Source of the DNA: Chitinophagales bacterium
GTDB lineage: Bacteria; Bacteroidota; Bacteroidia; Chitinophagales; JAUHXS01
Assembly: GCA_965213575.1 (NCBI GenBank)
Contig: CBDBZN010000006.1
Coordinates: 106,297 to 170,296, forward strand
Direction of reading: 5' to 3'
DNA: 64,000 nt
The translations under genes were made by a program, and so were the position numbers. This document shows, piece after piece, positions 1 through 64,000 of the stretch. Under the pieces are notes generated by a model. It was not told where the DNA came from and ran no database searches. It was given only the letters and a program-made list of their open reading frames with translations. Numbering within the stretch: position 1 is the first letter of the stretch; every line of letters starts with the position of its first letter.

Positions 1-1
1 C

Positions 2-706
2 TCTTCCCAGTTCAATGCTATTGAGCTGAATGCTACGTTTTACAGATTTTTTCCGCCGGAGCAGTTTGAGACATGGGCAGCTAAAACACCAAGTGGGTTT
101 AGATTTTTTCCAAAAATAACACAAGAAATTTCTCATTGGAAAAGATTGAAAGACGTTAGTCAGCAAGTTGAGTTTTATACCTATGCCGTCTCAAAACTAG
201 AAGATAAGTTGGGCATGGTGTTCTTGCAAATGCATGAGAACTTTAAACCGCAAGATTTTGATCGCGTAGTAGCGTTTGTGGAGCAATGGCCAAAATCGGT
301 GCCGCTTACTGTAGAGTTTAGGCATACGGATTGGTACAATGATGAAAAAATTGCCAATGAGCTATACAATTTATTAGAAAAATATGATATTACTAATGCG
401 ATTGTCGATACAGCAGGTAGAAGAGATTTGATGCACATGAAACTCACCACTCCCAAAGCTTTTGTGCGATATACCGGAGCAAACCACCCTACCGATTACA
501 CTCGATTAGATGATTGGATAAAAAGAATACAAACCTGGGTCGAGTTGGGCATTCAGGAGGTTAACTTTTTTGTCCATCAAAATATGGAATTGGAGTCGCC
601 TTTGTTAGCTGCTTATTTTATCAAGCAATTAAATGAAAAACTGGGTTTAGATTTGAAAGTGCCTCAGACGTTGCATACCGCCGAACAGACAAGGAAATTG
701 TTTTAA
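2..706 (+). CDS. DUF72 family protein, 5'-truncated by window edge
   Basis: Frame open from base 2: SSQFNAIELNATFYR...FRFFPK...EFRH..W, typical DUF72 motifs; ORF track start at 146 is internal. Confidence 0.85.
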   Translation, partial: SSQFNAIELNATFYRFFPPEQFETWAAKTPSGFRFFPKITQEISHWKRLKDVSQQVEFYTYAVSKLEDKLGMVFLQMHENFKPQDFDRVVAFVEQWPKSVPLTVEFRHTDWYNDEKIANELYNLLEKYDITNAIVDTAGRRDLMHMKLTTPKAFVRYTGANHPTDYTRLDDWIKRIQTWVELGIQEVNFFVHQNMELESPLLAAYFIKQLNEKLGLDLKVPQTLHTAEQTRKLF

Positions 707-812
707 CGATAATCATATCTTATAAGTAACTTTTATTGTTTAGCTTTGTGAAGCAACATTATTAAATGTTCTCATAGAAAAAATGCATGAATACATTTAC
801 ACATCTTTGTTG

Positions 813-846
813 ATCATAGCCCCCGGTTTAAACCTTGGGCTATGTC
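813..846. repeat. REP-like imperfect palindrome, copy 1
   Basis: ATCATAGCCCCCGGTTTAAACCTTGGGCTATGTC; similar to 5321-5353 and 3667-3691. Confidence 0.7.
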
Positions 847-996
847 TCGAATCAACCAAAACCATTCTAGTGATTTTAAAATTTTGTTAATAACAGCAAC
901 ACAATTTTAAACATATTTTGGAAAACAACGTAAAGAAAGTTTGCCTGGCGGTATTCTGAAAAGCCTTATGAGTAAGAGTTATTTAAATTAAATCAT

Positions 997-1440
997 ATGA
1001 AGTTTAAAAATGGAATTATTGGATTATGTATAGTAGGATTTTTTGCATTCAATTCATGCAAGAAAGAGTACGAAGAATTTGATAATGGAGAGGTTGTTGA
1101 AAATACTTATTCAGGAACAGTAGATGTAACTTCAGGGGGAGCAGATCCTGCAGGAGATTTTGAAGGCGATGATGATTCAGGAATATATTCATTTGCATGG
1201 AATAATTCTCAAAGCCAAGCATCTCTTGATTTTGATGTCACGACTTCCCAGGGTGGTTCAGTTCAAATCATTTTAAATGATGCGAAAGGTGATGAAGTAC
1301 TTAATAAAACTAGGCCAGAAAATGGAAGTGATTCATTTTCCGGTGTTTCTGAAGATGGCAAAAAGGGTACGTGGCTTGTGACTATTATACTGACTAACTT
1401 TGATGGTGATGGAAGTTATTCTATTTCTCCAGGCAACTAA
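997..1440 (+). CDS. Hypothetical acidic lipoprotein
   Basis: Signal peptide with lipobox-like FNSC followed by KKEYEE; D/E/G/S-rich, probably beta-sandwich. Confidence 0.75.
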   Translation: MKFKNGIIGLCIVGFFAFNSCKKEYEEFDNGEVVENTYSGTVDVTSGGADPAGDFEGDDDSGIYSFAWNNSQSQASLDFDVTTSQGGSVQIILNDAKGDEVLNKTRPENGSDSFSGVSEDGKKGTWLVTIILTNFDGDGSYSISPGN

Positions 1441-1628
1441 ATATAATTGCTTTATTAATCCTAAAAGCTAAAGTATTTTAGAGATTTTTATAGATTAATT
1501 ATCAAATCATAATCGATGGGTTTTAAGTACTTTTACTAGATCTAACTATCATAAGAATATGAAAAGTGCTGCCCATCATGATAATCACATAGAAAAAATG
1601 ATTTTATCCACATTATACTAATGTGTAA

Positions 1629-4600
1629 ATGGAGATAACCAGAATGAAACCAAGAAAGGCACTGAACAAAGCCTTTTTGAAAGTAAAACCGAACAGGACA
1701 GAAATCGAAGGTTTCAAGGTCAATCTCATCCAGTTACTCGACAGGACAAATGACACCGAATCCGAAGAGTTTCATAAAAACCTTGTCATTGACTTTCTCA
1801 AAAAGACATATTACGACCCAAACCATTTCATCAACACTAAAGGAAGAAACGACCTTGTAATCCATAACGGAGACAAAGCAAAAAGCACGGTTGGAGTAAT
1901 CATTGAAGCCAAAAAGCCGACCAACAAAAGCGAAATGGTGAAACCATTCGCTGAAGGCGATACACCTCAGCAAATGGTTTCTAAGCTGAACGCAAAGGCA
2001 TTTCAGGAATTGGTGCTTTACTACCTACGAGAGAGAATCACGCAAAACAACCTTGAAACCAAACATTTGATTATTACCAACATCAATGAATGGTTCATTT
2101 TTGACGCTACAACTTTTGACAGACTTTTTGCCCAAAACAACAAACTCGTTAAGCAATTTCAAGACTTTGAAGGTGGACGAATGGCAGACACCAAAACGGA
2201 TTTTTTCTACAAGCAAATTGCCGAGCCATTTATAGCAGACATCAAAACCGAAATTGAATTTACCTACTTCAATTTACAGGATTACCAGAAGCCTTTGCGA
2301 AATGATAACAAAGCAGACGACAATAAACTAATTGCTCTTTTTAAGCTCTTATCACCCGAACATCTTTTAAAACTTCCATTTACCAACGACAGCAACAGTC
2401 TTGATAAACGCTTTTATAGTGAGCTGCTGCACATTATCGGTTTGACAGAAACCAAAGAAGGTAATAAGAAACTGATTGAACGAAACAAAGCAGGTGAACG
2501 ACACACGGCAACAATCCTTGAAAATGCTATCATTCAGCTTGACAGTTTGGATAAAATCAGCCGATTGAAACGACCAAGCCAATACGGAAACACACAACAG
2601 GAAAAACTTTTTAATGTAGGTCTTGAACTATCCATCACTTGGATTAACAGAATCCTGTTTTTGAAATTGATGGAAGCCCAACTCATCACCTATCACAAAG
2701 GCGATAAACCTGCCCGTTCCGCAGGCGGGTCGTATTCGTTTCTCAACCTTGACAAGATTAAAAACTATGACGACCTAAATAGTCTATTTTTTCAGGTATT
2801 GGCACGGAAATCTGACGAGCGAAATGAAGACGTAATCACAGTTTTTGAGAAGGTTCCCTATCTCAATTCTTCCCTTTTTGAACCTACTGAAATGGAACAG
2901 GACACAATTTTTATCAGCAACCTGAGAGATGATAAAACCATTCCTATCATTTCGTCAACTGTGCTGAAAAACGAGCAAGGGAAGAAAAGAACAGGAAGTT
3001 TAACCACGCTTCAATACCTGTTTGAGTTTCTCAATGCTTACGATTTCAGTAGTGAAGGCTCGGAAGAAATTCAGGAAGAAAACAAATCACTTATTAATGC
3101 TTCCGTTCTCGGGTTGATATTCGAGAAAATAAACGGCTACAAAGACGGTTCATTTTTCACTCCGGGCTTCATCACCATGTATATGTGCCGTGAAACCATT
3201 CGCAAAGCTATTGTTCAGAAATTCAATGAAACTAAGAATTGGAAATGCAAAGACCTTGATGAACTTTACAACAAAATTGAAGACGCCAAAGAAGCCAATG
3301 AAATTGTAAACAGTCTGAAAATTTGTGACCCTGCGGTTGGTTCAGGACACTTTTTAGTTTCCGCCCTCAATGAAATGATTGCCGTTAAAAACGACTTAAA
3401 AATTTTGCAAGACCGAGACGGCAAACGCCTTAAAGAATATCAGGTGGAAGTGGTAAATGACGAATTGATCATCACGGATGAAGAAGGCGAACTTTTTGAA
3501 TACAATCCAAACAGCAAAGAAAGCCAACGCATTCAGGAAACACTTTTTCACGAAAAGCAAACCATCATTGAAAACTGTCTTTTCGGTGTAGACATCAATC
3601 CGAACTCTGTAAAAATTTGCCGTTTACGTTTGTGGATTGAGCTTTTGAAAAACGCCTATTACAAAACCCCCGATTTAAATCGGGGGCTATGGGCTCTTGA
3701 AACGCTTCCGAACATTGACATCAACATAAAATGCGGTAACTCCTTAGTGAGCCGTTTTGACATTGATGCTGACTTGAAACAAGCCTTGAAAAAAAGTAAG
3801 TGGTCGATTGACAGCTACCGAGTTGCCGTTGACACCTACCGAAATGCGGAAAGCAAGGAACAGAAAAGAGAAATGGAGAAACTGATTGCCGACATCAAAT
3901 CGGATTTCAGGAGTGAGATTTCTTTGAACGACCCAAAAGTTAAAAGGCTTCGCAAACTATCAGGCGAACTTTTTCAGATGACCCAACAACAGCAACTTTT
4001 TGAAATGTCCAAAAAGGAAAAGACCGCTTGGAACAAAAAAGTGGCTAAACTGACCCAAGACACCAAAAAGTTAGAAACTGAAATTGAAGAAATTAAAGCC
4101 AATAAGATTTTTGAGAACGCTTTTGAGTGGCGTTTCGAGTTTCCTGAAGTGCTAAATGATGAAGGCGATTTTGTGGGCTTTGATGTGGTGATTGGGAATC
4201 CGCCTTACGTTTTTGGTGGTAATGAAGGTATCTCTGAAAATGAAAAAATTTACTTCAAGAATAATTATCAAATTGGAAGTGGTAAGATTAATCTTTTTAC
4301 CCTCTTCATTGAAAAAGCATTTAATCTTTTAAAAAGTGCATCACAATTCGGTTTTATTATACCAAATACCTTTTTAAGAGTAACATCATACGATTCAACA
4401 AGAAGATACTTGCTTGATCATGCAAAGATTGACTCAATATATGACTTTGGTGATAGAGTTTTTGATGATGCAGTTACAACCGCAATAGTAATAACTGCCA
4501 CCAAAGGCAAATTTGAGGATTTCCAAACACGATTAATAAATGAATCAGATACAGGAGTTTTAAGTAAACAAGATATTATTGAAAATGAATTTGTAATTGC

Positions 4601-5297
4601 GATTAACCTTGACGTGCGCTCTCTGAAACTTGTAAAAAAACTGAAGACAAATATTTCTTTAGGCTCAATTTGCAAGGAAATGATTTTTGGAGTAGTGATT
4701 ACAAAAAATAAAGGTGAAGTTGTAAGTGACAAGCCAATAGAAGGTTGGAAACCCTTTTTGGAAGGCAAGGAAATTGGACCGTATTATATCCATGAAATCA
4801 AGCAATGGTTAAATTACGAACCAAAGTTACTCCACAGGGCAAGAAGTAAAGAGGTTTTTGAAGTCCGCGAAAAAATTGTAATTCAAAGAATTACTGGTGG
4901 TAACAAGCCGTTAAAAGCCGCATATGATAATCAAGGCCTCTACAATAAAGAATCCATAAACAATATTATTCTCAAATCAGACAGCCCAGTTCAAACCAAG
5001 TTTGTGTTAGCATTACTTAACTCAAGGCTGATTAATTGGTTTTATACAATTCAATTCACAAATGAATCAAATCTAACAGTGAATTTATCCAAAACCTATT
5101 TATCTCAAATACCGCTTGCAATACCGAATGAAAATGAGGAGAATCTAATCATTTCGGTAGCCAATGAAATTCTATCTATAAAAAAACAAAACCCTGCAAC
5201 TGATACAACTGCCCTTGAAAACCAAATCAATCAATTAGTTTATCAGCTTTACAACTTGACCGAAGAAGAAATTGAAATTGTAGAAGGAAATGGATGA
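1629..5297 (+). CDS. Type IIG restriction-modification enzyme (fused REase/N6-adenine MTase/TRD, Eco57I/TaqI-C-like)
   Basis: N-terminal PD-(D/E)xK-like RNDLVIH...IEAKK, motif I DPAVGSGHF, motif IV NPPY, C-terminal TRD ending ENQINQLVYQLYNLTEEEI. Confidence 0.92.
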   Translation: MEITRMKPRKALNKAFLKVKPNRTEIEGFKVNLIQLLDRTNDTESEEFHKNLVIDFLKKTYYDPNHFINTKGRNDLVIHNGDKAKSTVGVIIEAKKPTNKSEMVKPFAEGDTPQQMVSKLNAKAFQELVLYYLRERITQNNLETKHLIITNINEWFIFDATTFDRLFAQNNKLVKQFQDFEGGRMADTKTDFFYKQIAEPFIADIKTEIEFTYFNLQDYQKPLRNDNKADDNKLIALFKLLSPEHLLKLPFTNDSNSLDKRFYSELLHIIGLTETKEGNKKLIERNKAGERHTATILENAIIQLDSLDKISRLKRPSQYGNTQQEKLFNVGLELSITWINRILFLKLMEAQLITYHKGDKPARSAGGSYSFLNLDKIKNYDDLNSLFFQVLARKSDERNEDVITVFEKVPYLNSSLFEPTEMEQDTIFISNLRDDKTIPIISSTVLKNEQGKKRTGSLTTLQYLFEFLNAYDFSSEGSEEIQEENKSLINASVLGLIFEKINGYKDGSFFTPGFITMYMCRETIRKAIVQKFNETKNWKCKDLDELYNKIEDAKEANEIVNSLKICDPAVGSGHFLVSALNEMIAVKNDLKILQDRDGKRLKEYQVEVVNDELIITDEEGELFEYNPNSKESQRIQETLFHEKQTIIENCLFGVDINPNSVKICRLRLWIELLKNAYYKTPDLNRGLWALETLPNIDINIKCGNSLVSRFDIDADLKQALKKSKWSIDSYRVAVDTYRNAESKEQKREMEKLIADIKSDFRSEISLNDPKVKRLRKLSGELFQMTQQQQLFEMSKKEKTAWNKKVAKLTQDTKKLETEIEEIKANKIFENAFEWRFEFPEVLNDEGDFVGFDVVIGNPPYVFGGNEGISENEKIYFKNNYQIGSGKINLFTLFIEKAFNLLKSASQFGFIIPNTFLRVTSYDSTRRYLLDHAKIDSIYDFGDRVFDDAVTTAIVITATKGKFEDFQTRLINESDTGVLSKQDIIENEFVIAINLDVRSLKLVKKLKTNISLGSICKEMIFGVVITKNKGEVVSDKPIEGWKPFLEGKEIGPYYIHEIKQWLNYEPKLLHRARSKEVFEVREKIVIQRITGGNKPLKAAYDNQGLYNKESINNIILKSDSPVQTKFVLALLNSRLINWFYTIQFTNESNLTVNLSKTYLSQIPLAIPNENEENLIISVANEILSIKKQNPATDTTALENQINQLVYQLYNLTEEEIEIVEGNG
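1941..1980. repeat. Intragenic inverted repeat in RM gene
   Basis: AAACCATTcGCTGAAGG-CGATACA-CCTCAGCaAATGGTTT hairpin. Confidence 0.7.
2709..2729. repeat. 21-bp GC-rich imperfect palindrome, in frame, encoding PARSAGG
   Basis: CCTGCCCGTTCCGCAGGCGGG, exactly 7 codons, in an AT-rich gene. Confidence 0.7.
3667..3691. repeat. Intragenic REP-like palindrome in RM gene
   Basis: Perfect 20-bp palindrome CCCCCGATTTAAATCGGGGG followed by CTATG, as in the intergenic copies. Confidence 0.75.
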
Positions 5298-5320
5298 ATC
5301 CATTCAACGAATAATAGTAC

Positions 5321-5388
5321 ATCATAACCCACGGTTTAACCGTGGGCTATGATACAAAAACGGTAATTTTTAACCGTTTCAACGGTTT
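5321..5388. repeat. REP-like palindrome, copy 2, plus companion palindrome
   Basis: ATCATAACCCACGGTTTAACCGTGGGCTATGAT (5321-5353), then AACCGTTTCAACGGTT (5372-5387). Confidence 0.8.
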
Positions 5389-5420
5389 GTAAGAACATAG
5401 CGAATATTGAAATTTGAATT

Positions 5421-6110
5421 ATGCCAGAAGCCATAAATGAAATGGAGAAATTAATTGTTTTGATGAAATTTGGTGAAAAAGAACATATTGAAAACCTTTT
5501 TAATAAAGGCGAAATATTTTTTAACACCCCATTATCATATAGCGAATCTAGTGAGAGGGAAAGAGGTGATATTTATGAAGGAGCAGAATGGGTTGAAAAC
5601 GTTCAGCTTTCAGAAATTAGTTTTAATCATCCTAAAATAGGGGTTGGTAAATTAACTCCTGCAAAGAACTCACTTTCTAGATTAATTCAGTATAACACCT
5701 TTTTCTTATCCACAAGTTTCTATGCAATAACATCTAAAACTTTTGAAAACACAGACCAGCATCAAATCAATAAACGAATAGTTGATTTTAAAGGAGCTGA
5801 TGCTGCAATAATGATAAAAGACCCTATTCGATTTCTTAATTCCATTACTTCCAAACTAAAGGAAAATAGATTTCAATATGAAGCAAGAATTGTAAAGTAT
5901 AGAGATTTCAAGATAGGGGGTAGAGTTGATTTAACTCCTTTTGAAAAAGATATTGATTTCGTTCATCAATTGGAATTTAGAATTATCATAGAGAATAAGG
6001 AGAACAAGCCAAATAATAAAGTTTTTATTGACTCAATTGCTGAGTATAGCCTTATTTTAGATGCAAAATCCATGGTAGAATTAACTTGGAAGGTAAAGAG
6101 AAGACAGTGA
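5421..6110 (+). CDS. Hypothetical protein downstream of RM gene
   Basis: 229-aa ORF; KFG..EH...L...G.IFFN...RGD..EG and F.K...F.HQ.EFRI segments; no confident family. Confidence 0.7.
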   Translation: MPEAINEMEKLIVLMKFGEKEHIENLFNKGEIFFNTPLSYSESSERERGDIYEGAEWVENVQLSEISFNHPKIGVGKLTPAKNSLSRLIQYNTFFLSTSFYAITSKTFENTDQHQINKRIVDFKGADAAIMIKDPIRFLNSITSKLKENRFQYEARIVKYRDFKIGGRVDLTPFEKDIDFVHQLEFRIIIENKENKPNNKVFIDSIAEYSLILDAKSMVELTWKVKRRQ

Positions 6111-6173
6111 GCTAAAGTTAAAATAAGGAGAATGGATATATATTAAGATTGAATAACTATAAAACTAAAAACA

Positions 6174-6314
6174 ATGACAAAAAAGACAGTCCCGGTAAAA
6201 CCTCACAAAAGGTCAACACCATCACCGACACCAAGAAAAAACCCTGATGCTCCAAAGCCAGGACCGAAAACAGTTCCGGTTGACCCACATAAAAGGTCAC
6301 GGCCGAAAAAGTAA
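6174..6314 (+). CDS. 46-aa basic Pro/Lys-rich microprotein with internal duplication
   Basis: MTKKTVPVKPHKRSTPSPTPRKNPDAPKPGPKTVPVDPHKRSRPKK; A-rich leader; repeats differ mostly at synonymous positions. Confidence 0.7.
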   Translation: MTKKTVPVKPHKRSTPSPTPRKNPDAPKPGPKTVPVDPHKRSRPKK

Positions 6315-6545
6315 ATATTTTAAAATGCAAGTTGGTATTAGGGGAATACGTCAATTGGATTGAATCCTACTTGGTACAGAGATTCCATTTCACGTAAGCC
6401 ATTTTTGAAAAAACCTTGAGCTTTATCTTATACCGATTACACATTCAATATAGTCCATTATCAGTTTCCCCTTAAAGGACTATTTTCATGTAGTATCGGC
6501 ATTTACCAATGTAAATATTTATAAAATATTGGATTATTTTATAAA

Positions 6546-9035
6546 TCACATTGTTATTAAAACCGTTATACTTCCTGATAATAAAATCTCCTCCCCATCA
6601 TTATAACTGCCAATAAGCTTGTAAACAACTGAACTAGCCGGCAGTAATGCTCCGTTATACGACCCATCCCACCTTTCCGATAAATCGGAAGTTGTCCAGA
6701 GCAGTTTACCATGCCTATCATAAATACTTAACGTAGCTGCTGATATACCCGAATATTGTATGCCTAAGGTGTTATTAATTGAAGCATTCAAAGCTATAGC
6801 ATTGGGAATAAAAATGAATTGATCTTCAACACAACTAACCGTATCAATTTGAATACTATCAGAAGTACTGCAACCTGCTTCGCTGTTTGATACTGTTAGA
6901 GTATATAACCCTGCATCAGCTACTTCAATTTTAGCAGTTGTCGCTCCTGTAGACCATTCATATTCACCTAGCCCATCTTCTATACCTATCTGAATGGTAG
7001 ATTCAGCACAGATTGTAGTATCAGGAGATAGGCTGATTAAAGGAGGTGAAAAGACATTGATGGTGATGGGTGCTAAAGCACATACATTTTGTGATGATCT
7101 TGCTTTAATAGTATAAGTAATCGTAGTAGCAGGTGTAACCGTTATGCTTTCAGTCGTATCAAAGATCTCATCTTCTCCTACAATAATCCATCCATAACTA
7201 CCCTCCGGTGCTTGTGTAATAGTTGTTATATCCACAGTATCGCCTTCACAAATTATAGTGTCACTTGCTATAAAAGTGACTTCAAAAAATGAATCTACAG
7301 GAGTAAATTCAGAAGTATTACTTACAGTAGAAGTGGCAGTAGCGGTTATATTACAAATTTGATCTATGCTTTCGATATAGGCCCAATTACTATCTATATC
7401 TGTAATGGCAGTTCCTATATATGTTTTTCCCTGTGCAGTATTGTTTCCTGTATGGTTATAAAATAGCTCTATGGTGTCGCCGGGAATAGCTGTGCCGGCA
7501 ACTGTTGATTCTGTGACATTATTAATGATCGGTACAGGATGCCCTTCGTTGGCATTAATTCCCCCATAGCCTAAGTCAATACCATAACCGTTATTATAGA
7601 TACTATTTCTTCTGATAGAAATATGCTCTGGAGGAACTCCTGCCAAAGATATTGCACTGCTAACATTATACGCAATAGTATTTCCTGATCCATTTGCCGT
7701 GCCGATTATGCCTCCATTTACATAACCACCTATAAAAATTCCATAGAAACCGTTTCCAAAATCGGCACTTTGGGCTTGATTAGTGCCTATAAAATTATTC
7801 AAAATTGTAAACCGTGAATTAGTAGAACCAGGATGTTGAATATTTAATCCATCTCCCCGGCTAGCTCCAATAACATTTTTTTCGACCCATATCTCTTCAC
7901 TGTTCAAAATGTATACTCCTAGACCATCATTTCCTAAAGCTGTGTTTTGGTCTTCTGAAAGTCCTATGATATTATCAATAAGATTAATTGTATCTGATTC
8001 TTCTACTCGCACCCCATCATTATCATTCGCAGAAATAATATTTCCTGCACCTGCTTCACCAATCCTAATATTTCTACTTCCTCTTATCAGAATTCCTCCT
8101 TGATTACCCATCGGTGTAGAGCCATCTATGCCAACGCCAATTTTATTTTTGATGACAAGTAAGTTTTCACAATTAAATGCTAATATGCCTGGTTCAAAGT
8201 TCATTTCATTTCCCCCAATGACATTATTTTCTACAAAAAGGTTAGTACAAAATCCAAATATTATCCCTCCATTTCCGTTCGCAAGGGAGGAAATACCATT
8301 TGCTGCAGTACCAATCAAATTGCCTAATATTTTTATGCTATCACTTGCAAAGGCTTCGATGGCAACATATCTGTTAGAAGCAATTAAATTTTCTACAATG
8401 TCAACATTGCCTCCATTAGGGCCTTGAATAGAAATGCCAATAAATTCGTTTCCATCTGCTATATTACCTGTTGAGTCGGTACCGATCCTATTACCTTCAA
8501 TTTTTGTTTTATGAGTTTTCTCTCCATATAAAGTAATACCACTTCTATCACAACCTGAAATAACATTTCTTTTATCTCCACTAGTACCAATGATTGTATT
8601 ATATATATCCGGATCACCAAAGTTTACTTCTATATGAATACCGTCATTAGGAAAATCATTGATTTGAAGTCCATACACTTCACAATCGCTTGCCTGTATT
8701 TTAATACCATCCCCAAAGGGTTGGTTTTGCCCGTTTAATATAATTTTAGGAGTATTGCCAGTAAAGCCGTTGGCAGGCTGAGAACTACCATCTATGACAG
8801 TATTTTTTCCATTTGGAAAGTAGATTACAGGAAGTTCTGCTAATAAGTCTATTTTATGAGGTGCTACACCGGGAATATCAAAAATAATATCATCAGCTCC
8901 CGGATTATTGACAGCATTAATCATTGCTTGCCTCAAAGATCCGGCTCCTGCGTCATTGGTATTAAGTACTGTAAAAGTATTGCTGTATCCTGCTAAATAG
9001 TGTATCGCAAATATACTATAGAAAAATAATTTCAT
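6546..9035 (-). CDS. Secreted parallel beta-helix protein with T9SS type B sorting domain
   Basis: FTVLNTNDAGAGSLRQA N-terminus, repeated GN.IG...GN..G units, C-terminal IFIPNA...IYDRHG...WDG.YNG. Confidence 0.85.
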   Translation of the reverse strand: MKLFFYSIFAIHYLAGYSNTFTVLNTNDAGAGSLRQAMINAVNNPGADDIIFDIPGVAPHKIDLLAELPVIYFPNGKNTVIDGSSQPANGFTGNTPKIILNGQNQPFGDGIKIQASDCEVYGLQINDFPNDGIHIEVNFGDPDIYNTIIGTSGDKRNVISGCDRSGITLYGEKTHKTKIEGNRIGTDSTGNIADGNEFIGISIQGPNGGNVDIVENLIASNRYVAIEAFASDSIKILGNLIGTAANGISSLANGNGGIIFGFCTNLFVENNVIGGNEMNFEPGILAFNCENLLVIKNKIGVGIDGSTPMGNQGGILIRGSRNIRIGEAGAGNIISANDNDGVRVEESDTINLIDNIIGLSEDQNTALGNDGLGVYILNSEEIWVEKNVIGASRGDGLNIQHPGSTNSRFTILNNFIGTNQAQSADFGNGFYGIFIGGYVNGGIIGTANGSGNTIAYNVSSAISLAGVPPEHISIRRNSIYNNGYGIDLGYGGINANEGHPVPIINNVTESTVAGTAIPGDTIELFYNHTGNNTAQGKTYIGTAITDIDSNWAYIESIDQICNITATATSTVSNTSEFTPVDSFFEVTFIASDTIICEGDTVDITTITQAPEGSYGWIIVGEDEIFDTTESITVTPATTITYTIKARSSQNVCALAPITINVFSPPLISLSPDTTICAESTIQIGIEDGLGEYEWSTGATTAKIEVADAGLYTLTVSNSEAGCSTSDSIQIDTVSCVEDQFIFIPNAIALNASINNTLGIQYSGISAATLSIYDRHGKLLWTTSDLSERWDGSYNGALLPASSVVYKLIGSYNDGEEILLSGSITVLITM

Positions 9036-9203
9036 AGAAAAGTTATTAGTATATGCACAATACTATATACAAGATATATAATAGGTGAGAAGGAAATTGA
9101 GCTTATAAAAGCATGTTAGCATCCTATAAGGCAATATTAACAGGTATCTTCTATCTATTATTTCCTGCTATTAGATAAAAGAAAAGAAAAAACTTTATAT
9201 AAT

Positions 9204-9353
9204 TTACTTAGCTTTCCCCATTATCTTATACATGCCGGTACCACATACAGAGCATTTACCTTTCATGGCTTTTCGGCCATTTTTCATGGTTACCTCTTCT
9301 GCATTTTTCATTTCTCTCTTTTCTTTACATTTTACGCAATATCCTTCAGTCAT
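9204..9353 (-). CDS. 49-aa basic zinc-ribbon protein (DUF5679-like)
   Basis: MTEGYCVKCKEKREMKNAEEVTMKNGRKAMKGKCSVCGTGMYKIMGKAK; two CxxC pairs; below ORF-track cutoff. Confidence 0.85.
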   Translation of the reverse strand: MTEGYCVKCKEKREMKNAEEVTMKNGRKAMKGKCSVCGTGMYKIMGKAK

Positions 9354-9503
9354 AATATTAATTTTTATAATCTAATTTACGTAAAAATAAGTTAAAGTTA
9401 CAAACTATCATAGGATTAATTTGTGTTAAACCCACCATACTTTTCATGTTTCTATTTCTCAGTTGGCCAAAATTAAAACTTTGGTAAAGCTATTAGTAAT
9501 GCC

Positions 9504-9956
9504 CTATTTATACTTCTCAATAATTGCCTCACATGCTTGGTCAAGCATTTCATAAACCTTCTGAAAGCCATTGTCATCCCAATACGGATCAGGCACGGAA
9601 AGGGGATCATGAGGATTGAGCATGCTCATTATAAGGTTGACTTTTTCTTTTTCCTCCTCCGTAGATGCAAGAGCGGTTACATTTTTGAAATTCTCTTGAT
9701 CCATGACAAATATCAGATCAAAATTTTTAAAATCTTTCTTAGAAATTTGCCTGCCTTTTTGCATAGTAATATCCAGATCGTGGTCTTGAGCTACTTTTAC
9801 CGATCGCTGATCAGGAGTTTCGTCAATATGCCAGGATCCCGTTCCTGCAGAATCTACTTTCCAATTTAACCCATGCTGTTGTATTTTACTTTTCAAAATA
9901 CCTTCTGCCAATGGAGACCGACAAATATTTCCTAAGCAAACCATTAATATTTTCAT
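9504..9956 (-). CDS. Low molecular weight protein-tyrosine phosphatase
   Basis: VCLGNICRSP P-loop, DSAGT, DPYW. Confidence 0.95.
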   Translation of the reverse strand: MKILMVCLGNICRSPLAEGILKSKIQQHGLNWKVDSAGTGSWHIDETPDQRSVKVAQDHDLDITMQKGRQISKKDFKNFDLIFVMDQENFKNVTALASTEEEKEKVNLIMSMLNPHDPLSVPDPYWDDNGFQKVYEMLDQACEAIIEKYK

Positions 9957-9959
9957 CTA

Positions 9960-11948
9960 CTAATAATTTATTAATTCCAATAATTGCTCTTCAAACCGCT
10001 TTTGAGGCAAGAAATTCTTTTCTAAAGTCAATGCAAAAGGGACAGGTGTGTCTAAACTCGCAGATCGTACAACAGGCGCATCTAAATACTCGAAACAATG
10101 CTCGGCAATATGGGCGGCAATATCTCCTCCAATGCCACCGGTTAGCGTATCTTCATGTAAAACTATTACTTTACCTGTTTTTTTCACAGACTGCTCAATG
10201 GCCGAATAATCAAGTGGTAGCAAAGTTCTTAAATCAACAATATCAGCATCAATAGATAATTTTTCTGCAACTTCTATGGCCCAATGTACCCCCATTCCGT
10301 AGGTAATAACAGAAACTTCTTTTCCTTCTTTTGCTAATGCAGCTTTTCCAATTTCTAAAATGTAATAATCATCCGGAATCTCCGCTTCTATGCTTCGATA
10401 CATGGCTTTGTGTTCAAAAAATATTACAGGATTAGGATCTTCAATAGATGCCAATAACAATCCTTTTGCATCGTGTGGATTAGAAGGATACACTACCTTT
10501 AACCCCGGAGTATGCACGTACCATGCTTCATTAGATTGAGAATGATAAGGGCCTGCTCCTACACCGGCACCTGTTGGCATTCTGATCACCACATCTGCAT
10601 TTTCACCCCACCGATAATGTAGCTTTGCTAAATTATTGATGATCTGGTTAAATCCACAAGTAGCAAAATCAGCAAATTGCATTTCCATAATAGCTTTATA
10701 ACCTTTTAACGAAAGTCCTAAGGCTGCACCGACTATCGCAGACTCACAAATAGGCGTATTACGCACTCTATCTTTTCCAAACAATTCAATAAAACCATCC
10801 GTCACTTTAAAAGCACCGCCATACTCCGCAATATCTTGTCCCATAATCACAGACCGTTCGTATTTTTGCATGCCTAGCTTTAATCCATCAGTAATAGCAT
10901 CGACAAAACGTTTGTTGGTTGTACTGCTATTTTTAGGTGTGATTACAGGAATTTGCTTCTGGCAATATAAATCGTTTAATTCTTCCGTCGTATTTGCTTC
11001 TATCTCAGGTTCAGCAAAGGCAATATCTAACGCATCTAGAATTTCTTGTTTGATTCGAGCCTGTGACTCCTCAATATAATTTTGATCAATAATTTTTTCT
11101 TTTAACAAATACTTTTGAAAATTATCGACCGGATCTTTTTTACTCCATGTTTCAAAAAGTTCCTTGGGTACATATTTTACACCGGACGCTTCTTCATGTC
11201 CTCTCATCCTAAAAGTCATACATTCGATCAACACCGGACGAGGTTTTTTAGCCATCAACTTTTTTAGAGTAGTGATTGTATTGTACACTTCCAAGATATT
11301 ATTCCCATCAATTGTTATTGCTTCCATGCCGTATCCAATGCCTCTATCAGCTAATTGCTTACAATTGTACTGCTCAGAGGTTGGCGTAGATAACCCATAT
11401 CCATTATTTTCGATGATGAAGATTACCGGTAAGCTCCAAACTGCTGCTATGTTCAATGCTTCATGAAAATCTCCTTCACTCGTGCCGCCCTCTCCGGTAA
11501 ATGTCACCGCTATTTTCTTTTCCTTATCTAACAAATGGCCTAGTGCAACACCGTTTGCTAAGGTGAGTTGGGGGCCAAGGTGAGATATCATCCCTACTAT
11601 ATGATGCTCTTTGGATCCAAAGTGGAAAGAGCGGTCTCTCCCTTTGGTAAAGCCTCTTTCTTTGCCTTGAAATTGCATAAAAAGCTTATCAAGCCGCATA
11701 TTTCTACTGGTAAAAACGCCTAAATTCCGGTGTAAGGGAAAAATAAATTCATCTTGATCAAGAGCCTTAGTAACCCCAACTGCTATTGCCTCTTGCCCAA
11801 TGCCTGAAAACCACTTACTGATCCTTCCTTGCCGCAGCAAATTGAGCATTTTTTCTTCAATCAGCCTTGGTTTTAAGATGGCTTGGTAAAGATCAAGAAG
11901 CGTTTGATTAGTAAGCTTTTTCTTTTGAAATTTAATTTCAGATTGCAT
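9960..11948 (-). CDS. Fused 2-oxoacid dehydrogenase E1 alpha/beta (branched-chain type likely)
   Basis: TPP motif GEGGTSEGDFHE..N, RMRGHEE, beta-subunit NTPICE, EMQFADF, GPYHSQ. Confidence 0.92.
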   Translation of the reverse strand: MQSEIKFQKKKLTNQTLLDLYQAILKPRLIEEKMLNLLRQGRISKWFSGIGQEAIAVGVTKALDQDEFIFPLHRNLGVFTSRNMRLDKLFMQFQGKERGFTKGRDRSFHFGSKEHHIVGMISHLGPQLTLANGVALGHLLDKEKKIAVTFTGEGGTSEGDFHEALNIAAVWSLPVIFIIENNGYGLSTPTSEQYNCKQLADRGIGYGMEAITIDGNNILEVYNTITTLKKLMAKKPRPVLIECMTFRMRGHEEASGVKYVPKELFETWSKKDPVDNFQKYLLKEKIIDQNYIEESQARIKQEILDALDIAFAEPEIEANTTEELNDLYCQKQIPVITPKNSSTTNKRFVDAITDGLKLGMQKYERSVIMGQDIAEYGGAFKVTDGFIELFGKDRVRNTPICESAIVGAALGLSLKGYKAIMEMQFADFATCGFNQIINNLAKLHYRWGENADVVIRMPTGAGVGAGPYHSQSNEAWYVHTPGLKVVYPSNPHDAKGLLLASIEDPNPVIFFEHKAMYRSIEAEIPDDYYILEIGKAALAKEGKEVSVITYGMGVHWAIEVAEKLSIDADIVDLRTLLPLDYSAIEQSVKKTGKVIVLHEDTLTGGIGGDIAAHIAEHCFEYLDAPVVRSASLDTPVPFALTLEKNFLPQKRFEEQLLELINY

Positions 11949-12037
11949 ATTACAGGTTACAAATTATTTAATATTTGTTTTAAAAATTTAAATCTGCAAT
12001 CTTCCAATCTGCAATTTTTAATTTGCAACTTGTAATT

Positions 12038-12631
12038 TTATCCTTCCTCCGCTATCACTTCTTCCACGCCGGGGATCATTTTTTTCATCATCCCTTCGAT
12101 GCCGGCTTTTAGTGTGATGGTCGATGACGGACAGCCACTACAGGCACCTTGCATTACTAAAGTTACTTTGCCGTTTTCAAATGATTTAAATTGAATAGCC
12201 CCTCCATCCATTTCTACAGCAGGACGAACGTGGTCATTTAACATTTGTTTAATTTTTTTAACCGTATCTGAGTCATCTACTGCAACTTGATTGGTTGCAA
12301 TTGCTTGGTTTATTTTAAAATTTTCTGTAAAAATTGGTTTGCCTTCGATTAAATAGTTTCTTAAGAATTCTTTCAACTCCGGAATGATCTCATACCATTC
12401 GTCTTGTGTACTCTTTGCTAGGGTAATAAAATTATTGGCGATAAAAACATTACTGATATTATCTAATTCTAAAAAAGCCTTTGCAAGTGGTGCTTCTTCG
12501 GCATCTTTGATGGAAGTAAACTCTGCACTCTGATTAGCTAACAGCATTTTGTTAACGACAAATTTCATGTTTTCCGGATTTGGAGTAGCTTCCGTGTATA
12601 CTTCAATAGGAACTTTTATGGTAGTGCTCAT
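12038..12631 (-). CDS. NifU/Nfu family Fe-S carrier
   Basis: TPNP N-terminal domain; RPAVEMDGG...GACSGCPSS. Confidence 0.92.
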   Translation of the reverse strand: MSTTIKVPIEVYTEATPNPENMKFVVNKMLLANQSAEFTSIKDAEEAPLAKAFLELDNISNVFIANNFITLAKSTQDEWYEIIPELKEFLRNYLIEGKPIFTENFKINQAIATNQVAVDDSDTVKKIKQMLNDHVRPAVEMDGGAIQFKSFENGKVTLVMQGACSGCPSSTITLKAGIEGMMKKMIPGVEEVIAEEG

Positions 12632-12782
12632 AATAATAGTTTGATCAAAGATACAAAAAAGTAGAGTATTGCTTTATGTTTTAAACCTGAGAGATCAGCT
12701 ATTGATTAAGCAGTTCCACAAAGGCTTTTTAATGTAGGCGTAAGTTTCTATATCAATGAGTTATATTCTTTATATTTACTAT

Positions 12783-14342
12783 ATGAAAGAATTATTGCTA
12801 ATATTTTTCTTGGTTTTTAATACACTAATATCCTATTGCTCTCATGTTGTAGGAGGCGATTTAACCTATCGATGTTTAGGAGGATCTGACTATGAAATTA
12901 CGCTTAAACTTTATCGTGATTGCTCTAGCCCTTTTCCTTTAGATAATTTTATTCAAAAAGTGTATAATGGTGCTGGCACTTTAGTTACAGAGGTTCCTAT
13001 TCTTTTTGAGTCTGAAGATACATTAGATATCCTTTTTAATTATCCTTGCACCGCCATCCCATCCGATGTCTGTTTAAATATAGGAACTTACAAGGATACA
13101 TTAAATTTGCCTGATACCGCTGTTGGAGGGTATACAATTATCTTAGCTACCTGCTGCAGAACACCCAATAGTGCCATAGTTAATTTAGATCTAACTAATG
13201 GAGTTGGAATTTCTTATTATGTAACTATCCCCGAAGGAATTGCTTGTAATAGCTCGCCGGTATTTAATAATGATCCGCCTATTGCATTATGCTTAGATCA
13301 ACCTTTCAGCTTTGACCATTCAGCAACTGACACAGATGGAGATCTGTTAGTGTATAAGTTATGTACTCCTTTAGATAACTCAGCTGGAGTGATTCCTCCT
13401 TCTTCTGTTCCGTACAATGCCGGATATTCTGCCGACAACCCAATTGATGCATCACCTGTAGCAGCCATTAATCCCAATACTGGACTCTTGGCTTTTACCC
13501 CCACAATGGTGGGTTTATTTGCTATAGGTATTTGTGTGGAAGAATATAGAGGAGGCGTGCTGATAGGGCAGACTAATAGGGATTTTTTATTTTCAGTAGC
13601 CGATTGTCCGCCCTTAACTGATGCTGTATTTAGTGTAGATATTCGTCAGTGTGGACAAATGGTCGCATTTACCAATGAAAGCCAGGGGTCTACTTTTACT
13701 TGGGATTTTGGAGATGCTACTGTGGATAATGATAGTTCTTCTCAAGAAAATCCTATTTATACATATGAAGATACAGGCAACTATGAGGTTCAAATGATTG
13801 TTGACCCCAATACACCTTGTGCTGATACTGCTGTTGCAGCGATAAATATAGAACGAAATCAAATTTCAGCAGATTTATCATTGTGCGATGATGTGAGTAT
13901 TACCTTAAATGCAGATACGCCTATCGCTATTGGGTACGACTGGTCGACAGGAGATACTACCAGCTCGATTAGGATTAATGAAATAGGCCAATATTTATGT
14001 GAAATTGAAACGGAATCCTCTTGCATAGAAGAGGTTTTCAATGTATTAGAATGTGATAATTTATTTGTTCCCAATGTGTTTTCACCTCAAAATCAAGATG
14101 GGTTAAATGATGTTTTTACACTCCGAAGAGCTCAAGGAACGGATAACATAGTCATGCAAATTTACGACCGGTGGGGCAAAAAAGTGTTTGAGTCCTCTCC
14201 CGGCAATACAAGTTGGGACGGTATTTTTCAAGGAAAGTTTGTAGCTACTGGCGTATATATCTATACAATTTCTGTGATTGGAGGCCAAGACAATAGAAAA
14301 GATCTGCCGATAGAGCAAGGTACGGTTACGGTTCTTGAGTAA
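12783..14342 (+). CDS. Secreted protein with PKD domain and T9SS type B sorting domain
   Basis: Signal peptide then SHVVGGDLTY...LYRDC; WDFGD PKD; FVPNVFSP...DG.ND...IYDRWG...WDG; probable start 12783 (ORF opens 12756). Confidence 0.88.
   Translation: MKELLLIFFLVFNTLISYCSHVVGGDLTYRCLGGSDYEITLKLYRDCSSPFPLDNFIQKVYNGAGTLVTEVPILFESEDTLDILFNYPCTAIPSDVCLNIGTYKDTLNLPDTAVGGYTIILATCCRTPNSAIVNLDLTNGVGISYYVTIPEGIACNSSPVFNNDPPIALCLDQPFSFDHSATDTDGDLLVYKLCTPLDNSAGVIPPSSVPYNAGYSADNPIDASPVAAINPNTGLLAFTPTMVGLFAIGICVEEYRGGVLIGQTNRDFLFSVADCPPLTDAVFSVDIRQCGQMVAFTNESQGSTFTWDFGDATVDNDSSSQENPIYTYEDTGNYEVQMIVDPNTPCADTAVAAINIERNQISADLSLCDDVSITLNADTPIAIGYDWSTGDTTSSIRINEIGQYLCEIETESSCIEEVFNVLECDNLFVPNVFSPQNQDGLNDVFTLRRAQGTDNIVMQIYDRWGKKVFESSPGNTSWDGIFQGKFVATGVYIYTISVIGGQDNRKDLPIEQGTVTVLE
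14299..14323 (+). repeat. Left copy of 25-bp direct repeat (partner 27693-27717)
   Basis: AAGATCTGCCGATAGAgcAAGGTAC. Confidence 0.75.
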
Positions 14343-14668
14343 ATAATCTGTATAAAAATAATTTTTTTGATTTCAAGATTGTAAATATTTGAAAAAAGAC
14401 ATCTTTCTCTTTCCTACCGATCCTTAATATACGATCTGCTAATCGTACCATTTCGCTCTCTTTTGGAGGTTTTTTCATCCGCTTACCGGTTGATTAGTTT
14501 AATTTATTGTGTTTATCGTAAGTAGCAGGTTTAGCGATTTTATAACTGCTATTTCCGCAAGAGCAAAACATAACTCCTATCAATTCTAATAAAAAACCAT
14601 TTCTTCACTCCCCGATTATACAAAGGAAAAACGTCCAAATAAATTAAGCTTTAAGGACTATTTTAAGT

Positions 14669-14676
14669 TACCTTTG
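14669..14676 (+). promoter_or_regulatory. Bacteroidota -7 element upstream of sensor gene
   Basis: TACCTTTG matches TAnnTTTG, 4 nt before GTG start (possibly leaderless transcript). Confidence 0.55.
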
Positions 14677-14680
14677 CAAG

Positions 14681-16150
14681 GTGAAAGTCAAGGGCTTAAA
14701 CATATGTAGTATATTTTTAATATTGCTTTTTGCTCGGTTTTTGCAAGCGGAGAACTTAGATGTTACCCTACCTGATAAGGCAACAGTTTTTATAGATTCG
14801 GGCAATCATATCTCCTTTCAGGAAGTTAGAAAACAAACATTTAGCCCGGCATCTAATGACGACTTCAATGCCGGCTTTACTAATTATATCTACTGGTATC
14901 ATTTTTTTTTATTAAATACACAAAAGGGGGAAATCCTTCAAATAGATAATCCTGAATTAGATTTTATAGAAGCTTATTTTGTTGATGATAAAGATAGTAT
15001 TATTCAATATCAACAAGCAGGTGCATTCAATGATTTTTCAAGCCGAATTTTAAAAAATAGAACGCCGTCCTTTAAAATTCTCGACGGCACCAGTCAAGTT
15101 TATTTGAAAGTTTTATCAGAAACCACATTAAACGTGCCTATTCGAATTAAAAGTCCGGACCAATATAGTAGAGACAATATATTTGGAATTATTGCTTTTA
15201 GTTTTTTGCATGCTATTATCTTGATCTTTTTCATATATAATCTGATTCTCTTTATCGCATTGAAGCGGGCTATATACGGCTATTACTCTTTGTATCTGGC
15301 TAGTATGTTTATGACCGGCTTATCAATTACAGGATTGGGGTATCAATTATTTTGGCCCTCCCATCCTTCATTTAACAGTTTTACTTCTATTTTTTTCGTA
15401 AGCAGTATGATGGTCAGTTTCTGTTTGTTTACTACTAGAATTTTAAATCTTAAAATATTTATGCCTATTTTATATAGATTATTTATCATTTTAGCTGCCA
15501 TAGGTCCATTAATAATAGTCGCTATTTTATTTTTATCACGATCGCTATTAATTCAGTTATTACATATTTTTCCGCTTATTGGGATGTTAATGGCAGTAAT
15601 GGGGGCTATTATTGGTATAGGAAGAGGCTATAAACCGGCACAGTTTTATTTGATGGGCTGGTCTGCTTTTTTTCTGGGAGCTACTCTGTTCCAATTAAGA
15701 GACTGGGGCCTGATTACTGATAATTTCCTTACAGCCAACTTTTCTTTCGTAGGTGCTGCCATTGAAGCTATATTCTTTTCCTATGGCATAGCCTTAAAAA
15801 TGAAAACATATCAAAAAGAGATTAATGATTCTAAGTCGAAAATTTCCGAATATGAAACAGAATTGGAATTGCTTAGAAAAGAATTAATAAAGCCGGATAG
15901 AAAGAAAACGGGAGGGCAAACCATTAATCAACAGAGGATCAATCAATACTTGATCAATCCCTTATCAGATAGAGAAGTAGAAGTGTTAACATTGATAGCG
16001 GAAGGTAAAACTAATAAGGAAGTAGCCAATTTATTATTTGTTTCTGTTAATACTATTAAAACCCACGTCAAAAAAATCTATGACAAATTAGATGTAAAAA
16101 ATAGAACAGAAGCTGTTACTAAAGCTAATTCACTAGAGTTGCTAGCTTGA
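14681..16150 (+). CDS. Membrane one-component regulator: 7TMR-DISM extracellular and 7TM domains, coiled coil, LuxR HTH
   Basis: Signal peptide, FNAGFT..YW..F, ~7 hydrophobic helices (YNLILF..., YLMGW, IEAIFFSYGIA), C-terminal LSDREVEVL...GKTNKEVA..LFVSVNTIKTH. Confidence 0.88.
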   Translation: MKVKGLNICSIFLILLFARFLQAENLDVTLPDKATVFIDSGNHISFQEVRKQTFSPASNDDFNAGFTNYIYWYHFFLLNTQKGEILQIDNPELDFIEAYFVDDKDSIIQYQQAGAFNDFSSRILKNRTPSFKILDGTSQVYLKVLSETTLNVPIRIKSPDQYSRDNIFGIIAFSFLHAIILIFFIYNLILFIALKRAIYGYYSLYLASMFMTGLSITGLGYQLFWPSHPSFNSFTSIFFVSSMMVSFCLFTTRILNLKIFMPILYRLFIILAAIGPLIIVAILFLSRSLLIQLLHIFPLIGMLMAVMGAIIGIGRGYKPAQFYLMGWSAFFLGATLFQLRDWGLITDNFLTANFSFVGAAIEAIFFSYGIALKMKTYQKEINDSKSKISEYETELELLRKELIKPDRKKTGGQTINQQRINQYLINPLSDREVEVLTLIAEGKTNKEVANLLFVSVNTIKTHVKKIYDKLDVKNRTEAVTKANSLELLA

Positions 16151-16651
16151 AAAAGTACCATAAATATCAATCTATCCTTACAAAAGCCCCTTCTGTAATC
16201 AGGTACAATTGATTCGAATTTTAGGAGCTTCCCACAAGGTACTTATATTGCCGGTGATTTGCTCTTCATCGATTAAATCATCCCGCTCATTTTTTCTTAC
16301 GTTAATTAAGGAAGATTAATAAACTGAGTGTGATTAGTAAAATAGATGTCTTTTTCATAATGTAGAATTAGATAAATTTTGAGGGTATTGCAGTAGGTGA
16401 TTAGATACTATATCAATAAAATTTTGCCACATCAAGTGATAAATGATATCTTAATAATGTTCTTTATCAGGTTAATGACCTGCTCGAATACCTTCTAAAA
16501 GCTATGCCACATCATGTGTTATCACCTGATAGCTAATAAATATAAGGTCAGATGATAAAATCCGACAAGGCGAAAATACATTCTACTACTACTTTCAGTT
16601 TTGCCTTCCATTTCCATTTCCACTCCTCAACTTTCCACTTTTTAAAATAAA

Positions 16652-16697
16652 TCACCCATTCGGGTGAGGGATAAAATTTATTCAAACCTTATCATTG
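16652..16697 (+). promoter_or_regulatory. Putative LuxR operator plus variant -7 box, unit 1
   Basis: TCACCC-ATTC-GGGTGA (16652-16667), 22 nt, TATCATTG (16690-16697). Confidence 0.7.
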
Positions 16698-16718
16698 TCT
16701 TTCACAAATGGTAAGAAA

Positions 16719-16943
16719 ATGGTAAAAATAGATGGATGTATTAAACACGATTTGTCAGCAAGAGAAGTGCAGGTTGTGTTGCTAATTGCTAAAGGTAAAA
16801 CCAATACTGAAATAGCAGATATCTTATTTATTTCTATTAATACCGTTAAAACTCATACTAAACATATATTCGAAAAACTTAGTGTTAAAAATCGCACAGA
16901 AGCTATTATGAAGTCTTTTTCTGAAGGGATTTTAGTGAGATAA
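16719..16943 (+). CDS. Stand-alone LuxR/GerE-type HTH regulator
   Basis: LSAREVQVVLLIAKGKTNTEIADILFISINTVKTH; ATG 16719 preferred because TTG 16695 overlaps the proposed -7 box. Confidence 0.85.
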   Translation: MVKIDGCIKHDLSAREVQVVLLIAKGKTNTEIADILFISINTVKTHTKHIFEKLSVKNRTEAIMKSFSEGILVR

Positions 16944-16953
16944 AAGATCAAAA

Positions 16954-16999
16954 TCACCCGAAGGGGTGAAGGAAACCAAGTTATCACCACCTAATATTG
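16954..16999 (+). promoter_or_regulatory. Putative LuxR operator plus variant -7 box, unit 2
   Basis: TCACCC-GAAG-GGGTGA (16954-16969), 22 nt, TAATATTG (16992-16999). Confidence 0.7.
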
Positions 17000-17025
17000 T
17001 AACGCAAATTTTAAATAAACACATC

Positions 17026-17271
17026 ATGAATAGAATTTTTACTCTTATTACTACCGGATTAATAAGCTTAACACTTACACTGGGTTTTGCTCAACAATTT
17101 AATGAAACACAAAAAATAACCGGTACAGGATTTGGACCGGCAAACACATCCTATTTTGGAACTAGCGTAGCTATTTCAGGGGATTATACCATTGTGGGAG
17201 CACCGGGATATGATTACTTCAGTACTTTAAATACCGGAGCAGCGTATATTCATGAAAAAAAACCATTTTAA
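17026..17271 (+). CDS. N-terminal fragment (signal peptide plus first FG-GAP blade) of the giant protein, cut off by frameshift at A8
   Basis: MNRIFTLITTGLISLTLTLGFAQQ...YFGTSVAISGDYTIVGAPG...GAAYIHEK, then stop after A8 at 17255-17262. Confidence 0.85.
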   Translation: MNRIFTLITTGLISLTLTLGFAQQFNETQKITGTGFGPANTSYFGTSVAISGDYTIVGAPGYDYFSTLNTGAAYIHEKKPF

Positions 17272-20200
17272 TGAATGGCAATTAGCAGAATTTTTAAGGC
17301 CTTCCAACTTAAGTGCTGATGATAGATTTGGTGCACAAGTAGCCATATCTGGGGATTATGCTGTGGTGACAGCTCCTGAACATTCAAAAGATGCATCCGG
17401 CAACAATAGTTTAAATGATGCAGGAGCAGCATATATTTATGAGCGAGATGGTACCGGTGATTGGAATATGGTACAAAAGATTGTGGCTTCCGATCGTGCT
17501 TCAGGAGAGTTTTTTGGAGAAGCACTTGCATTAGACGGGGATAGGATTATAATTGGCTCATATCTTGCAGATGCTGTTTATATATTTGAGCGTAATGGTT
17601 CTGGAGTTTGGATAGAAGAGCAAATATTATTATCGAATGATATAGTAGGGGGCGATTTCTTCGGTTTTTCAGTAGCTATAAATGGCGATTTTGCCGTAGT
17701 AGGAGCAAGTCGAGAAAATGCTACATTGTCAGGATTTAGTTCAGTAAGTAGTGCAGGGTCAGCTTATATATTTGAACGAAACGGATCAGGAGTTTGGAAT
17801 CAAATACAAAAAATAGTGGCTTCAGACAGAGAATTGAATGATGAGTTTGGAACAAGCGTAGCGATTGATGGGGATTACCTAATAGTAGGAGCAACACAGG
17901 AAGATCATAATACAGCGGGTCTTGATTTTAGAAATAGAGCCGGTTCTGCTTATATATTTGAAAAGGATGGTTCAGGTACGTGGAATGAAGTACAAAAAGT
18001 CACAGAATTTCTTAGAGCAGCAGGTTCAGAATTTGGACATTCTGTTTCGCTAAAAGGAGATAGAGTAATTGTGACAGAAGCTTCTCTTTATGCAGGGGCA
18101 TCTGTATTTGAACGAGATGGATCAGATAATTGGAACTATCAAGAAAAATTGATCAATGAAGGCTACACTTATAATGATGCATCTCAGAGCCCCGTGGCTT
18201 TATCTAGCGAGGGAATGGCTATTGTTGGTATCAATTTAGAAGGAGAAGACGAATTCAGTAATAGAACTTTTGAAGGAGCGGCATATATTTATACCTATTG
18301 CGAGCCAACTTCTTCTACTATTAACCTCACTGTTTGCGAGCCTTACTTAGCCCCCTCACAAACACAAACATTTACTGTTTCAGGAAATTATACAGATGTT
18401 ATTCCAAATACTAGGGGGTGTGATAGTACCATCTCAATTAACCTTATCGTGAATCAAAACCCACCGACTATTAATCCGGCTGGTCCTTTAGTAATCTGCT
18501 CGGGAATTAATGAAACTCTATCTATCCCTGCCGTAGGAGGGGCAAGCTATTGTTATTTTAAAAATGAACAATGGGATAATGTGGGAAGCAGTGTTTCCAG
18601 TGGTGTAGGTCAATATACTACCTTGACTTTTGATGTAAATGATATACCATATGTGGTATTTAGAGATGAAGATGAAAATTTCACGCCGAGCGTTAAAAAA
18701 TTTGATGGTAATAATTGGGTTTTTGTAGGAGCCCCACGTAGTATTGAAATCAACCCGATAGGCAATGATTTGGATATGGCTATAAGCCAGTCAAATACAC
18801 CATATGTAACATATAGAGCGGGCTTCTCTAGTGGTTTGTATAGGGCAACGGTAAAAAGATTTGATGGAACAGATTGGATAAAAATAGGTTCTAATGAAGC
18901 TTCCACTGGTGAGGTGCGTGATGTTAATATAGCGTTTGGCGAATATGAAACGCCCTATATCGCATATAAAGATGTAGACAATGGAGACAAAGCAACTGTA
19001 ATGAAATACGAAGCCGGTTTCTGGGAACCTGTAGGGAATATTGCTTTTAGCTCCGGATCAATAACCGGCCTAAGCTTAGTAGTAAATAATAATAATGTAC
19101 CTTATGTAGCTTTTTCTGATGACAACAACAGTAATAAAGCCACCGTGATGAAGTATAATGGTACTACCTGGGTTAACGTTGGTGCTGCGGGTTTTACTTC
19201 AGGTGCTTCTTATGTTAATAAACTTGCACTTAATAATTCCGGCACTTTACATATGGCTTCTTATGATGTAGCGAATGGTAATAAAGCAACGGTCTATAAA
19301 TTCAACGGCAGTAGTTGGGTTACTGTTGGCACTGCGGGTTTTTCAGCAGGTATGGCCAATGATATTGACTTTGGCATAAATGAAGCAGATGAGCTATATG
19401 TTGCCTATCGAGATAATGCAAATAGCAATAAACTTACCGTAATGACTTATGATGGAATTGATTGGGTTCCTGCCGGTGATATTGCTTTTAGTGAAGGTGA
19501 TGTAAATACACCAAGCATTGCCTTTGGAGCATATAATAAACCTTATGTTGCCTATAGGAATTTGGCTAACGGAAATAAAATATCAGTAGAGAAAATAGAG
19601 CCTGTTTGTATAGGTAATTCAAATTCTTTAGTGATTAACACAACAGGTACTTATAATGTGGAGGTAACCGCTTCAGATGGCTGTATCAGCTATGCTGCCA
19701 ACTCAGTAACAGTCACCAATGGTACTAATACCACTGCTACTATTTCACCAACGGTTTGTGAAAGCTATACCGTGCCAAGTGGTGATGAAACATATAATAT
19801 CAGTGGAAATTATACAGACACAATTTTAAATACTTCAGGATGTGACAGTGTATTGACCATTAATCTTACTATTTTAAATAGTTCTTCAGCCACTCTAAAC
19901 ATTGATACCTGTGCAGCTTCTTATACTGTGCCAAGTGGCGATAAAACGTATACGGTTAACGGCACCTATTCCGATACAATTTCAAACGCAGTAGGATGCG
20001 ACAGTATCTTAACCATCAATCTTACTATTAATAATAATTCATTTACTAATCAGTATGAAACTACCGTTGATAGTTTTATGTGGTCATCTAACGGCATCAC
20101 TTACTACGAATCAGGAGTGTATACCAACGTTTTGCCGAATAGTGTGGGTTGCGATTCTGTCATTACACTTTACTTAACTATTGAAGAAGAATCTTTTTAT

Positions 20201-23200
20201 AATGAAATACAAAAGATTGTAGCGGCTGATAGAACAGCAGACGATAATTTTGGACAAGCCGTAGATGTGGATGGATCATTTGCAATTGTTGGTGCACATA
20301 GAGATGATTATTTCTCAGGTGGATTCAAAACGGATGTAGGATCAGCTTATATCTTTGAAAAAGGGTTAGATGGAACTTGGACTCAAGCCCAGAAATTAAC
20401 TCCTTCTGATGTACCTACAAATACCGATTACTTCGGCTATTCAGTTGCTATTTCAGGAAACTATGCAGTGATAGGAGCTTTTTTAGAAGATGAAGGGGCT
20501 ACAGGCTTTGGAACAGTTAATGATGCGGGTTCGGCTTATGTTTTTGAAAGAGATGTGTTTTCTAATACGTGGAGCCAAACGGCTAAAATTGTGGCTTTTG
20601 ATAGAGCTACAGGTGATTACTTTGGCTCGTCAGTTGATATATATGGCGACTATATAGTAGTTGGAGCTCCGTCAGAAGATGAAGATGCAGGTGGAGGAAA
20701 TACCCTGTCAGGTGCAGGTTCTGTATATATCTTTAAACGATCAGGTGCTAATTGGAACTTTACTACTAAATTAGTTCATTCAGATAGAGATGCAAGTGAT
20801 GGATTTGGTGCTGAATTGTCTTTATTTGCAAACAAATTAATTGTTGGTGTTTCTGGTCAAGATTTGGATGCATCCGGTGGTAACTCTCTGACAAGTGCAG
20901 GTGCAGCATATATTTTTGAACGCGATGGGTTAGACAATTGGAGCGAAATGCAAAAATTGGTAGCTAGTGAGCGTAAAAGCTCTGACTTTTTCGGGGCTTC
21001 GGTAAGCATTTCCGATTCTTTCGCCGTTGTGGGAGCCTCCGGGGAAGATGAAGATGCCAGTGGAGGAAATACATTATCTAGTGCAGGTGCACTATATACT
21101 TTTAAACTAAGTGCTTCCAATGTATGGTCTCAAACTCAAAAACTAGTTGCTTCTGATAGAGCAGCGTTTGATGTATTGGGTAAATCTGTAAAGATTGAAG
21201 GTGATTGGATTCTTGCAGGTGTTCCTTTTGAAGATCACGATACCTCCGGATTAAATCAGTTATCAAGTTCCGGATCTGTATATGTATTCAATAAAGATAT
21301 TTTAGGTGCTTGGAGTGAAACTCAAAAATTAGTTGCATCCGATAGAGCCATTAATGATAATTATGGGTTCCCGGTTGCCATATCCGGTGCCTACTTATTC
21401 TCAGCAGCTAAGTTAGAAGATGAAGATGAAAACGATGCCAATACCAAAACGGATGCGGGCTCAGTTTATATTTTAGGGAGATGCGGAACAGCTTTCTCTT
21501 TCATCAATGAAACGGCATGTAATTTTTATATCAGCCCTTCCGGGAAAAAGTTTAACACTAATGGTATTTATGAAGATACTGTTACCACACAATTAGGTTG
21601 TGATAGTATTATTACAATAACACTAGATATTTTAAATAATACATTCAGCCCTAGCCCAATTACGGTTTCATCTTGTTATCAATATACGTGGCCATTAAAT
21701 GGCTTAACTTATACAACCAGCGGCACGTATAAAACAGCTTTAACAAATAGTATGGGTTGTGATTCTATAATTACTTTAGATTTAACTATAACAAGTGATG
21801 AAATTCCTTTTGAGCAAATAACTAGTTTTTCAGATAGTACAGCGTATGACTACCTCGGTTCATCCGTTGCAATTGATGGTGAATTTATGGTGGCAGGTGC
21901 CCCGGGAGAAGATCAGGATGTCAATGGGAATAATACAATAAATGGAGCAGGGTCTGCCTTCATGTATCAAAAAGGGTTGACAGGGGAATGGGAGTTTGCC
22001 CAAAAGATTGTTGCTTCTGATAGAGCAGCAAATGACGAGTTTGGAACAAGTGTAGATATTCATGGAGATTATATGATCGTGGGTGTTCCATTCGAAGATC
22101 ATGATGAAGCAGGAGGTAGCTTTATGACTTCTGCTGGATCAGCTTATATTTTTGAAAAAGATGGAAGTGGTAATTGGAGTCAAGTGCAAAAGATTGTGTC
22201 GGCTGATAGGGCTATTAATGATCAGTTTGGAATTTCTGTTGCTATCTACGGCAACTATGCTTTTGTTGGGGCAACCGGACAAGGTTATGACGAAAATGGA
22301 GGTAATTTTTTAAGCTTGGCAGGAGCTGCTTACATCTTTGAACGAGATGGAGGGGGTAATTGGACTCAAATCAAAAAGGTAGTTGCTACAGATCGTGTGA
22401 ACAATGATAATTTTGGAGGAGCTATTGATGTATATAAAGACTATGCAATTATAAGTGCAGCCGGACAAGGTTATGACGAAAATGGAGGGAACTTGGTTTT
22501 TGGTGCTGGAGCTGTGTATGCTTATAAATTTGATTCAGAATGGCGAGAATTCCAAAAGATCGTTTCTTCTGAAAGGTTTTTTGGTGACGCTTTCGGAACA
22601 TCTGTATCAATTGCTGGAAACTATTTCGTAGCTAGTGCTAGAGGACAAGATAGGGATGAAAATGGAGGCAATTTTTTAAGCTTGGCAGGAGCTGCCTATA
22701 TTTTTGAATATGATAATACAGGAATATGGAGTGAAATGCAGAAAATTGTGGCTTCCGATAGAGCTGCAAATGATGGATTCGGAAATTCAGTAGCTATTTC
22801 AGGAAACCAAGTGGTGGTGGGTGCCACCAGTGAGGATGAAGATGAAAATGGTAATAATACCTTAAATGCTTCAGGTTCAGCTTATTATTTTGAAACCGAA
22901 GGTACTATTTGGACAGAGAAGAAAAAATTGGTAAGTAACGACCGCGAAATTCAAGATGGATACGGTAGTGCAGTTGCTATATCTGAAGGTACTCTAGCAG
23001 TAGGAGCATCTGGAGATCGGCTGGGATCATTATTGTATGGTGCAGGTGCGGTTTATATATTAGACAGAGTTACTCCTCAAAGTAATATTACTGAAGTAGC
23101 TTGTGGTTCATACACCACTCCTTCCGGTAATCAGACCTATTCAGCTAGCGGTATTTATACAGATATCCTACCAAGTGCATCGGGTTGCGATAGTGTCATT

Positions 23201-26200
23201 ATTATTGACCTTACTATTAATAATAACTCATTTAACACATTAAATGTAGATGCATGCGATAGTTATACAGTTCCTTCCGGAGATGAGACATATACTGCGA
23301 GCGGAACATATATGGATACTATACCTAATGCAGTTGGGTGCGATAGCATACTGACAATCAACTTAAATTACCTGGGTAATAGCTCTTCTTCTTTTGTCTC
23401 TGTTACAGAATGTGATGAGTATATTTTCAATGGAGAAATATATGCGACAACTGGAGTTTATGATATCGTAATTCCTAACTCAGCAGGGTGTGATAGTAAT
23501 ATTACTTTAGATTTAACTATAAACTATAGTAATGCCACCTATGTTGAAGCAGTTAAGGCTGTTGCCTCAGACCGTGCTATCGATGATGAATTTGGGCATT
23601 CCGTAGCAATAAGCGGACAATATGCGGTAGTTGGAGCAAGGTATGAAGACGAGGATGAAAGTGGTAACAATACGCTATCCACCGCTGGGTCAGTATATAT
23701 ATTTAAGCAAGATGTAAACGGAGACTGGAATGAAGTCCAAAAAATAGTCGCTTCTGATCGTGCCACTGGAGATAACTTTGGTCAAGATGTGGCTATTGAT
23801 GGAGACTATATAGTTGTTGGTGCGTCTTTTGAAGGATCGCCTAAACCAGGTGCTGCATATATCTTCCAAAAAGACGGAGGCGGTATTTGGAACGAGGTTC
23901 AAAAACTTCAAGTTTCTGGTGAGTTTAATTATGCTGAATTTGGACATTCGGTAGATATAGATAATGATTTAATAGTAGTGGGTGCGAGATATGCAGGACT
24001 AGACGCTGGAGGTGCCAATTCAATGACCTCTGCAGGTGCTGCTTATGTATTCAAAAGAGATGGTGGTGGTACATGGAGTGAAGTTCAAAAGCTTGTTGCT
24101 TCTGACAGGGCTAATTTTGATAATCTTGGTACAGACGTTACTATATCTCAAGATCGCATAGCAGTTGGTGGACCATTCAATGATTTGGATGAAAATGGTT
24201 TAAATTCATTGTCAAACTCGGGAGGTGTTTATATTTTCGAAGAAGATGGTGGTGGCACATGGACTCAAATTCAAAAAGTAGTGGCTTCTGATAGAGATAA
24301 TGGGGATAACTTTGGATATTCACTTTCGGTAAGTGGTAATACTTTGCTAGTAGGTGCATACAATGAAAAAGAAGATCAGCTAGGAGGTAATACATTGAAT
24401 GCAGCAGGTTCGGCATATATTTTTGAAAGAGATGGCGGAGGCATTTGGGCTCAAACACAAAAGGTTGTAGCTGAAGATAGAGCAAGTAATGACTATTTTG
24501 GTTATAGCGTGAGTATGTCAGGCAGTTTCGGATTAATTGGTGCATACCGAAGTAAGCGTGATGCAGAAGGCTTAAACGCTTTTTCTTCAGCTGGAGCGGC
24601 ATATATTTTTAAGAAAAATATTGATGGTGGATGGTCTCAGTTGGAGAAAGTTGTTCCATCTGATAGAGCTAGTAATGATGAGTTTGCTAAATCAGTTGCC
24701 ATTTCGGGAGCTAATTTTATAGCCGGAGCAAGCTTTGAGGATGAAAATGAAACTGGTACAAGTATGCTCAGTAAAGCAGGCTCTGTTTATTTCTTTGAGC
24801 AAGAATTAATTGCAGTTCCCGTAGCTGTAAGTGCTTGTGAAAGCTATACCGTACCATCAGGAGATGAAACGTATACGGTGAGTGGGATGTATATGGATAC
24901 GATCCAAACTATTTCAGGTTGTGATAGTTTGCTCGTAATTGATGTTACGATCAATAATCATTCTTCTGCTACTATTAATCCATCTGTTTGTGGTAGCTAT
25001 ACTGTTCCATCAGGAGATGAAATTTATACAGTTAGTGGTACCTATAATGATACCATTGCTAATACTGCAGGGTGTGATAGCTTGTTAACGATTAACTTAA
25101 CCATTAATGGCAACAGCTCTTCTACAGAAGATACAACTGTATGTGATAGCTACACTTGGAATGGAGGCACGTATACTGTTTCCGGAACATATTATGACAC
25201 GATTCCTACCGGAGCGGCTTGTGATAGCTTCTTGACATTAAACCTGGTAGTTAATTATAGCAGTTCTTCCACAGAAACAATTACCGCTTGTGATAGCTAT
25301 ATGTGGAATGGAATGACTTTTAACTCATCCGGAACTTATAGAGATACTATTCCAAATGGAGTGAATTGTGATAGCTTTATGACATTAAATCTGACGATTA
25401 ACAATAGCACCTCAGCTTCAATTAGTCCTACTGCTTGTGAATCTTATACCGTTCCATCAGGAGATGAAACTTATTCGGTAAGCGGAATGTATTCTGATAC
25501 GATACCTAATGCTGCAAACTGTGATAGTATTATTACGATTAATCTTACTATAAACAATAACAGTTCCTCATCAGAGACAGAAACCGCTTGTGAAAGTTAT
25601 ATATGGAATGGCATGACTTTCACCTCAAGTGGGACTTATTTTGACACCATACCGAATACTATTAGTTGCGATAGTTTTATGACGTTGAATCTGACGATTA
25701 ATAATAATAGTTCTTCGACTGAAACGGTTTCTGCTTGCGGAAATTATGATTGGAACGGAACAAACTATACTGTAAGTGGTGTGTATCGAGATACGATACC
25801 GAATGCTATAAACTGTGATAGTTTCATGACACTAAACTTAACGATAAGTGATATCACGACAGCTACCATTAGTCCAGCCGCTTGTGAAACATACACTGTT
25901 CCTTCCGGTGATGAAACATATATAGTTAGTGGTAACTATATGGACACGATTCTTAATGTTGGAGGATGTGATAGTATTATCACCATTAACTTGACGATTA
26001 ATAATCATACTTCTGCAACGCTTAATGAAAGTGTATGTAACATCTATACCGTTCCTTCCGGCGATGAAACATATACGATGGATGGAACTTACTTGGATAC
26101 CATAGCAAATACTGCAGGTTGTGATAGTATCTTAACGATCAACTTAACCATACTGGGAACGAGTTCTTCGACAGAAGATACGATGGTTTGTGATAGTTAT

Positions 26201-27580
26201 ATTTGGAATGGGAATACCTATACCGTTTCCGGTACTTATTACGATACCATCCCGACAGGAGCGGCTTGTGATAGCTTCTTGACATTGAACTTAGTAGTAA
26301 ATAATTCTACTAATGATACGGTTGAAGTGGTTGTTTGTCCGGGAACGGATTATGTATTACCGGGAGGAGCAACTGTAAATACAGCAGGTTTCTATAGAGA
26401 TACATTGATGACGGCTAGTAACTGTGATAGTATTATCAATACAGACTTTAAATTTGCTCCAATATATGATGAAGATGTTGATGCTGCTATTTGTCAAGGT
26501 GAAAGTTATACCTTGCCAAGTGGATTAGTCGTAAACACAGGAGGGGTTTATCGTGATACGTTATTGACGAATAATAATTGCGATAGCATCACCAATACTA
26601 CGTTGATTGTGAACCCAACTTATATCATTAATATTTCTGATACTGTTTGTCAAGGGCAAGGGTATGAGCTGCCGAGAGGAGAGGTTGTGTTTATTGATAG
26701 TATTTATACTGATACATTAATGACTGAAGCAGGTTGTGATAGTATCATTATTGTAGATCTTAGTGTAGACTCATCCGGATTGGTTACGAGTGAATTTATG
26801 TCATTCTGTGAAGGTGAAACCTACACATTACCATGGGGAGACGTAATTGATTCAGCAGGTATCTTTATTGATCCGACTATTGTGGGTTGTGATACCTTTA
26901 CCCAATATGTAGTTACTGTTAATCCGGTGTATAACATCATCGATTTTATTGTCATCTGTGCAGGTGACAGTATTGAATTGTTTGGTGAGTTTGTTTCAAA
27001 GCCTGATATTTATGAGGCTTCATTTACTACTTCAGATGGGTGCGATAGTAATATAACGATTGAAGTAATATATGATAATTTCGCTGGAGCTGATCAGGCC
27101 CTTACGATCTGCGACACCTTTACTAATTTCGATCTTTCGACAGTAATTACTGCTGATGCCGATACCAATGGTATTTGGATTGATGTAAATGGTACAGGAG
27201 CAATTAGCGGATCTATGTTTGATGCTTCAGGAGTTACAGCCGGGACTTATACAGTTAAATATGCGACGCCTGCCACAGGAAGTTGTGAGAATGATACGGC
27301 TACCTTTACAGTAACTGTTCAGCCTTGTCTAAATTCCGGTATTGTTGCTGTTGAAATACCAAATATTGAGGTATTCCCTAATCCTGCTAAAGACAAGCTG
27401 AATATTAAAAGTAATACTCAGATGAATATCCTTTCAGTATATAATACGTTAGGTCAGCTTTATCTGGAATACAATGCAGTTCCACGTACGTTAGATGTAT
27501 CTAATTGGATTCCGGGAGTGTATTTTATAGAAATAACTCATGCTTCAGGTGTTCAGCAGATTAAGGTTGTAAAACATTAG
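17252..27580 (+). CDS. Giant FG-GAP multi-propeller surface protein with Cys-pair stalk repeats and T9SS type A CTD (body of frameshifted gene)
   Basis: Many FG.SVAI.G...VGA...GSAYIFE blades in four clusters, one different propeller, ~24 C..Y...G.Y.DT....GCDS units, C-terminal VFPNPA...GVYFI. Confidence 0.9.
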   Translation: MKKNHFNEWQLAEFLRPSNLSADDRFGAQVAISGDYAVVTAPEHSKDASGNNSLNDAGAAYIYERDGTGDWNMVQKIVASDRASGEFFGEALALDGDRIIIGSYLADAVYIFERNGSGVWIEEQILLSNDIVGGDFFGFSVAINGDFAVVGASRENATLSGFSSVSSAGSAYIFERNGSGVWNQIQKIVASDRELNDEFGTSVAIDGDYLIVGATQEDHNTAGLDFRNRAGSAYIFEKDGSGTWNEVQKVTEFLRAAGSEFGHSVSLKGDRVIVTEASLYAGASVFERDGSDNWNYQEKLINEGYTYNDASQSPVALSSEGMAIVGINLEGEDEFSNRTFEGAAYIYTYCEPTSSTINLTVCEPYLAPSQTQTFTVSGNYTDVIPNTRGCDSTISINLIVNQNPPTINPAGPLVICSGINETLSIPAVGGASYCYFKNEQWDNVGSSVSSGVGQYTTLTFDVNDIPYVVFRDEDENFTPSVKKFDGNNWVFVGAPRSIEINPIGNDLDMAISQSNTPYVTYRAGFSSGLYRATVKRFDGTDWIKIGSNEASTGEVRDVNIAFGEYETPYIAYKDVDNGDKATVMKYEAGFWEPVGNIAFSSGSITGLSLVVNNNNVPYVAFSDDNNSNKATVMKYNGTTWVNVGAAGFTSGASYVNKLALNNSGTLHMASYDVANGNKATVYKFNGSSWVTVGTAGFSAGMANDIDFGINEADELYVAYRDNANSNKLTVMTYDGIDWVPAGDIAFSEGDVNTPSIAFGAYNKPYVAYRNLANGNKISVEKIEPVCIGNSNSLVINTTGTYNVEVTASDGCISYAANSVTVTNGTNTTATISPTVCESYTVPSGDETYNISGNYTDTILNTSGCDSVLTINLTILNSSSATLNIDTCAASYTVPSGDKTYTVNGTYSDTISNAVGCDSILTINLTINNNSFTNQYETTVDSFMWSSNGITYYESGVYTNVLPNSVGCDSVITLYLTIEEESFYNEIQKIVAADRTADDNFGQAVDVDGSFAIVGAHRDDYFSGGFKTDVGSAYIFEKGLDGTWTQAQKLTPSDVPTNTDYFGYSVAISGNYAVIGAFLEDEGATGFGTVNDAGSAYVFERDVFSNTWSQTAKIVAFDRATGDYFGSSVDIYGDYIVVGAPSEDEDAGGGNTLSGAGSVYIFKRSGANWNFTTKLVHSDRDASDGFGAELSLFANKLIVGVSGQDLDASGGNSLTSAGAAYIFERDGLDNWSEMQKLVASERKSSDFFGASVSISDSFAVVGASGEDEDASGGNTLSSAGALYTFKLSASNVWSQTQKLVASDRAAFDVLGKSVKIEGDWILAGVPFEDHDTSGLNQLSSSGSVYVFNKDILGAWSETQKLVASDRAINDNYGFPVAISGAYLFSAAKLEDEDENDANTKTDAGSVYILGRCGTAFSFINETACNFYISPSGKKFNTNGIYEDTVTTQLGCDSIITITLDILNNTFSPSPITVSSCYQYTWPLNGLTYTTSGTYKTALTNSMGCDSIITLDLTITSDEIPFEQITSFSDSTAYDYLGSSVAIDGEFMVAGAPGEDQDVNGNNTINGAGSAFMYQKGLTGEWEFAQKIVASDRAANDEFGTSVDIHGDYMIVGVPFEDHDEAGGSFMTSAGSAYIFEKDGSGNWSQVQKIVSADRAINDQFGISVAIYGNYAFVGATGQGYDENGGNFLSLAGAAYIFERDGGGNWTQIKKVVATDRVNNDNFGGAIDVYKDYAIISAAGQGYDENGGNLVFGAGAVYAYKFDSEWREFQKIVSSERFFGDAFGTSVSIAGNYFVASARGQDRDENGGNFLSLAGAAYIFEYDNTGIWSEMQKIVASDRAANDGFGNSVAISGNQVVVGATSEDEDENGNNTLNASGSAYYFETEGTIWTEKKKLVSNDREIQDGYGSAVAISEGTLAVGASGDRLGSLLYGAGAVYILDRVTPQSNITEVACGSYTTPSGNQTYSASGIYTDILPSASGCDSVIIIDLTINNNSFNTLNVDACDSYTVPSGDETYTASGTYMDTIPNAVGCDSILTINLNYLGNSSSSFVSVTECDEYIFNGEIYATTGVYDIVIPNSAGCDSNITLDLTINYSNATYVEAVKAVASDRAIDDEFGHSVAISGQYAVVGARYEDEDESGNNTLSTAGSVYIFKQDVNGDWNEVQKIVASDRATGDNFGQDVAIDGDYIVVGASFEGSPKPGAAYIFQKDGGGIWNEVQKLQVSGEFNYAEFGHSVDIDNDLIVVGARYAGLDAGGANSMTSAGAAYVFKRDGGGTWSEVQKLVASDRANFDNLGTDVTISQDRIAVGGPFNDLDENGLNSLSNSGGVYIFEEDGGGTWTQIQKVVASDRDNGDNFGYSLSVSGNTLLVGAYNEKEDQLGGNTLNAAGSAYIFERDGGGIWAQTQKVVAEDRASNDYFGYSVSMSGSFGLIGAYRSKRDAEGLNAFSSAGAAYIFKKNIDGGWSQLEKVVPSDRASNDEFAKSVAISGANFIAGASFEDENETGTSMLSKAGSVYFFEQELIAVPVAVSACESYTVPSGDETYTVSGMYMDTIQTISGCDSLLVIDVTINNHSSATINPSVCGSYTVPSGDEIYTVSGTYNDTIANTAGCDSLLTINLTINGNSSSTEDTTVCDSYTWNGGTYTVSGTYYDTIPTGAACDSFLTLNLVVNYSSSSTETITACDSYMWNGMTFNSSGTYRDTIPNGVNCDSFMTLNLTINNSTSASISPTACESYTVPSGDETYSVSGMYSDTIPNAANCDSIITINLTINNNSSSSETETACESYIWNGMTFTSSGTYFDTIPNTISCDSFMTLNLTINNNSSSTETVSACGNYDWNGTNYTVSGVYRDTIPNAINCDSFMTLNLTISDITTATISPAACETYTVPSGDETYIVSGNYMDTILNVGGCDSIITINLTINNHTSATLNESVCNIYTVPSGDETYTMDGTYLDTIANTAGCDSILTINLTILGTSSSTEDTMVCDSYIWNGNTYTVSGTYYDTIPTGAACDSFLTLNLVVNNSTNDTVEVVVCPGTDYVLPGGATVNTAGFYRDTLMTASNCDSIINTDFKFAPIYDEDVDAAICQGESYTLPSGLVVNTGGVYRDTLLTNNNCDSITNTTLIVNPTYIINISDTVCQGQGYELPRGEVVFIDSIYTDTLMTEAGCDSIIIVDLSVDSSGLVTSEFMSFCEGETYTLPWGDVIDSAGIFIDPTIVGCDTFTQYVVTVNPVYNIIDFIVICAGDSIELFGEFVSKPDIYEASFTTSDGCDSNITIEVIYDNFAGADQALTICDTFTNFDLSTVITADADTNGIWIDVNGTGAISGSMFDASGVTAGTYTVKYATPATGSCENDTATFTVTVQPCLNSGIVAVEIPNIEVFPNPAKDKLNIKSNTQMNILSVYNTLGQLYLEYNAVPRTLDVSNWIPGVYFIEITHASGVQQIKVVKH

Positions 27581-27602
27581 TTTAGTACACACACAAACTA
27601 CG

Positions 27603-27631
27603 AAGCCTCTTAGATTTCTAAGGGGCTTTTT
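27603..27631 (+). terminator. Rho-independent terminator
   Basis: AAGCCTCTTAGA-TT-TCTAAGGGGCTT followed by T run. Confidence 0.8.
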
Positions 27632-27692
27632 GGTTTTATAAGCTCCAATCAATAGGTGCTTTTCCTTGTTTTATTAGCAATTCGTTAGTTTT

Positions 27693-27717
27693 AAGATCTG
27701 CCGATAGAAGAAGGTAC
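27693..27717 (+). repeat. Right copy of 25-bp direct repeat
   Basis: AAGATCTGCCGATAGAagAAGGTAC, 23/25 identical to 14299-14323. Confidence 0.75.
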
Positions 27718-27820
27718 CTTGAATAGTTTATATCAGATCAAGTTGGACTTTATATGAACTAGTCATAGTCGACAAGGATTTAAATACTTGCATTATCCTA
27801 TTGCGAATCAGTTAATTAAC

Positions 27821-29212
27821 TTATTCATTATCCACCGGTTCAGCAGCAGGCTCTTCTTCAAGAGATTTTTTATCGTATTTACGTTTATTAGTGCTCTTGC
27901 CACCATCCATTTTCGGGTCAAATAGTCCCATTTCCGGCTTACGTTTGCTTCTTTTCCTTACTTTATTAGCTTTATAACCAAATATTTCTTTTTTACCTGT
28001 ATTATTTGATACTTTATAAGACTGTCCGGCTGTTTCATATTCCTTTGCTGTTCTAGCATCTACTTCCGTTGGTTCCATATTTCTCATATTCACAGGATCT
28101 CCAAAAATGCCACCCTTTTTATTTCTACTGACTTTGTAAGATTGTCCGCTCGTCTCGTATTCTTTCGCAACACTAGCTTTAACTTGTGTCGGCTGTCTAT
28201 TGTTTCCACTAACATCTACACCGAAAATTCCTTTCTTTTGTTGTTTGTCAACCTTATAGGATTGCCCGGCTGTTTCGTATTGCTTAGCAATACTTGCTGA
28301 TACTTTGCCGGGTTTTGTGGGAGCAGTATTACCCGTTTCTCCAAAAATCCCTTGTTTTCCTACACCGGTAGTATAATAAGATTGAGTGGAAGTTTCATAT
28401 TCTTTAGCAGTAGACTTTTTAACTGTATTTGGCGTTCTATCTATAGGCTTATTACTTTCTCCAAAAATTCCCTTTTTACTGGCCTCATTTACATAATAGG
28501 ATTGCCCTCCGCCTTCATACTCTTTTGCTATTTTTGCATCAACTTTATTAGGCGTAGTATTTACCTTGCCGGCATGTTCACCAAAAATCCCTTGCTTTTT
28601 TATTTCTTTTACATGATAAGATTGGCTTGCTGTTTCATATTGTTTCGCCACCTTCGCAGCTATCGTCGGAGGGTCTTTATCAGGATTTTTGACTTCTACG
28701 CCGAAGATGCCACTTTTTTTAGCCTTTTCTACTTTATAAGATTGAGTACTTGTTTCATATTTTTTTGCAATAGAGGGATTTATCTCACCGCCTTCAACCT
28801 CAACCTTTCCTATGTTGCCAAAAATCCCTTGCTTTAGTTCTTTTTCAACTTTATAAGACTGTCCGGCTGTTTCATGCTCTTTCGCAACTTTCGCTTTAAC
28901 TGGTACCGGTTCCATATAAGGATATTTGACTTGTGAACCGAAAATTCCATTTTTTTCTGCAGGCTTAGCTTTAAAAGATTGAGTGGAAGTTTCATGCTCT
29001 TTTGCAGTGCTTGCATTAGTTTTGGTAGGATTTTTAATGCCGGTTGGGTTAAAGGTTTTTAATTTGGCCGGTTTAGTGCCCGTTTTTATCTTTGAGCCTT
29101 TATCTCTATTCGTACTGTTAGGAATTGGATTTTGATCTACCTGAGCAAATATCAAACATGAAAGAGCTGTATAGAATAGGAAAAATATAATTAAAAGGTA
29201 TTTTTTACTCAT
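27821..29212 (-). CDS. Exported Lys-rich protein with nine ~40-aa tandem repeats
   Basis: Signal peptide (cleavage near IFA-Q); repeat AK.YET..QSY.V.....K.GIFG........P..V.A..; 120-nt periodicity visible in DNA. Confidence 0.85.
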   Translation of the reverse strand: MSKKYLLIIFFLFYTALSCLIFAQVDQNPIPNSTNRDKGSKIKTGTKPAKLKTFNPTGIKNPTKTNASTAKEHETSTQSFKAKPAEKNGIFGSQVKYPYMEPVPVKAKVAKEHETAGQSYKVEKELKQGIFGNIGKVEVEGGEINPSIAKKYETSTQSYKVEKAKKSGIFGVEVKNPDKDPPTIAAKVAKQYETASQSYHVKEIKKQGIFGEHAGKVNTTPNKVDAKIAKEYEGGGQSYYVNEASKKGIFGESNKPIDRTPNTVKKSTAKEYETSTQSYYTTGVGKQGIFGETGNTAPTKPGKVSASIAKQYETAGQSYKVDKQQKKGIFGVDVSGNNRQPTQVKASVAKEYETSGQSYKVSRNKKGGIFGDPVNMRNMEPTEVDARTAKEYETAGQSYKVSNNTGKKEIFGYKANKVRKRSKRKPEMGLFDPKMDGGKSTNKRKYDKKSLEEEPAAEPVDNE

Positions 29213-29500
29213 GACTTACAGCCTAAAATAAGGTTTTTTAAACAATATTACAATTTTATGTTTCGAGCGCCTTAGTATATAATTTTTCTTGTAAAACTTT
29301 ATGTATTTACATTATATTAAAATATTGTTGTGTCAATTAGCTACAACACATGCTATGTGTGGATTTCAGTTGAAAATGTTAATAAAAAAATCTTATAAAT
29401 TTAATGCATTGCAACTCGCTGATATATAGTATGTTATAAATTACTTATATTTAAAAAACATCCACACTCCTCGCTAACTGGGCCTTTCAAGAAAAAAAAA

Positions 29501-29531
29501 TTTGCATTTTTACAAAAACATGCTAAATTTG
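29501..29531 (+). promoter_or_regulatory. Canonical Bacteroidota promoter of HU gene
   Basis: TTTG-N19-TAAATTTG. Confidence 0.7.
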
Positions 29532-29579
29532 CTACAGTTATTTAAAAACTATTTATTAACAATTAAAAATTAATTAGTT

Positions 29580-29852
29580 ATGAACAAAGGAGAATTAGTC
29601 AATCAAATTTCTGATGATGCAGGAATCAGCAAAGCTCAAGCAACAAAAGCTTTAGATTCATTTATTGATAGCACTGTAAAAACAGTAAAAAAAGGTGATA
29701 AAGTTACTTTAGTAGGATTTGGTACTTTTTCTGCAGCTAACAGAGCAGCTAGAAAAGGTAGAAACCCACAAACTGGTAAAGAAATCAATATCCCTGCTAA
29801 GAATGTGGTAAAATTCAAAGTTGGAAAAGATTTTGCTAGCAAAGTAAAATAA
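29580..29852 (+). CDS. hup: DNA-binding protein HU
   Basis: MNKGELV...VTLVGFGTF...RAARKGRNPQTG..I.IPAK. Confidence 0.97.
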   Translation: MNKGELVNQISDDAGISKAQATKALDSFIDSTVKTVKKGDKVTLVGFGTFSAANRAARKGRNPQTGKEINIPAKNVVKFKVGKDFASKVK

Positions 29853-29872
29853 TTATTTCTTTCTGATTTTTT

Positions 29873-29903
29873 AAAGAGGTTGTCCTAAAGGCAGCCTCTT
29901 TTT
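29873..29903 (+). terminator. Intrinsic terminator between HU and pdxH, probably bidirectional
   Basis: AAAGAGGTTGTC-CTAAA-GGCAGCCTCTTTTT. Confidence 0.8.
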
Positions 29904-29935
29904 ATTACCATATTATTAAGGTTCGGTTAATCTAC

Positions 29936-30580
29936 TCATGGGCTTAACCTGTTCCATTTCCATTTACCTTCTGAGATTAATTTATACTCAATCCGGTCAT
30001 GCAACCTATTCGACCTACCTTGCCAAAACTCAATAAATTTAGGTTTAATACTATACCCTCCCCAAGTTTGAGGCCTTAAAATTTTTGATTCATCCAATTC
30101 ATGTTCTAATTCTTTTCTTTTCTCTTCCAAATATGCACGATTGGGAATAATTTCACTTTGATTAGAAACGATTGCACTTATTCGGCTTCCTTTTGGCCTA
30201 CTATTAAAGTATTCTTCTGATGTTTTTTCTGATACTTTATTTGCTGCTCCCTCAATCCTTATCTGCCGCTCTAAAGCCGGCCAAAAAAAATTTAAAGCTA
30301 CTTGAGGATTATTCGCAATCTGCTTCCCTTTCGTACTATTGTAATCAGTGAAAAACACAAAACCATTTGGACTGTATTCTTTTAGTAAAACAACGCGAGA
30401 AGACGGCCTTCCCTGCCGGTCAACGGTAGAAAGTACCATTGCATTCGGATCATCAACGATTTTTTTATCTGCTTCTTGATACCATTGATTAAATAACTGA
30501 AATGGATCATCCATAATAGTTGAATCACTTAATTCATAGCTATTATAATCTTTTCTTTTATTGCTTAAGTCATGTGTCAT
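29936..30580 (-). CDS. pdxH: Pyridoxamine 5'-phosphate oxidase
   Basis: PSSRVVLLK, YFNSRP.GS, EFWQGRSNRLHDR. Confidence 0.96.
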   Translation of the reverse strand: MTHDLSNKRKDYNSYELSDSTIMDDPFQLFNQWYQEADKKIVDDPNAMVLSTVDRQGRPSSRVVLLKEYSPNGFVFFTDYNSTKGKQIANNPQVALNFFWPALERQIRIEGAANKVSEKTSEEYFNSRPKGSRISAIVSNQSEIIPNRAYLEEKRKELEHELDESKILRPQTWGGYSIKPKFIEFWQGRSNRLHDRIEYKLISEGKWKWNRLSP

Positions 30581-30637
30581 TTTGCTAAATTAGTATTATC
30601 AAAATTAATTCTAATTCGTTTAACTATAAATTAATCC

Positions 30638-30964
30638 ATGACTATTAAGCAAGCTCAAGAGATAGTGGATAATTGGATTAAGAAGAATGGCGTGCGATAC
30701 TTTAATGAATTGACAAATATGGCTATGCTGACAGAAGAAGTGGGGGAAGTAGCCAGAATTATTGCTAGAAAATATGGAGAACAATCTTTTAAGGTATCAG
30801 ATAAAGAAAAAGACCTTTCAGATGAATTGGCTGATGTATTGTTTGTTTTGATTTGTCTTGCAAACCAGACCGGCACTGACCTCACTAAGGCATTAGAAAA
30901 AAATTTACTTAAAAAGACGTTAAGAGATAAAAATCGCCATAAGCATAATGATAAGCTGAAATAA
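30638..30964 (+). CDS. MazG-like nucleotide pyrophosphohydrolase
   Basis: LTEEVGEVAR...ELADVLFVLICLANQ. Confidence 0.92.
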   Translation: MTIKQAQEIVDNWIKKNGVRYFNELTNMAMLTEEVGEVARIIARKYGEQSFKVSDKEKDLSDELADVLFVLICLANQTGTDLTKALEKNLLKKTLRDKNRHKHNDKLK

Positions 30965-31098
30965 ATTGCAGTCATACTCATTTTTATTTATAGAGCTTAA
31001 TAAAGCCGCGTGTTTTAAAAACTTCTTTAATTATTTGAAATATTATTTTCATCTGATTGTAGAATAGTATAATTTTGTCCGGGTTAATTTTATAGCAA

Positions 31099-31266
31099 AT
31101 GGGAGAAGAAAGAATACTGGAAGAAGAAAGAGCATTGATAGAAAATAAAGAATCGCCTGATAAAATATCTGGCTATTCTGATGTCACATTTATTTCCCAT
31201 CATACAAGAGTAGAAAATGCCAATAATTTACAACAGCTGATTTTAGAATTAAATAATATATTTTAA
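31099..31266 (+). CDS. Possible 55-aa acidic small protein
   Basis: MGEERILEEERALIENKES...; TAATTTTG (-7 consensus) at 31070-31077; fills intergenic gap. Confidence 0.35.
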   Translation: MGEERILEEERALIENKESPDKISGYSDVTFISHHTRVENANNLQQLILELNNIF

Positions 31267-31270
31267 ATAC

Positions 31271-31768
31271 CTATTCAAGGCGAATAAGCACTTGATTTTT
31301 TTCTACGGCATTTCCTTGGCTAACTTCAATACTTTTTACCACTCCATCTCCGGATGCTTTAAGCGCATTTTCCATTTTCATTGCTTCTAAAACCATCACA
31401 ACATCTCCTTTTTTGATTTCATCACCGGCTTGCACATTAATAGACAATACTAATCCAGGCATCGGTGCTTTAATATCTTGAATTTTACTAGTGCCAATAT
31501 TTTCCATGCCCAGTTTTTTTAACAAAATATCAAACTTGTCCTTCACTATCACCTCATATACATTGCCATTAACTTTAATCGTAAATTTTTTCTCTGCATG
31601 ATCAGCATTAAGCACTTGGCAGCGATAAGATGAATTTTCTCTAATAAGGTGAAATTGTCCTTTATTGACTTCAATTATATCCCAATCAACATTTTTTTTG
31701 TCATTGATAATATGATTGTCTGGATCTATTTTGAAGGTATATTTATCATTTACTTTAATGTCGAGCAT
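31271..31768 (-). CDS. Biotin carboxyl carrier protein
   Basis: KAPMPG...LEAMKMEN. Confidence 0.93.
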   Translation of the reverse strand: MLDIKVNDKYTFKIDPDNHIINDKKNVDWDIIEVNKGQFHLIRENSSYRCQVLNADHAEKKFTIKVNGNVYEVIVKDKFDILLKKLGMENIGTSKIQDIKAPMPGLVLSINVQAGDEIKKGDVVMVLEAMKMENALKASGDGVVKSIEVSQGNAVEKNQVLIRLE

Positions 31769-31838
31769 TCGATAATATGATTTTATAATTTAACTTTGTA
31801 TTAAAGTTAAGTATTTTTAATTAGCCCCACCTTGTAAG

Positions 31839-34454
31839 ATGAGTAAAAAATATAGCGGCCTTGTATTAATAGCAGCAATAGCATTTTCCGGATGTTCTAT
31901 ATTTAAAAAATCAGAAGAAAGTGAGTATACACTGGACCTGCCAGATGTAACCGTTAATGCAGATAAAGGTAATTATAAAGCGAGCAGAAAAAGATTAAAT
32001 GACTTGTTGCACACTCAATTAGCAGTAAGCTTCGATTGGGAAAATTCACATTTACTAGGACAAGCAACCCTTACTTTTAAACCTTATTTCCATCCTGTAA
32101 ATTCTCTAGAATTAGATGCACAAGGCTTTGAAATCAAATCGGTAGCATTAGTTTTAAATGATTCTTTAAAAGAAGAGCTTAATTATAAATATGATGAGGC
32201 TGTTTTAAAGATCGATTTGGAAAGAACATTTACAAGAGACACGACTTATACGGTCTTTATTGATTATATCGCTAAGCCTGATGAGCTTGCCTCAGGTGGC
32301 GGGGCAGCCATTAGGTCAGAGAAAGGCTTATATTTTATCAATCCGAAAGGCGAAAGGCCGGGGAAGCCAACTCAAATATGGACGCAAGGCGAGCCTCAAG
32401 CATCATCCCGTTGGTTTCCAACCATTGATGCTCCCAATGAAAAAACGACTCAAGAAATATATATTACCGTTGATGAAAAATATGTCACGCTTTCCAATGG
32501 AGATTTAATTTATTCTTCTTACAATCAAGATGGCACAAGAACTGATTATTGGAAGCAGAAGTTACCTCATGCTCCATATTTGTTTATGATGGCGATCGGA
32601 GAGTTTGCAGTAGTAAATGACTCTTGGGAAGGCCTGCAAGTAGATTATTATGTAGAGCCTGAATATGAGGCTTATGCGAAGGATATTTTTGGTGCTACAC
32701 CGGAAATGATGACTTATTTTTCTGATCAACTTGGTGTAAAGTTTCCTTGGCAAAAGTATGCTCAAGTAGTGGTGAGAGATTATGTTTCCGGAGCTATGGA
32801 AAACACCTCAGCCGTGATACATGGTGATTTTTTGCATAAAACTAAACGAGAACTGATTGATAGTGATAATGAAGGTATCATTGCTCATGAGCTTTTTCAC
32901 CATTGGTTTGGAGATTTAGTAACAGCGGAATCGTGGTCTAACTTAATGATCAATGAGTCCTTTGCTACTTATGGGGAATATTTGTGGGAAAATTATAAAC
33001 ATGGTAAAGAGGCAGGTGATTGGATAATTTATAAAAAGTTAAAAGAATACTTGCGGGAGGCAGAATACAAGCAAGAGCCGATAGTACAATATTATTATAA
33101 TGATCCAATTGATTTATTTGACCGACACCGATATAGTAAAGGTGGTGTAGTGCTGCACATGCTCAACGATTACTTAGGTGATGATGCATTTTTTGCTTCT
33201 CTAGAATATTTCCTTAAAGAAAATGCTTATAAAAGTGTAGAGGCAGAACAGCTAAGATTAGCTTTTGAAGAAGTAACGGGCGAAGATTTACATTGGTTTT
33301 TTAATCAGTGGCTTTTCACTGCCGGGCATCCTCAGCTTAAAATTTCTTATGATCATGAGCCAAATATTGTTAAAGTTAATATAAACCAAGTACAAAAAAC
33401 TCCTTTTAAGTTTCCCCTTGCAATAGATGTATATGAAAATGATTCTACCGTTACTCGTCATAATGTATGGGTAAAAAATAAAGAAGAAGTATTTACTTTT
33501 AATGTCAAAGAAAAACCTAAGTTGGTCAATGTAGATGCTAAAAAGATATTATTGGCCGACAAAGAAGATAAAAAATCTGATGAAGAATATATTTATCAAT
33601 ATTATCATGCTCCTTTATTAGTTGACCGTTATGAATCAATAACCCATATTTCAAACAAAAAAAACCCATCAGAAGAAGGGAAAAGCCTTTTACAAGCTGC
33701 ATTAAGCGACTCTTTTTATGTCATGAGAATTCTTGCTATTAGGAATACAGATCTTACATATGAAAATAATGATTCATTGATCGCAATGCTGGCTCGTACT
33801 GATCCTGTCTCTTCTGTTCGCTCTGAAGCTATTGATAAATTATCGCAAAGTGATAGTAGTATGCAATTTATGACACTTTATGAAAATGCTATTCAAGACA
33901 GCTCTTATTGGGTAAATGCATCTGCTTTAGATGCTATTTATAAACTTGATCCTGAGAAAGCCCTTGCTTACGCTAATCAGTACGAAAATGAAACCAATAC
34001 CAATATTCAATACCTGCTTACTACCGTTTATGCACAAGAGGGCAAATCAGAAAGTTTACGATATTTTAAATCTTTATTTGCTGAAGTGGATAATGATAGG
34101 CAATTATCCAGATACATTTCTAATTATATTAATTATTTAAAGTTAGCTAATGACAGTATTTATTTTAGTGGCATTGATGACCTCAAATCCATTGCTAAAA
34201 ATGCGGAATCCCTTTCCTTAAAAAATGAAACTACTAAATCTCTCAGTTCACTTGTAAAAGATTTGCATTATGATAAAAAGTCTATGAAACAAGAATTAAA
34301 AAAGAGCAAAAAAGATCCGGAAAAACTTCCGAAAATGGAAAAACGGTTGGAGACAGTAGATAAAAAAATTTCCAAAGCTGAAGAAATACAAGAATATATT
34401 AATGATTTAAACAAAGAGGACGAAGAGAAAGAAGAAGAAAATAAAAGCAATTAA
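31839..34454 (+). CDS. M1 family aminopeptidase (lipoprotein) with HEAT-like C-terminus
   Basis: GAMEN, HELFHHWFG...NESFA zinc motif; lipobox FSGC. Confidence 0.93.
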   Translation: MSKKYSGLVLIAAIAFSGCSIFKKSEESEYTLDLPDVTVNADKGNYKASRKRLNDLLHTQLAVSFDWENSHLLGQATLTFKPYFHPVNSLELDAQGFEIKSVALVLNDSLKEELNYKYDEAVLKIDLERTFTRDTTYTVFIDYIAKPDELASGGGAAIRSEKGLYFINPKGERPGKPTQIWTQGEPQASSRWFPTIDAPNEKTTQEIYITVDEKYVTLSNGDLIYSSYNQDGTRTDYWKQKLPHAPYLFMMAIGEFAVVNDSWEGLQVDYYVEPEYEAYAKDIFGATPEMMTYFSDQLGVKFPWQKYAQVVVRDYVSGAMENTSAVIHGDFLHKTKRELIDSDNEGIIAHELFHHWFGDLVTAESWSNLMINESFATYGEYLWENYKHGKEAGDWIIYKKLKEYLREAEYKQEPIVQYYYNDPIDLFDRHRYSKGGVVLHMLNDYLGDDAFFASLEYFLKENAYKSVEAEQLRLAFEEVTGEDLHWFFNQWLFTAGHPQLKISYDHEPNIVKVNINQVQKTPFKFPLAIDVYENDSTVTRHNVWVKNKEEVFTFNVKEKPKLVNVDAKKILLADKEDKKSDEEYIYQYYHAPLLVDRYESITHISNKKNPSEEGKSLLQAALSDSFYVMRILAIRNTDLTYENNDSLIAMLARTDPVSSVRSEAIDKLSQSDSSMQFMTLYENAIQDSSYWVNASALDAIYKLDPEKALAYANQYENETNTNIQYLLTTVYAQEGKSESLRYFKSLFAEVDNDRQLSRYISNYINYLKLANDSIYFSGIDDLKSIAKNAESLSLKNETTKSLSSLVKDLHYDKKSMKQELKKSKKDPEKLPKMEKRLETVDKKISKAEEIQEYINDLNKEDEEKEEENKSN

Positions 34455-34493
34455 TTATTTAAATAATTTTACTTTACTTGTAAACCTAATAAC

Positions 34494-34931
34494 ATGTCAG
34501 GATTAAAAATTGCGATTGCCGGTGACCATGCAGGATATCAGTATAAAGAAATGCTTAAAAAAGTACTTACGGAAAAAGGATATTTAGTAGAAGATTTTGG
34601 GCCACATGTAGAAGAGTCGGTAGATTATCCTGATTATGTACACCCTACTGTAGAATCTATTGAAAATAAAGAGAACGAATTCGGTATTTTGATCTGTGGC
34701 AGTGGTAATGGGGTTGCAATGACGGCTAATAAACATAGATTGATCCGAGCTGCATTATGTTGGGATGTGCCTTTAGCAGCGTTAGCCCGCCACCATAATA
34801 ATGCTAATGTATTGTGCATACCTTCTCGATTTGTATCCGAAGAAACAGCTGTTCATATGGCTGAAAAATTTCTTTCCTCCGAATTTGAAGGAGGAAGGCA
34901 TAGTAGAAGAGTAGAAAAAATTATTGGGTAG
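34494..34931 (+). CDS. rpiB: Ribose-5-phosphate isomerase B
   Basis: DHAG, DYPD, CGSGNG, HNNANVL, FEGGRH.RR. Confidence 0.95.
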   Translation: MSGLKIAIAGDHAGYQYKEMLKKVLTEKGYLVEDFGPHVEESVDYPDYVHPTVESIENKENEFGILICGSGNGVAMTANKHRLIRAALCWDVPLAALARHHNNANVLCIPSRFVSEETAVHMAEKFLSSEFEGGRHSRRVEKIIG

Positions 34932-34941
34932 CTCCGCAGCA

Positions 34942-34988
34942 TTTTAGCATGAAAATCCACAATAATAATGTGGATTTTCATGCTAAAA
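34942..34988. terminator. Perfect 20-bp inverted repeat between convergent genes
   Basis: TTTTAGCATGAAAATCCACA-ATAATAA-TGTGGATTTTCATGCTAAAA. Confidence 0.7.
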
Positions 34989-35064
34989 AGTATATGGAGA
35001 AAATATAATAAAAGTTAAAGCTGATTTTTATACAATATATCAGTAGTTGTAATATCGGTTAAAA

Positions 35065-35403
35065 TCAAGATATCGGATCCAACTCCACTATCGGATCCCA
35101 GAAATGTTTTTCAAAAGACTGAACCTGATCATCCATCACGATAATACCTTCGTTTTCCAACAATTGCTGCATTAAGTTAAGACTACCGAAATGTTGCTTT
35201 CCGGTAAGCAATCCATTTCTGTTTACTACTCTGTGAGCGGGGATATCTATATTATAACTATGGCAGTTATTCATTGCCCATCCCACGACTCTGGCAGATT
35301 TTCCGGTGCCTAAATATTTTGCGATCGCTCCATATGAAGTAACTTTTCCTTCAGGGATCTGTTTGACTACTTCGTATACTTTTTCAAAGAAATCTTTTTC
35401 CAT
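35065..35403 (-). CDS. Alkyltransferase-like (MGMT family) protein
   Basis: IPEGKVTSYG.IA...ARVVG; PAHRV replaces catalytic PCHRV. Confidence 0.9.
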   Translation of the reverse strand: MEKDFFEKVYEVVKQIPEGKVTSYGAIAKYLGTGKSARVVGWAMNNCHSYNIDIPAHRVVNRNGLLTGKQHFGSLNLMQQLLENEGIIVMDDQVQSFEKHFWDPIVELDPIS

Positions 35404-35410
35404 TATCTTC

Positions 35411-36913
35411 CTATAGAACTTTTAATCTTTTACTTCTACTTTTCCATTCTACAGCTAGTACTATTAACAGATATGAAATAAATAATGCACTATTAAATAA
35501 ATACAATACATATCCTTCCCTAATAAACTGAAATGGGATGATGATGCTAAAAATATATATCCCTACTGCTAACACAATATAGAACAGGCCGGTTTTGACC
35601 CTGTAAGGTATCTTATAGTATTTTCTGCTGAGTAAATAAGATGCTATTAACATCATACCATAACATATTAGAGTAGCCCACGCTGATCCCAAATAACCGA
35701 TTCGAGGAATCCAAAATATATTTAAAACAATTGTTATAATAGCCCCGAAAATAGCAATGTATGCTCCGTACCTAGTATTGTCTGTCAGTTTATACCAAAT
35801 AGATAAGTTATAGTACAATCCAAGAAATAAATTAGCTAATAATATAATGGGTACAATGTCTAATCCTACCCAGTATGCCTTATCTATAAAGTATTTAAAA
35901 AAGTCAATATATAGCATGACCATTAAAAAGATCATACAACCAATGATCACGAAATAATCCATTACTCGAGCATATACCAACTGTGCATTTTTTTCTTTAG
36001 CATAGCTGAAAAAAAAAGGTTCCGCTGCAAAACGAAAAGCTTGAATGAACAAAGTCATCAATAAAGCGAGCTTATAACATGCTCCATAAATCCCTACATA
36101 ATACATATTAGTTTGAAGTGAATAAGGCAGAAGATATTTTAATAAAACCTTATCTGCAGTTTCATTGATAACATATGCTAAGCCTACTATAAGCAATGGA
36201 GAAGCGTATTTGATCATGTTTTTCCAAAGGTTAAGATCAAACCACTTACCCTTGATCTTTTTTAAAGAAGATAATAACAGCAGAAAAGTTACTGCGCTGG
36301 CAATCATATTAGCAAGAAAAACATATCCTACACCAATGGCAGGGTCATATATTTTATTAATTAACCAATGTAACTGTGGCAGTAGTTCGTTCTCTAATAA
36401 ATATGGGCACAGTACCAATGTTGTTAATGCTATACCGATATTTAAAAAGATACCGGTTAACTTTAATATGGCAAAGCGAAGTGGCTTATCATGTGCCCGC
36501 AATCGAGCGAAAAGAATACTGGCAACGGCATCGGTAGCTAATACTATTCCAAACCATCTAATATATTCCGCATTATCAGGGTATTTAAGCCAAGAAGCTA
36601 TGGCATCAGCTTGTAATAAAATAAATATCAGAAATATAAATGAGGTTACTGAAAGCGAGCTGAACACTGTTCTAAAAACATGCTCTTTATCCTCTTGAAT
36701 GTTAATGAATCTAAAGTACGCAGTTTCTAGCCCATAAGTAAGTAGCACGATCATAAAAGCTACGTAGGAATAAAACTCAGTAACTACTCCATAAATTTCA
36801 GGAGCAAAAATAGCCGTATATATCGGTACTAGAAGATAGTTAACAAGTCTGCCTATTATGCTACTTAAGCCATAAATAGCTGTTTGTCCTGCAAGTTTAC
36901 GAATTGGCCGCAA
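35411..36913 (-). CDS. Polysaccharide flippase (Wzx/MOP family)
   Basis: LAGQTAIYGLSSI; multiple TM helices; FRFAAEPFFF. Confidence 0.88.
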   Translation of the reverse strand: MRPIRKLAGQTAIYGLSSIIGRLVNYLLVPIYTAIFAPEIYGVVTEFYSYVAFMIVLLTYGLETAYFRFINIQEDKEHVFRTVFSSLSVTSFIFLIFILLQADAIASWLKYPDNAEYIRWFGIVLATDAVASILFARLRAHDKPLRFAILKLTGIFLNIGIALTTLVLCPYLLENELLPQLHWLINKIYDPAIGVGYVFLANMIASAVTFLLLLSSLKKIKGKWFDLNLWKNMIKYASPLLIVGLAYVINETADKVLLKYLLPYSLQTNMYYVGIYGACYKLALLMTLFIQAFRFAAEPFFFSYAKEKNAQLVYARVMDYFVIIGCMIFLMVMLYIDFFKYFIDKAYWVGLDIVPIILLANLFLGLYYNLSIWYKLTDNTRYGAYIAIFGAIITIVLNIFWIPRIGYLGSAWATLICYGMMLIASYLLSRKYYKIPYRVKTGLFYIVLAVGIYIFSIIIPFQFIREGYVLYLFNSALFISYLLIVLAVEWKSRSKRLKVL

Positions 36914-36916
36914 TTT

Positions 36917-38287
36917 TTATTTTGCTTGTTTAACTTTTATAGTAGTGAATCCACTCATCCAACAATCAATTTGGTAAGTTAATCCCTTTTTATATCCCAT
37001 ATCTGTGACCTCTTTTTCTGTAGGGAGTAAAGGTTGTAAATCTTTCATCTTTTTATTAACTACATTATGTAACTCAGGTTGCCTTCTTAAAGCCTCAGTG
37101 TATTGGTCAATGGCTAAAAAATACATAGCATTCCCTCCAAATATAGTATCTTGATCACACAGCGCATTTTGCGACACATATACATCACCTAATAATACAT
37201 ATGGCAAGCCCCAATCGATATTTTCTCTTCCTGCTTTTTCTGCATGTGTTATTGATAAATTTATATCAGGCTGTTTATTAAAATATATATTTGCCATATC
37301 ATAATAGTATAAAGCTTTCTTTTTATGATCAGTCTCTAATTCAACCGATTTTTGTAAGTACCTAAGTGCATCATCATAGTTTTCATTCGATTTATGATGT
37401 AAACTAAGATTATATGCTATCTCAGCTGATGGTTCATGTTCAAGTAATTTTATCGCCACTTCTTCAAAAACATCTTGGCTAATACAGCTGTCATCTCTCA
37501 ATCCTTCGTAGTAATATCGTTGCAAATGTACATCATCGGCATACAGATCAAATGCAGGTTGAAAAATAGTTATTACATCTTCACACGAATCAATGAGAGC
37601 TTGTTTATAAGCTAACGCTACCAGTTCATCTCGCACAGTTTTATATTCTTCTTTGTAAATACTCGGATTGACTTGTTTATATGCCACTACTTCATTCACT
37701 TTTGATAAAGAACCTAAAAAATCTTCTTTAGAGGCTTTCTTTAGCTTATTTTGGATGAGGTATGATTTTGAATATACCGGCAATACCTTTTGATGAGTCA
37801 TATTGCCTTCTAATTCTACAGATTCCTTTGCTGTTGCGAAAAGCTCATCATAATACTTAGCATCAAGCCGTAAATTAAATAAGTCAACTGCTTTTAAACC
37901 TAATACCTTTCCACGTTCTCCAAAATATATTATACGTTGATCATAAATCATAAAAAGCGTATCTAAATATTTCTGTTTTAAAGAACCATCTGTTTCTTTA
38001 TCGATTTTATATTTTAATATATCCGGGCCTTCGAGGTAAATTCTTTTATCAACTTTTGGAGCATTTACAAAAAGCCACGACCAACGTGGATATGCCTCGT
38101 CCATATTTTTATTGAAAGAATAAAATTCATTATACAGGCGAAATTTATTTTTCGCCAATTCAGGCCGATTGCCCCATTTACTTTCTTCTGTCTGACTCTT
38201 TAAAGTAAATGTAACTAAAACAAGGAGGTAAATGAAAACTACTTTTTTAAATATCATATAGTTAACTTTAAAACTTCTACTAATCAT
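36917..38287 (-). CDS. Exported TPR-containing protein
   Basis: Signal peptide (start possibly 38257), helical TPR-like repeats. Confidence 0.75.
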   Translation of the reverse strand: MISRSFKVNYMIFKKVVFIYLLVLVTFTLKSQTEESKWGNRPELAKNKFRLYNEFYSFNKNMDEAYPRWSWLFVNAPKVDKRIYLEGPDILKYKIDKETDGSLKQKYLDTLFMIYDQRIIYFGERGKVLGLKAVDLFNLRLDAKYYDELFATAKESVELEGNMTHQKVLPVYSKSYLIQNKLKKASKEDFLGSLSKVNEVVAYKQVNPSIYKEEYKTVRDELVALAYKQALIDSCEDVITIFQPAFDLYADDVHLQRYYYEGLRDDSCISQDVFEEVAIKLLEHEPSAEIAYNLSLHHKSNENYDDALRYLQKSVELETDHKKKALYYYDMANIYFNKQPDINLSITHAEKAGRENIDWGLPYVLLGDVYVSQNALCDQDTIFGGNAMYFLAIDQYTEALRRQPELHNVVNKKMKDLQPLLPTEKEVTDMGYKKGLTYQIDCWMSGFTTIKVKQAK

Positions 38288-38292
38288 AAATC

Positions 38293-38904
38293 ATGAGGAA
38301 GTATCTATTAACAATAATAACTATTATTTTTCTTTTTATAGTGCTCTATTTTTGTAGAGAACGTATTCTTACTGTAATAGGCGACTATCTAATTTATGAA
38401 AATGAGTTGGAAGAAGTGGATGCACTTTTTGTGTTAGGCGGAGGTTCACTCCATAGGGGTGATGCTGCGGTGGATTTGTATATGGATGGCTTTGTAAAAA
38501 AAGTTTACTGCTCTAGTGGAAACTACTCTGCCGAGTTACTGGCTCTAGGTATGGAATATTATGAAAGTGAAGTATGCCGCATTAATGTTATTAGGAATGG
38601 CATACCTGATTCAAATGCATTTGCTATTAAAGCTGCCACCAGTACTTTTGAAGAAGCAGACACTATCCTAGGCCTTTGTAAGGCTCAGAATATTCGGTCT
38701 TGCATTGTATTATCTTCTAAATTTCATACTCGTAGGGTTAAAAAAGTTTTTAAAAAAAGATTTGAAGAGGCAGGGATTAAAACTATTATCAGAGGCGCAC
38801 CCAGCTTAACATATGATGAAGATAATTGGTGGAAAGATGAAATGGGACTGATTATGGTTAATAATGAATATGTAAAATTGATTTATTATTTCTTGAAGTA
38901 TTGA
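38293..38904 (+). CDS. YdcF/DUF218 family protein
   Basis: DALFVLGGG..R, STFEEA, SSKFHTRR. Confidence 0.88.
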   Translation: MRKYLLTIITIIFLFIVLYFCRERILTVIGDYLIYENELEEVDALFVLGGGSLHRGDAAVDLYMDGFVKKVYCSSGNYSAELLALGMEYYESEVCRINVIRNGIPDSNAFAIKAATSTFEEADTILGLCKAQNIRSCIVLSSKFHTRRVKKVFKKRFEEAGIKTIIRGAPSLTYDEDNWWKDEMGLIMVNNEYVKLIYYFLKY

Positions 38905-38964
38905 TATTAGCTTAACTTTATGCAAACCTCATAATTATTAAAATAATCTAAGACAACATTATTA

Positions 38965-39789
38965 ATGGAAGGATTTCGCCCGGGAGGTTATAGTTTATTG
39001 CCTGTAGCTGTCAAAAACCTATTGATCGTTAATGCATTATTTTTTGTTGCTACCATTGTGTTTGCCAGCTCATTTGGCAGTGATTTAACACAAAAATTGG
39101 GCCTATTCTATGTAGGTTCAGAGTATTTTAAACCGTATCAATTCATATCTCATTTATTCATGCATGGAAGCTTTATGCATATTTTTTCTAATATGTTTGC
39201 TTTATGGATGTTTGGCAGCGTATTAGAAAACATGTGGGGTCCGAAGCGGTTTTTGATTTATTATTTGATCACAGGGTTAGGAGCAGCGGTTCTTCATTCA
39301 TTAATTTTAGCTTGGGATATGCATAATCTTCAAGAAGCGGCAAATATGTTCCTTAATGCTTCTACCGTTGAAAACTTTAAAATTTTTATAAATGATGAGG
39401 TTACCGAGCCTTTCCTTAAAGCATTTAATGACTTGGCAATACAATGGGAAACAAATTCTGCCAGTAACAGCCTTCAAAATCAAGCTGAAGGATATGTGAA
39501 TGAACTAGTTCAACTCAAGGAAAATATCCCGACTGTTGGAGCATCCGGAGCAGTATTTGGCGTTTTACTAGCCTTTGGTATGCTTTTCCCGAATACTAAG
39601 ATCTACTTATATTTTTTATTACCCATCAAAGCTAAATATTTTGTGATATTATATGGCTTATTTGAATTATTTGCCGGCATTAGAAATAGTGCGGGTGATA
39701 ATGTTGCTCACTGGGCACATTTAGGCGGTATGATTTTTGGATATTTTTTAATAAAATATTGGAATACCAAACGAAACAAGTTTTATTAA
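38965..39789 (+). CDS. Rhomboid intramembrane serine protease
   Basis: FMHG...HI..NM, GASGA, AHWAHLGG. Confidence 0.95.
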   Translation: MEGFRPGGYSLLPVAVKNLLIVNALFFVATIVFASSFGSDLTQKLGLFYVGSEYFKPYQFISHLFMHGSFMHIFSNMFALWMFGSVLENMWGPKRFLIYYLITGLGAAVLHSLILAWDMHNLQEAANMFLNASTVENFKIFINDEVTEPFLKAFNDLAIQWETNSASNSLQNQAEGYVNELVQLKENIPTVGASGAVFGVLLAFGMLFPNTKIYLYFLLPIKAKYFVILYGLFELFAGIRNSAGDNVAHWAHLGGMIFGYFLIKYWNTKRNKFY

Positions 39790-40703
39790 TGTATAGGAAG
39801 CAATCTATTTGGGCCGAGATAAAAAGGCAATATGCTCAGCCCGGAGATATGATTTTCAAACTTATCATTGTAAATGTAGCCGTTTTTTTAGTTGTTAATA
39901 TCATCAAGTTATTTTGCACACTTTTTATTACGGATCCTTTATTATATGCCACCATTTATCACGATTATTTTTTGAAATGGCTAGCTGTCCCTTCTGATTT
40001 GGGACAACTTATCTATAAACCATGGACATTATTGACTTACATGTTTTTACATGAAGGCTTTTTCCATTTGTTATTTAACATGCTATGGCTTTATTGGATT
40101 GGCCGAATTTTACAAGATCTGATAGGATTTAAAAAAATATTACCCATCTACCTGATGGGTGGTTTGTTGGGAGGCGTAATCTATATACTGAGCTATAATC
40201 TATTTCCCGGGCTACAAGCATATGCCGCAGGTAGTATTTTGCTGGGAGCCTCAGCCGGGGTTTTAGCAATTGTATTTGCAGCAGCTACTTTGACTCCCGA
40301 TTATCTTATTCATTTAATTTTGATAGGGCCGGTAAAGCTAAAATATATTGCATTATTTACATTAATTCTAGATGTAATAAGTATAGGAAATTTAAGTAAT
40401 GCCGGTGGTCATTTAGCGCATTTAGGAGGTGCCTTATTTGGTTTTTTATACATTAAGCAACTTCAAAATGGAAATGATTGGGCTAAAACACCAAATAAAA
40501 TAATAGACTGGACAATGAGTCTTTTTGATAAAAAACCTAAAATGAGCTATCAAAAATCATCTGATAAAAAGCCTAAACCCTCTGTTATTTCAAAATCTAA
40601 TCAAGCTAGAGTAGATGATATTTTAGATAAAATAGCAGAAGCCGGTTATGACAGCCTTTCTAAGGAAGAAAAAGATTTTTTATTTAAATACAGCAAAAAC
40701 TAA
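39789..40703 (+). CDS. Rhomboid protease with C-terminal DUF6576-like tail
   Basis: GASAG, GHLAHLGG, DDILDKI...GYDSLS.EEK; ATG overlaps upstream stop (TAATG). Confidence 0.93.
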   Translation: MYRKQSIWAEIKRQYAQPGDMIFKLIIVNVAVFLVVNIIKLFCTLFITDPLLYATIYHDYFLKWLAVPSDLGQLIYKPWTLLTYMFLHEGFFHLLFNMLWLYWIGRILQDLIGFKKILPIYLMGGLLGGVIYILSYNLFPGLQAYAAGSILLGASAGVLAIVFAAATLTPDYLIHLILIGPVKLKYIALFTLILDVISIGNLSNAGGHLAHLGGALFGFLYIKQLQNGNDWAKTPNKIIDWTMSLFDKKPKMSYQKSSDKKPKPSVISKSNQARVDDILDKIAEAGYDSLSKEEKDFLFKYSKN

Positions 40704-40708
40704 ATTAT

Positions 40709-41074
40709 TTATTTTTTAACAATTCTATAGCTATTTTCCCTGTCCTCTTTATCTTTTATAGTAAAATAATACGTTCCTTTTGGATAGGTTGATATGTCAA
40801 TATCATGAACATCAGAAGATTTAAGCTTAGTACAATAGTATTCTTTCCCTGCCATATCCACGATTTTATAGTTCATTTTTTGTTTAGTATTTTCAGTTTT
40901 GATTTGAATAGAAGAAGTTTCATTATTCGCATCAACTACTAAATTATAATCAGTATTGGTACCTCTTAAGGTAATTATTTCTACATGGTCCTCTTGAGCG
41001 ATTATTGAACCTGATACTAAAATCGTCGCTGCTATCAATGTAAAAAACCTACTTATAATATCCTTCATACGCAT
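40709..41074 (-). CDS. Small exported protein that is mostly a T9SS type A CTD-like domain
   Basis: Signal peptide; YKIVDMAGK...IDISTYPKGTYYFTI...RIVKK. Confidence 0.72.
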   Translation of the reverse strand: MRMKDIISRFFTLIAATILVSGSIIAQEDHVEIITLRGTNTDYNLVVDANNETSSIQIKTENTKQKMNYKIVDMAGKEYYCTKLKSSDVHDIDISTYPKGTYYFTIKDKEDRENSYRIVKK

Positions 41075-41201
41075 TTATTTAAATCGAATCTTAAGTTGTC
41101 AATATAATATATATTTTATATAAAGTCAATGGCAGAAAAGCCTATTGTCTTTAAATATATACTAATAGAAACTTTTGAGAGGTAATTTTTAGAAAAAGTA
41201 T

Positions 41202-42365
41202 TTACTTCAAAATATCCTTAGCGATCACTAGTTTTTGAATTTCAGAAGTTCCTTCACCAATTGTACATAATTTTGCATCTCTATAGTGTTTTTCTACCGG
41301 AAATTCTTTAATATATCCATAACCTCCCAGTACCTGAATGGCATCAGTAGCCACTTGCACCGCTGCTTCAGATGTATAATATTTGGCTTCAGCAGATTCT
41401 CTGGTCATTTTTTTACCTTTATTCTTAAGGTCAGCAGCTTTCATTGTAAGCAGCTCGCCATTTTCTATCTTTACTGCCATGTCAGCTAATTTAAATCCGA
41501 TGGCTTGAAAATGGCCAATAGGTTCTCCAAATTGTTCCCTTTCTCCTGCATAAGCCACAGCAGCTTCATAAGCACCTTTGGCAATGCCTAACCCTAACGA
41601 TGCAATAGAAATACGGCCGCCGTCTAACACTTTCATAGCTTGGATAAATCCTTCACCTACTTCACCTAATACATTTTCTTCCGGCACTCTGCAATCTTCA
41701 AAAATCATCTCTGCCGTTTCAGAAGCGCGCATGCCAAGTTTATCTTCTTTCTTGCCTGCTTTTAGTCCCGGTGTGCCTCTTTCTACCACAAATGCAGTAA
41801 TACCATGAGAGTCCAACAATTCACCTGTTCTAGCTAACACAATAGCTACATCTCCTGAAATTCCATGTGTAATAAAACATTTTGTGCCATTTATAACCCA
41901 TTCATTTCCATCCTTCTTAGCGACACATTTCATTCTCATAGCATCAGAGCCTGTGTTTGGTTCTGTAAGTCCCCATGCCCCGATCCATTCTGCAGTAGCT
42001 AGTTTAGGCAAGTACTTCTTTTTTTGTGCATCGTTACCAAATTGGAGGATGTGTCCGGTACATAATGAGTTGTGAGCTGCCACTGACAAGCCGATAGAAC
42101 CGTCTATTTTTGAGATTTCAGAAATAACGGTAACATATTCAAAATAACTAAATCCTGCTCCGCCATATTCTGTGGGTACTAATACGCCCATTAATCCAAG
42201 CTCACCAAGCTTTTTAAACACTGCCACCGGAAACTCTTGTGATTCATCCCATTTCATCATATGAGGTTTGATATGCTGCTCGCCAAAATCTTTGATCATA
42301 TCAATAATCATCTTCTGATTCTCGTTAAGTGAAAAATCTAATCCCGGCTTTGTCAAAGTTTCCAT
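41202..42365 (-). CDS. Acyl-CoA dehydrogenase
   Basis: [39 protein letters not shown]. Confidence 0.96.
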
Positions 42366-42371
42366 ATTAAA

Positions 42372-42902
42372 TTATTTGTAAGTTGCTAAATTAATTACAT
42401 TTTTTGATTGATTCAATAATTGTTCTTCCCCATTTAAAAAAGCTAGATGAATTAAAAAAGAAAAACCTGCAATTTTACCATGTAATTTTTTTATCAATTC
42501 TCCCGCAGCGTAAGCTGTGCCGCCTGTTGCCAACAGGTCATCGTGTATCATAATTTGTTGTCCGGGTTTTATCAAACCTTTTTGAATTTCTATCGTAGCT
42601 GAGCCATATTCCAGATCATAGGTATACGACATCGTATCACCGGGGAGTTTACCTTGTTTTCTCACAGCTATAAAAGGTACCTGAAGCTTTTGAGCTATTC
42701 CCGGGCCCCAAAAAAAACCTCTGCTCTCAATGCCTGCAACAGCATCGATTTTTATATCTTTCATGCGCTCTGCAAATAAATCAATAATGTCTTTGCATAA
42801 CATAGGATTTTGAAGAAGAGGCATGATATCTTTAAAAATAATACCTTCTATGGGGAAGTTCTTAATATCTCTAATAGTGTCTTTAATTTTTCTTTCAATC
42901 AT
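42372..42902 (-). CDS. apt: Adenine phosphoribosyltransferase
   Basis: FP..GIIFKDI, IESRGF, RK.GKLP, DDLLATGGT. Confidence 0.96.
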   Translation of the reverse strand: MIERKIKDTIRDIKNFPIEGIIFKDIMPLLQNPMLCKDIIDLFAERMKDIKIDAVAGIESRGFFWGPGIAQKLQVPFIAVRKQGKLPGDTMSYTYDLEYGSATIEIQKGLIKPGQQIMIHDDLLATGGTAYAAGELIKKLHGKIAGFSFLIHLAFLNGEEQLLNQSKNVINLATYK

Positions 42903-43584
42903 CAATCGTGAGATACGGTTCAAGCTTTAGGTATAAGCTGTCAGTAATAAAGGTAATGTTTTTTATTTCTTTAACCGTTGTAAATAAATGCTCCTTTCTA
43001 TAATTAACTATATCATGTACCATCTTTTTTGAAATGTATGGATGTCTTAGTAAAGTGCCATAAGCTGCTCGATTAATATCCATTTGTTTAATGATAGCAT
43101 TAGTATCTATGAATATTTGATCGATTATTAGCATATAAAGTTCATGTTTGATACCATAGACTTCCAGTAATTGTTCTTTTGCAACATATCCTCCCAGCAG
43201 ATTTTTATATTTAATAATACGGTTGGAATATACAGGTCCAATCCCACGCAATTTTTTCCAGTCACTGGTATCGTTAGTATTTAAATTTATAGATATGATA
43301 GGAGAGTTTTCTGTGTCAAATCTCTGTTTTTCAGCTTTGACAGGAATAGAGTTGTCTGTAGCAATAGATTCAAATTGCTTTTGAGTAGTCACTTTTTTCT
43401 GTTGCGCACGAAAAGAATTAATTTCTTCTTCATATACAGCTAGGTCGATTTGTTTGGCCGGAAATAAATATTGCCATATATAAATGCTTGAATATGATAT
43501 GACAATCAAAAAAAGCAATATTATAATGCCATTTCTCTCCCGCTTATTATAGTAGAAAAAATCTTTTAAATCCTTCATTAGCAT
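42895..43584 (-). CDS. ComEA-like helix-hairpin-helix protein
   Basis: N-terminal TM; INLN...LRGIGP....RIIKY...LGG. Confidence 0.85.
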   Translation of the reverse strand: MLMKDLKDFFYYNKRERNGIIILLFLIVISYSSIYIWQYLFPAKQIDLAVYEEEINSFRAQQKKVTTQKQFESIATDNSIPVKAEKQRFDTENSPIISINLNTNDTSDWKKLRGIGPVYSNRIIKYKNLLGGYVAKEQLLEVYGIKHELYMLIIDQIFIDTNAIIKQMDINRAAYGTLLRHPYISKKMVHDIVNYRKEHLFTTVKEIKNITFITDSLYLKLEPYLTIDD

Positions 43585-43643
43585 TGTAGTTGTCGTTAAA
43601 TATCTAGTATTTTGTTAAATTAGCGTACCTAAAAATAATAACT

Positions 43644-44147
43644 ATGCAGAACATATTGTTGACATTGATGCTATCTTTTGTTTTCGGAGCAAATATCTCA
43701 ATTGCTCAAATTGCGCCGGTTGATGAAACGACTGGGAAAATTACGTATACAGATGTTGTTGAGATAGAAGGTGCTACGGCTTCACAGCTGTTTGAAAGGG
43801 CAAAAAAATGGTTTCCTTTAGAGCAGGGATCTCCCAGAGAAATTAAATTTGCTGACAACAGCAAAAACGAGATTTGGGGAGAATGCAGCTTTCCGGTAGT
43901 AATGAATGGTGCGTCAATAGAAGTAGATTATACTTTAAAGATTAAATTAAAAGATGGCCGCTATAAATATATTGCTACTTCTTTTACGGCTGATCATGGA
44001 TCAGATTATCAAACTACATTTGAAGATAGGATGATGCCCAACAAAAGAGAAATATACGATGTTACGAATGATAGAATGAAAGCGTTATTTAAAGACCTTA
44101 AGGCTGCTATGTCTACTTCCTTCGAGACGAAGAATGAAGATTGGTAA
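43644..44147 (+). CDS. DUF4468-like exported protein
   Basis: Signal peptide; YTDVVE....A.QLFERAKKW...KDGRYKY; ends EDW. Confidence 0.7.
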   Translation: MQNILLTLMLSFVFGANISIAQIAPVDETTGKITYTDVVEIEGATASQLFERAKKWFPLEQGSPREIKFADNSKNEIWGECSFPVVMNGASIEVDYTLKIKLKDGRYKYIATSFTADHGSDYQTTFEDRMMPNKREIYDVTNDRMKALFKDLKAAMSTSFETKNEDW

Positions 44148-44247
44148 TTATTAATGCATATATACAGTATTATTAGAAGCTATATGGTCATAATGACAGC
44201 TTCAAATAGTTTGATTTTACAAGTTTTAAATCATAAAAACAGTTAAA

Positions 44248-45582
44248 TCAATATTTAGTGATCATGCCTACTTTTATACCGGATGAAGTACCCACCCTCC
44301 AGGTATAGATGCCTTTTTCGAATAAGGTTGTATTGATTTTTATACTGGACTTAATATTTAATTTTTCCAATACCAACTTTCCTGTTATGTCAAAAATCTC
44401 TAACGTAACAGTTCCATTATTATTAAAATTAAAGTACAACTCATCGTTGATCGGATTAGGATATACATATATATCACTTTGTCTTAGTGAATTCACATTA
44501 CTAGAAATACAATTAGTTACAATGATTTCATTTGTAGCTTCATTGGAACAATTTTTACTATTTGTGTACGAATAGGTAATCAAATGATTTCCTACACCGG
44601 CCAGTTCAGGATTAAAAATTCCGGATACTATTCCCGGCCCTGCGTAAGTACCACCTGCAGGATTTCCACCAGATAAAGTTATCAATCCCTCATTTTCGCA
44701 AGTAGAGTCTTCATTTAGTGTTAAAGTAACTATAGGATTTTCTTCTACAGTCAGCGTTAATCTCACAATACTATCACAGTTTGTTATAGTAGAGAATGAA
44801 TCTACATAAACTCCTGAAGTATTTTGAAAATTACCACCAACAAAAACGCTATCTCCCGAGCAGATGCTCTCTGTTAGCTGTACAGTTTGAGAATTATTGA
44901 TGATCAACACTAATTGCACTGTACTATCACAACTATTACTTGCCGCAAAAGTTGCTTTATATGAACCCGACCTAGTAAGCGTATTCCCATCAAATAAGAA
45001 TGAATCACAGGCTGTCTCAGTTAATTTTGTTAATAAATCAGAGGTTCCCGGACTACCAAAAACTTCAAATGTATTAATTATTACGCCGGTAGCTGATGTC
45101 GATGACAACCAATTACTTCCAATATTATTATCAGAATTTATATCGCACAAAACAATAGAAGGGCCTTCACCGTCAGAGCCCGTGGGCCATGAAGACACAT
45201 TACTGTAGGTTACAGAATCAAGTAGAGTATCCAGCCCATCTTTTAATACTATAGCTTCTCCTGCATTGGCAAGCGTTCCGGAATTCCACTGGTAAGCAAT
45301 TGCTCCAAATACTGTAGCAATAGCCACAGAGTCTTTAGCGATTGTTAAGTAAGCTTCTGCATCTAACATTATGTTGGTAAACGTATGCGTGATGCCATTA
45401 GATAGCGTATAATTATTTAAATTAATGCTAGCCGGCCCGGCATTATAAATTTCTATGTATTCTAATGAATCAGTTCCTGATTCCGGAGGGTTATACATGA
45501 TCTCTGTAATGACTAACTGTGCATTTACAAGTTTTAAGAAACTCAATAAAATTATTATAAATGAAAATCTAACTATATCCAT
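44248..45582 (-). CDS. Lamin-tail-domain protein with Cys-pair repeats and T9SS type A CTD
   Basis: LVITEIMYNP...EYIEIYN...GSPG; CDS repeats; YPNP...GIY. Confidence 0.88.
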   Translation of the reverse strand: MDIVRFSFIIILLSFLKLVNAQLVITEIMYNPPESGTDSLEYIEIYNAGPASINLNNYTLSNGITHTFTNIMLDAEAYLTIAKDSVAIATVFGAIAYQWNSGTLANAGEAIVLKDGLDTLLDSVTYSNVSSWPTGSDGEGPSIVLCDINSDNNIGSNWLSSTSATGVIINTFEVFGSPGTSDLLTKLTETACDSFLFDGNTLTRSGSYKATFAASNSCDSTVQLVLIINNSQTVQLTESICSGDSVFVGGNFQNTSGVYVDSFSTITNCDSIVRLTLTVEENPIVTLTLNEDSTCENEGLITLSGGNPAGGTYAGPGIVSGIFNPELAGVGNHLITYSYTNSKNCSNEATNEIIVTNCISSNVNSLRQSDIYVYPNPINDELYFNFNNNGTVTLEIFDITGKLVLEKLNIKSSIKINTTLFEKGIYTWRVGTSSGIKVGMITKY

Positions 45583-45772
45583 TTTTATGTGTTTGTTATA
45601 AAATGATTGCTAAGGTAAAATTTTAAATGTAAAAAAATATATCTTTCGTGTTATTTTTTCATTTTAATTTTGTAAAAGTTTTGAGTGTTTATATTTTAAT
45701 CTATAATTGGGATAGCATATGATGTTTGAGTTTAAGCATTATATTTATGCTATCAATCAAGCCGATCAATTG

Positions 45773-46390
45773 ATGTATAGAAAAATTTATTATTTCATTT
45801 TATTATGCTTAATTATAGGTATTAATAGTACTTCTGCTCAAAGCTATGGTGCCGCTCTTGGGCTCCGCCTAGGAGATAATAACTTTTCAAGAACAGTAGG
45901 ATTAACAGGTAAATACCGGATTTTGAAACATGTGACCTTAGAAGGAATAGCCCAAACAGATTTTTCCAGAAATACTACTTTTCACTTTTTGATCGAGCAA
46001 CATCAAAGCATTTTATCTAAAAGGTTAAATTTTTATATAGGCACCGGCGTTGGGTTTGGTGAAGAAGAAAGTGAAATTAAAGACCCGCAAACAAAACAAA
46101 TTATTTATACCTATGGAAATCCCACTTTTGGAATAGATTTAATTGCCGGTATTGAATTTACTTTGTTAAGATATAGCCTTTCACTTGACTACAAGCCAAA
46201 TTTTAATTTATGGGGGCGTGAGCAGTGGGTTAGAGGCCAGATTGGCCTTTCTTTAAGATATGTAATGATAACAGGTGCTGCCCAAAATAAAAATCGCAGA
46301 AAAAGAGCTAGAGAGAAGAGAAAAGAGGAAGCAGAAGGATTATTCCCAAGTATCAAAAACTTCTTTACAAAACCTTTTGATTCGGATTAA
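45773..46390 (+). CDS. Putative small outer-membrane beta-barrel protein
   Basis: Signal peptide, AQSY.AALGLRLG, SLDYKP.FN; ORF opens at 45719. Confidence 0.72.
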   Translation: MYRKIYYFILLCLIIGINSTSAQSYGAALGLRLGDNNFSRTVGLTGKYRILKHVTLEGIAQTDFSRNTTFHFLIEQHQSILSKRLNFYIGTGVGFGEEESEIKDPQTKQIIYTYGNPTFGIDLIAGIEFTLLRYSLSLDYKPNFNLWGREQWVRGQIGLSLRYVMITGAAQNKNRRKRAREKRKEEAEGLFPSIKNFFTKPFDSD

Positions 46391-47459
46391 GTAGCTCCTT
46401 GTTTTGTGGTTTCTCTCTGGGAGTGTTTCCATACTTTTTACCCATCATCTGCCAGCAAGTTACAAAAAGTGCTGCCACTACGGGGCCAATTACAAATCCG
46501 GAAAGTCCAAACCATGCCAATCCTCCCAAAGTCGATAATAAAACTAGATAATCCGGTAGCTTAGTATCCTTACCTACTAAACGAGGCCGCAAAAAGTTAT
46601 CAATCAATCCTATAAAGCCAATTCCAACAGCTACTAATATGATGCTACGGCCAATTTCTCCTTGTATGATTAAGATAATTGCCCACGGCACCCAAATTAA
46701 CGCGCTGCCAATAGGCAATAAAGATGCTAAAACCATCATAACACCCCATAGAAAAGCGCCTTTTATACCTAGTATCCAGAAAAGCAAACCTCCAATTGTT
46801 CCCTGCACAAAGGCAACAATGAGACTTCCTTTAACAGTAGCTCGAGCTACACTTTCAAACCGGCTCAATAAATTTCTTTCCATATGGTCATTCATAGGAA
46901 TAGCCCAAACAAGATTATCAACTAACTTTTTGCCGTCACGAATGAAAAAGAAAAAAATGTATAGCATTAAAAAAAAGTTGATCAGTAGGTTAAATATATT
47001 TTTTGTAACGCCAATTGCATATCCTGTAACCAATCTTGCTGCGCTGGAAAATAATTCATAAATTTTTCTTTCAATATCTTCAGCTGTTAATCCTAATTTC
47101 GCTAAGACATGATCGGGAATAGAAATTCGTCTTTGCAGATTATTAAATTCTTCCTGAATAGAAATATTGTCTTGACTCATTTTTCCTAAAATTACATTCG
47201 CTTCATATATCACCGCTATGGTGACAATTACCAAAGGGACAATTACAAATATTAACATATATCCTAAGGTTAAACCTGCAGCTAAACTTGGTTTTTTAGG
47301 CATTTTGGCTTTAATTTTATCAAATCTTTTATGAAATAAAATAGCCAAAATGATAGCCCAAAAAACTGCCATGAGGAAGTCATTAATAAGTCCTAGGAAG
47401 CCTACTGTAACAAGGAGAATTAATAGTATGAAAAAATACTTCTGGACTATGTTTTTCAT
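46365..47459 (-). CDS. AI-2E family transporter
   Basis: Multi-TM; DNFLRP.LVG...LLSTLGG...FG..G.VIGP. Confidence 0.92.
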   Translation of the reverse strand: MKNIVQKYFFILLILLVTVGFLGLINDFLMAVFWAIILAILFHKRFDKIKAKMPKKPSLAAGLTLGYMLIFVIVPLVIVTIAVIYEANVILGKMSQDNISIQEEFNNLQRRISIPDHVLAKLGLTAEDIERKIYELFSSAARLVTGYAIGVTKNIFNLLINFFLMLYIFFFFIRDGKKLVDNLVWAIPMNDHMERNLLSRFESVARATVKGSLIVAFVQGTIGGLLFWILGIKGAFLWGVMMVLASLLPIGSALIWVPWAIILIIQGEIGRSIILVAVGIGFIGLIDNFLRPRLVGKDTKLPDYLVLLSTLGGLAWFGLSGFVIGPVVAALFVTCWQMMGKKYGNTPREKPQNKELLNPNQKVL

Positions 47460-47680
47460 GATTGGCCGGAATGCCTTGTTTAAGCGTACAATATAATACT
47501 AAACCGAATGATTTTAGCATTAAAAATGCTGGTAAGAATTTTTAGCTTAAATATTGAGGCCTTTTAAATGAAATGTGACTGACTATCCTATTTTGCGATG
47601 AATTATATTAAAAGAGCTTATAGAATAGAAGCTAAGAAAATAAAAATTTATGAAAAGTGAGTCTTGCTAAGCTAGCATGG

Positions 47681-48646
47681 CTACATCAACTCCTCTATTA
47701 TATGCTCCACACTCACATTTTCCGCTTCTGCTTTGAAGTTTTTCACGATCCTGTGACGAAGAATTTGCAAAGCCACAGCTTTCACATCTTCAATATCTGG
47801 AGAATATTTTCCATTAAGTGCAGCATGACATTTTGCCCCTAACACTAAATATTGCGAAGCTCTAGGACCTGCTCCCCAAGACAAGTATTGATTGCTGATC
47901 TCCGCCCCTTGAGCTGTGTTAGGCCTGGTTTTACTTGCTAATGTAACTGCGTATTCTAAGACGTTATCAGCAATAGGTATCTTTTTGATCAAGGCCTGAT
48001 AAGCTAAAATTTCATTTGCGCCGATAATTTTATTTAACTGTGAGCTGGTACCCGATGTAGTATTTTTTACTACGTTGACTTCATCTTGGTAATCTGGATA
48101 TGTCATAATAATATTAAACATAAACCTATCCAATTGAGCCTCAGGCAAGGGATAAGTCCCTTCTTGTTCAATAGGGTTTTGCGTGGCTAAAACAAAGAAA
48201 GGTAATGCTAATTTATATTGCTGCCCGGCTACCGTTACAGACCGCTCTTGCATTGCTTCCAGCAAAGCAGCTTGTGTTTTGGGTGGCGTTCTGTTAATCT
48301 CATCTGCTAAAACAATATTAGAGAAAAGTGGGCCTTTATTGAATTTAAAATTCCTTGATTGGTCTAAAATTTCTGAACCGGTAATATCTGACGGCATCAG
48401 GTCCGGAGTAAATTGGATCCGGCTAAAATCCAGATCTAATACTTGAGAAATAGTATTGACTAAAAGTGTTTTTGCTAACCCCGGAACTCCTACTAATAAG
48501 CAATGCCCTTCACAAAAAATGGCTATCAAACAAGATTTTACTGTATCATGTTGCCCGACGATGGCTTTACCAATTTCTGCCCTGAGTACTTCATATGATT
48601 TAGCTAGTGAATCTATTCCTTCTTTATCTGATGAGAAATTGGCCAT
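47681..48646 (-). CDS. moxR: MoxR family AAA+ ATPase
   Basis: GVPGLAKT, RIQFTPDLMPSDITG, DEINR, ATQNPIEQEGTYPLPEAQLDRF. Confidence 0.93.
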   Translation of the reverse strand: MANFSSDKEGIDSLAKSYEVLRAEIGKAIVGQHDTVKSCLIAIFCEGHCLLVGVPGLAKTLLVNTISQVLDLDFSRIQFTPDLMPSDITGSEILDQSRNFKFNKGPLFSNIVLADEINRTPPKTQAALLEAMQERSVTVAGQQYKLALPFFVLATQNPIEQEGTYPLPEAQLDRFMFNIIMTYPDYQDEVNVVKNTTSGTSSQLNKIIGANEILAYQALIKKIPIADNVLEYAVTLASKTRPNTAQGAEISNQYLSWGAGPRASQYLVLGAKCHAALNGKYSPDIEDVKAVALQILRHRIVKNFKAEAENVSVEHIIEELM

Positions 48647-48655
48647 AGTTTATGT

Positions 48656-50029
48656 TTAATTACCCAATGCTGTTGGTTGAATCCAGTTGGAAGTTTTAAT
48701 GCATTCTCCTTCAATGGGATCAATATGAATATAAGTAGCTGAGGATTTCTCGCGCAGCCATTCTTCCATTGCCTTAGTTTTCTTTTCGTTGAGTGCAGCT
48801 GCTTGTATTTTATTATAATCTTCTTTTAAAGAGGCTTGATGCGGTTCGGTTTCTGACTTTAAATATAATAACCTATAAGCTTGTTTACCTGTTTGAGTAG
48901 TGAATACACTAGGTGTAGAAACTTCTCCGGGCTTCATTTTGTCGATCATAAAATATATGCTGGGATCCATCTGATCAGCTTCGAAATAAGTGGTTCCCGT
49001 TTGGTTATTCGTCAACATCCCACTACTGTTTTTGGTGTCTTCATCCTCAGAAAATTGAGCTACAGCTTGAGGAAAAGACATTTGTCCGGAGCTAATGAGC
49101 TGTGAAACGCTATCTGCTAAAGCTTGTGCAGCTTTGATATCATAGCTGGTAATTTGCGGCTTAATAAGAATATGCCTGACATTTACAGTTTCACCTCTTC
49201 GCTCGATTAGTTGTAAAATGTGATATCCAAATTGAGTTTCAATGATTTCCGAAACTTCTTCTTTTTTTATACTGTAAGCAACGGCTTCAAATGCTGACAC
49301 TAACTCGCCTCTTTTTGTAAATCCTAGTTCACCTCCATTAGAAGCACTTCCCGGATCTTCCGAATAAATGACAGCCATGGTAGAAAAATCTTCTCCTGCA
49401 ATAATTCTATCTCTTAAATTTTGTATTTTTTCTTTAGCTAAAGTCTTTTGTATTTGGCTGGTTTTAGGATAGATAACGATTTGGCCAACTTCCATCTCTG
49501 CGTTGAAATAAGGCAAGCTGTCAGGCGCAATATTATTGTAAAACTTCTTTACTTCAGCCGGTGTGATTTTAACATCGGAAGTAATCGATGCTTGCATTCT
49601 ATTTGCTAACAATTGCTTTTTGATATCTTCTCTAAAATCATCTTTTATCTCAACGATTGACTTGTTGTATTCTTCTTCGAGCTTTTTTTCAGAACCTATT
49701 AAAGAAATGAAGTAACGTAACCTTCGATCCATTTCTGCTTCTATTTCTTCGTCATTGACCTGTATACTATCAATTTCTGCTTGATGTAACATCATCTTTT
49801 GACGAAGCATTTGATCTAATATATCGCATTTAAATTCTTCGCTCACTTCTACCGCCTGCTGAGAAGCATATTGCTGGTATTGTAGTTCTACTTCAGATTT
49901 TAGAATGATATTATCGCCTACTACCGCTACAATTTTATCAATCAGTTTTATATCTGATTGTGCATCAACTACAAAATGTATGCCTATGATAGAAAGGACA
50001 AAAAACAGCCTACTGGTAAAATTTTTCAA
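48656..50029 (-). CDS. surA: SurA-like peptidyl-prolyl isomerase/chaperone
   Basis: DKIVAVVG..IILKS; two parvulin domains (SEDPGS...GGELG, RHILIKP). Confidence 0.82.
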   Translation of the reverse strand: MKNFTSRLFFVLSIIGIHFVVDAQSDIKLIDKIVAVVGDNIILKSEVELQYQQYASQQAVEVSEEFKCDILDQMLRQKMMLHQAEIDSIQVNDEEIEAEMDRRLRYFISLIGSEKKLEEEYNKSIVEIKDDFREDIKKQLLANRMQASITSDVKITPAEVKKFYNNIAPDSLPYFNAEMEVGQIVIYPKTSQIQKTLAKEKIQNLRDRIIAGEDFSTMAVIYSEDPGSASNGGELGFTKRGELVSAFEAVAYSIKKEEVSEIIETQFGYHILQLIERRGETVNVRHILIKPQITSYDIKAAQALADSVSQLISSGQMSFPQAVAQFSEDEDTKNSSGMLTNNQTGTTYFEADQMDPSIYFMIDKMKPGEVSTPSVFTTQTGKQAYRLLYLKSETEPHQASLKEDYNKIQAAALNEKKTKAMEEWLREKSSATYIHIDPIEGECIKTSNWIQPTALGN

Positions 50030-50870
50030 ACTGAGATTTCTTTAAAGCTTTTTGATAAAGGGTATTATGCATATTTTTAATAAGGCTTTGTTTCCTTTTA
50101 TTTAGAATTATTTTTTTAATATCTTCTTTCACGTAGTTTAACGGTGGTACCTCCCCTTTTAGTTTGTAGGCACTTACTTTTATTACATAGTATCCTGATG
50201 AATCGGCAACTTCAATAAGGCTTTTTCTGCTCATTAAATTCTGCTCAGAGTACCATCTTGCCGGAGCAACGGCAAGCAGTTCATTATAATTTAACCATAT
50301 GTCACTTGTAACCATGCAATTGGTAACATCGTCTTCTTCGCATATTTCCTCTAAGCTGATCTGAGCGTTTTCATCATATGTTTTTAACCATAATTTTATA
50401 GAGTCTACATATCTTGGCCGTTCGTTAAATTTAAGCAGTTTAATATTGAAAACATTTTCATTTAAAAGAAAATTTTCACCGTATTTATCTAAATATGCTT
50501 GCAATTCTTTATCCTCTGTATCTATATTTAACTTTTGATTAATTAGTTCTTTTTCATATAAATATCCTAAGAGAGATAATTCATAATCTTCAAGCTGTTG
50601 ATTTAAATATTTATCATAACTTTTTAAGTTTTTTCTTGCCTCTTGTGCAATGATTCTCTTTTTTATCCAGCTTTCTATATAATTATCAATGATTTTTGCA
50701 CTATCTACCGGATAATTTGCTCCTTGAAAAAGGTGGCTGATCTCTGAAAGATATAAATAATCATCTTTGACCCTAGCTAGTGCAACGTCATCTTCTGTAC
50801 TATGATCGTTGAGATTACATGAAGCCCATACTACAGAAAAACATATGATGAAACGAAAATAAACTGCCAA
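50010..50870 (-). CDS. Foldase-like lipoprotein in PPIase cluster
   Basis: Lipobox WASC; LARV...YLY; P.L.YV..DI..IILNKRK. Confidence 0.72.
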   Translation of the reverse strand: MAVYFRFIICFSVVWASCNLNDHSTEDDVALARVKDDYLYLSEISHLFQGANYPVDSAKIIDNYIESWIKKRIIAQEARKNLKSYDKYLNQQLEDYELSLLGYLYEKELINQKLNIDTEDKELQAYLDKYGENFLLNENVFNIKLLKFNERPRYVDSIKLWLKTYDENAQISLEEICEEDDVTNCMVTSDIWLNYNELLAVAPARWYSEQNLMSRKSLIEVADSSGYYVIKVSAYKLKGEVPPLNYVKEDIKKIILNKRKQSLIKNMHNTLYQKALKKSQFEKFYQ

Positions 50871-50873
50871 ACT

Positions 50874-52850
50874 TTATTTAATGATCGATTGGAGCACTTC
50901 CTCATGAATTGTTACAGGATATTTTTGCCTTAAAGATGTTATCCATTGCTGCTCTAATTCATCCTGATAATCGGAAATCACATAGCCTCTAGCTTCATTT
51001 AATGTTTTATAAGTAGGCTCCATAACATTAATTGTTTTTACCACAGAATATGTTTTATCATCATTAACTATGACATTGCTTACAATACCCTTTTTCCATT
51101 CAGCTTTATCTACAGTAGCATTTTCTTCTTTTTCGTAAGTATCAGTCGTTGCAGTTACAGTTTCTTTTCTTTTATCTCCCACGCCATTTAACTCGTCCAG
51201 TACTTGATCAGTCGTTTTGCCTTTCTTCAACATTTTAGATACTTTTGCACAATCGTCTTTATCAGTACAGGTAAAAACGGTAGCCTCTGCTCTTTCTTTC
51301 CAAACAAAAGCATCTCGATGTTTATCAAAAAAATTGCGAAGGCCTACAGTATCTTTTACCGCTTTAGACCAAACATTTCGGTCAATCAATTCAAAAAGCA
51401 AAATCCCATCTCGATATTCTTCCATCAGCGTTTTAAATTCAGGATATTTTACTTCTAAACGGCTCTCTTCGAAATCAGAAATGGTTTGTTCTACATACGC
51501 TGTGTATAATTGGTCAACTATTTCATTCGTTGTTTTACCGGTAGTTGCTCTTTTAGATTGTTTTTTCTCGATGTATTGAGCAAAATCATTTTGTGTGTAT
51601 TTTTTATCCGATAAGATGAAAAGCGGTTTCTTCAATTTTTTGGGATTTTCTATTTTCCATTCACCTTTTAGTATAGATTCATCTATCTGCGCTTTTAACT
51701 TTTCTAAAGATTTAGGGTATTCTTTAAAGCTGTATTCTTTTTTAAGTTTTTCTAAATACTCTTTTTTAGTTATCTCCGAACGTGAATCTTTTTCTACTTT
51801 TCTTTTTAACCCTGCTTTCATATCCTCGAAAGACTGAGGCTCTTGCTTTTTTAGCCTTTGTACAATATGCCATCCGTATTTAGTTTTAAAAGGCTTAGAG
51901 TAAGCACCATCTTCTTTTAAAGAAAATGCAGCATCTTCAAATTCAGGAACCATTTTCCCTGTTTCAAACCAGGGCAATTCCCCACCTTTAGATACAGTTG
52001 CCCGGTCTTCAGAATATTGCTTAACTACTGTAGCGAAAGGCAAGCCATCTTCTAATTTTTCATAAGCTTTATTGATTTTTTCTTCGGCAGCTTCCTGTTG
52101 CTCTTTATCTGCATTTTCAGAAATATTCACAAAAATATGCGCTGCTTGCATTTTGCCTCGAGCAGGCCGTACATCCTCTACCATGACTAAATGATATCCA
52201 AATCTTGTCTTTACAGGATCCGAAACACTTCCAACCGGCGTATTGTAAGCAGCTGATTCAAATGGGTACACCATTTGCAAGGCAGTAAAATAACCCAAGT
52301 CCCCACCATTATTTACAGCAGAAGGATCATCTGACACCTCTTTTGCTACTTTAGAGAAATCTTCTCCTGCCTCGATTCTGGCTTTTATTTTTTTAGCTTT
52401 ACTTAATGCTTGATTCTGTTCTTCTTTAGAGACATTTTCCGGTGTTTTTACAAGAATATGTTTTGCGTGGACTTCCTTTTGCAGCCGGTCGTATGTTTCT
52501 TTTAAAATCTGATCTGTAATTTGACGGTCGATCAGATATGATTTTGCTAATTGATTTCTGTAAGTAGAAAACTCATCTTGAATAGCTTTCATAGTATCCA
52601 AATTCATATCTTTCGCTTGTTGGACTTTCAATTTGAATTTGATGTATAAGTCTAAGTAATCACGTACTGATTCTTCAGAAAAATCTCCATTAGAAGTTAC
52701 GTTATTTTTGGTATACACATTTACAAATTCAGATTTAGTTACTCTATGAGGCCCATATTCAAAAAGGGTCTCATTTTGAGCTAATGTGTTAAAAATTAAT
52801 CCTATAAAAAGAAAAAAGGTAACTGATATAACTTTGAGGTTATTAAACAT
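50874..52850 (-). CDS. PpiC/parvulin-type PPIase
   Basis: HILV, SDDPSA..NGGDLGYF, MVYPFE.AAY, T.FGYH. Confidence 0.9.
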   Translation of the reverse strand: MFNNLKVISVTFFLFIGLIFNTLAQNETLFEYGPHRVTKSEFVNVYTKNNVTSNGDFSEESVRDYLDLYIKFKLKVQQAKDMNLDTMKAIQDEFSTYRNQLAKSYLIDRQITDQILKETYDRLQKEVHAKHILVKTPENVSKEEQNQALSKAKKIKARIEAGEDFSKVAKEVSDDPSAVNNGGDLGYFTALQMVYPFESAAYNTPVGSVSDPVKTRFGYHLVMVEDVRPARGKMQAAHIFVNISENADKEQQEAAEEKINKAYEKLEDGLPFATVVKQYSEDRATVSKGGELPWFETGKMVPEFEDAAFSLKEDGAYSKPFKTKYGWHIVQRLKKQEPQSFEDMKAGLKRKVEKDSRSEITKKEYLEKLKKEYSFKEYPKSLEKLKAQIDESILKGEWKIENPKKLKKPLFILSDKKYTQNDFAQYIEKKQSKRATTGKTTNEIVDQLYTAYVEQTISDFEESRLEVKYPEFKTLMEEYRDGILLFELIDRNVWSKAVKDTVGLRNFFDKHRDAFVWKERAEATVFTCTDKDDCAKVSKMLKKGKTTDQVLDELNGVGDKRKETVTATTDTYEKEENATVDKAEWKKGIVSNVIVNDDKTYSVVKTINVMEPTYKTLNEARGYVISDYQDELEQQWITSLRQKYPVTIHEEVLQSIIK

Positions 52851-53005
52851 AATACTGGTAAATTTTTATTTTATTGATTCCGTATCTTCGTGATTCCTAC
52901 ATTATTTAAAATAAGGGAAGTAAAAATAAACTTTTTTACGCTATTTTTAAGCATCCGCCTGATTTTTAATCCTATGAAGTATTTAATGATCAATATAACC
53001 TGTGT

Positions 53006-53593
53006 ATGAAAAAGCTAATAGCCTATTTTTTTAAAGGACTATTATTAATTGCGCCTATATTCATAACCATCTATGTGATCTATACGATCATCTCTTGGAT
53101 GGATGATATCTTTAAAGATATTGTATTTTACATATTTGGATATTCTGTGCCAGGCCTGGGGTTAGTACTTATCGTATTATCCATAACGCTGATCGGCATT
53201 CTCAGCTCCACTTTTATCTTTAAGCCTATTTTTAAGTTGGCAGAAGCATTTATGATCAGAACACCCCTTATCAAGATCATTTATTCTGCTCTTAAAGATC
53301 TATTTTCTGCTTTTGTTAGTGATGAGAAAAAGTTTAACAAGCCTGTATTGGTTACTATAAACAAGGATTCGGGATTACAGAAGCTGGGATTTATCACTTT
53401 AGATAATTTAAATCCTTTAGGATTACCTGATAAGGTAGCCGTTTATTTGCCCCATTCTTATAACTTTTCAGGAAATTTATTTATTATCAAAAAAGAAAAT
53501 GTTGAATTACTAAATGGTTTGTCTGCCACCGATGCGATGAAATTTATTGTGTCGGGTGGTGTAACGGATATTGAGATCAAAAGATATTGCTGA
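53006..53593 (+). CDS. DUF502 membrane protein
   Basis: F.KGLL...PI.IT; P.IK.IYS..K; AVYLPHSYN.SG; IVSGG. Confidence 0.9.
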   Translation: MKKLIAYFFKGLLLIAPIFITIYVIYTIISWMDDIFKDIVFYIFGYSVPGLGLVLIVLSITLIGILSSTFIFKPIFKLAEAFMIRTPLIKIIYSALKDLFSAFVSDEKKFNKPVLVTINKDSGLQKLGFITLDNLNPLGLPDKVAVYLPHSYNFSGNLFIIKKENVELLNGLSATDAMKFIVSGGVTDIEIKRYC

Positions 53594-53800
53594 TTGCAGA
53601 TTAAAGCTTACCATTCCGGTCCGAGTGTTTCCATTGTCATTACTCTATGTTGAAAACCAAATATTTTTTTGAAAAATTATTTCATAACATAGACGGCTAA
53701 TCTAAACTTAAACAAATCACTTTACAATATTCTATTTCTCAATCGTATTAAATACAAAGATAATAAGCAGTATATTTGTATTGTAATCAATTAAAAACTT

Positions 53801-54130
53801 ATGAACGGCCAAGAGGAGAAAACATTTATGCAAATAAAAAATGAAGTGATTGAAGCTACTCAAACAGTCTTCGATCCTGAAGTTCCTGTCAACATCTATG
53901 AATTAGGCCTTATTTACGAAGTAAATGTAACACCTGCTAATGAAGTACATATTTTAATGACTTTAACTTCTCCTAATTGTCCGGCAGCTGCCAGCCTTCC
54001 TGAAGAAGTAGAAACTAAAGCAAAATCTATTGAAGGCGTAAAAGATGTTAAGTTGGAGCTTACCTTTGACCCGCCATGGACTCAAGATTTAATGTCAGAA
54101 GCTGCCAAATTAGAATTAGGGCTATTGTAA
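53801..54130 (+). CDS. DUF59/SufT-like Fe-S assembly protein
   Basis: DPEVPVNIYELGLIY, MTLTSPNCP, FDPPW. Confidence 0.93.
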   Translation: MNGQEEKTFMQIKNEVIEATQTVFDPEVPVNIYELGLIYEVNVTPANEVHILMTLTSPNCPAAASLPEEVETKAKSIEGVKDVKLELTFDPPWTQDLMSEAAKLELGLL

Positions 54131-54195
54131 ATATCTTTTTTGCTGGCCTGATACGCTACCAATGAGGCAATTTCATTCGTTGTCTTACGGTAGAA

Positions 54196-54212
54196 TTGGT
54201 ATAATATTTGCT
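54196..54212 (+). promoter_or_regulatory. Candidate sigma-54 promoter
   Basis: TTGGTATAATATTTGCT has GG-N10-GC spacing. Confidence 0.45.
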
Positions 54213-54295
54213 TCCTATGTACAGCAGGACAAAAAAGTTTGGTAACTTAGAGCGATCAAAGATGTTCATTATTTAGTTAAATTTCGATGCATTAA

Positions 54296-55300
54296 ATGAA
54301 GATTATTATACCAATGGCTGGTATGGGCAAAAGAATGAGGCCTCATACATTAACTATTCCCAAACCCTTATTACTTATTGCCGGCAAACCAATCGTTCAA
54401 AGACTGGTTGAAGATATTGCCAAAACTATTGATGATGATATTGAAGAAATTGCCTTCATTATTGGTGATTTTGGAAAAGAAGTAGAGGATAAGCTTCATG
54501 CTATAGCAGCAAATTTGAATACTAAAGCTTCGATATATTATCAAGAAGAAGCTTTAGGTACAGCACACGCTATCCTTTGTGCAAAAGATTCGTTAGAGGG
54601 AAATGTTGTAGTAGCATTTGCAGACACGCTGTTCAAAGCTGACTTTAAAATGGATGCTTCGAAAGATGGTATTATTTGGGTTCAAAAAATAGAAGATCCT
54701 TCTGCTTTTGGCGTGGTCAAAGTGGATGAAAATAATGTGATCACAGATTTTGTTGAAAAACCGGAGAAATTTGTATCAGACTTAGCTATCATAGGGATTT
54801 ATTATTTTAAAGATGGAGGTTATTTAAAAGATGAATTGCAATATTTGATTGATAATAATATTAAAGAAAAAGGTGAATTTCAGCTGACCAATGCGTTGGA
54901 AAATATGAAGCAAAAAGGAAGTGAATTTATTCCCGGAGCGGTTAAAGAATGGCTTGATTGTGGAAATAAAGACGCGACTGTTTTTACCAACCAGCGCGTG
55001 TTGGAGTTGAATAAAGAATCTAAGCTAATTGCAGAAAATGTAACTACTCAAAATGCTGTGATCATTGAGCCTTCATATATTGGTGAAGAAGTGATTTTAA
55101 TTAATTCTGTCATAGGGCCATATGCTTCAATAGGCAGTAATACTACAATTGAAAATTCCGTTATCAATAATAGCATCATTCAAGAAAGGTCAAAGATTCG
55201 AAACAAAATAATTGGAAACTCTATGATCGGTAGTTATACGGAACTCGATGGAACTATAGAGGATTTAAGCATAGGAGATTATAGTACTATTAATGACTAA
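54296..55300 (+). CDS. Sugar-phosphate nucleotidyltransferase
   Basis: IPMAG.GKRMRPHT...PKPL, EKP, WLDCG; hexapeptide-like C-terminus. Confidence 0.92.
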   Translation: MKIIIPMAGMGKRMRPHTLTIPKPLLLIAGKPIVQRLVEDIAKTIDDDIEEIAFIIGDFGKEVEDKLHAIAANLNTKASIYYQEEALGTAHAILCAKDSLEGNVVVAFADTLFKADFKMDASKDGIIWVQKIEDPSAFGVVKVDENNVITDFVEKPEKFVSDLAIIGIYYFKDGGYLKDELQYLIDNNIKEKGEFQLTNALENMKQKGSEFIPGAVKEWLDCGNKDATVFTNQRVLELNKESKLIAENVTTQNAVIIEPSYIGEEVILINSVIGPYASIGSNTTIENSVINNSIIQERSKIRNKIIGNSMIGSYTELDGTIEDLSIGDYSTIND

Positions 55301-57038
55301 CTATAAATTTATATTATTTGCTTTTTCTCTGCTTTTAATCTTTGAAGCATGCAGCAGTTCAAAAAATACTATAACAAACGCTGATGCTAAAGTAAATGAA
55401 CTGGATAAAGCTACCGAGCTACGTAATGAAAGTGCTTTTATTAATGCTATGAAAGCAAAAGTAACCGGAAATTTTCAAGAAGCCGCTACTCTTTTTAATC
55501 AATGTATTAATCAAAATGGTGCTAATCATGCTGCCATGTATGAGCTCAGCAAACTCTACTTAGAGTCAGGGCAAAATATATCTGCACTGATATTTGCACA
55601 AGGAGCTGCTAAATTGAATCCGAATAATAAGTGGTATCTAAAAAATTATGCGGAGGCACTGGCTGCTAACGGTAAATTTAAAGATGCAGCAAAAGTATAT
55701 GAATCATTAAGTAATAATAATAAAGCAGATTATGATCATTTTTTAGATTGGGCTTATATGCTGGAGCAAGCAGGCGAATATGAAGAAGCTACGGAAGTAT
55801 ATGATAAAATAGAAAAAAAAATGGGGGTCTCGGAACAACTTTCTTTTCAAAAACAAAAGCTTTATCTAAAGGAAGGTAAAATTGATGAGGCAGCAAAAGA
55901 AATTCAAAAGCTTATCAGTAGAAATCCTACAGATGCCCGGTACTATGGCCTATTAGCTGAATTATACGATGCTAATGACATGGAAGAAGAAGCACATAAA
56001 ATTTATGAAAAGATAGCTACATTAAACATTGAAAATCCTGAGGTACACCTTATTCTAGCAGATTATTATTATAAAACAGGCAATACCGATAAATATCTTT
56101 CATCGTTAAAAAAAGTAATCGGAGATCCTACTTTAGATATTGACCTAAAAGTTCAAATGCTCTATCCTTACATACAAAAAACTATCGAAGGGAAAGATTC
56201 TATTGCCATTGACCATGGTTTAAAATTGGGGGCATTACTTACCGAAACGCATCCAAAAGAAGCAAAAGCCTATGCTTTATATGGAGATTTGCTTTATCAA
56301 AATAAGCAGTCGGAAGAAGCACTGATACAATATAAAAAAGCCACACAAACCGATAATGTAAATTTTACTGTTTGGCAACAAATTCTTTTTATAGATTCTG
56401 AACTTGGCCAAAATGACTCTTTATTAAAACACAGTGAGCAGGTTATAGAGTTGTACCCTAATCAGGTGATGGCGCATTATTTTAACGGTGTGGCCCGTAT
56501 GCTTAACAAAGATTATCAAGGAGCCCTTGCACCGGTTAAGAAAGCCTTAGAAATTGGCTCTGAAAGCAATCCGTTACTAAGTCAATTATATTCTACTTTA
56601 GGGGAGATTTATCATAACTTGGATGATCATAACGCTTCTGATAGTAGCTTTGAAAAAGCTATAGCATTTTCTCCTGACAATGCATTAGTTTTAAATAATT
56701 ACAGCTATTATTTATCTGAAAGGGGAGATAAGTTAGATCAAGCTAAACGCATGTCTAAAAAATCTATTGAGTTACAACCCGACAATTCTTCTTATTTAGA
56801 TACTTATGGATGGATTTTATATAAACAAGGTAGTTATAAAGAAGCTCGGAAATGGATAGAAGAAGCTTTAGAAAAGAGTGATAGCGATAAGGCGGTAATA
56901 CATGACCATTATGGAGATGTGTTGTTTAAATTGGGAGAAGAAGAAAAAGCACTAATCCAATGGGAGCAAGCAAAAAAAGAAGGATTAGAATCAGATGTTA
57001 TTGATAAAAAAATTGCCGATAAGAAATTATATGAATAA
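55293..57038 (+). CDS. TPR lipoprotein
   Basis: Lipobox FEAC; TPRs incl. LNNYSYYL, YLDTYGWILY. Confidence 0.9.
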   Translation: MTNYKFILFAFSLLLIFEACSSSKNTITNADAKVNELDKATELRNESAFINAMKAKVTGNFQEAATLFNQCINQNGANHAAMYELSKLYLESGQNISALIFAQGAAKLNPNNKWYLKNYAEALAANGKFKDAAKVYESLSNNNKADYDHFLDWAYMLEQAGEYEEATEVYDKIEKKMGVSEQLSFQKQKLYLKEGKIDEAAKEIQKLISRNPTDARYYGLLAELYDANDMEEEAHKIYEKIATLNIENPEVHLILADYYYKTGNTDKYLSSLKKVIGDPTLDIDLKVQMLYPYIQKTIEGKDSIAIDHGLKLGALLTETHPKEAKAYALYGDLLYQNKQSEEALIQYKKATQTDNVNFTVWQQILFIDSELGQNDSLLKHSEQVIELYPNQVMAHYFNGVARMLNKDYQGALAPVKKALEIGSESNPLLSQLYSTLGEIYHNLDDHNASDSSFEKAIAFSPDNALVLNNYSYYLSERGDKLDQAKRMSKKSIELQPDNSSYLDTYGWILYKQGSYKEARKWIEEALEKSDSDKAVIHDHYGDVLFKLGEEEKALIQWEQAKKEGLESDVIDKKIADKKLYE

Positions 57039-57789
57039 ACTTTTTTTCATTATTCCTTTGTGCAGCTTCTTAATATGGGGTTGTAAATCTACCAAGCAAA
57101 CTAAACAAAAAGCAGATCAATTATCTGTGGCGGATTTTAATAAAAAGCTTTTGCCCTCACAATTTCAATTCGAGAGTTTTTCAGCTAAAGCAAAAATTAA
57201 TTATGTTTCCGGGACGACTAATCAAACATTTAATGCCAGCTTCAGGATAAGAAAAGACAGTGCTATATGGGCTTCTTTATCATTATTTGGCATTGAAGGT
57301 GCAAGAGCACTTATTACCAAAGATTCTGTCAAAATTATAGACCGGCTCAATAAAACCTACATAGCAAAAGATTTTAAATATATTGAATCAAAACTAGGCT
57401 TACCGTCTGCCAATTTTGAAACATTACAAAAATTACTGGTAGGCAATCTTGTTTTTTATGATCCTAGTAAAGTGACGTTAGCTATCGACTCAGGTGCTTA
57501 TATAGCCATCTCTACTTATGAAAATTATCAAAATACTCTAAAAGTTAACCCTACCGATTTTGCTGTAGTTAGTTCATTCATTGAAGATTTAATTTATAAT
57601 CAAAAAATCAATATCTTATATCAAAATTATAATCCGGTCGGCAACCAAAGTTTTCCATTTTATCATTTTATTACTGTAGAAAAAGGGATCTTTTCTTCCA
57701 GCCTAGCGATAGATTATTCCAAAGTAGACATTAATGAACCTTTATCATTCCCATTTAATGTGTCAGATAAATATGAGATTATGCGTTAA
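57031..57789 (+). CDS. DUF4292 lipoprotein
   Basis: Lipobox IWGC; RI.KDS.IW.S...GIE.AR.LIT.DS. Confidence 0.85.
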   Translation: MNKLFFIIPLCSFLIWGCKSTKQTKQKADQLSVADFNKKLLPSQFQFESFSAKAKINYVSGTTNQTFNASFRIRKDSAIWASLSLFGIEGARALITKDSVKIIDRLNKTYIAKDFKYIESKLGLPSANFETLQKLLVGNLVFYDPSKVTLAIDSGAYIAISTYENYQNTLKVNPTDFAVVSSFIEDLIYNQKINILYQNYNPVGNQSFPFYHFITVEKGIFSSSLAIDYSKVDINEPLSFPFNVSDKYEIMR

Positions 57790-58981
57790 GCTTATTTTAT
57801 TATTTATTATTCTACTGCTTTCTATTTCAAATCTTCATGCTCAATCCAGAGCTCAGTTAGAAGCAAAAAAAAATAAAATACTTAAAGAAATTGAGCTTAC
57901 TTCTCAGTTGCTAAACGAGACAAAAAAAACAAAGTCTTCTTCTCTCAGCGCACTTAAAACACTGGAAAATCAAATTGCAGCTAGAAATAAGCTAATTAAT
58001 AATATCTCTCAGCAAATAAATATGCTCAATGAGAACATCAGCCGTACAGACGATGTAATTAATGCAATGGAGGAAGATCTGAAATTGTTAAAAGAGAATT
58101 ATGCTAAAATGATTTATTATGCTTATAAAACTAATAGTTCTTACAATCGACTATTATTTATTTTTTCTGCCGGTAGTTTTAATGATATGTATAAACGAGT
58201 AAATTTTTTAAAAAGATATTCGGCCCATCGAAAAAAACAATTAGAGATCATTGAACATACGAAAGCAGCTTTAAATAATAGATTAGAAGACTTAGAAGCG
58301 CAAAAAATACAAAAACAAAATTTATTAAGTACAGAAACACAACAAAAAAATACGCTTCATAAAGAAAAAGAAAAGAAAAACAGCTTAGTTCAATCACTTA
58401 AAAAGAAAGAAAAAGAATTGTTAGCGGATATTCAAAAGAAAAAACGAGACGCTGATAAGTTAAATAAAGCTATTGAAGACATTATCAAAAAAGAAATAGA
58501 ACTGGCTAAAAAGAAAGCTGCTGAAAGTAATTCTGCTATGAAATTAACTCCCGAGGCAGCAAAATTATCTCAGGATTTTGCAACTAATAAAGGCGCTCTT
58601 CCTTGGCCGGTTGAGAGAGGTGTGATTACCGGTACTTTTGGGGAGCACCCTCATCCAATATTAAAATCAGTAAAGGTCAAAAATAACGGGATTGACATTA
58701 AATCACCAAAAGGCTCTATAGCCAAGTCAATATTTGCGGGGCAAGTAGTAAATATTGTATACAATCCCGGATTTAATAATGCGGTCATCATAAAGCATGG
58801 AGAATATTTTACGGTGTATTCTAATATTGGTAAAACATTTGTAAAAGCAGGCGATGAAGTATTACCTAAACAAGAGTTAGGTGTCATTTTTACGGACGAT
58901 GCCGAAGGGCTTACTCAAATTCATCTGGAAATATGGAAAGGTACTTCTAAATTAGATCCGGCACTTTGGATAGCAAACTGA
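57773..58981 (+). CDS. envC: Murein hydrolase activator EnvC family (coiled coil plus degenerate M23)
   Basis: Long coiled coil; KG.LPWPV, NNGIDI, HG.YFTVY.N. Confidence 0.85.
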   Translation: MRLCVKLILLFIILLLSISNLHAQSRAQLEAKKNKILKEIELTSQLLNETKKTKSSSLSALKTLENQIAARNKLINNISQQINMLNENISRTDDVINAMEEDLKLLKENYAKMIYYAYKTNSSYNRLLFIFSAGSFNDMYKRVNFLKRYSAHRKKQLEIIEHTKAALNNRLEDLEAQKIQKQNLLSTETQQKNTLHKEKEKKNSLVQSLKKKEKELLADIQKKKRDADKLNKAIEDIIKKEIELAKKKAAESNSAMKLTPEAAKLSQDFATNKGALPWPVERGVITGTFGEHPHPILKSVKVKNNGIDIKSPKGSIAKSIFAGQVVNIVYNPGFNNAVIIKHGEYFTVYSNIGKTFVKAGDEVLPKQELGVIFTDDAEGLTQIHLEIWKGTSKLDPALWIAN

Positions 58982-59046
58982 TAAAGGGTTAAGCATCTGG
59001 AGCAGCAAATCTTTTAATAATTAATGAATATAACATTAGTTATGTT

Positions 59047-60963
59047 TTAAAAATTCATACGTTGTATTCTCACAGCGTTAAATATTGCCAAAAGAGCCAC
59101 CCCTACATCTGCAAAAACCGCTTCCCACATAGTTGCCAGGCCACCGGCTCCTAAAGCCAGTACAATCAATTTCACTCCAAAAGCCAGCCCGATATTTTGC
59201 CATACAATTCGCTTTGTTGCCTTACCTATTTTGATAGCGGTTGCGATTTTAGATGGATGGTCAGTCTGAATTACTACATCAGCCGTTTCAATGGCTGCAT
59301 CACTTCCCAATCCTCCCATAGCCATTCCCACATCGGCAACAGTAATAACGGGAGCATCATTTACGCCATCGCCAATAAAAGCGACCAAACAGCCTTCGCT
59401 TTTCAGTCGTTCTACTGCTTTCACTTTGTCTTCCGGCAATAATCCTCCAAAGGCTTTATCTAACCCCAGTTGACCAGCAATTTTATCCACCACTGCCTGC
59501 TTATCACCCGAAAGCATAATTACCTCTTTTATGTTGGCTTGATGCAGGGCTTTTATAGCTGATTCCGCATCCTCTTTTAGGGTGTCAGCAATAGTAATGT
59601 GTCCGACATATTTACCATCAACGGCAACCAAGACCATGGTGTCGGTCAGGTTGTTGAGTTGTTTGTCGAATGGTATATTAAAGTTTTCAAGCAGTTTTCC
59701 ATTTCCAGCAAGTACGTCCGCCTGACTTATTTTCCCTTTTAGCCCATGCCCGGATATTTCTTCAACCTCTGTAACTGAAACTTCTTTGTAGGCTTCTCCC
59801 GCATATTCGACGATAGCCTGTGCAATGGGATGAGTGGAGTTGGCCTCCAACGCTGCCACCATTTTTATAAAATCCTTTTTATCAAATTCTGCTGAAACCA
59901 CCTTTTGTACTTCAAAGATTCCTTTGGTGAGGGTTCCGGTTTTGTCCATCACAACGGTATCTACTTTGGTTACTTGATCAAGGTAATTGGAACCTTTAAA
60001 GAGGATGCCGTTTTTAGATGCTGCACCAATACCACCAAAATATCCGAGCGGAATGGACACGACCAATGCACACGGACAGGATATAACCAAAAAGACGAGT
60101 GCCCGGTACAGCCAGTCGTTGAAGACATAAGTATCTGTAAAAAAGTAAGGCAGAAAAGTCAATGCTACTGCAAGAAACACCACAATGGGCGTATAGACTT
60201 TGGCAAAACGGGTAATGAATCGTTGCGTTTTGGCTTTTCTGGCAGTAGCATCCTGTACGAGTTTAAGAATTTTAGAGAGCTTGGTGTCTTCGTATTTACT
60301 GGTAACTTTTATCTTTGCCAACGTATTCAAGTTAACCATACCAGCCAACACAGTATCGCCTTTTTTCTTGTCATCGGGTACGGATTCACCAGTAAGGGCT
60401 GCGGTATTAAACGCTGCGTGTTCGGTAAGCAGGTCACCATCCAATGCAACTTTTTCACCGGGTTTAATCTGTATAACCTGCCCGATTTTAATATCTTTTG
60501 GATGCCTTACCGCTGTTTTTCCATTGTCAATAACAGTAACTTCTTCTACCTGTAATTTCAGCAAGGATTCAATGGAACGTTTTGCCCTGTTCACAGCTGC
60601 TTCCTGAAAGAGTTCACCAACCGTGTAGAACAGCATTACCGCTACACCTTCGGCATATTCGCCAATGGCAAATGCACCGATGGTGGCCAAGCTCATCAGG
60701 AAAAACTCATTGAACAGGTCGGCTGTAAACAGTTTTTTCAGTGCTTTCCAAACAACAGCTTTTCCAACGACATAGTAGGCAATGCCATACACCAGCAACT
60801 GTAATTCCTGTTTGAAGATGTCCGGCCTCACCTGCTCGAGAACGATACCAGTTACCAACAATACAAAACTGAACACTGCCGGGAAATAAGGACGGTATTT
60901 GGCGAACCAAGAATTTTTATCCGGTTCGTTACTCGATGCTTCGTTACAACAACTTTTACTCAT
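59047..60963 (-). CDS. Heavy-metal (Zn/Cd/Pb-type) P1B ATPase
   Basis: LTGES, SCPCAL, DKTGTLT, HP, GDGVNDAP; N-terminal CC. Confidence 0.95.
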   Translation of the reverse strand: MSKSCCNEASSNEPDKNSWFAKYRPYFPAVFSFVLLVTGIVLEQVRPDIFKQELQLLVYGIAYYVVGKAVVWKALKKLFTADLFNEFFLMSLATIGAFAIGEYAEGVAVMLFYTVGELFQEAAVNRAKRSIESLLKLQVEEVTVIDNGKTAVRHPKDIKIGQVIQIKPGEKVALDGDLLTEHAAFNTAALTGESVPDDKKKGDTVLAGMVNLNTLAKIKVTSKYEDTKLSKILKLVQDATARKAKTQRFITRFAKVYTPIVVFLAVALTFLPYFFTDTYVFNDWLYRALVFLVISCPCALVVSIPLGYFGGIGAASKNGILFKGSNYLDQVTKVDTVVMDKTGTLTKGIFEVQKVVSAEFDKKDFIKMVAALEANSTHPIAQAIVEYAGEAYKEVSVTEVEEISGHGLKGKISQADVLAGNGKLLENFNIPFDKQLNNLTDTMVLVAVDGKYVGHITIADTLKEDAESAIKALHQANIKEVIMLSGDKQAVVDKIAGQLGLDKAFGGLLPEDKVKAVERLKSEGCLVAFIGDGVNDAPVITVADVGMAMGGLGSDAAIETADVVIQTDHPSKIATAIKIGKATKRIVWQNIGLAFGVKLIVLALGAGGLATMWEAVFADVGVALLAIFNAVRIQRMNF

Positions 60964-60969
60964 ACTATT

Positions 60970-61272
60970 TTAATGTCTAAAGAAATACGATAATAACCCT
61001 AATGCGATCAGCACTATTCCGGTTATCTTTTTTTCATGGTGTTCCAGAAAATGCCATTTGAATTTTTCAATGCGCTTACTGGCAAGGCTAACAAGCAAGA
61101 TACTTCCGACAACGGTAACTACCAAATAAACTACTGACAATAATCTGATAGCCCACCGCCCATGCGTTCCGGCAGTAAAGTAGTAAACTTCTATTTCCAG
61201 ACAGGGAGAAAAGAATATGCTCAATGCCAGGGTAATAGTAATGGCTGAGATAACAGAAATAAGCGCCTTTGT
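60970..61272 (-). pseudogene. 5'-truncated membrane protein fragment (metal-transporter-like)
   Basis: Open frame without ATG: ...ITLALSIFFSPCLEIE...HFLEHHEK.ITG; looks like only the last ~3 TM helices. Confidence 0.6.
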
Positions 61273-61377
61273 TTAACTCCTAGCCCTAGAATCACGATGA
61301 TAATGCAAAGGAAATTGTTTAAAAAAGGGGAATGCCTTTATATATATTTGTAAAGTGCTGCTTTATAAATATATATG

Positions 61378-61451
61378 TGGGCCCAGCAGGACTTGAACCT
61401 GCGACCAATGGATTATGAGTCCACTGCTCTAACCAACTGAGCTATGGGCCC
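61378..61451 (-). tRNA. tRNA with CAT anticodon, probably Ile2 (lysidine); CCA not encoded
   Basis: GGGCCCATAGCTCAGTTGGTTAGAGCAGTGGACTCATAATCCATTGGTCGCAGGTTCAAGTCCTGCTGGGCCCA. Confidence 0.93.
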
Positions 61452-61551
61452 GAGTGACTGAGAGCGTCTATATTTAAAGCGCACACAAATCAACTGGGCA
61501 AATTTATATAATTCTTTACAAAAATCGGTATAAATTTGTGGGATATACGCT

Positions 61552-62181
61552 ATGCAAAAAATAAAAAATATCATTTTTGACCTGGGAGGCGTCATATTTG
61601 ATGTTAATTACCAATTAACGATAGATGCTTTTAAAAAATTAGGAGCATCCGATTTTAAGAAGGTTTATTCGAAAAAAGAGCAAAATAAATTGTTTGATCA
61701 ATTCGAGGAAGGAAAAATAAGCCCTGTCAAATTCAGAGATGGCTTAAGAAAAAAATTTCGATTATCGGATAATGATGCAACGCTAGATAAGGCTTGGAAT
61801 GCGATGTTGCAAGGCTGGACAAAAAATAAGCTTGATTTTATTAAAGATTTGAATAACAACTACCGTGTGTTTTTACTTAGCAACACAAATGAAACACATC
61901 TAAAAGAGGTATTTAAGATGCTAGAACGACAAATAGGAATTCAAAATGTCAATAACTATTTTGAGCAAGCTTATTATTCTAATATTATCGGGTTAAGAAA
62001 ACCTAATGCAGCAGTATTTAAATATGTATTAACAGAGAATAGTTTAAAAGGTAAAGAAACATTATTTATTGATGACAGCCCGCAACATGTAGAAGGTGCT
62101 AAGCAAGCAGGAATGAAGGGTTATTATTTAAAAAAGGATCAGAATATAATTGATAATTGGAAAGAGATTATCAATGTATAA
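61552..62181 (+). CDS. HAD family phosphatase
   Basis: FDLGGV, LLSNTN, RKP, FIDD; TAAATTTG at 61531. Confidence 0.93.
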   Translation: MQKIKNIIFDLGGVIFDVNYQLTIDAFKKLGASDFKKVYSKKEQNKLFDQFEEGKISPVKFRDGLRKKFRLSDNDATLDKAWNAMLQGWTKNKLDFIKDLNNNYRVFLLSNTNETHLKEVFKMLERQIGIQNVNNYFEQAYYSNIIGLRKPNAAVFKYVLTENSLKGKETLFIDDSPQHVEGAKQAGMKGYYLKKDQNIIDNWKEIINV

Positions 62182-62228
62182 ATCCTTTGGAAATAGGATA
62201 ATCAGTCGCACTATTACAAAACGCTGTA

Positions 62229-63044
62229 CTAATCATTCCAAATTTGTACGTGTTCTAAATTAACAGCTTTACCGTAAAATAATTTACTGGTTTTAGAGAA
62301 AGAATCAGTATAATCAGAGATATAAAACTTATAATCAGCTTTTTCCTGACTAAGTAAATCGTCATATTCTAATAATCTTTTCACTCGTTCTGCTACAATA
62401 CCGGGAGAGTCAACTAACAAAACTTTTTGTTGATAATACTCGTCTATTTCTTTTTTAATAAGTGGATAATGTGTGCAAGCAAGAATCAATGCTTCGATGC
62501 CCTCTAATGCTTGATTAGATAAATAAGAATCTATAACCGTATGGCTGATTTTACTATCGTGAAATCCTTCCTCTATCAAAGGCGCTAGCAATGGAGTGGC
62601 CAATGGTTGCACGCTAACTTCCGGATTTCTAATTTTAAGTGCTTTTTCATAAACCTTGGAATTAATAGTTCCTTGAGTTCCAATAATGCCTATTTTTTTA
62701 ATTTGGTCTTGATGGACGATAAAGTCCAATATAGGCCCAATTACATTAACTATTTCTACCTTGTCTCCACAATGAACTTTTAAAGCATTGAAAGCAACGG
62801 CGGAGGCCGTGTTACAAGCCATTACAATCATTTTGCAACCTTTATCAATCAGGAAATCGCCTATTCTTTGCGCGTAACTGCAAATAGCTTCAGGAGATTT
62901 ATCTCCATAAGGCATGTGAGCAGTATCTCCAAAATAAATAATAGATTCTTGAGGAAGAAGATCAGAAATAGCTTTTGCTACGGTAAGCCCTCCGATACCG
63001 GAGTCAAAGATACCAATGGAAGAGTTTTTTAGTTTAGAGTTCAT
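62229..63044 (-). CDS. murI: Glutamate racemase
   Basis: FDSGIGGLTV, PYG.KS, ACNTAS, LACTHYP. Confidence 0.97.
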   Translation of the reverse strand: MNSKLKNSSIGIFDSGIGGLTVAKAISDLLPQESIIYFGDTAHMPYGDKSPEAICSYAQRIGDFLIDKGCKMIVMACNTASAVAFNALKVHCGDKVEIVNVIGPILDFIVHQDQIKKIGIIGTQGTINSKVYEKALKIRNPEVSVQPLATPLLAPLIEEGFHDSKISHTVIDSYLSNQALEGIEALILACTHYPLIKKEIDEYYQQKVLLVDSPGIVAERVKRLLEYDDLLSQEKADYKFYISDYTDSFSKTSKLFYGKAVNLEHVQIWND

Positions 63045-63102
63045 AATTTAGAATTATTAGTAAAAACTCTAAACTATGAATTATCAACCCTCAACTTTAA
63101 AA

Positions 63103-63600
63103 TTACAGTCCCAGCTTCGTTTTTACTAAACTAATCACATCGTCAGTGGGTTGAGCGTAAATTACAGCTCCCAAGCTGGTATCGAATATGTACGCATAAC
63201 CTTTTTCTTTAGCTACTGCTTTGATCGCATCTTCTGCTTTTTGCAAAGTAGGGTTGTATAATTCTTCCTTTTTAGTAGTTAACTTTTGCTGTGCACTTAC
63301 TTGAAACTCCTGAATACGTTTTTCAAGGTCTAAAATTTCTTTTTGTCTGACTTCTTTAATCGCATCAGCCATTAAAGCTTCTTTTTGCTGATATTCTTGG
63401 ATTTTATTTTGATACTCTGTAAGCATAGCTTGATTTTGCTCTTCCAACTGCTTTTTATACTGCTCTAATTTTTGATCTGCTTGTTTGATTTCCGGCATCT
63501 CACTTAATAATTCTGCTGAATTGATGTGGCCTAGCTTTTGAGCATATGTAGAGATAGAAAATAAAACGCCAAATAATAATATACTGAATAACTTTTTCAT
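63103..63600 (-). CDS. skp: OmpH/Skp chaperone
   Basis: Signal peptide, QKLGHIN...L..MPE, coiled coil, VAKEKGY.YIFD. Confidence 0.9.
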   Translation of the reverse strand: MKKLFSILLFGVLFSISTYAQKLGHINSAELLSEMPEIKQADQKLEQYKKQLEEQNQAMLTEYQNKIQEYQQKEALMADAIKEVRQKEILDLEKRIQEFQVSAQQKLTTKKEELYNPTLQKAEDAIKAVAKEKGYAYIFDTSLGAVIYAQPTDDVISLVKTKLGL

Positions 63601-63647
63601 AGCTTTTATGGTTGTTTTTAAGTTCGTCAAAGATAACTTTTTTTATT

Positions 63648-64000
63648 TTACTTAGAAGATTCTTTAATGATTTCTAAGATATCCTCACTTTTATCATATT
63701 TTGGATCGGTAAATAGAAGCGTAATACTTCCATTTTTATCTAAAATAAAGTTGTAGGCTTTTTCTGTTGCATATTTTTGAATTGCATTGTAAACTTTATC
63801 CTGAAAAGGCTTAGTTAGTTCTTGTCGTTTTTGAAAAAGATCACCTTCATAGCCGAATTTTTGCTTTTGAAATTCTTTTACTTCTTTTTCTTTATTGATA
63901 ATCTCTTCTTCTTTTTTTCTTTTCATATCTTCTGTAAGCAGCACTTGCTCTGCTTGAAAATCTCGATACATTTTGTCAATTTTTTCATATCTGCGTTCAA
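63648..64000 (-). CDS. OmpH/Skp paralogue, 5'-truncated by window edge
   Basis: KFGYEGDLFQKRQEL.KP.QDKVYNAI; frame open to window end. Confidence 0.88.
   Translation of the reverse strand, partial: ERRYEKIDKMYRDFQAEQVLLTEDMKRKKEEEIINKEKEVKEFQKQKFGYEGDLFQKRQELTKPFQDKVYNAIQKYATEKAYNFILDKNGSITLLFTDPKYDKSEDILEIIKESSK

Follow-up and report, generated by a model that had tools for sequence, protein, structure and literature searches.

Three in-frame inserts, probably of different origins, in the loops of a predicted type IIG restriction gene of a Chitinophagales bacterium

A restriction-methylase gene in the genome of a Chitinophagales bacterium carries three stretches of extra in-frame DNA, here called E1, E2 and E3, that most of its homologues lack. 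The favoured explanation, to which a probability of roughly 0.7 is given, is that three independent insertions accumulated in loop regions of the protein, E2 and E3 as copies of dispersed repeats and E1 as a hairpin made locally by template switching. All three inserts are translated as extra protein loops, and nothing indicates that any of them has cost the predicted enzyme its function. In-frame insertions of REP and RPE elements have already been published; the least expected part is E1, a conserved hairpin within a coding region. The insertion mechanisms given for E1-E3 are all inferred, no transposition event having been observed. Coordinates (Table 1) refer to the window, that is, the whole stretch of 64,000 nt that was analysed.

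The product of the host gene carries the Pfam domains DUF7149 (residues 7-254), DUF7814 (255-489), Eco57I (649-945) and TaqI_C (1041-1163), and PADLOC assigns it to REase_MTase_IIG (811.6 bits, residues 1-972). Residues D75, E93 and K95 and the methylase motifs DPAVGSGHF and NPPY are invariant or nearly so among 55 sequences. On sequence grounds the protein is of type IIG, in that a single polypeptide combines a nuclease domain at its N terminus, an N6-adenine methylase of the gamma class and, at its C terminus, a specificity domain. A Foldseek search of the PDB returned no matches at E <=0.001, and the weak top rows were DrdV, BrxX, MmeI and BpuSI. Assignment as a BREX PglX methyltransferase was rejected: NF033452 gives 131 bits against a cut-off of 500, and next to the gene lie a DUF72 protein and two ORFs unassigned to any family, with no brx genes. 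The restriction gene is missing from the sister species, the only other genome of the family, and its nucleotide identity to one homologous locus (L049) is mosaic, at 59-69% for residues 1-250 as against 79-91% for residues 251-850. To judge from its sequence, the gene is intact, mosaic and horizontally mobile. Given its mosaic make-up and its absence from the sister species, there is no need for the inserts to have arisen in the present host, nor for this host to be the place of the three hits on one defence gene that the initial annotation pictured.

Table 1. Features of the restriction gene and its surroundings, in window coordinates.
Feature	Position	Strand	Details
Type IIG restriction endonuclease-methyltransferase gene (predicted)	1629..5297	+	1222 aa, intact ORF
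N-terminal domain residues D75/E93/K95	1851-1913	+	conserved
D1	1929..1939	+	host version of an 11-nt motif repeated within E1, first inverted, then direct (arm comparison)
E1 hairpin	1940..1981	+	arms 1940-1954 and 1967-1981; encodes KPFAEGDTPQQMV; net +33 nt relative to the short form
E2, 21-nt GC-rich unit	2709..2729	+	encodes PARSAGG; 2 positions off the family consensus of other Bacteroidota genomes
Methylase motif I, DPAVGSGHF	3327-3353	+	conserved
E3, 30-nt REP-like palindrome	3662..3691	.	perfect 20-nt core 3667-3686; encodes TPDLNRGLWA
Methylase motif NPPY	4197-4208	+	conserved
E4, same palindrome family as E3	5323..5351	.	z -6.1; 42.7 bits; about 25 nt past the stop codon
Further E3-family member	815..844	.	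47.2 bits; intergenic, upstream of the gene region, 109 nt past the preceding ORF

The status of the inserts was judged from a protein alignment of the query with the 119 homologues listed (120 rows) and, at the DNA level, from 80 genomic loci. Relative to most homologues, E1, E2 and E3 add a net 33, 21 and 18 nt, respectively, E3 by placing 30 nt where the host sequence has 12. At site 1 the form longer by 11 residues occurs in 12 of the 120 proteins, the query counted, and the long DNA form is found in 6/71 covering loci, together with one longer variant (L081). The PARSAGG peptide at site 2 belongs to the query only (1/120), and a matching 21 nt with one difference is present in one of 78 loci (L049). 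At site 3 the query peptide is unique; some insert of at least 4 residues occupies this loop in 12/120 proteins, and 67 of the 76 covering rows (75 loci and the query) have the standard length. These gaps bear out the initial annotation, which had expected shorter homologues at exactly the three loops. It had also described three palindromic inserts, a description that holds for the extra in-frame DNA at all three sites; by energy, E2 is not a significant hairpin in this copy: against 200 dinucleotide shuffles, DNA folding gave z -4.8 for E1 (0/200 as good), z -3.5 for E3 (1/200) and z -0.05 for E2 (96/200). The inverted repeats reported were 1940-1954/1967-1981 (15 nt, 93%) and 3662-3679/3674-3691, with none for 2709-2729. 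The expected location in loops agrees with an AlphaFold model covering residues 1-800, which places E1 between a strand (88-94) and a helix (113-120), E2 in coil (356-379, pLDDT below 50) and E3, with low confidence, in a turn between predicted strands 678-681 and 688-691.

Counted across the source genome (a 2.67-Mb assembly, 91% complete), as had been proposed, E1 has no other copies, the E3 family has 11 sites, and E2 is represented by three looser units at 4-5 mismatches; one further match of that grade, adjoining tRNA-like sequence, is taken for chance. The three unrelated families first suspected are reduced to two dispersed families of different kinds, E2 and E3, since no copy of E1 was found outside its gene family; in the same way, the likeness to Rickettsia palindromic elements is retained for E2 and E3 and is not supported for E1.

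E1 lies just past the E-x-K strand of the nuclease domain. The reverse complement of its left arm (1940-1954) matches D1 at 10/11 positions with one 1-nt gap, D2 matches D1 to the same extent, and the left-arm reverse complement agrees with 1967-1981 at 14 of 15 positions; the anatomy is a direct-inverted-direct triplication of adjacent host sequence. Because the arm is the reverse complement of sequence next to it, E1 looks like a maintained local template-switch product and not a third mobile family. All 26 metagenome matches fall within homologues of the gene, and the hairpin appears to be confined to this one gene family, in about 10% of its members, and to be no dispersed element. On a midpoint-rooted FastTree of recombining sequences, from which the polarity of the indel is taken, the long form is patchy, with at least six placements; the short form has 6 nt (TD codons) that are missing from the long one. 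E1 would have arisen once, through a replication template switch that copied the adjacent 11-nt motif into the gene first inverted, then direct, and the hairpin would then have spread among alleles via recombination, its pairing being kept since by selection on nucleic-acid structure or by repeated template-switch correction. The work of Monttinen and Loytynoja (2022; PMC8794818), which deals with RNA genes, describes template switching that creates a perfect stem in one event from a neighbouring reverse complement, and later events that can restore pairing. Such a mechanism fits the direct-inverted-direct anatomy and multi-base compensatory changes of E1, but E1 is protein-coding, lengthens the protein by 11 residues and is polymorphic among the members of a gene family that is exchanged horizontally.

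Across 25 distinct E1 sequences, 90% of cells are paired and four pairs show compensatory changes, which none of 500 shuffles equalled, a control that overstates significance as the sequences are related; 19 of the 25 were retrieved with a pattern that fixes some stem columns and leaves the covarying columns free. Since the three stem classes are probably clades, the independent compensatory events are few (about 8 by a count of pair types). An alternative pairing joins columns 12-17 with 21-26, i.e. the upstream copy with an arm, in 100% of cells, the pair types at 16:22 being CG 11, AU 8 and GC 6. The stability of E1 exceeds that of synonymous recodings in 25/25 sequences, and in 11 of them at <=3 of 300. 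A bolder joint reading can be entertained only tentatively: E1 would be a functional hairpin with two alternative pairings under selection, and travelling defence genes would collect in-frame hairpin 'stamps' from their hosts. If this were true, E1 would tune the expression of mobile type IIG enzymes, or would help itself to pass from allele to allele through biased conversion; the host history of horizontally travelling defence genes would be readable from their inserts; and the 21-nt unit of E2 would be one such stamp family, apparently undescribed, phylum-wide and present also within essential genes.

It is rather unlikely that the hairpins are, first of all, selected cis-acting signals (terminators or attenuators, RNase or pause sites, or a pairing switch in E1) that tune the expression of a potentially self-toxic enzyme, with their origin as repeats being secondary. 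Signals of this kind would explain why compensatory changes uphold the E1 stem, why the upstream copy pairs alternatively with the arm, why E1 is more stable than its recodings, and why most checked relatives of E3 lie no more than about 100 nt from the 3' ends of genes, which is terminator territory; however, about 90% of homologues are without E1 and nearly all are without E2 and E3, so that the enzyme can do without each of the inserts, none of which matches an Rfam family, and stems of this type could be maintained by template switching alone, according to PMC8794818.

Under the favoured explanation of three independent insertions, E2 is a copy, somewhat decayed, of a self-contained 21-nt unit that is dispersed through Bacteroidota. 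Matches at <=3 mismatches occur in 74 of 401 genomes, with up to 7 copies per genome, and a reversed control pattern gives far fewer. The hairpin of the family has a 6-bp stem and a 5-nt loop, of which E2 retains 5/6 pairs with a folding energy equal to that of shuffles. In another Bacteroidota genome the unit is an exact insert of seven codons and seven residues in the AlaRS gene (alaS), and in hemE of other Bacteroidota (HemE, uroporphyrinogen decarboxylase) it falls within a 9-residue gap, both gaps being measured against orthologues of the source genome; the gap at E2 against the 119 homologues is exactly seven codons, the same unit as the AlaRS insert. Copies with these boundaries turn up in many genomes, both between genes and inside genes that are unrelated to one another, and 9 of 33 copies examined lie deep within open frames of at least 300 codons. 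Because it is seven codons long and free of stops in all six frames, the unit can sit in any coding sequence. In five genomes rich in E2 units, the 1.5 kb around each of 20 Y1 transposase genes and 5 DUF559 genes contained no such unit, which leaves E2 with no candidate mobiliser, and no description of the unit was found in the literature searched, not exhaustively. E2 was probably acquired while the gene was in a previous host, or arrived by recombination; it could also have been inserted within the present host, given the three looser E2-like units there.

E3 is, by its covariance score, a copy of a palindrome family resident in the source genome. A model built from 16 members of the family, with E3 left out, picks out E3 with 27.5 bits (E-values of 8.5e-7 for the window and 3.5e-5 for the genome, both rough on account of a short calibration), and the next unrelated match in the window reaches 14.1 bits. 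E3 is the most divergent member of this family, whose palindromes are centred on TTTAAA, have an ATAG head (CATAG...CTATG) in 13 of 16 aligned members, and have compensatory stem variants in four other genomes of the order. Ten of the 11 sites, all except C28:110727, were gathered from octamer and hairpin scans and examined for their location; nine of these ten, all but E3, are intergenic, most of them 1-109 nt past the 3' end of a gene. E4 is possibly the terminator of the restriction gene or the edge of a transferred segment, and in L027 and L060 a palindrome of its stem subtype closely follows the homologous gene on the 3' side. Three family members flank an IS200/IS605-type Y1 transposase gene in the source genome (locus L168: Y1 ORF 1426-1857; palindromes 1360-1427 to one side of it, 1893-1933 and 1950-1995 to the other). 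This ORF of 143 aa scores 88.9 bits with PF01797 and 63.3 bits with the NCBIfam IS200 model NF033573 (cut-off 55); with the RAYT model NF047646 (REP_Tyr_transpos) it gives 29.8 bits, below the cut-off of 80. An enzyme of the Y1 (HUH) kind is likely to have inserted the E3 hairpin as single-stranded DNA, and 30 nt for 12 nt would have been tolerated in a permissive turn.

These results largely refute, for E3 and E2, the notion that the segments are merely lineage-specific indels, of the ordinary sort, in the loops of a defence protein that evolves fast, with hairpins and repeat likeness arising by coincidence. For all three segments together that notion is very improbable: the folding of E2 is no better than that of shuffles, loops of the family are length-variable at many places, especially in the C-terminal specificity region, and the E1 peptide pattern is conserved in about 10% of homologues, but ordinary indels would not account for the detection of E3 by an E3-free model (E 8.5e-7 over a background of 14 bits), for an E2 21-mer whose ends stay constant from one unrelated gene to the next and in the intergenic DNA of many genomes, or for the compensatory pair changes and pairing-favouring codon choice of E1. 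Site 3 holds other sequences in related genes, namely a 21-nt relative of the E2 unit in L083 and, in P0008, P0013 and L041, a whole DUF559 domain in frame with GC-rich hairpins bounding it, while solo hairpins similar to the ends of this DUF559 element occur in L058 and L060. That the site-3 insert is the footprint of a lost, nuclease-carrying (DUF559) hairpin-ended element nevertheless has little to commend it, as E3 matches the TTTAAA-centred family of the source genome, is unlike the hairpins flanking DUF559 genes, and comes from a genome (91% complete) with no DUF559 match. Mis-assembly of palindromic segments is scarcely credible: E3 was found in one record only and palindromes can mislead assemblers, but a separately assembled 21-kb contig from a public run, probably of the same source data, agrees with 1629-5400 throughout (0 differences, 0 gaps), E1 and E2 are also present in records of other organisms, and all three inserts keep the frame.

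With three independent insertions as the working explanation, comparison can be made with known systems. E3, and E2 in its behaviour, fit the picture of intragenic REP elements drawn by Di Nocera et al. (2013; PMC3733652), where palindromic repeats tagged with GTAG or CGTC are mostly intergenic near gene 3' ends, a minority lie wholly within ORFs of known proteins, some genes are struck twice at different sites, and many hosts are DNA-handling enzymes. On the other hand, E3 has the head ATAG and a family of only 11 sites, compared with hundreds of copies for classical REPs; E2 is without the unpaired terminal GTAG/CGTC tag of those repeats, has CGTC in its loop and a stem of 6 bp instead of 8-9 bp; and here the host is a restriction-modification gene with one of three inserts outside any repeat family. 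As in REP/RAYT and IS200/IS605 systems, the Y1 gene is flanked on both sides by palindromes that are also dispersed solo, with stems that vary complementarily, and the E3 unit is REP-like in being short (30 nt, in the 20-40 bp class), dispersed and intergenic at 9/10 examined sites. However, its 11 copies are below the more than 100 per genome that are usual for REPs according to Nunvar et al. (2010; PMC2817692), who place the origin of RAYTs within gammaproteobacteria, and the phylum here is Bacteroidota. Moreover, the transposase agrees with the IS200 model and not with the RAYT cut-off, the family has ATAG and no GT(A/G)G head, and the palindromes flanking the Y1 gene are perfect, hence their orientation is unreadable.

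Rickettsia palindromic elements, reportedly described by Ogata and colleagues in 2000, are said to be palindromic selfish DNA that sits in frame in a large number of genes, is translated into surface loops of the proteins and comes in several families within a single genome. They are roughly 100-150 nt long, whereas the units here are 21-39 nt, have different sources and probably different hosts, and the likeness is in behaviour only. The GC clusters and translational-bypass elements of yeast mitochondria are small hairpins that invade the coding sequence of AT-rich genomes, sometimes beside mobile endonuclease genes; in contrast, the present inserts are in frame and stop-free, so that no bypass is needed. 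Matched take-off and landing codons are disfavoured for E1 because its Ile class pairs ATA with ATT, codons that are read by different tRNAs.

A single gene would in this way illustrate three routes by which hairpin DNA gets into a coding sequence and stays there: as a palindrome linked to a transposase, as an orphan unit of 21 nt, and as a hairpin made locally by template switching. The orphan unit, being without a known mobiliser, is a tractable target in the search for a new mobility mechanism, and E1 is a rare clear case of stem covariation within a protein-coding region, one that could tell structure selection from template-switch repair. Annotators and enzyme engineers may take the three sites as loops in which this family of restriction enzymes tolerates 6-170 extra residues. 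Loop lengths vary in many places across the family, above all in the C-terminal specificity region.

The type IIG restriction-modification gene at window 1629-5297 (forward strand) is a single open frame of 1222 codons, and in an alignment of its product with 119 others (the best 120 of 8000 scored candidates) the protein is longer than its homologues at exactly three sites, those of the inserts E1, E2 and E3 in the table; that alignment holds no further insert specific to it. Among these best 120 of 8000, the form of site 1 longer by 11 residues is present in 12, counting the query, and PARSAGG at site 2 in one; at site 3, TPDLNRGLWA in place of the usual four residues is unique, and an insert of some kind occupies this loop in 12. 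A codon-level comparison with DNA from 80 genomic loci agrees with this picture: the long form of site 1 is found in 6 of the 71 covering loci, with a longer variant additionally in L081; the 21 nt of E2 recur, with one difference, in the homologous locus L049 only (1 of 78); and 67 of 76 covering rows (75 loci and the query) are of standard length at site 3. Over 1629-5400 the sequence is matched with zero differences by a contig assembled separately from a public run, probably from the source data; in metagenome relatives from two other runs, site 1 has the short form and site 3 is 18 nt shorter. The initial annotation had proposed that three unrelated palindromic mini-insertions, keeping the frame, lie in loops at which homologues are shorter. 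The observation is confirmed: the gaps fall at exactly these sites, and net gains of 33, 21 and 18 nt (E1, E2 and E3) leave the frame open. Its interpretation is partly supported. Folded as DNA, E1 (z -4.8, 0 of 200 shuffles as good) and E3 (z -3.5, 1 of 200) exceed shuffled sequences, but E2 equals them (z -0.05, 96 of 200) and is no significant hairpin by energy. As to three mobile families, E3 belongs to a transposase-linked family and the E2 unit recurs in 74 of 401 genomes, but E1 is probably of local origin.

Features of the restriction-modification gene, its product and related palindromes
Feature	Coordinates	Placement or source
E1, hairpin insert	window 1940-1981	site 1
E2, 21-nt unit (PARSAGG)	window 2709-2729	site 2
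E3, 30-nt palindrome (TPDLNRGLWA)	window 3662-3691	site 3
E3-family site	window 815-844	beside the query gene
E3-family site	window 5323-5351	about 25 nt beyond the stop codon of the query gene
DUF7149	residues 7-254	Pfam
DUF7814	residues 255-489	Pfam
Eco57I methylase domain	residues 649-945	Pfam
TaqI-like specificity domain	residues 1041-1163	Pfam
DUF559 (PF04480/PF18741), about 160 residues	L041, about 3530-4040	methylase-domain site-3 loop

The host gene belongs to a genome of 2.67 Mb (39 contigs, 34% G+C), and its orthologue is absent from the sister genome, the sole other genome of the family. The PADLOC type IIG model matches residues 1-972 with 811.6 bits; since the NCBIfam models of BREX PglX score far under their cut-offs and, of the neighbours, one encodes a DUF72 protein while two are ORFs with no assigned family, the enzyme is a solitary type IIG protein. 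Pfam and PADLOC searches gave no match for a 229-residue ORF directly 3' of it (window 5421-6110). Residues D75, E93 and K95 in the N-terminal domain, DPAVGSGHF (motif I) and NPPY vary little or not at all across an alignment of 55 sequences; all are retained here, and the gene is read from its sequence as intact. Nucleotide identity to L049 is uneven along its length (59-69% over residues 1-250, 79-91% over residues 251-850, low in the specificity region), which points to a recombining mosaic.

No near-exact copies (6 mismatches or fewer) of the full E1, E2 or E3 strings were found elsewhere in the genome, and an Rfam search returned no score approaching gathering level. The full-string search missed the family of E3, which was revealed by the shared tail GGGCTATG: its members are palindromes with a TTTAAA centre and CATAG...CTATG ends, and nine of ten sites collected are intergenic, mostly 1-109 nt past the 3' end of a gene. 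With E3 itself left out, 16 members were used to build a covariance model. In the window it recovered E3 at 3662-3691, scoring 27.5 bits (E 8.5e-7; best unrelated match 14.1 bits), and it detected 11 sites genome-wide, with E3 at E 3.5e-5; these E-values are rough owing to short calibration. Members of the family abut both ends of a gene on contig 37 for a Y1 transposase of 143 residues, which scores 88.9 bits against PF01797, passes the NCBIfam IS200 model (63.3 bits, cut-off 55) and reaches 29.8 bits against the RAYT model (cut-off 80). Given its detection by the covariance model and this palindrome-flanked transposase, E3 belongs to a REP-like family linked to a transposase. It stands as 30 nt in place of 12 nt of host sequence and is the sole intragenic site among the members examined. 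Of 100 further genomes from the order, 4 have members of the family, and their stems vary by complementary changes; a search of the sister genome found none. Three of the 11 sites of the genome lie within 4.6 kb around the query gene. A hairpin of the stem subtype of the 5323-5351 palindrome directly follows the homologous gene in two loci (L027 and L060), so this palindrome may travel with the gene. One composite member with two partial hairpins (contig 28: 110727-110786) was detected by the covariance model alone.

Other palindromes and Y1-like frames were observed in the same genome. A perfect palindrome of 41 nt with a 19-bp stem (L170:1451-1491; contig 16: 155291-155331) lies in frame within a 207-residue Y1-transposase-like ORF, where it is translated as LDSPGDLKSPGES, and a related palindrome stands about 115 nt upstream of that ORF. 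A second family, whose arms are of the CCCTTCAAGGG type, is present in at least seven copies (contig 12: 52226-54265, and contigs 7, 13, 16 and 37), one of them within an open frame of 219 codons (contig 12: 52543-52577). A further Y1-transposase-like ORF, of 205 residues (L169:1384-2001; contig 6, some 8.5 kb ahead of the window), scores 36.5 bits against PF01797.

In homologues, the loop that received E3 accommodates no fewer than five further types of insert. Solo GC-rich hairpins occupy it in L058 and L060, and in two proteins (P0008 and P0013) and the locus L041 a whole DUF559 nuclease domain, with neither start nor stop of its own, is placed there in frame and bounded by GC-rich hairpins; this arrangement was seen here in these three only, and a DUF559 search of the own genome (an assembly 91% complete) found none. 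That all site-3 inserts are hairpins was rejected, as several of those in homologues fold like mononucleotide shuffles.

The recurrence of the E2 unit comes from a 21-mer search of 401 Bacteroidota genomes with 3 mismatches or fewer, in which a reversed control pattern gave far fewer matches; one variant recurs exactly in many genomes, with up to seven copies per genome. Examined were 33 copies chosen for retaining at least five of six stem pairs. Nine lie at least 20 codons deep in open frames of 300 codons or more; in two of these, compared with the own-genome orthologues, the unit is an exact 7-residue gap (alanyl-tRNA synthetase of one genome) or falls within a 9-residue gap (uroporphyrinogen decarboxylase of another). 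The remaining copies are intergenic, often at the apex of longer repeats. At 3 mismatches or fewer, the own genome has no copy beyond that in the query gene; at 4-5 mismatches there are three looser relatives (control 0), and a fourth such match, beside tRNA-like sequence, is taken for chance. Within the query's gene family, L083 carries a 21-nt relative at site 3. Neither a Y1 transposase nor DUF559 appears to be the mobiliser: in five unit-rich genomes the unit was within 1.5 kb of 0 of 20 and 0 of 5 such genes, respectively. A recombination tract around E2 shared by the query and L049 was likewise rejected, because their identity there (90%) is not above that of the query to L005 (94%), which lacks E2. 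The pair may owe E2 either to shared descent combined with short-tract recombination or to independent insertion. A different in-frame insert of 21 nt, which has a short GC stem, lies four codons before site 2 in L028, L049 and L083 (NSSRNGG, NSSRDIG or NSSSQGG); in L078 that position is taken by an unrelated insert of 8 residues.

E1 is different in its anatomy. The left arm (1940-1954) reproduces in reverse complement both the segment 1929-1939 immediately upstream (10 of 11, one gap) and the right arm at 1967-1981 (14 of 15), so that an 11-nt motif stands direct, inverted and direct. In published work (PMC8794818), replication template switches are described as creating and maintaining hairpins. 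Judged from sequence, E1 has the anatomy that would be expected from such a switch, unlike that of a foreign element. All 26 metagenome stretches matched by a degenerate long-form pattern are inside homologues of the query gene. A FastTree tree of the N-terminal 500 residues, computed without the indel columns, scatters the 12 long forms over at least six positions among 107 short forms, and its deepest branches are short; given the mosaic gene, this fits a single origin with recombination. Twenty-five distinct long forms were aligned, 6 from the query and genomic loci, including L025 with a degenerate stem, and 19 from the metagenome scan (L081 being left out for its extra length). In the 16-pair stem 90% of cells are paired, whereas shuffles give 81% and slid partners 26-46%, and four pairs are altered on both sides (pair 22:55 is GC in 11, UA in 8 and CG in 5; pair 32:45 has four pair types), although the stem classes probably correspond to clades and some stem columns, though none of the covarying ones, were fixed by the search pattern. 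An alternative pairing, of the left arm with the upstream copy, is present in 100% of cells and covaries at 16:22. Compared with 300 synonymous recodings each, all 25 native sequences are more stable than the average recoding, and for 11 of them no more than 3 recodings fold better, which indicates that pairing is held at the nucleotide level; either selection or repeated template-switch repair may maintain it. Translational bypass was rejected: the insert has no stop or frameshift, and pairing in the Ile class is between ATA and ATT.

Rickettsia palindromic elements, to which the three inserts had been likened, are a further known case for comparison. Insertions of this kind are already known: Di Nocera et al. 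2013 (PMC3733652) describe in-frame REP insertions, including two in one gene, with a bias to DNA-handling enzymes, and Nunvar et al. 2010 (PMC2817692) describe a transposase unit flanked by repeats. What the present case adds is a restriction-modification gene as host, an orphan 21-nt unit of which the literature searched held no description, and, in E1, a conserved coding-region hairpin of local origin.

The placement of the inserts was considered in an AlphaFold prediction for residues 1-800 (mean pLDDT 72), for which Foldseek found nothing significant in the PDB; a PDB sequence search with the query gave matches confined to the methylase core, from residue 850 onward. Site 3 lies in a turn joining two short strands, modelled with low confidence because the methylase domain is cut at residue 800, and site 2 is in coil following the long helix 323-355 (pLDDT <50). 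Site 1 is modelled between the E93-x-K95 strand and helix 113-120, with a mean pLDDT of about 83 over residues 101-120. The proposal that the peptides occupy loops is thus consistent with the predicted structure at all three sites, but firm for site 1 only.

Follow-up and report, generated by a model that had tools for sequence, protein, structure and literature searches.

A putative membrane-bound 7TMR-DISM/LuxR regulator, its candidate palindromic promoter site and a giant T9SS surface protein gene in a Chitinophagales bacterium

Little is understood of how environmental Bacteroidota control T9SS cargo and giant surface proteins. For the 7TMR-DISM receptors, a family reportedly described by Anantharaman and Aravind in 2003, no paper that ties them to a LuxR or other DNA-binding output could be found in the literature searched. 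A 'LuxR-like' mention of Fjoh_4220 appeared, in the accessible part of the article (PMC12239597), to be unrelated to the question of membrane LuxR sensors. Membrane one-component LuxR regulators have only just been described in this phylum, at one sugar-utilization locus. On the basis of the available part of a 2026 preprint, the closest described relative of the sensor considered here is BguR of Formosa agariphila, a protein of 940 aa in which a periplasmic beta-propeller/Y_Y_Y sensor is followed by a single TM helix, a linker and a GerE domain, and which is reported as an activator of its adjacent locus, a laminarin utilization locus for which an upstream motif is predicted (bioRxiv 10.64898/2026.01.10.698779).

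Here, we have analyzed a stretch of 64,000 nucleotides (the window) from a Chitinophagales bacterium, in which a gene for a 7TMR-DISM/LuxR sensor is followed by an HTH-only LuxR gene (mini-LuxR) and by a giant gene for a T9SS-type surface protein. The features of the locus are shown in Table 1.

Table 1. Computed and predicted features of the locus (window coordinates)
Feature	Position	Strand	Size	Basis or remarks
-7 box-like TACCTTTG	14669..14676	+		Read from sequence; possible sensor promoter, palindrome-free upstream
Sensor-regulator gene	14681-16150	+	489 aa	Pfam, AF2 model, same-architecture homologs; signal/anchor helix, extracellular 7TMR-DISMED2 beta-sandwich, 7 TM, cytoplasmic helix, flexible linker, GerE/LuxR HTH
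Operator 1 (candidate)	16648..16667	+		A-tract, then palindrome TCACCCATTCGGGTGA at 16652-16667
-7 box-like TATCATTG	16690..16697	+		Putative mini-LuxR promoter; begins 22 nt past operator 1; 21 nt from box to start codon
Mini-LuxR	ORF 16695-16943, likely 16719..16943	+	74 aa	GerE HTH only
Operator 2 (candidate)	16954..16969	+		Palindrome TCACCCGAAGGGGTGA, AAAA just 5', 11 nt past the mini-LuxR stop codon
-7 box-like TAATATTG	16992..16999	+		Putative giant-gene promoter; begins 22 nt past operator 2; 26 nt from box to start codon (ATG)
Giant gene, first piece	ATG 17026..17271	+	81 aa	Signal-peptide-like N-terminus, first FG-GAP_2 repeat
A8 run	17255-17262	+		Point of the giant-gene frame break, 230 nt after ATG
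Giant gene, second piece	17252..27580	+	3442 aa as listed	Frame +1; 25 FG-GAP_2 stretches (beta-propeller blades)
T9SS type A C-terminal sorting domain (Por_Secre_tail)	27371..27562	+		Second-piece aa 3374-3437

The Pfam search assigned residues 34-156 of the sensor to 7TMR-DISMED2 (PF07696, 2.6e-21, above the cut-off), residues 172-371 to 7TMR-DISM_7TM (PF07695, 5.5e-35, model positions 4-203 of 205) and residues 427-482 to GerE (PF00196, 1.6e-19). The same search identified no HisKA, HATPase or receiver domain and no Y_Y_Y match in the sensor; GerE was the only domain after the 7TM module, and the kinase, cyclase or phosphatase output that is usual for 7TMR-DISM receptors was absent. For both the sensor and the mini-LuxR, every NCBIfam family stayed below its cut-off. 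In the AF2 model (mean pLDDT 88, pTM 0.74), an N-terminal helix was followed by a beta-sandwich (35-157) and by seven long membrane helices (159 to ∼372), the last of which stayed helical up to residue 403; next came a low-confidence linker (406-415) and then a helical HTH domain (417-484). Clustering at 50% identity gave at least 37 clusters with the same 7TM and GerE architecture. A -7 box-like sequence lies at a short distance from the GTG start codon of the sensor gene (14681), and it matches perfectly what we take to be the Bacteroidota -7 box consensus, TAnnTTTG.

GerE was also the sole domain of the mini-LuxR (PF00196, 4.8e-21), whose PDB structure matches to GerE and to the LiaR, VraR and NarL DNA-binding domains ranged from 4.6e-16 to 2e-7 (for example, the LiaR DNA-binding domain 4wt0 at 4.6e-16 and GerE 1fse at 5e-8). 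Its likely start is the ATG at 16719, because the TTG at 16695 falls within the predicted -7 box. The mini-LuxR and residues 419-484 of the sensor were 56% identical, and their recognition helices (NTVKTH and NTIKTH, respectively) were of the same type; therefore, the mini-LuxR most likely binds the two sites of the sensor as a free, diffusible copy and would add feedback. As to its role and direction of effect, which we infer, nothing computed supports choosing between the amplifier and the competitor offered by the original prediction. The HTH tree was too short to tell whether mini-LuxRs derive from their local sensors.

The two pieces of the giant gene (∼10.5 kb) together encode a protein of ∼3,520 aa, whose sorting domain was recognized by both PF18962 (Pfam, 1.5e-11) and TIGR04183 (2.4e-10, 40.3 bits versus a cut-off of 23). 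DNA-level tandem repeats were not found in the gene. The first piece ends at a stop codon made by the frame break, which parts the N-terminus, MNRIFTLITTGLISLTLTLGFAQQ, hydrophobic by eye, from the protein body. The A8 run at the break was the only homopolymer of at least seven bases in the gene, and an A7 run would read GAA AAA AAC (E-K-N), in frame and in the register of the repeat. Like the homopolymers of phase-variable contingency genes, the run is placed early in the coding region and sets the frame. Public contigs (assembled from one run) ended or began within the A8 run at depths of 4.1 and 2, which is too shallow to separate an error from a variant. The contigs of two further runs (X2 and X3) fell outside the stretch, and no RNA run containing the locus was listed, which speaks neither for nor against expression. 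We also tested for homopolymer errors across the genome: ORF geometry flagged 47 of 2845 runs, and among the 15 flagged runs inspected, 10 were junctions of two different genes, five were uninformative and none split one family. Thus, the flag was mostly false and does not point to an error-prone assembly. The homopolymer switch proposed earlier was unsupported, as A7 is the in-frame state with an ordinary E-K-N in the repeat and public coverage is ∼2-4x. A further cargo-type gene (PKD and CHU_C) is located nearby, at 12756-14342.

The candidate operators are two exact copies, 302 nt apart, of the palindrome TCACCC-N4-GGGTGA, one before the mini-LuxR and one before the giant gene. Searching the whole genome (2,674,222 bases) gave only these two exact copies, versus none for the reversed control and ∼0.02 expected per genome from base composition. 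In a shuffle test restricted to the window and allowing up to two mismatches, the two sites found compared with a mean of 0.62, and 12 of 100 shuffles reached two, which is not significant alone. There were 22 near-matches elsewhere in the genome (one or two mismatches), and none of the four checked had the arrangement of A-tract and box. No palindrome could be observed upstream of the sensor gene in the window, copies being confined to the mini-LuxR and giant genes, and the same was true of the sensor gene at all sensor loci compared (0/12). These results bear out what had been read from the sequence at first, with all four parts at the coordinates given, namely that a 7TMR-DISM module is fused directly to a LuxR HTH with no kinase or receiver, that an HTH-only LuxR and a giant T9SS protein (split by the A8 run) follow it, and that the same palindrome precedes both of these genes.

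To look at the promoters, we examined the DNA downstream of related sensor genes and selected sites by the palindrome alone, promoter features not being used. The set comprised 15 sites, or 14 once a near-copy was dropped, from the window and 11 loci of other genomes. At every site, an element like the Bacteroidota -7 box, of the form nAnn[T/A]T[T/A/C][G/A], began exactly 22 nt past the palindrome. Conservation of this box was high (A at position 40 and T at position 44 in 14/14, T at position 45 in 12/14 and G at position 46 in 13/14), the spacer (positions 17-38) was unconserved across the 14 sites, and the 5' A-tract was represented by A at -3 and -1 in 13/14. Counted from its center, the palindrome precedes the first -7 box base by 30.5 nt, which would put it roughly at -41 to -45 relative to the start of transcription. 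Near positions 13-22, all 14 sites lacked a TTTG -33 element, as activator-dependent promoters would be expected to do, and this promoter anatomy suggests activation of the adjacent locus. A sigma-70 promoter scan was uninformative (19 matches versus 14.2 expected), because this phylum uses other promoter elements.

GerE-type proteins can activate or repress, and it should be considered whether the sensor, the mini-LuxR or both might be repressors, the palindrome overlapping the -33 region and blocking RNA polymerase until a signal releases it. The promoter-proximal half-site sits at the -33 position, which suits occlusion as well as activation, and at two loci (L042 and L048) a mini-LuxR is co-transcribed with the target from a single palindromic promoter, which fits negative autoregulation well. 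However, none of the 14 sites kept a TTTG -33 element, and BguR, the one studied relative, is reported as an activator in the part of the preprint available (bioRxiv 10.64898/2026.01.10.698779). We therefore regard repression as unlikely, and activation as the reading to be preferred.

The second question is whether the palindromes act as DNA at all. They might be RNA hairpins that form the 3' ends of the transcripts of the sensor and the mini-LuxR, terminate these transcripts or mark sites of processing. The window palindromes fold to 6-bp GC-rich stems (about -10 to -11 kcal/mol, z -2.4 to -3.0), the stem is kept while the loop varies, and at most loci the sites lie directly past stop codons. 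One locus (L033) has a true terminator-like hairpin adjoining its site, another genome (G396) has many copies flanked by A and T runs, and the minus-strand palindromes score as terminator-like, the last because of the A-tract. On the coding strand, however, no T-run follows in the window and at most sensor-linked sites, the A-tract being 5' instead. Operator 1 is 500 nt away from the sensor stop codon; a small-ORF search of this spacer (16151-16650) gave nothing convincing. An Rfam search of 14300-17400 with E values of up to 1 came back empty. A hairpin would also not need an exact 22-nt spacing to the -7 box of the next gene across unrelated targets, nor would it be expected to covary with the recognition helix of a neighboring protein, as described below. 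The comparative data thus favor an operator over a hairpin, and we consider the hairpin quite improbable.

Residue X of the recognition-helix motif NT[VI]K-X-H tracked the half-site in all 18 loci scored, a table that includes related sequences and in which the variable residue is one column of the tree itself. Among the 11 TCAYCC loci (13 proteins), it was always T or S, and among the 7 CTACCC loci (10 proteins, with a near-identical pair merged), it was always Y or F; the recognition residues of the mini-LuxRs agreed with the half-site of their own locus. About four label changes were needed on the HTH tree, and both the DISM and the TPR sensor types held both states. The presence of a unique palindrome beside the genes, together with this covariation, is indirect evidence that a dimer may bind the inverted repeat.

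The original prediction had proposed a search of Bacteroidota for 7TMR-DISM/LuxR genes next to T9SS cargo with the same palindrome, and such loci could be found. In a sister genome of the same genus (G001), three paralogous DISM/LuxR sensors are each followed by their own site variant (TCACCC..GGGTGA, CTACCC..GGGTGG and TCATCC..GGATGA) and by a different gene, namely one with FG-GAP_2 and Por_Secre_tail, one with an SBBP beta-propeller repeat and Ig_7, and one for a HEAT-repeat protein; two of the three are beta-propeller repeat proteins. The wiring recurs in other Bacteroidota, including relatives of the TPR type, in which a signal peptide and a single TM helix precede the HTH. Among four genomes picked for having hits (G001, G145, G182 and G189), all seven exact palindromes had the box in the A-flanked orientation. 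Class-wide, palindrome-N22-nAnnTTTG matched 31 times in 18 of 400 genomes, versus two for the reversed control; the -7 boxes of the window are ATTG rather than TTTG, so that the window misses this strict pattern. At the 30 loci fetched, a LuxR HTH ORF lay within 1.5 kb in 10 and in none of the other 20, and by eye a signal-peptide protein was next in about 20 and a mini-LuxR in three. Genome G396 had 10 palindromes, mostly AAAAAA-palindrome-TTTTTT (terminator-like), four of them with the strict box. A distant DISM/LuxR homolog (L159, 26% identity) had a convergent gene downstream and no palindrome. The window also departs from the other loci in the gap between sensor and operator 1 (500 nt as opposed to 20-90 nt), which counts against the operator reading, as do the 20 loci with no LuxR gene, G396 and L159. 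A metagenome scan (6-sequence alignment, HTH-only search patterns) returned 80 mixed LuxR loci, only one of them of full-length DISM type.

These loci also bear on the division of labor between the two proteins. LuxR-type HTH domains dimerize, and the likeness of the mini-LuxR to the sensor HTH in identity and recognition-helix type would allow mixed dimers, in which the mini-LuxR is the real activator and the membrane protein an anti-activator that tethers it without itself binding DNA. At 8 of the 12 sensor loci, however, a palindromic promoter was present without a mini-LuxR, and the sensor must therefore act alone there. This makes the anti-activator scheme highly improbable, slightly more so than the hairpin.

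We consider it likely that the sensor is a membrane one-component activator whose palindromic site replaces the -33 element and which drives the mini-LuxR and the giant gene. DISMED2 would face outward and seven helices would cross the membrane, with TM7 prolonged into the cytoplasm as a helix and the LuxR/GerE HTH attached through a short flexible linker. An HTH dimer on the 16-bp site AAA-TCACCC-N4-GGGTGA would occupy the place of the -33 promoter element and activate two adjacent promoters, those of the 74-aa HTH-only LuxR and of the ∼10.5-kb gene for an FG-GAP beta-propeller surface protein that would be exported by T9SS, and the free mini-LuxR on the same two sites would add feedback. Thus, the core of the shared-operator model, the regulator and its palindrome, gained from the fixed -7 spacing, the covariation, the recurrence and the BguR precedent, whereas its ligand, the role of the mini-LuxR and the switch did not. 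Some signal or ligand would presumably act on the sensor from outside; the carbohydrate proposed earlier was without support from any computation.

It is possible, although we put it forward only tentatively, that Bacteroidota have a family of insulated sensor-operator-cargo cassettes, each with an interchangeable outward sensor (7TMR-DISM, TPR and perhaps others), a private 6-N4-6 operator in place of the -33 element, one residue that reads the two leading half-site bases (T/S for TCA, Y/F for CTA), one neighboring secreted or T9SS propeller protein and, in some cases, an HTH-only copy that would free the signal from the membrane. Since the sensor domain is located in the compartment that the cargo crosses, what it monitors might be its cargo or the secretion of the latter, and not a nutrient from outside. 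This locus and its relatives offer a candidate promoter grammar, made up of A-tract, 6-N4-6 palindrome, a gap of 22 nt and -7 box, a putative specificity rule of one residue and two bases and, in G001, three paralogous circuits that occur naturally in one genome and would work without cross-talk. If true, sensor regulons could be predictable by sequence, and orthogonal promoter/regulator pairs for Bacteroidota could be built.

The proposed system resembles several known ones in part. GerE of Bacillus subtilis and the LiaR, VraR and NarL DNA-binding domains bind inverted repeats as dimers, and the mini-LuxR is likewise an HTH-only protein of matching structure; however, it lies outside a sporulation cascade or two-component system, and its partner is a membrane-bound relative with the same predicted site. 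LuxR at the lux box and other class II activators bind a palindrome as a dimer near -42, where they replace or overlap the upstream promoter hexamer. A dimer on a palindrome at the upstream promoter element is also predicted here, whereas the promoter belongs to the -33/-7 type of Bacteroidota and the regulator sits in the membrane and has no acyl-homoserine-lactone domain. ToxR and CadC are membrane-bound transcription factors with an N-terminal winged helix, a single TM helix and a C-terminal periplasmic sensor. As in these, one protein would sense outside and bind DNA inside with no phosphotransfer, but the polarity is opposite, the DNA-binding fold and the phylum are different, and their TM helix is single. 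The sensor shares the DISMED2 and 7TM modules, at full length to both Pfam models, with receptors of the RetS/LadS type, whose known outputs are histidine kinase, GGDEF and PP2C domains (also seen in this analysis), in contrast to the DNA-binding domain found here. Finally, as far as the available part of the preprint goes, BguR is built in the same order, with a sensor outside, a membrane span, a linker and GerE at the C-terminus, also in Bacteroidota and with no HisKA, HATPase or receiver, and it has an adjacent target locus (predicted here) and a conserved motif in a similar place, between the regulator and its first target gene, whereas the present family has a 7TMR-DISM sensor with seven TM helices (TPR in relatives), T9SS or secreted propeller targets and an optional mini-LuxR.

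Domain matches along 14681-27580 bore out the gene content that had been proposed for this locus, namely a membrane 7TM-DISM/LuxR sensor, a mini-LuxR and a giant T9SS protein, in a genome with a G+C content of about 34%. No kinase or receiver domain was found in the sensor. An ATG was preferred as the mini-LuxR start because the TTG falls within the predicted -7 box, and the sorting domain of the giant gene reached the TIGR04183 cut-off. The 500-nt spacer between sensor and operator 1 contained no convincing ORFs, and neither an ORF nor an RNA family explained its 24-nt and inverted repeats. The short direct repeats may serve as an upstream promoter element or a further binding site. Along the giant gene (18001-27000), GC skew was strongly positive (0.12-0.27), exceeding that of the remaining window, which probably reflects the Gly-rich repeats.

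Coordinates of genes and sequence elements at the sensor locus (window positions)
Feature	Position	Strand	Description
Neighbour gene	12756-14342	+	PKD-domain protein with CHU_C (type B) T9SS sorting domain; without palindrome
Sensor	14681-16150	+	489 aa; 7TMR-DISMED2, 7TMR-DISM_7TM, C-terminal GerE/LuxR HTH
Inverted repeat	16377-16403/16473-16499		Imperfect, 27 nt, 78%; in sensor-operator 1 spacer
24-nt repeat	16418-16441, 16498-16521		Two copies 80 nt apart in spacer, containing TGCCACATCA[A/T]GTG
Short direct repeats	16590-16640		TTCCAT/TTCCAC, about four copies, directly upstream of operator 1 and A-tract
Operator 1	16652-16667		TCACCC-N4-GGGTGA
mini-LuxR	16695-16943 (ORF)	+	GerE only; start taken as ATG 16719 (74 aa)
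Operator 2	16954-16969		TCACCC-N4-GGGTGA
Giant gene, piece 1	17026-17271	+	Signal-peptide-like N-terminus, first FG-GAP_2 repeat
Giant gene, piece 2	17252-27580	+	25 FG-GAP_2 stretches, type A T9SS sorting domain
A8 run	17255-17262		Frame break
Convergent ORF	27821-29212	-	463 aa; without a match to any Pfam family (E ≤ 0.01)

The original prediction that one palindrome precedes both mini-LuxR and the giant gene was correct. Both copies are exact and are the only two exact palindromes in the 2.67-Mb genome, where about 0.02 would be expected from base composition (an estimate) and the reversed control gave none. A shuffle test within the window, allowing up to two mismatches, was weak (two found against a mean of 0.62; 12 of 100 shuffles reached two). 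Another 22 genome sites had one or two mismatches, and the flanking features were absent at all four that were inspected. No copy was found upstream of the sensor gene.

Relatives of the sensor were gathered and palindromes were sought solely downstream of their genes. Of the 15 sites obtained, the window contributed two, the same-genus genome G001 three and eight other Bacteroidota records ten; 14 remained once a near-copy had been removed. In all 14 aligned sites, a -7 box-like octamer begins exactly 22 nt past the palindrome, with A40, T or A at 43 and T44 invariant, T45 in 12 and G46 in 13. The intervening 22 nt are unconserved, and an A-tract lies 5' of the palindrome. Since the target genes are mutually unrelated (FG-GAP, SBBP, HEAT and other signal-peptide proteins), the fixed spacing is not inherited sequence. 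The Bacteroides promoter consensus is TAnnTTTG (-7) with a TTTG partner at -33. Among the 14 sites no conserved TTTG was found at the expected -33 place, which is taken by the promoter-proximal half-site. Both this missing element and the precedent of BguR, a membrane GerE regulator of Formosa agariphila and the closest described relative, favor activation, and we consider it unlikely that the targets are repressed instead.

The strict pattern palindrome-N22-nAnnTTTG, searched class-wide, had 31 occurrences spread over 18 of 400 genomes vs 2 for the reversed control; the window sites read ATTG and thus fall outside it. Among 30 fetched class-wide loci, a LuxR HTH ORF lay within 1.5 kb in 10 and an ORF start within 300 nt in 29; about 20 of the latter ORFs appeared signal-peptide-like by eye and three were mini-LuxRs. 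The box was present in the A-flanked orientation at all seven exact palindromes of four genomes chosen for having matches (G001, G145, G182 and G189). In a Flagellimonas record (L103:5225-5290), the gene of a cytoplasmic GAF+GerE regulator precedes the element AAAAA-CTGTAC-TAAA-GTACAG, after which come 22 nt and GTTTTTTG; the same grammar with a different half-site suggests that the design may reach beyond membrane sensors. On a metagenome contig (L159), what lies after a DISM/LuxR homologue of the KYH type (26% identity) is a terminator-like hairpin with a convergent gene, not a palindromic promoter; the downstream-target layout thus has exceptions.

The majority of palindrome-linked relatives carry another sensor (TPR type), in which a signal peptide and TPR repeats precede a single TM helix and the HTH. 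The variable recognition-helix residue X of NT[VI]K-X-H was T (once S) in 11 of 11 loci whose half-site begins with TCA, and Y or F in 7 of 7 beginning with CTA; an opposite-strand case (L124, X = A, CCACCC/GGGTGA) was left out of this comparison. In the mini-LuxRs, residue X agrees with their own locus, and the aligned NarL position presumably contacts bases. Both states occur within each sensor type (DISM via L032; TPR in L038, L041, L123 and L136 vs L040, L042, L043, L045, L048 and L126), and about four state changes are needed on the poorly resolved HTH tree. Because the sequences are related, the covariation of residue and half-site is suggestive, short of statistical proof. The clearest case is G001, in which three paralogous DISM/LuxR sensors (L031, L032 and L033; 49, 35 and 32% identity to the window sensor) are each followed by their own half-site variant and downstream gene, none with a mini-LuxR. 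This trio looks like insulation after duplication.

The palindromes might also be read as RNA hairpins or terminators: their stems are stable (-10.4 to -11.1 kcal/mol), the minus strand scores terminator-like, and one genome (G396; L145, L149, L152 and L154-L158) has ten exact copies, mostly as AAAAAA-palindrome-TTTTTT. However, the coding strand lacks a T-run, and a hairpin leaves both the exact distance to the following promoter and the protein-DNA covariation unexplained, which makes this reading very improbable. The G396 copies themselves resemble bidirectional terminators or a dispersed repeat, with the strict -7 box in only 4 of 10.

We modeled the sensor with AF2 from 33 homologues (mean pLDDT 88, pTM 0.74). 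The model shows a beta-sandwich (35-157), seven membrane helices, the last extending to residue 403, a low-confidence linker (406-415) and a compact helical domain (417-484); an outside N-terminal domain and seven spans would place the HTH in the cytoplasm. A word-indexed search found only three DISMED2+7TM+GerE proteins, whereas an exhaustive search with the sensor gave 271 matches below 1e-30. Of 38 proteins chosen by full-length coverage among the best 150 of these, 37 carry 7TM+GerE (one with a beta-helix replacing DISMED2) and one is a kinase; thus the fusion is a real family, comprising 37 or more clusters (50% identity). Three very long proteins from this search (P0035, P0046 and P0056; 2854, 3836 and 6391 aa) each matched the query's LuxR HTH region 8-13 times, in distinct stretches, and so many tandem HTH domains in one protein are unusual. 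In 4 of 12 sensor loci (the window, L042, L045 and L048), the first gene past the palindrome encodes a mini-LuxR, and L045 resembles the window in having a second palindrome after that gene. That the sensor acts solely by sequestering mini-LuxR is a model that fails in the eight loci without one, and we give it hardly any credence.

The A8 run, no longer than that, is the sole run of at least seven bases in the giant gene, 230 nt from its start; genome-wide, such A/T runs occur about once per kb. In 13 of 14 repeats matching G[AS]AY[IV][FYH]...W, the gap between the two motifs is seven residues long, and at the junction this gap arises only with A7, reading GAA AAA AAC (E-K-N); the assembly therefore has one extra A. 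Public contigs of one sequencing run break off at 17261 and resume at 17256 (depths 4.1 and 2), which is compatible with length variation or merely thin coverage. A genome-wide flag for homopolymer frame breaks marked 47 of 2845 runs. Fifteen of these were inspected: 10 proved to lie between two different genes, five were uninformative and none split one family, so that the flag mostly picked up gene junctions. Thus, the assembly is not visibly riddled with homopolymer errors and the giant-gene break stands out; it may be an assembly error, a dead gene or a switch.

Taken together, the spacing, covariation and recurrence across relatives support well the proposed regulation of both targets through the shared palindrome, as far as comparative evidence goes, whereas the homopolymer switch of the original prediction stays an idea. 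In a literature search of sources other than subscription journals, we found no paper in which a 7TMR-DISM protein has a DNA-binding output, and none in which LuxR controls T9SS cargo via a site of this kind. In BguR, a periplasmic sensor of the propeller/Y_Y_Y kind is joined through one TM helix and a helical linker to GerE without a phosphorelay, and its authors regard SusR as the only case comparable to it (July 2026 preprint, 10.64898/2026.01.10.698779). The window system appears to work the same way; however, its sensor lacks Y_Y_Y and has seven TM helices, and is thus not a member of the BguR group as its authors define it. The locus adds a variant to a type of regulator recognised only recently, and its promoter grammar and specificity rule are testable.

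Follow-up and report, generated by a model that had tools for sequence, protein, structure and literature searches.

The locus described here lies in a 64,000-nucleotide stretch of a Chitinophagales genome (the window), where three plus-strand genes follow one another: a membrane sensor-regulator, a solo GerE/LuxR helix-turn-helix (HTH) protein and a giant secreted FG-GAP-repeat protein. A palindrome and a -7 box precede each of the last two genes, and the features are arranged as follows.

14681-16150, plus strand: sensor-regulator gene, 489 aa, with 7TMR-DISMED2, 7TMR-DISM 7TM and C-terminal GerE/LuxR HTH domains
16151-16651, no strand: non-coding spacer (501 bp) that separates operator 1 from the sensor gene
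16648-16651 (TAAA) and 16950-16953 (AAAA), plus strand: A-rich tracts directly 5' of the two operators
16652-16667, plus strand: operator 1, TCACCCATTCGGGTGA (TCACCC-ATTC-GGGTGA), predicted to span -50 to -35 of the solo-regulator promoter
16690-16697, plus strand: -7 box of promoter 1, TATCATTG, predicted start at about 16702-16704
16719-16943, plus strand: solo GerE/LuxR HTH gene, 74 aa from its ATG (PF00196, 4.9e-21), without a sensor domain
16954-16969, plus strand: operator 2, TCACCCGAAGGGGTGA (TCACCC-GAAG-GGGTGA), predicted position -50 to -35 in the giant-gene promoter
16992-16999, plus strand: -7 box of promoter 2, TAATATTG, predicted start at about 17004
17026-27580, plus strand: gene of a giant secreted protein with FG-GAP repeats and a T9SS C-terminal sorting domain, split over the frames 17026-17271 and 17252-27580

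The sensor combines an extracellular 7TMR-DISMED2 domain with a 7TMR-DISM_7TM domain, the composition of a 7TMR-DISM receptor, and its Pfam scores are 2.6e-21 for PF07696, 5.5e-35 for PF07695 and 1.6e-19 for PF00196. Its recognition helix reads S-V-N-T-I-K-T-H and that of the solo protein S-I-N-T-V-K-T-H, with 38 of 70 residues identical between the two HTH domains. Pfam searches showed no receiver domain in either local GerE protein and no autoinducer domain at the locus. Close orthologs of the solo protein were not found, the best match being 69% (54 residues) among the genome records and 63% among those from metagenomes, and a copy of its gene is absent from the same-genus genome G001. An alternative TTG start of the solo gene at 16695 would fall 5' of the predicted transcription start. 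Its predicted leader contains a tandem 11-nt duplication (AAATGGTAAGA/AAATGGTAAAA, 16706-16727), the first copy of which makes a 5-codon mini-ORF (ATG at 16708) that overlaps the start codon of the solo gene, itself located in the second copy.

The distance of 501 nt from the sensor stop codon to operator 1 compares with 1-60 nt in most other loci, and the spacer has no counterpart in the G001 arrangement. A search of 16151-16651 for a hidden gene remnant found all six frames closed, and its matches to other contigs were short and weak. Within the spacer, 16418-16441 and 16498-16521 form a direct repeat of 24 nt that includes TGCCACATCA; the two copies are 79% identical and lie 80 nt apart. 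The stretch at about 16504-16595 weakly resembles contigs C31, C20 and C7 of this genome. This repeat and the similar stretch may represent a small repeated element or a further binding site.

The giant gene starts with a signal peptide, and both of its frame pieces carry FG-GAP_2. In the long piece, FG-GAP_2 matches over 25 stretches (E 1.3e-287), together with a Por_Secre_tail domain (1.5e-11). The two frames meet in an A8 run at 17255-17262, and a similar FG-GAP protein from G001 is continuous across the corresponding junction. The frame split could reflect slippage phase variation, a programmed shift or a homopolymer assembly error. The only public contigs covering the A8 stretch break inside the run, one ending at 17261 and the next starting at 17256, at a depth of about 4.

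An earlier reading, made from the sequence alone, had described two identical promoter architectures in front of the solo and giant genes, and direct inspection agrees: two palindromes with perfect arms each stand 22 nt before a TAnnATTG box that is followed directly by T. Both are perfect 6-N4-6 dyads, within the size of ~16-20 bp suited to an HTH dimer, and operator 2 starts 10 nt past the stop codon of the solo gene. The spacers between palindrome and box (16668-16689 and 16970-16991) are exactly 22 nt each and unrelated in sequence. The A-tract that had been noted before each palindrome is present at both, as TAAA at operator 1 and AAAA at operator 2. The two -7 boxes do share a common variant, as had been proposed, with the correction that this variant departs from the consensus: both fit TAnnTTTG at 7 of 8 positions, A replacing T at position 5.

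The predicted promoter coordinates follow from work on Flavobacterium psychrophilum, in which the sigma-A box TAnnTTTG is mapped at -12 to -5 (PMC9723704). With a box at this position and a gap of 22 nt, the palindromes would span -50 to -35 and be centred on -42.5, and transcription is predicted to start near 16702 and 17004, as the sequence-only reading had expected. The fifth base 3' of the box is A in 17 of the 27 composite sites described below, which fits a promoter position. Since a centre at -42.5 is the position of LuxR-type and other class II activators, we read both sites as activator operators. A -33 TTTG is absent from both window promoters, whose spacers open with GGGA and AGGA, and none of the 27 composite sites shows TTTG at the corresponding place. 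This absence is weak support for activator dependence, because the -33 TTTG was not identifiable by global RNA-seq in F. johnsoniae (PMC7366714).

In order to assess how exceptional the palindromes are, we counted them in the window and in the whole genome (2,674,222 nt, 39 contigs, 34% G+C). With up to one mismatch, the window contains 2 copies against 0.04 expected, a number reached in 0 of 100 shuffles, and the exact palindrome occurs twice genome-wide, both times in the window. A relaxed genome scan, in which the palindrome could carry as many as 2 mismatches and stand 10-36 nt before a TAnn[AT]TTG box, returned 4 matches, namely the window pair (0 mismatches, gap 22) and two 2-mismatch sites with gaps of 21 and 24. 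The scan for the composite motif that the sequence-only reading had suggested therefore defines a regulon of just the two window promoters, with no further members in this genome even when 2 mismatches are permitted. The operator-promoter pair is genuine: it far exceeds the chance expectation and, in this genome, is confined to this locus. Chance and a duplication remnant were ruled out by the shuffle statistics and the differing spacers. An alternative sigma-factor promoter with GGGTGA as its -35 element was also set aside, as the downstream box is a sigma-A -7 box and the upstream element a full palindrome.

The same architecture recurs in other Bacteroidota. Among 41 relatives, the window's own genome counted, the bare palindrome occurs in 8 and the reversed control in 2. 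We then used the composite pattern palindrome-N{10,36}-TAnnTTTG, with the reversed pattern as control. A sample of 401 genomes from the order gave 19 matches in 13 genomes, 15 with a gap of 22, 4 with a gap of 23 and none with any other gap (control, 1). A second sample, 401 genomes from the phylum, contributed 6 matches not seen before, all in other orders and classes; 4 were at gap 22, 2 at gap 23 and again none elsewhere (control, 2). Pooled, 19 matches have gap 22 and 6 have gap 23, leaving the remaining 25 of the 27 permitted gaps unused, and the 25 matches have unrelated spacers and differ in their downstream genes. The suggestion that identical spacing between different spacer sequences reflects functional constraint is strongly supported, all 25 composite matches in the two 401-genome samples using gap 22 or 23.

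Boxes of the form TAnnVTTG, with a non-consensus position 5, stand at gap 22-23 in 3 of 10 matches outside the window; the other matches are scattered at gaps of 10, 13, 15, 15, 18, 28 and 35. Variant boxes in the conserved architecture (gap 22 or 23) include TAATATTG in G092:C11 (gap 22) and TAACATTG in G114. The window's variant box serves this architecture elsewhere, less often than the consensus. The bases before the palindrome are also biased, with A at positions -4 to -1 in 19, 22, 16 and 20 of the 27 composite sites, and T-richness at the mirror positions after the palindrome was not seen across these sites.

These results bear on whether the palindromes serve activation or repression. 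As repressor operators, the sites would let the solo or sensor HTH cover -50 to -35 and block RNA polymerase, so that the solo gene would be under negative autoregulation and the giant gene off until a signal arrives. An operator covering the -35 region can indeed occlude polymerase, sensor-less solo HTH proteins could serve as constitutive brakes, GerE of Bacillus subtilis reportedly represses as well as activates, and the linkage and covariation evidence presented below fits repression equally well. However, repressors in general tolerate variable positions, and 25 of 25 sites in unrelated promoters at gap 22-23 display the stereospecific phasing expected of an activator that contacts polymerase. 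The asymmetric A-tract on the promoter-distal side likewise suggests a built promoter architecture, and we consider repression unlikely. The view of the sequence-only reading that the operator occupies the place of the -33 element in an activator-dependent promoter thus gains support from the fixed spacing as regards position, with activation itself suggested by geometry.

The closest counterpart to the window is the cassette of G001, which consists of a 487-aa 7TMR-DISM-LuxR gene, 20 nt past its stop codon, TCACCCATATGGGTGA, 22 nt, TAGGTTTG and an FG-GAP gene. Its arrangement is the same as that of the window but without the solo gene. In G001 and G026, the palindrome begins about 40 nt past the GerE domain. 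Four loci of one genus (L040-L043, from G178, G329, G372 and G228) show an imperfect second copy (…CCC-N4-GGGTGA) about 24 nt 5' of the operator, and their module is placed between a divergent pair of TPR protein and response regulator on one side and an esterase with a T9SS sorting domain on the other.

The palindrome is linked to one type of GerE/LuxR HTH. A PF00196 gene is found no further than 3.3 kb from 10 of the 19 order sites, in genomes that hold only 3-39 such genes each. The linked regulators comprise receiver-GerE response regulators (G026, G341 and four kin genomes of one genus, in which the linked TPR protein and response regulator are divergent), a 7TMR-DISM protein (G001) and others. 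We aligned the HTH signatures of 11 linked and 35 unlinked GerE domains. The signature S-x-N-T-[VIL]-K-[TR]-H ... RT.A is present in 10 of the 11 linked proteins, the sole exception being itself the gene downstream of a site, and the majority of unlinked GerE proteins in these genomes instead read [RK]-T-V-[DE]-[ST]-H-R. Both window proteins show the linked signature, as NTIKTH in the sensor and NTVKTH in the solo protein.

Loci were additionally collected by this HTH type. Eighty genome loci from many phyla (444,022 nt) contained 9 exact palindromes and 19 with up to one mismatch, and 13 of the 16 site-bearing loci had the site 1-60 nt past the stop codon. Eighty metagenome loci (270,807 nt), an independent set that likewise spans many phyla, contained 8 exact and 19 with up to one mismatch, 18 of the 19 sites lying at -16 to +92 of the stop. 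The counts overstate independence because many of the compared loci are kin, and six metagenome loci share one identical site. The regulators in these loci include response regulators (some with a receiver domain), MalT-like STAND proteins and solos. Proteins with K-V-H seldom have a palindrome near the stop (1 of 18 genome loci, 0 of 18 metagenome loci), and the after-stop placement rule is therefore not general. Three Bacteroidales loci (L130, L164 and L155) encode MalT-like STAND regulators of about 900 aa (AAA + TPR_MalT + GerE) with a palindrome about 40 nt past the stop and an extra TCACCC half-site 6 nt upstream; a T-run follows in L130 and L164, and the site at these MalT-like loci may be terminator and operator at once.

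A second solo gene with a site of its own was found at G341:C24. This protein has an NTVKTH helix, and its ATG is preceded by TCACCCTTTCAGGTGA (one mismatch), 22 nt and TAGTTTTG. A comparable site was seen upstream of none of 17 other solo GerE genes, all of other helix types. On the basis of the G341:C24 arrangement, an autoregulated solo would not be unique to the window.

Across these loci, the half-site varied with the recognition helix of the adjacent protein, as listed here by helix type.

K-T-H: TCACCC-N4-GGGTGA, at many loci
K-K-H: GTACCC-N4-GGGTAC, at 3 of 6 loci
N-T-L-R-T-H: TCACCA-N4-TGGTGA, at 3 of 4 genome loci and 5 more in the metagenome set
K-Y-H: CTACCC-N4-GGGTGG, at L123 and a G001 paralog (there 22 nt before a -7-like box)
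K-[FY]-H: direct repeats CTACCC-N5-CTACCC, at 3 loci (L098, L119 and L126)
T-T-V-K-T-H: TCATCC-N4-GGATGA, at a G001 paralog

The two G001 paralogs in this list, both of the 7TMR-DISM-LuxR type (L068, G001:C2:174513-175400; L070, G001:C18:130461-131400), have the variant palindromes CTACCC-AAAT-GGGTGG and TCATCC-TTTT-GGATGA, which match the helices NTVKYH and TTVKTH, with a signal-peptide gene next. The direct repeats suggest that the K-[FY]-H subgroup binds head-to-tail.

This covariation also bears on the possibility that the palindromes are real operators bound by a factor encoded elsewhere, the adjoining LuxR genes being co-located by descent only. Nine of the 19 order sites lack a GerE gene within this 3.3-kb distance, as such a factor would allow, although two of these are on contigs of about 2 kb. 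Against it, the half-site bases covary with the recognition helix of the adjacent protein in several independent lineages, and the only two sites in this genome flank a GerE gene. Moreover, BldM, a protein of the same HTH family, footprints on an identical sequence (PMC4125116). We regard a distant factor as improbable.

The palindromes could also act as RNA hairpins, that is, as intrinsic terminators or structures at the ends of minus-strand or read-through transcripts, instead of protein sites. Both window sites scored as minus-strand terminator-like, with a 6-bp stem, T-rich tails (TTTTGATCTT and TTTATTTTAA) and a predicted folding energy of about -10 to -12 kcal/mol, and in L023, L024, L026, L130 and L164 a palindrome followed by a T-run resembles a real terminator. 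However, the nearest minus-strand gene to the right is about 10 kb away (27821-29212), and no plus-strand T-run follows either window palindrome. A terminator needs no fixed stem, yet this stem is constant across phyla, changes with the recognition helix and stands 22-23 nt before a -7 box on the plus strand. A hairpin function for these sites is thus barely credible.

We conclude that the palindromes are probably operators for dimers of GerE/LuxR HTH proteins with the signature S-x-N-T-[VI]-K-T-H, that the local sensor and solo proteins are the likely binders, and that binding would lead to class-II-type activation of the solo and giant genes. The motif, its uniqueness in the genome, the conserved geometry, the linkage to an HTH type and the covariation of helix and half-site are directly observed. 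From these we infer which proteins bind, that they activate and do not repress, where transcription starts and what the solo protein does. The sensor is a candidate binder of both operators, and sensor and solo fit this role equally well. In the proposed mechanism, a signal at the extracellular 7TMR-DISMED2 domain would cause the sensor HTH to bind both operators, and this binding would switch on the solo HTH gene and the giant FG-GAP/T9SS gene. The solo HTH, which lacks a sensor domain and is predicted to share the sensor's specificity, would next occupy its own promoter as well as that of the giant gene, thereby acting as positive feedback and as a soluble amplifier.

We put forward a broader reading tentatively, as somewhat less than an even prospect. 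It would see a cross-phylum, cis-encoded recognition code of the S-x-N-T-V-K-x-H GerE/LuxR subfamily, with the operator usually no more than about 60 nt past the regulator stop and with the residue between K and H setting the outer bases (T for TCACCC, K for GTACCC, Y for CTACCC). In Bacteroidota, the operator would belong to an obligate promoter module centred on -42.5. In the window, this module would then be duplicated around a sensor-less solo HTH and, together with the 7TMR-DISM sensor, make up a self-latching bistable switch for a giant T9SS adhesin whose frame is also gated by the A8 tract.

If the proposed mechanism is true, the operator-N22/23-TAnnTTTG rule would predict direct targets of this class of LuxR-type regulators phylum-wide, many of them T9SS cargo, and the amino-acid-to-base recognition code would be testable across phyla. 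The locus would additionally provide a compact natural sensor-amplifier-output cassette controlling a giant adhesin, and an inducible promoter design that could be carried over into genetic tools for Flavobacteriia-like bacteria. A recognition code valid across phyla and a feedback latch through the solo HTH would, if confirmed, add to the interest of the locus.

Transcription-factor sites and activator-dependent promoters of Bacteroidota are poorly charted outside a few model systems, and no 7TMR-DISM sensor with LuxR-type output has, to our knowledge, been characterised. A literature search, which covered articles outside their supplementary tables, likewise found no description of the motif in Bacteroidota or of such a sensor. 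The accessible part of a paper on P. gingivalis CdhR gives no binding motif (PMC11018363), and a preprint on F. johnsoniae zorbing proved unrelated.

Several characterised regulators share parts of the arrangement. NarL of Escherichia coli, which has a GerE-type HTH, recognises 7-2-7 sites, 16-bp inverted repeats with ACCC...GGGT whose placement around promoters is variable. In these sites, the distance between the ACCC cores differs by 2 bp from that in the window operators. GerE of B. subtilis regulates sporulation and recognises a different sequence. As a 74-aa stand-alone HTH (PDB 1fse), it is a solo protein like that of the window, and its sequence match to the latter (E 6.4e-08) is more distant than the match of LiaR/VraR. 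The solved structure closest to the solo protein is the DNA-binding domain of Enterococcus LiaR (4wt0, E 6.6e-16), and LiaR/VraR proteins of Enterococcus and Staphylococcus (PDB 4wt0, 5hev and 7ve4) match it with E 6.6e-16 to 6.3e-13. Their recognition helix, K-T-V-K-T-H, is nearly identical to N-T-V-K-T-H in the window solo. Unlike the window proteins, LiaR/VraR are receiver-domain response regulators of cell-envelope stress in Firmicutes.

The predicted promoter geometry resembles that of LuxR and TraR. These activators have a C-terminal GerE/LuxR HTH and act at activator-dependent promoters, where a dyad operator near -42.5 replaces or overlaps the -35 element, and the C-terminal domain of LuxR alone activates transcription. 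Their lux-box operators are 20 bp long, their sensors are N-terminal domains that bind acyl-homoserine lactones, and their promoters are of the sigma-70 -35/-10 type. In contrast, the window has a 16-bp 6-4-6 operator, a Bacteroidota sigma-A -7 box and no autoinducer domain, and because this domain is lacking, the system is not a quorum-sensing LuxR system.

The operator sequence itself has a counterpart in Streptomyces venezuelae, where, as the available text of the report states, ChIP-seq motif finding and DNase I footprinting showed that a BldM homodimer binds TCACcCgnncGgGTGA (PMC4125116). As given in that text, the BldM Group I operator is the same 16-bp palindrome as in the window, with identical arms. 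The proteins differ, BldM being portrayed there as an actinobacterial orphan, atypical NarL/FixJ-type response regulator of development and the window candidates being a 7TMR-DISM sensor and a solo HTH. The same text describes no fixed distance of the BldM operator to a -7 box (PMC4125116), unlike the window architecture. As the local GerE proteins are without a receiver domain, the window system is not of the BldM type. Taken together, it appears to act like a LuxR-type class II promoter that uses the BldM operator sequence.

Follow-up and report, generated by a model that had tools for sequence, protein, structure and literature searches.

A gene encoding a tandem-repeat protein of 463 amino acids is found on the minus strand of the window, by which we mean the whole stretch of 64,000 nucleotides that was analysed. 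It stands divergently to an HU (DNABII) gene, and the two are separated by a short intergenic region. The locus can be divided into the following parts.

27821..29212, minus strand: whole coding sequence, 463 aa, ATG start, stop codon at 27821-27823 (ORF list and translation)
29144..29212, minus strand: residues 1-23, signal peptide with a basic n-region, a hydrophobic core of 18 residues and a predicted SPI cleavage site between A and Q (A-Q site)
29018..29143, minus strand: residues 24-65, N-terminal linker of the mature protein, from the alignment with the orthologue
28898..29017, minus strand: repeat 1, residues 66-105, 40 aa, 65% identical to repeat 1 of the sister species (orthologous)
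28781..28897, minus strand: repeat 2, residues 106-144, 39 aa
28661..28780, minus strand: repeat 3, residues 145-184, 40 aa
28541..28660, minus strand: repeat 4, residues 185-224, 40 aa
28421..28540, minus strand: repeat 5, residues 225-264, 40 aa
28301..28420, minus strand: repeat 6, residues 265-304, 40 aa
28181..28300, minus strand: repeat 7, residues 305-344, 40 aa
28061..28180, minus strand: repeat 8, residues 345-384, 40 aa
27941..28060, minus strand: repeat 9, residues 385-424, 40 aa, 82% identical to the last repeat of the orthologue
27824..27940, minus strand: C-terminal tail, residues 425-463, with an M-G-L-F-D-P motif, a second basic cluster (K-R-K-Y-D-K-K) and an acidic end
29213..29579, no strand: divergent intergenic region of 367 bp between the repeat gene and the HU gene
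29580..29852, plus strand: HU (DNABII) gene, PF00216, E 2.6e-33

The repeat gene is native in composition, with a GC content (0.37) and a GC3 (0.26) that resemble those of its neighbours. A preliminary description of the sequence had called the protein rich in Lys and poor in hydrophobic residues, and it does contain 73 Lys among its 463 residues, with a GRAVY of -1.10 for the mature chain. The latter (440 residues) carries 33 Tyr or Phe, 81 Lys or Arg and 52 acidic residues, for a net charge of +29 and a pI of 9.6; 30% of its residues are charged, 15 dibasic pairs are present, and there is neither Trp nor Cys. Behind the cleavage site, the linker begins with a short conserved Q-N-P-x-P-N-S sequence and continues with variable sequence rich in Lys, Thr and Pro. 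In repeat 9, a basic cluster takes the place of the second half of the unit and runs into the tail. An open reading frame on the opposite strand, 28352-28837 (+), is a shadow of the repeat frame.

Repeat architecture and selection

The nine units described previously, of 40 aa except for one of 39, were recovered from residues 66-424 by several measures. Successive QS[YF] motifs are spaced by 40, 39, 40, 40, 40, 40, 40 and 40 residues, and successive IFG motifs by 40, 39, 40, 40, 40, 40, 40 and 41. The self-identity of the protein peaks at offsets of 40, 80 and 120 residues (0.33, 0.29 and 0.24), as against about 0.11-0.16 elsewhere. A profile built from 22 repeats, that is, the nine of the window protein and 13 of its orthologue in a sister species, gave nine matches on the genome of the organism, all within the repeat gene (E 1.9e-21 to 2.4e-15). 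The back-translated pattern A-K-x2-E-T-x2-Q-S-[YF]-x8-G-I-F-G matched seven times in the window, where 0.00 matches were expected from 100 shuffles.

The AK..E..QS and IFG residues had been called near-invariant. Across both species, A5, K6, E9, Q13 and S14 are invariant in all 22 repeats, while T10, K22, F26 and G27 are kept in at least 90% of them. The K-x-G-I-F-G block thus recurs in the repeats beside the invariant A-K, E and Q-S positions. Hydrophobic or aromatic residues are semi-conserved at positions 4, 8, 15, 17, 25, 26 and 40, and Pro37 is present in 17 of the 22 repeats. Unit length varies very little in the two species (40 residues in 17 of 22 repeats, 39 in three and 41 in two), and copy number differs by whole units, nine in the window protein against 13 in the sister species. 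Conservation within the first motif (motif A) has a period of about four residues, with a peak at 85-95 degrees and nothing at 170; the same signal was reached by 186 of 10,000 shuffles. A face that is conserved and polar would suit a recognition element better than a hydrophobic core.

Tandem Repeats Finder detected no DNA-level array across the gene, and the matches to the back-translated pattern differ in their synonymous codons, which indicates that the units are old and have diverged at the DNA level. Mean identity between repeats is 0.46 and 0.44 within the two proteins and 0.44 between the species. Judged from these values, the repeats are old and have not undergone homogenisation.

The sister-species orthologue is intact (620 aa, 13 repeats). 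Over the whole gene, comparison of the two gave a pS of 0.74, with synonymous sites saturated, and a pN of 0.29, values that mark a true protein-coding gene on which purifying selection acts. The constraint is unevenly distributed, pN being low in the tail (0.074) and the GIFG block (0.083), intermediate in motif A (0.19) and high in the spacers (0.46), so that the earlier proposal of an old, selected periodicity was borne out. The tail is 90% identical between the species despite a pS of 0.60 in that class, the last 55 residues are 91% identical, and the tail with the basic cluster that precedes it forms the most conserved part of the protein. At the other end, identity falls to 34% in the linker (pN 0.44) and to just 28% in the signal segment. 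Since only two orthologues are available, the conservation of the motifs, like that of the linkage to HU described below, comes from a single species comparison.

Export, predicted disorder and distribution

In Bacteroidetes, Gln is described as the +1 residue of SPI sites, the so-called Q-rule (PMC5837995, PMC10653852). The N-terminal segment of the repeat protein appears to match a Sec/SPI signal of this kind: a basic n-region precedes the hydrophobic h-region, and the predicted cut has a small residue on its -1 side and Gln on its +1 side. KD19 hydropathy reaches its maximum, 2.41, in this segment and does not exceed 0.20 beyond residue 30. The hydrophobic stretch ends with F-A before the Gln in the window protein and with I-A before the Gln in the orthologue, and a hydrophobic segment followed by A-Q was also found in four of the seven other window proteins inspected. 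Positive charge is located N-terminal to the hydrophobic segment, whereas the first 12 mature residues contain no basic residue. The preliminary description had reported a signal peptide accompanied by neither a lipobox nor a T9SS CTD. The first and last parts agree with our results: no T9SS CTD model (Por_Secre_tail, CHU_C, TIGR CTD models) matched the repeat protein at E <=10, the same library detecting such domains in five other window proteins. The statement on the lipobox stood in effect only, as Cys19 does occur in a loosely lipobox-like context. This residue lies within the hydrophobic core, with four hydrophobic residues directly behind it, and the orthologue has no Cys anywhere; without a conserved lipobox Cys, the protein is probably not a lipoprotein. 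We infer Sec export, an SPI cut before Gln and retention in the cell envelope, where the predicted site would be the periplasm or a loose association with the surface, since no lipid anchor, T9SS CTD or barrel is present. The Bacteroidetes O-glycosylation motif is D-[ST]-[AILVMT]; neither orthologue has a site of this type.

AlphaFold2 found no fold for the whole protein (pLDDT 31.7, pTM 0.13, with an alignment of two rows) or for a fragment of three repeats (pLDDT 50.9, pTM 0.12, with 18 non-independent rows), short helices at positions ~2-10 appearing in the latter. The composition of the protein is on the disordered side of the charge-hydropathy boundary. From the two together we infer that the protein would be largely disordered on its own, but the low AlphaFold2 confidence could reflect the shallow alignment (two orthologues, or overlapping repeat windows) instead of disorder. 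A complex prediction with three copies of the three-repeat fragment reached a score of 0.05, the mark being 0.42, which speaks neither for nor against self-association.

The failure to recognise the family at first reading was confirmed by every library searched. Using phmmer, no match to the repeat protein was obtained among 1.84 billion representative proteins; homologue searches with the whole protein and, at longer lengths, with the repeat profile were blank, and the ESM Atlas held no relative. No PDB sequence matched the protein or the repeat profile at E <=10, NCBIfam gave just a chance match of 17.7 bits (cut-off 85.2 bits), and nothing was found under E 0.03 in PHROGs. Searches of Pfam with the whole protein and with repeat windows stayed below threshold, so that the repeat matches no described family there: weak matches to Nucleoporin_FG (PF13634) occurred in four of 18 three-repeat windows (E 0.038-0.19), with a best score of 13 bits against a gathering threshold of 32.2 bits. 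In metagenome scans, none of 281 pattern matches obtained with an alignment of the C-terminal region was confirmed, and a degenerate repeat pattern gave no match. A scan of genome contigs returned only the sister-species MAG; its patterns were narrow (repeat 1), and distant relatives could escape them. A profile of the tail matched strongly in only two (G000 and G001) of 401 genomes of the order. Among everything searched, the gene is confined to its own Bacteroidia genus, in two species. Literature searches on GIFG and on lysine-rich tandem repeats in Bacteroidetes turned up no description of the family, and none of the papers retrieved with GIFG dealt with a bacterial repeat protein. The sequence family is therefore new, with no relative in the libraries searched or among the 1.84 billion representatives.

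The divergent arrangement with HU had also been pointed out beforehand, and the PF00216 match confirms the identity of that gene. When 13 ORFs of the orthologous locus were compared with the window by tblastn, only HU and the repeat gene were recovered; HU is the sole neighbour conserved between the two species. The other genes nearby encode PdxH, MazG, a biotin-carrier-like protein and an M1 peptidase, and the 28 flanking ORFs that were scanned with Pfam, reaching some 27 kb upstream of the gene and 16 kb downstream, yielded housekeeping, T9SS cargo and restriction-modification genes. None of these neighbours suggests a binding partner for the repeat protein. The intergenic region presumably holds both promoters, and when it is aligned with its counterpart in the sister species, conserved blocks stand out beside the HU start and in mid-region. 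Rfam gave nothing in 27400-29900, and a sigma-70-type scan, whose model does not cover Bacteroidota promoters, remained at chance level (6 found, 8.2 expected). The sole terminator-like hairpin, at 27602-27629 (+), belongs to the giant gene upstream.

We also surveyed 48 HU loci outside the genus, taking about 1.5 kb of flank per locus and the best HU copy per genome. A comparable neighbour was present at one of them only, in a genome of a related family (G008).

L053:6876-7991, minus strand: P0002 of G008, an unannotated orphan

P0002 has the same position and orientation as the window gene: it points away from an adjacent HU gene, which falls into the same HU clade (support 98/91). Like the window protein, it has an N-terminal hydrophobic segment ending at A-Q, strictly periodic tandem repeats and a strongly basic composition, and its C-terminal end likewise shows a basic cluster, M-x-L-F-(x)-P-K and then K-Y-(x)-K-K. 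It differs in being made of 13 units of 21 residues, with 39% Lys plus Arg and just five acidic residues. The two sequences could not be related by BLASTP (E 1.5) or by hhalign (probability 0.3% for the tail and 0.05% for the repeats).

Possible modes of action

The reading that we tentatively favour, at less than even confidence, is that the protein would form an extended scaffold of the cell envelope, multivalent by virtue of its linear motifs and docked via its almost invariant C-terminal tail; of the ideas put forward beforehand, it is the one of a ruler or multivalent binder that the analysis favours. Each unit would contain two constrained short linear motifs, I-A-K-E-Y-E-T-x-x-Q-S-Y-K-V and K-x-G-I-F-G-E, and the spacers, free in sequence and fixed in length, would keep these motifs at a spacing of 40 residues. 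Each of the repeated motifs may take up one copy of an envelope ligand that is itself repeating or multivalent, and would probably fold as it binds. The tail, basic and then acidic, would act as a docking peptide that fixes the scaffold or tether to one partner, and gain or loss of whole units (9 versus 13) would tune valency or reach.

This mode of action can be likened to that of other bacterial disordered repeat binders. The repeats of FnBPA are acidic. FnBPA is described as binding several ligand molecules through 11 intrinsically disordered repeats, which are 27-39 aa long and differ from one another (PMC2891841). The fibronectin-binding repeats of FnBPA and SfbI, which form a tandem beta-zipper, share with the window protein export, about ten non-identical disordered repeats of similar size, short conserved motifs in a variable context and a varying repeat number; multivalent binding would be common to both by analogy. 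The window protein nevertheless has no sequence relationship to them (no match to a fibronectin-binding-repeat Pfam family at E <=10, with the whole protein or three-repeat windows), lacks a folded N-terminal domain and an LPXTG anchor, and is distinguished by its exact 40-residue period, its invariant C-terminal tail and its basic character. The likeness may thus indicate a possible way of working, not membership.

Linkers of the TolA/TonB type have an N-terminal hydrophobic segment, a long hydrophilic stretch of Lys, Glu and Pro and a functionally important C-terminal end. The window protein has the same three-part layout as these periplasm-spanning linkers, but it matches neither TonB_C nor TolA, its hydrophobic segment is poorly conserved and carries an SPI-type A-Q site, and its C-terminal element is a charged peptide of 50 residues, not a folded domain.

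If the linear-motif scaffold were correct, the gene would provide a clean natural case of an envelope protein working via short linear motifs at exact spacing, with selection visible on the motifs, the spacer length and the docking tail while the sequence of the spacers is left free. Such proteins would escape both family-based annotation and structure prediction, and would form a blind spot in the interpretation of genomes. The reach of the present case is small (two uncultured species), and its practical importance would be modest unless the HU-linked class proves wider.

The strict length of the supposedly free spacers is unusual for disordered linkers, and a small folded module explains it equally well. 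In that alternative, which we consider doubtful, the 40-residue units would be small folded modules, for example a helix or beta-hairpin with a G-I-F-G turn, stacked into a rigid rod or spacer of the envelope and hidden from AlphaFold2 by the lack of homologues. All 22 repeats, variable part included, indeed measure 39-41 residues, the semi-conserved hydrophobic and aromatic positions and Pro37 would suit such a module, and the motif A pattern is symmetric about positions 11-12 and fits a hairpin as well as a helix; the structure predictions, moreover, rested on only 2 and 18 non-independent rows. On the other hand, the GRAVY of the mature chain and its low hydropathy past the signal indicate that hydrophobic residues are too scarce to build a core, both predictions stayed at a pTM of 0.12-0.13, and no repeat family was found in Pfam or in PDB sequences at E <=10, the sub-threshold Nucleoporin_FG matches aside.

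A self-associating sticker-and-spacer or adhesive matrix protein, in which Y8, Y15, F26 and Lys would drive condensation or adhesion to anionic surfaces (polysaccharide, eDNA, mineral), is unlikely. Three conserved aromatic positions per unit, the many Tyr, Phe, Lys and Arg residues and the weak Nucleoporin_FG matches (best E 0.038) speak for it. The resemblance to nucleoporin GLFG/FG domains, on which the initial suggestion of such a scaffold had been founded, consists of G-[IL]-F-G recurring in hydrophilic low-complexity sequence, and GIFG is reported to substitute for GLFG in engineered Nup98 phases (bioRxiv 10.1101/2022.10.14.512266). The same source characterises cohesive FG domains by a density of one FG per ~12 residues and by an extreme depletion of charge; spacers that are long and charged are described there as anti-cohesive, and Lys, where exposed, as FG-phobic. 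With one FG per 40 residues, a substantial charged fraction where FG domains are near zero, and a high net charge, the window protein, bacterial and exported, lacks these defining traits; it is also rich in Lys and Tyr, which Nup98 domains are reported to select against (same source). Its best Pfam score is far below the cut-off, and sticker-spacer models need neither an exact 40-residue period nor an invariant polar face. The suggestion gained little from the analysis.

Two readings start from the linkage to HU. According to the first, very unlikely in our estimation, the window protein and P0002 would be positional orthologues, hidden members of an extremely fast-evolving group of HU-linked, exported, periodic polycations, each unit reading one unit of an anionic polymer of the envelope or the extracellular space (for instance capsule, glycan strands or eDNA bound by DNABII proteins) and the variable residues 11-12, between the invariant E-T and Q-S, tuning specificity. 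In another version, repeat genes of this type would be born de novo, by unit duplication, in the promoter-proximal space upstream of HU. The second, which is even harder to credit, supposes that the N-terminal segment is an uncleaved anchor and that the basic repeats are cytoplasmic and bind nucleic acid, making a membrane-tethered nucleoid-associated protein that acts with HU. The conservation of HU alone beside the gene, the strongly basic analogue next to an HU gene of the same clade in G008 and the basic clusters in both tails are all compatible with it. However, the charge N-terminal to the hydrophobic segment and the 12 residues behind it that lack any basic residue argue for export, the A-Q site is typical of the exported proteins of this window, and the segment is as poorly conserved as signal peptides are; the protein also contains 52 acidic residues, its pI is just 9.6, and homology to the G008 protein is not demonstrable. 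A TALE-like reading (repeats, a basic NLS-like cluster and an acidic end) and one of the tail as a beta-clamp motif were dropped because they need a cytoplasmic or host-nuclear location, which the signal peptide speaks against.

Bacterial RiPP precursors do not typically carry a Sec/SPI signal. The window protein has a predicted signal of this type, and we regard the proposal, made in the preliminary description, of a multi-core peptide precursor from which nine blocks would be freed by proteolysis at Lys sites, and perhaps modified, as extremely unlikely. The near-identical short blocks split by variable spacers do recall multi-core ribosomal peptide precursors, Lys is frequent around the blocks, and dibasic pairs are plentiful in the mature chain. 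Against this, no ATP-grasp, radical-SAM, lanthipeptide, protease, peptidase-transporter or other maturation gene was found among the 28 flanking ORFs, no dibasic pair occupies a fixed position in the repeat (K22 is the single conserved Lys to be considered), each unit has two separate conserved blocks, and the exact spacer length and the conserved tail would be superfluous.

Finally, a non-functional frame, open by chance in repeat DNA or produced by an assembly artefact, could be imagined for an organism represented by draft assemblies only and a stretch for which no RNA run is listed, but it is almost certainly wrong given the motif-specific constraint with pN far below pS, the intact orthologue, the lack of any DNA-level tandem repeat to collapse or expand in assembly, and a contig from a public run (probably the source sample itself) that spans 27500-29429 at a depth of 2 and covers the gene with 0 differences.

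Periodicity and constraint of the repeat gene

The gene under study lies divergently from the HU (DNABII) gene, and its product, the repeat protein, is organized as follows.

27821-29212, minus strand: repeat-protein coding sequence, ATG start, 463 aa
Residues 1-23: N-terminal segment, basic, then hydrophobic, ending F-A|Q
Residues 24-65: linker, Lys/Thr/Pro-rich and variable
Residues 66-424: nine units in tandem, eight of 40 residues and one of 39
Residues 425-463: charged tail

The ORF coordinates in the preliminary description were exact, and the 40-residue repeats reported there were confirmed by motif spacing, self-identity and profile matches. Successive QS[YF] motifs are separated by 40, 39, 40, 40, 40, 40, 40 and 40 residues and successive IFG motifs by 40, 39, 40, 40, 40, 40, 40 and 41, while self-identity of the protein peaks at offsets 40, 80 and 120. 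A 22-repeat profile found nine matches in the 2.67-Mb genome of the organism (E 1.9e-21 to 2.4e-15), all within the repeat gene, and a degenerate DNA pattern representing the two motifs matched 7 times where 0.00 were expected. This periodicity is far above chance. Tandem Repeats Finder detected no DNA-level array spanning the gene and synonymous codons differ among units, indicating that the units are ancient and that their likeness has been kept at the protein level only.

The sole relative found anywhere belongs to a second species of the same genus (G001), which also appeared among the matches as a MAG under the label 'Bacteroidia bacterium'. This orthologue is an intact ORF of 620 aa with 13 units of 39-41 residues, and is likewise divergent from HU. 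Codon alignment of the two genes gave a pS of 0.74, with synonymous sites saturated, and an overall pN of 0.29. Constraint is sharply structured by region.

Conservation between the repeat protein and its G001 orthologue, by region
K-x-G-I-F-G-E block: 87% amino-acid identity, pN 0.083
C-terminal tail: 90% amino-acid identity, pN 0.074
I-A-K-E-Y-E-T-x-x-Q-S-Y-K-V block: 70% amino-acid identity, pN 0.19
Spacers: 34% amino-acid identity, pN 0.46
Signal segment: 28% amino-acid identity

Mean repeat identity was 0.46 and 0.44 within the two proteins and 0.44 between species; since likeness within a protein is no higher than between species, the repeats have not been homogenized. Orthology is clear for the first unit (65% identity) and the last (82%), inner units are collinear in part, and copy number changes by whole units (9 versus 13). 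In all 22 units of both species A5, K6, E9, Q13 and S14 are invariant; T10, K22, F26 and G27 are kept in 90% or more of them, and Pro37 is present in 17.

Distribution of the family and genes adjoining HU

The family had been called unrecognized, and rightly so. No match was obtained by phmmer among 1,835,955,588 representatives or among PDB sequences at E ≤10, word-indexed protein searches and two metagenome scans yielded no relatives, Pfam, NCBIfam and PHROGs gave sub-threshold noise only, and the ESM Atlas offered no usable match. Of 301 genomes sampled in the order, two encoded the protein, both belonging to its genus; the repeat profile matched 1 of 401 sampled from the phylum, that of the organism itself (G000). 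The tail profile, run on 401 genomes, was convincing in G000 and G001 only, with seven further matches at chance level (E 0.006-0.09). In the whole genomes sampled, the gene is limited to its own genus. Its sequence family is new and is represented by two uncultured species only; the kind of object, a lineage-restricted, exported, low-complexity repeat protein, is familiar.

We surveyed the ORFs upstream of HU at 48 HU loci outside the genus. A comparable divergent gene was present at one of them, in G008, a genome of another family.

L053:6876-7991, minus strand: basic repeat gene of G008, 371 aa, divergent from HU

The G008 protein has a hydrophobic N-terminus ending A|Q, 13 exact 21-residue repeats and 39% Lys+Arg (128 Lys+Arg and 5 acidic residues in 328). 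Its C-terminal end resembles that of the repeat protein, with a basic cluster, then M-x-L-F-(x)-P-K, then K-Y-(x)-K-K. The G008 HU groups with the two HU copies from each of G000 and G001 and with HUs of two further families that have no comparable repeat-gene neighbour; support for this clade is 98/91. Similarity between the two repeat proteins is below statistical detection, and searches for a family or relative of the G008 protein left it an orphan. The likeness is a lead, not evidence of homology.

A T9SS-CTD gene lies 80 nt downstream of the G008 gene. The synteny RecG - HU - family-2 glycosyltransferase is common to this locus and to L034 of G017, in two families; between RecG and HU, G008 carries the basic repeat gene and a T9SS cargo gene, and G017 a gap of about 880 nt without a comparable ORF. 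This arrangement suggests that the basic repeat gene was gained or lost there. In the order, an HU search mostly gave one match per sampled genome; G000 and G001, the two species of the genus, each have a second paralogue (G000:C22:11117-11386 and G001:C14:74795-75064; 76% and 74% identity to the window HU) with ordinary neighbours. At three loci of family f5 (L068, L073 and L074), HU is adjoined by a small, very basic ORF starting M-G-K-G-D-R-R, which we take to resemble ribosomal protein bTHX. It lies just past the HU 3' end, tail-to-tail with HU (convergent), on the same strand in L068 and L073, not in L074. Divergently upstream of HU at all three is a different small ORF with a C-P-A-Y-M motif, whose leader in L073 and L074 is hydrophobic and lipoprotein-like. 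In G139, a lipoprotein-like ORF upstream of HU on the same strand (L071:99-1226, plus strand) has a 24-residue internal period (self-identity 0.31) and a composition unrelated to that of the repeat protein.

Location, fold and possible role of the repeat protein

The N-terminus behaves as a predicted cleavable Sec/SPI signal. Its KD19 hydropathy reaches 2.41, a value never above 0.20 in the remainder of the protein, and the 12 residues after A|Q include no basic residue. Despite its low conservation, the segment terminates in A|Q in both species; this junction, the Bacteroidetes Q-rule as outlined in the accessible parts of PMC5837995 and PMC10653852, also occurs in 4 of 7 other window proteins inspected. 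The only Cys sits within the hydrophobic core and has no counterpart in the orthologue, so it does not form a lipobox. No T9SS CTD was detected in the protein by searches that find CTDs in five neighbouring proteins. The signal peptide without lipobox or CTD noted at first reading therefore holds, and the default expectation is a periplasmic protein or one loosely associated with the envelope.

The mature chain (pI 9.6, GRAVY -1.10, 30% charged residues, net charge +29) has no Trp or Cys and falls on the disordered side of the charge-hydropathy boundary. AlphaFold2 gave pLDDT 31.7 and pTM 0.13 for the whole protein, and 50.9 and 0.12 for three units (18-row alignment of repeat windows), where only short helices at unit positions ~2-10 were modelled. 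As these alignments are shallow, the models support disorder without proving it. In the first block, conservation recurs about every 4 residues (peak at 85-95 degrees, nil at 170 degrees; reached by 186 of 10,000 shuffles), which would fit a helix with a conserved polar face. Around the variable pair 11-12 the pattern also shows symmetry, as in a hairpin, and both forms appear compatible.

We tentatively read the repeat protein as an extended multivalent envelope scaffold, because each unit has two short invariant motifs and spacers of fixed length whose sequence varies freely, whole units are gained or lost, the charged tail is nearly frozen and there is no sign of a hydrophobic core. In this reading the protein would dock through its tail, and every unit would engage a single copy of a ligand that is itself repeating or multivalent, perhaps becoming ordered on it. 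The 11 non-identical disordered repeats of FnBPA (27-39 aa), described in the accessible text of PMC2891841, provide a working precedent. A periodic binder or ruler had been proposed earlier; its general form is favoured here, as a conjecture.

The exact unit length would also suit a small folded module whose units stack into a rod, but the composition of the protein speaks against it and makes it rather unlikely. A self-associating or adhesive sticker-spacer protein is more doubtful still: by the criteria in the accessible part of bioRxiv 10.1101/2022.10.14.512266, the protein matches GLFG domains in neither motif density nor charge, which also weakens the condensate first suggested. HU and the repeat gene are the only genes locally common to both species; an HU-linked nucleoid protein facing the cytoplasm is nevertheless highly improbable for a chain with a signal-like N-terminus. 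About as improbable is the multi-core peptide precursor of the preliminary description, weakened by the lack of peptide-maturation genes among the 28 ORFs scanned around the gene. Lastly, base composition and GC3 match those of the neighbours and a public-run contig, probably from the source sample, reproduces the gene with no differences; next to the regional constraint, a non-functional ORF is scarcely conceivable.

Neighbourhood of the repeat gene

The gene is flanked on one side by a convergent 3442-aa T9SS FG-GAP adhesin and on the other by the divergent HU, followed by PdxH, MazG, a biotin-carrier-like protein and an M1 peptidase. Within the intergenic region (29213-29579), two blocks are kept between G000 and G001, the ~110 nt nearest HU and one in the middle, although the flanking genes are synonymously saturated; both divergent genes may share these blocks as regulatory elements. 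Rfam gave no match in this region.

The adhesin ORF (17252-27580, plus strand) itself lacks a signal peptide; an A|Q-ending one is encoded, together with the first FG-GAP repeat (PF14312, E 1.6e-09), by a 5' ORF in a different frame (16966-17271, plus strand). The two ORFs overlap at nine consecutive A (about 17255-17263). Either sequencing or assembly has introduced a frameshift here, or the giant adhesin gene has a slipped-strand phase-variation site. Elsewhere in the window, 1629-5297 (plus strand) encodes a fused restriction-modification enzyme of 1222 aa, with N-terminal DUF7149 and DUF7814, then an Eco57I/MmeI-type methyltransferase and TaqI_C specificity domain; its GC3 (0.39) is above that of its neighbours. 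Two adjacent rhomboid-family protease genes overlap at 38965-39789 and 39759-40703 (plus strand), the second having a DUF6576 C-terminal end.
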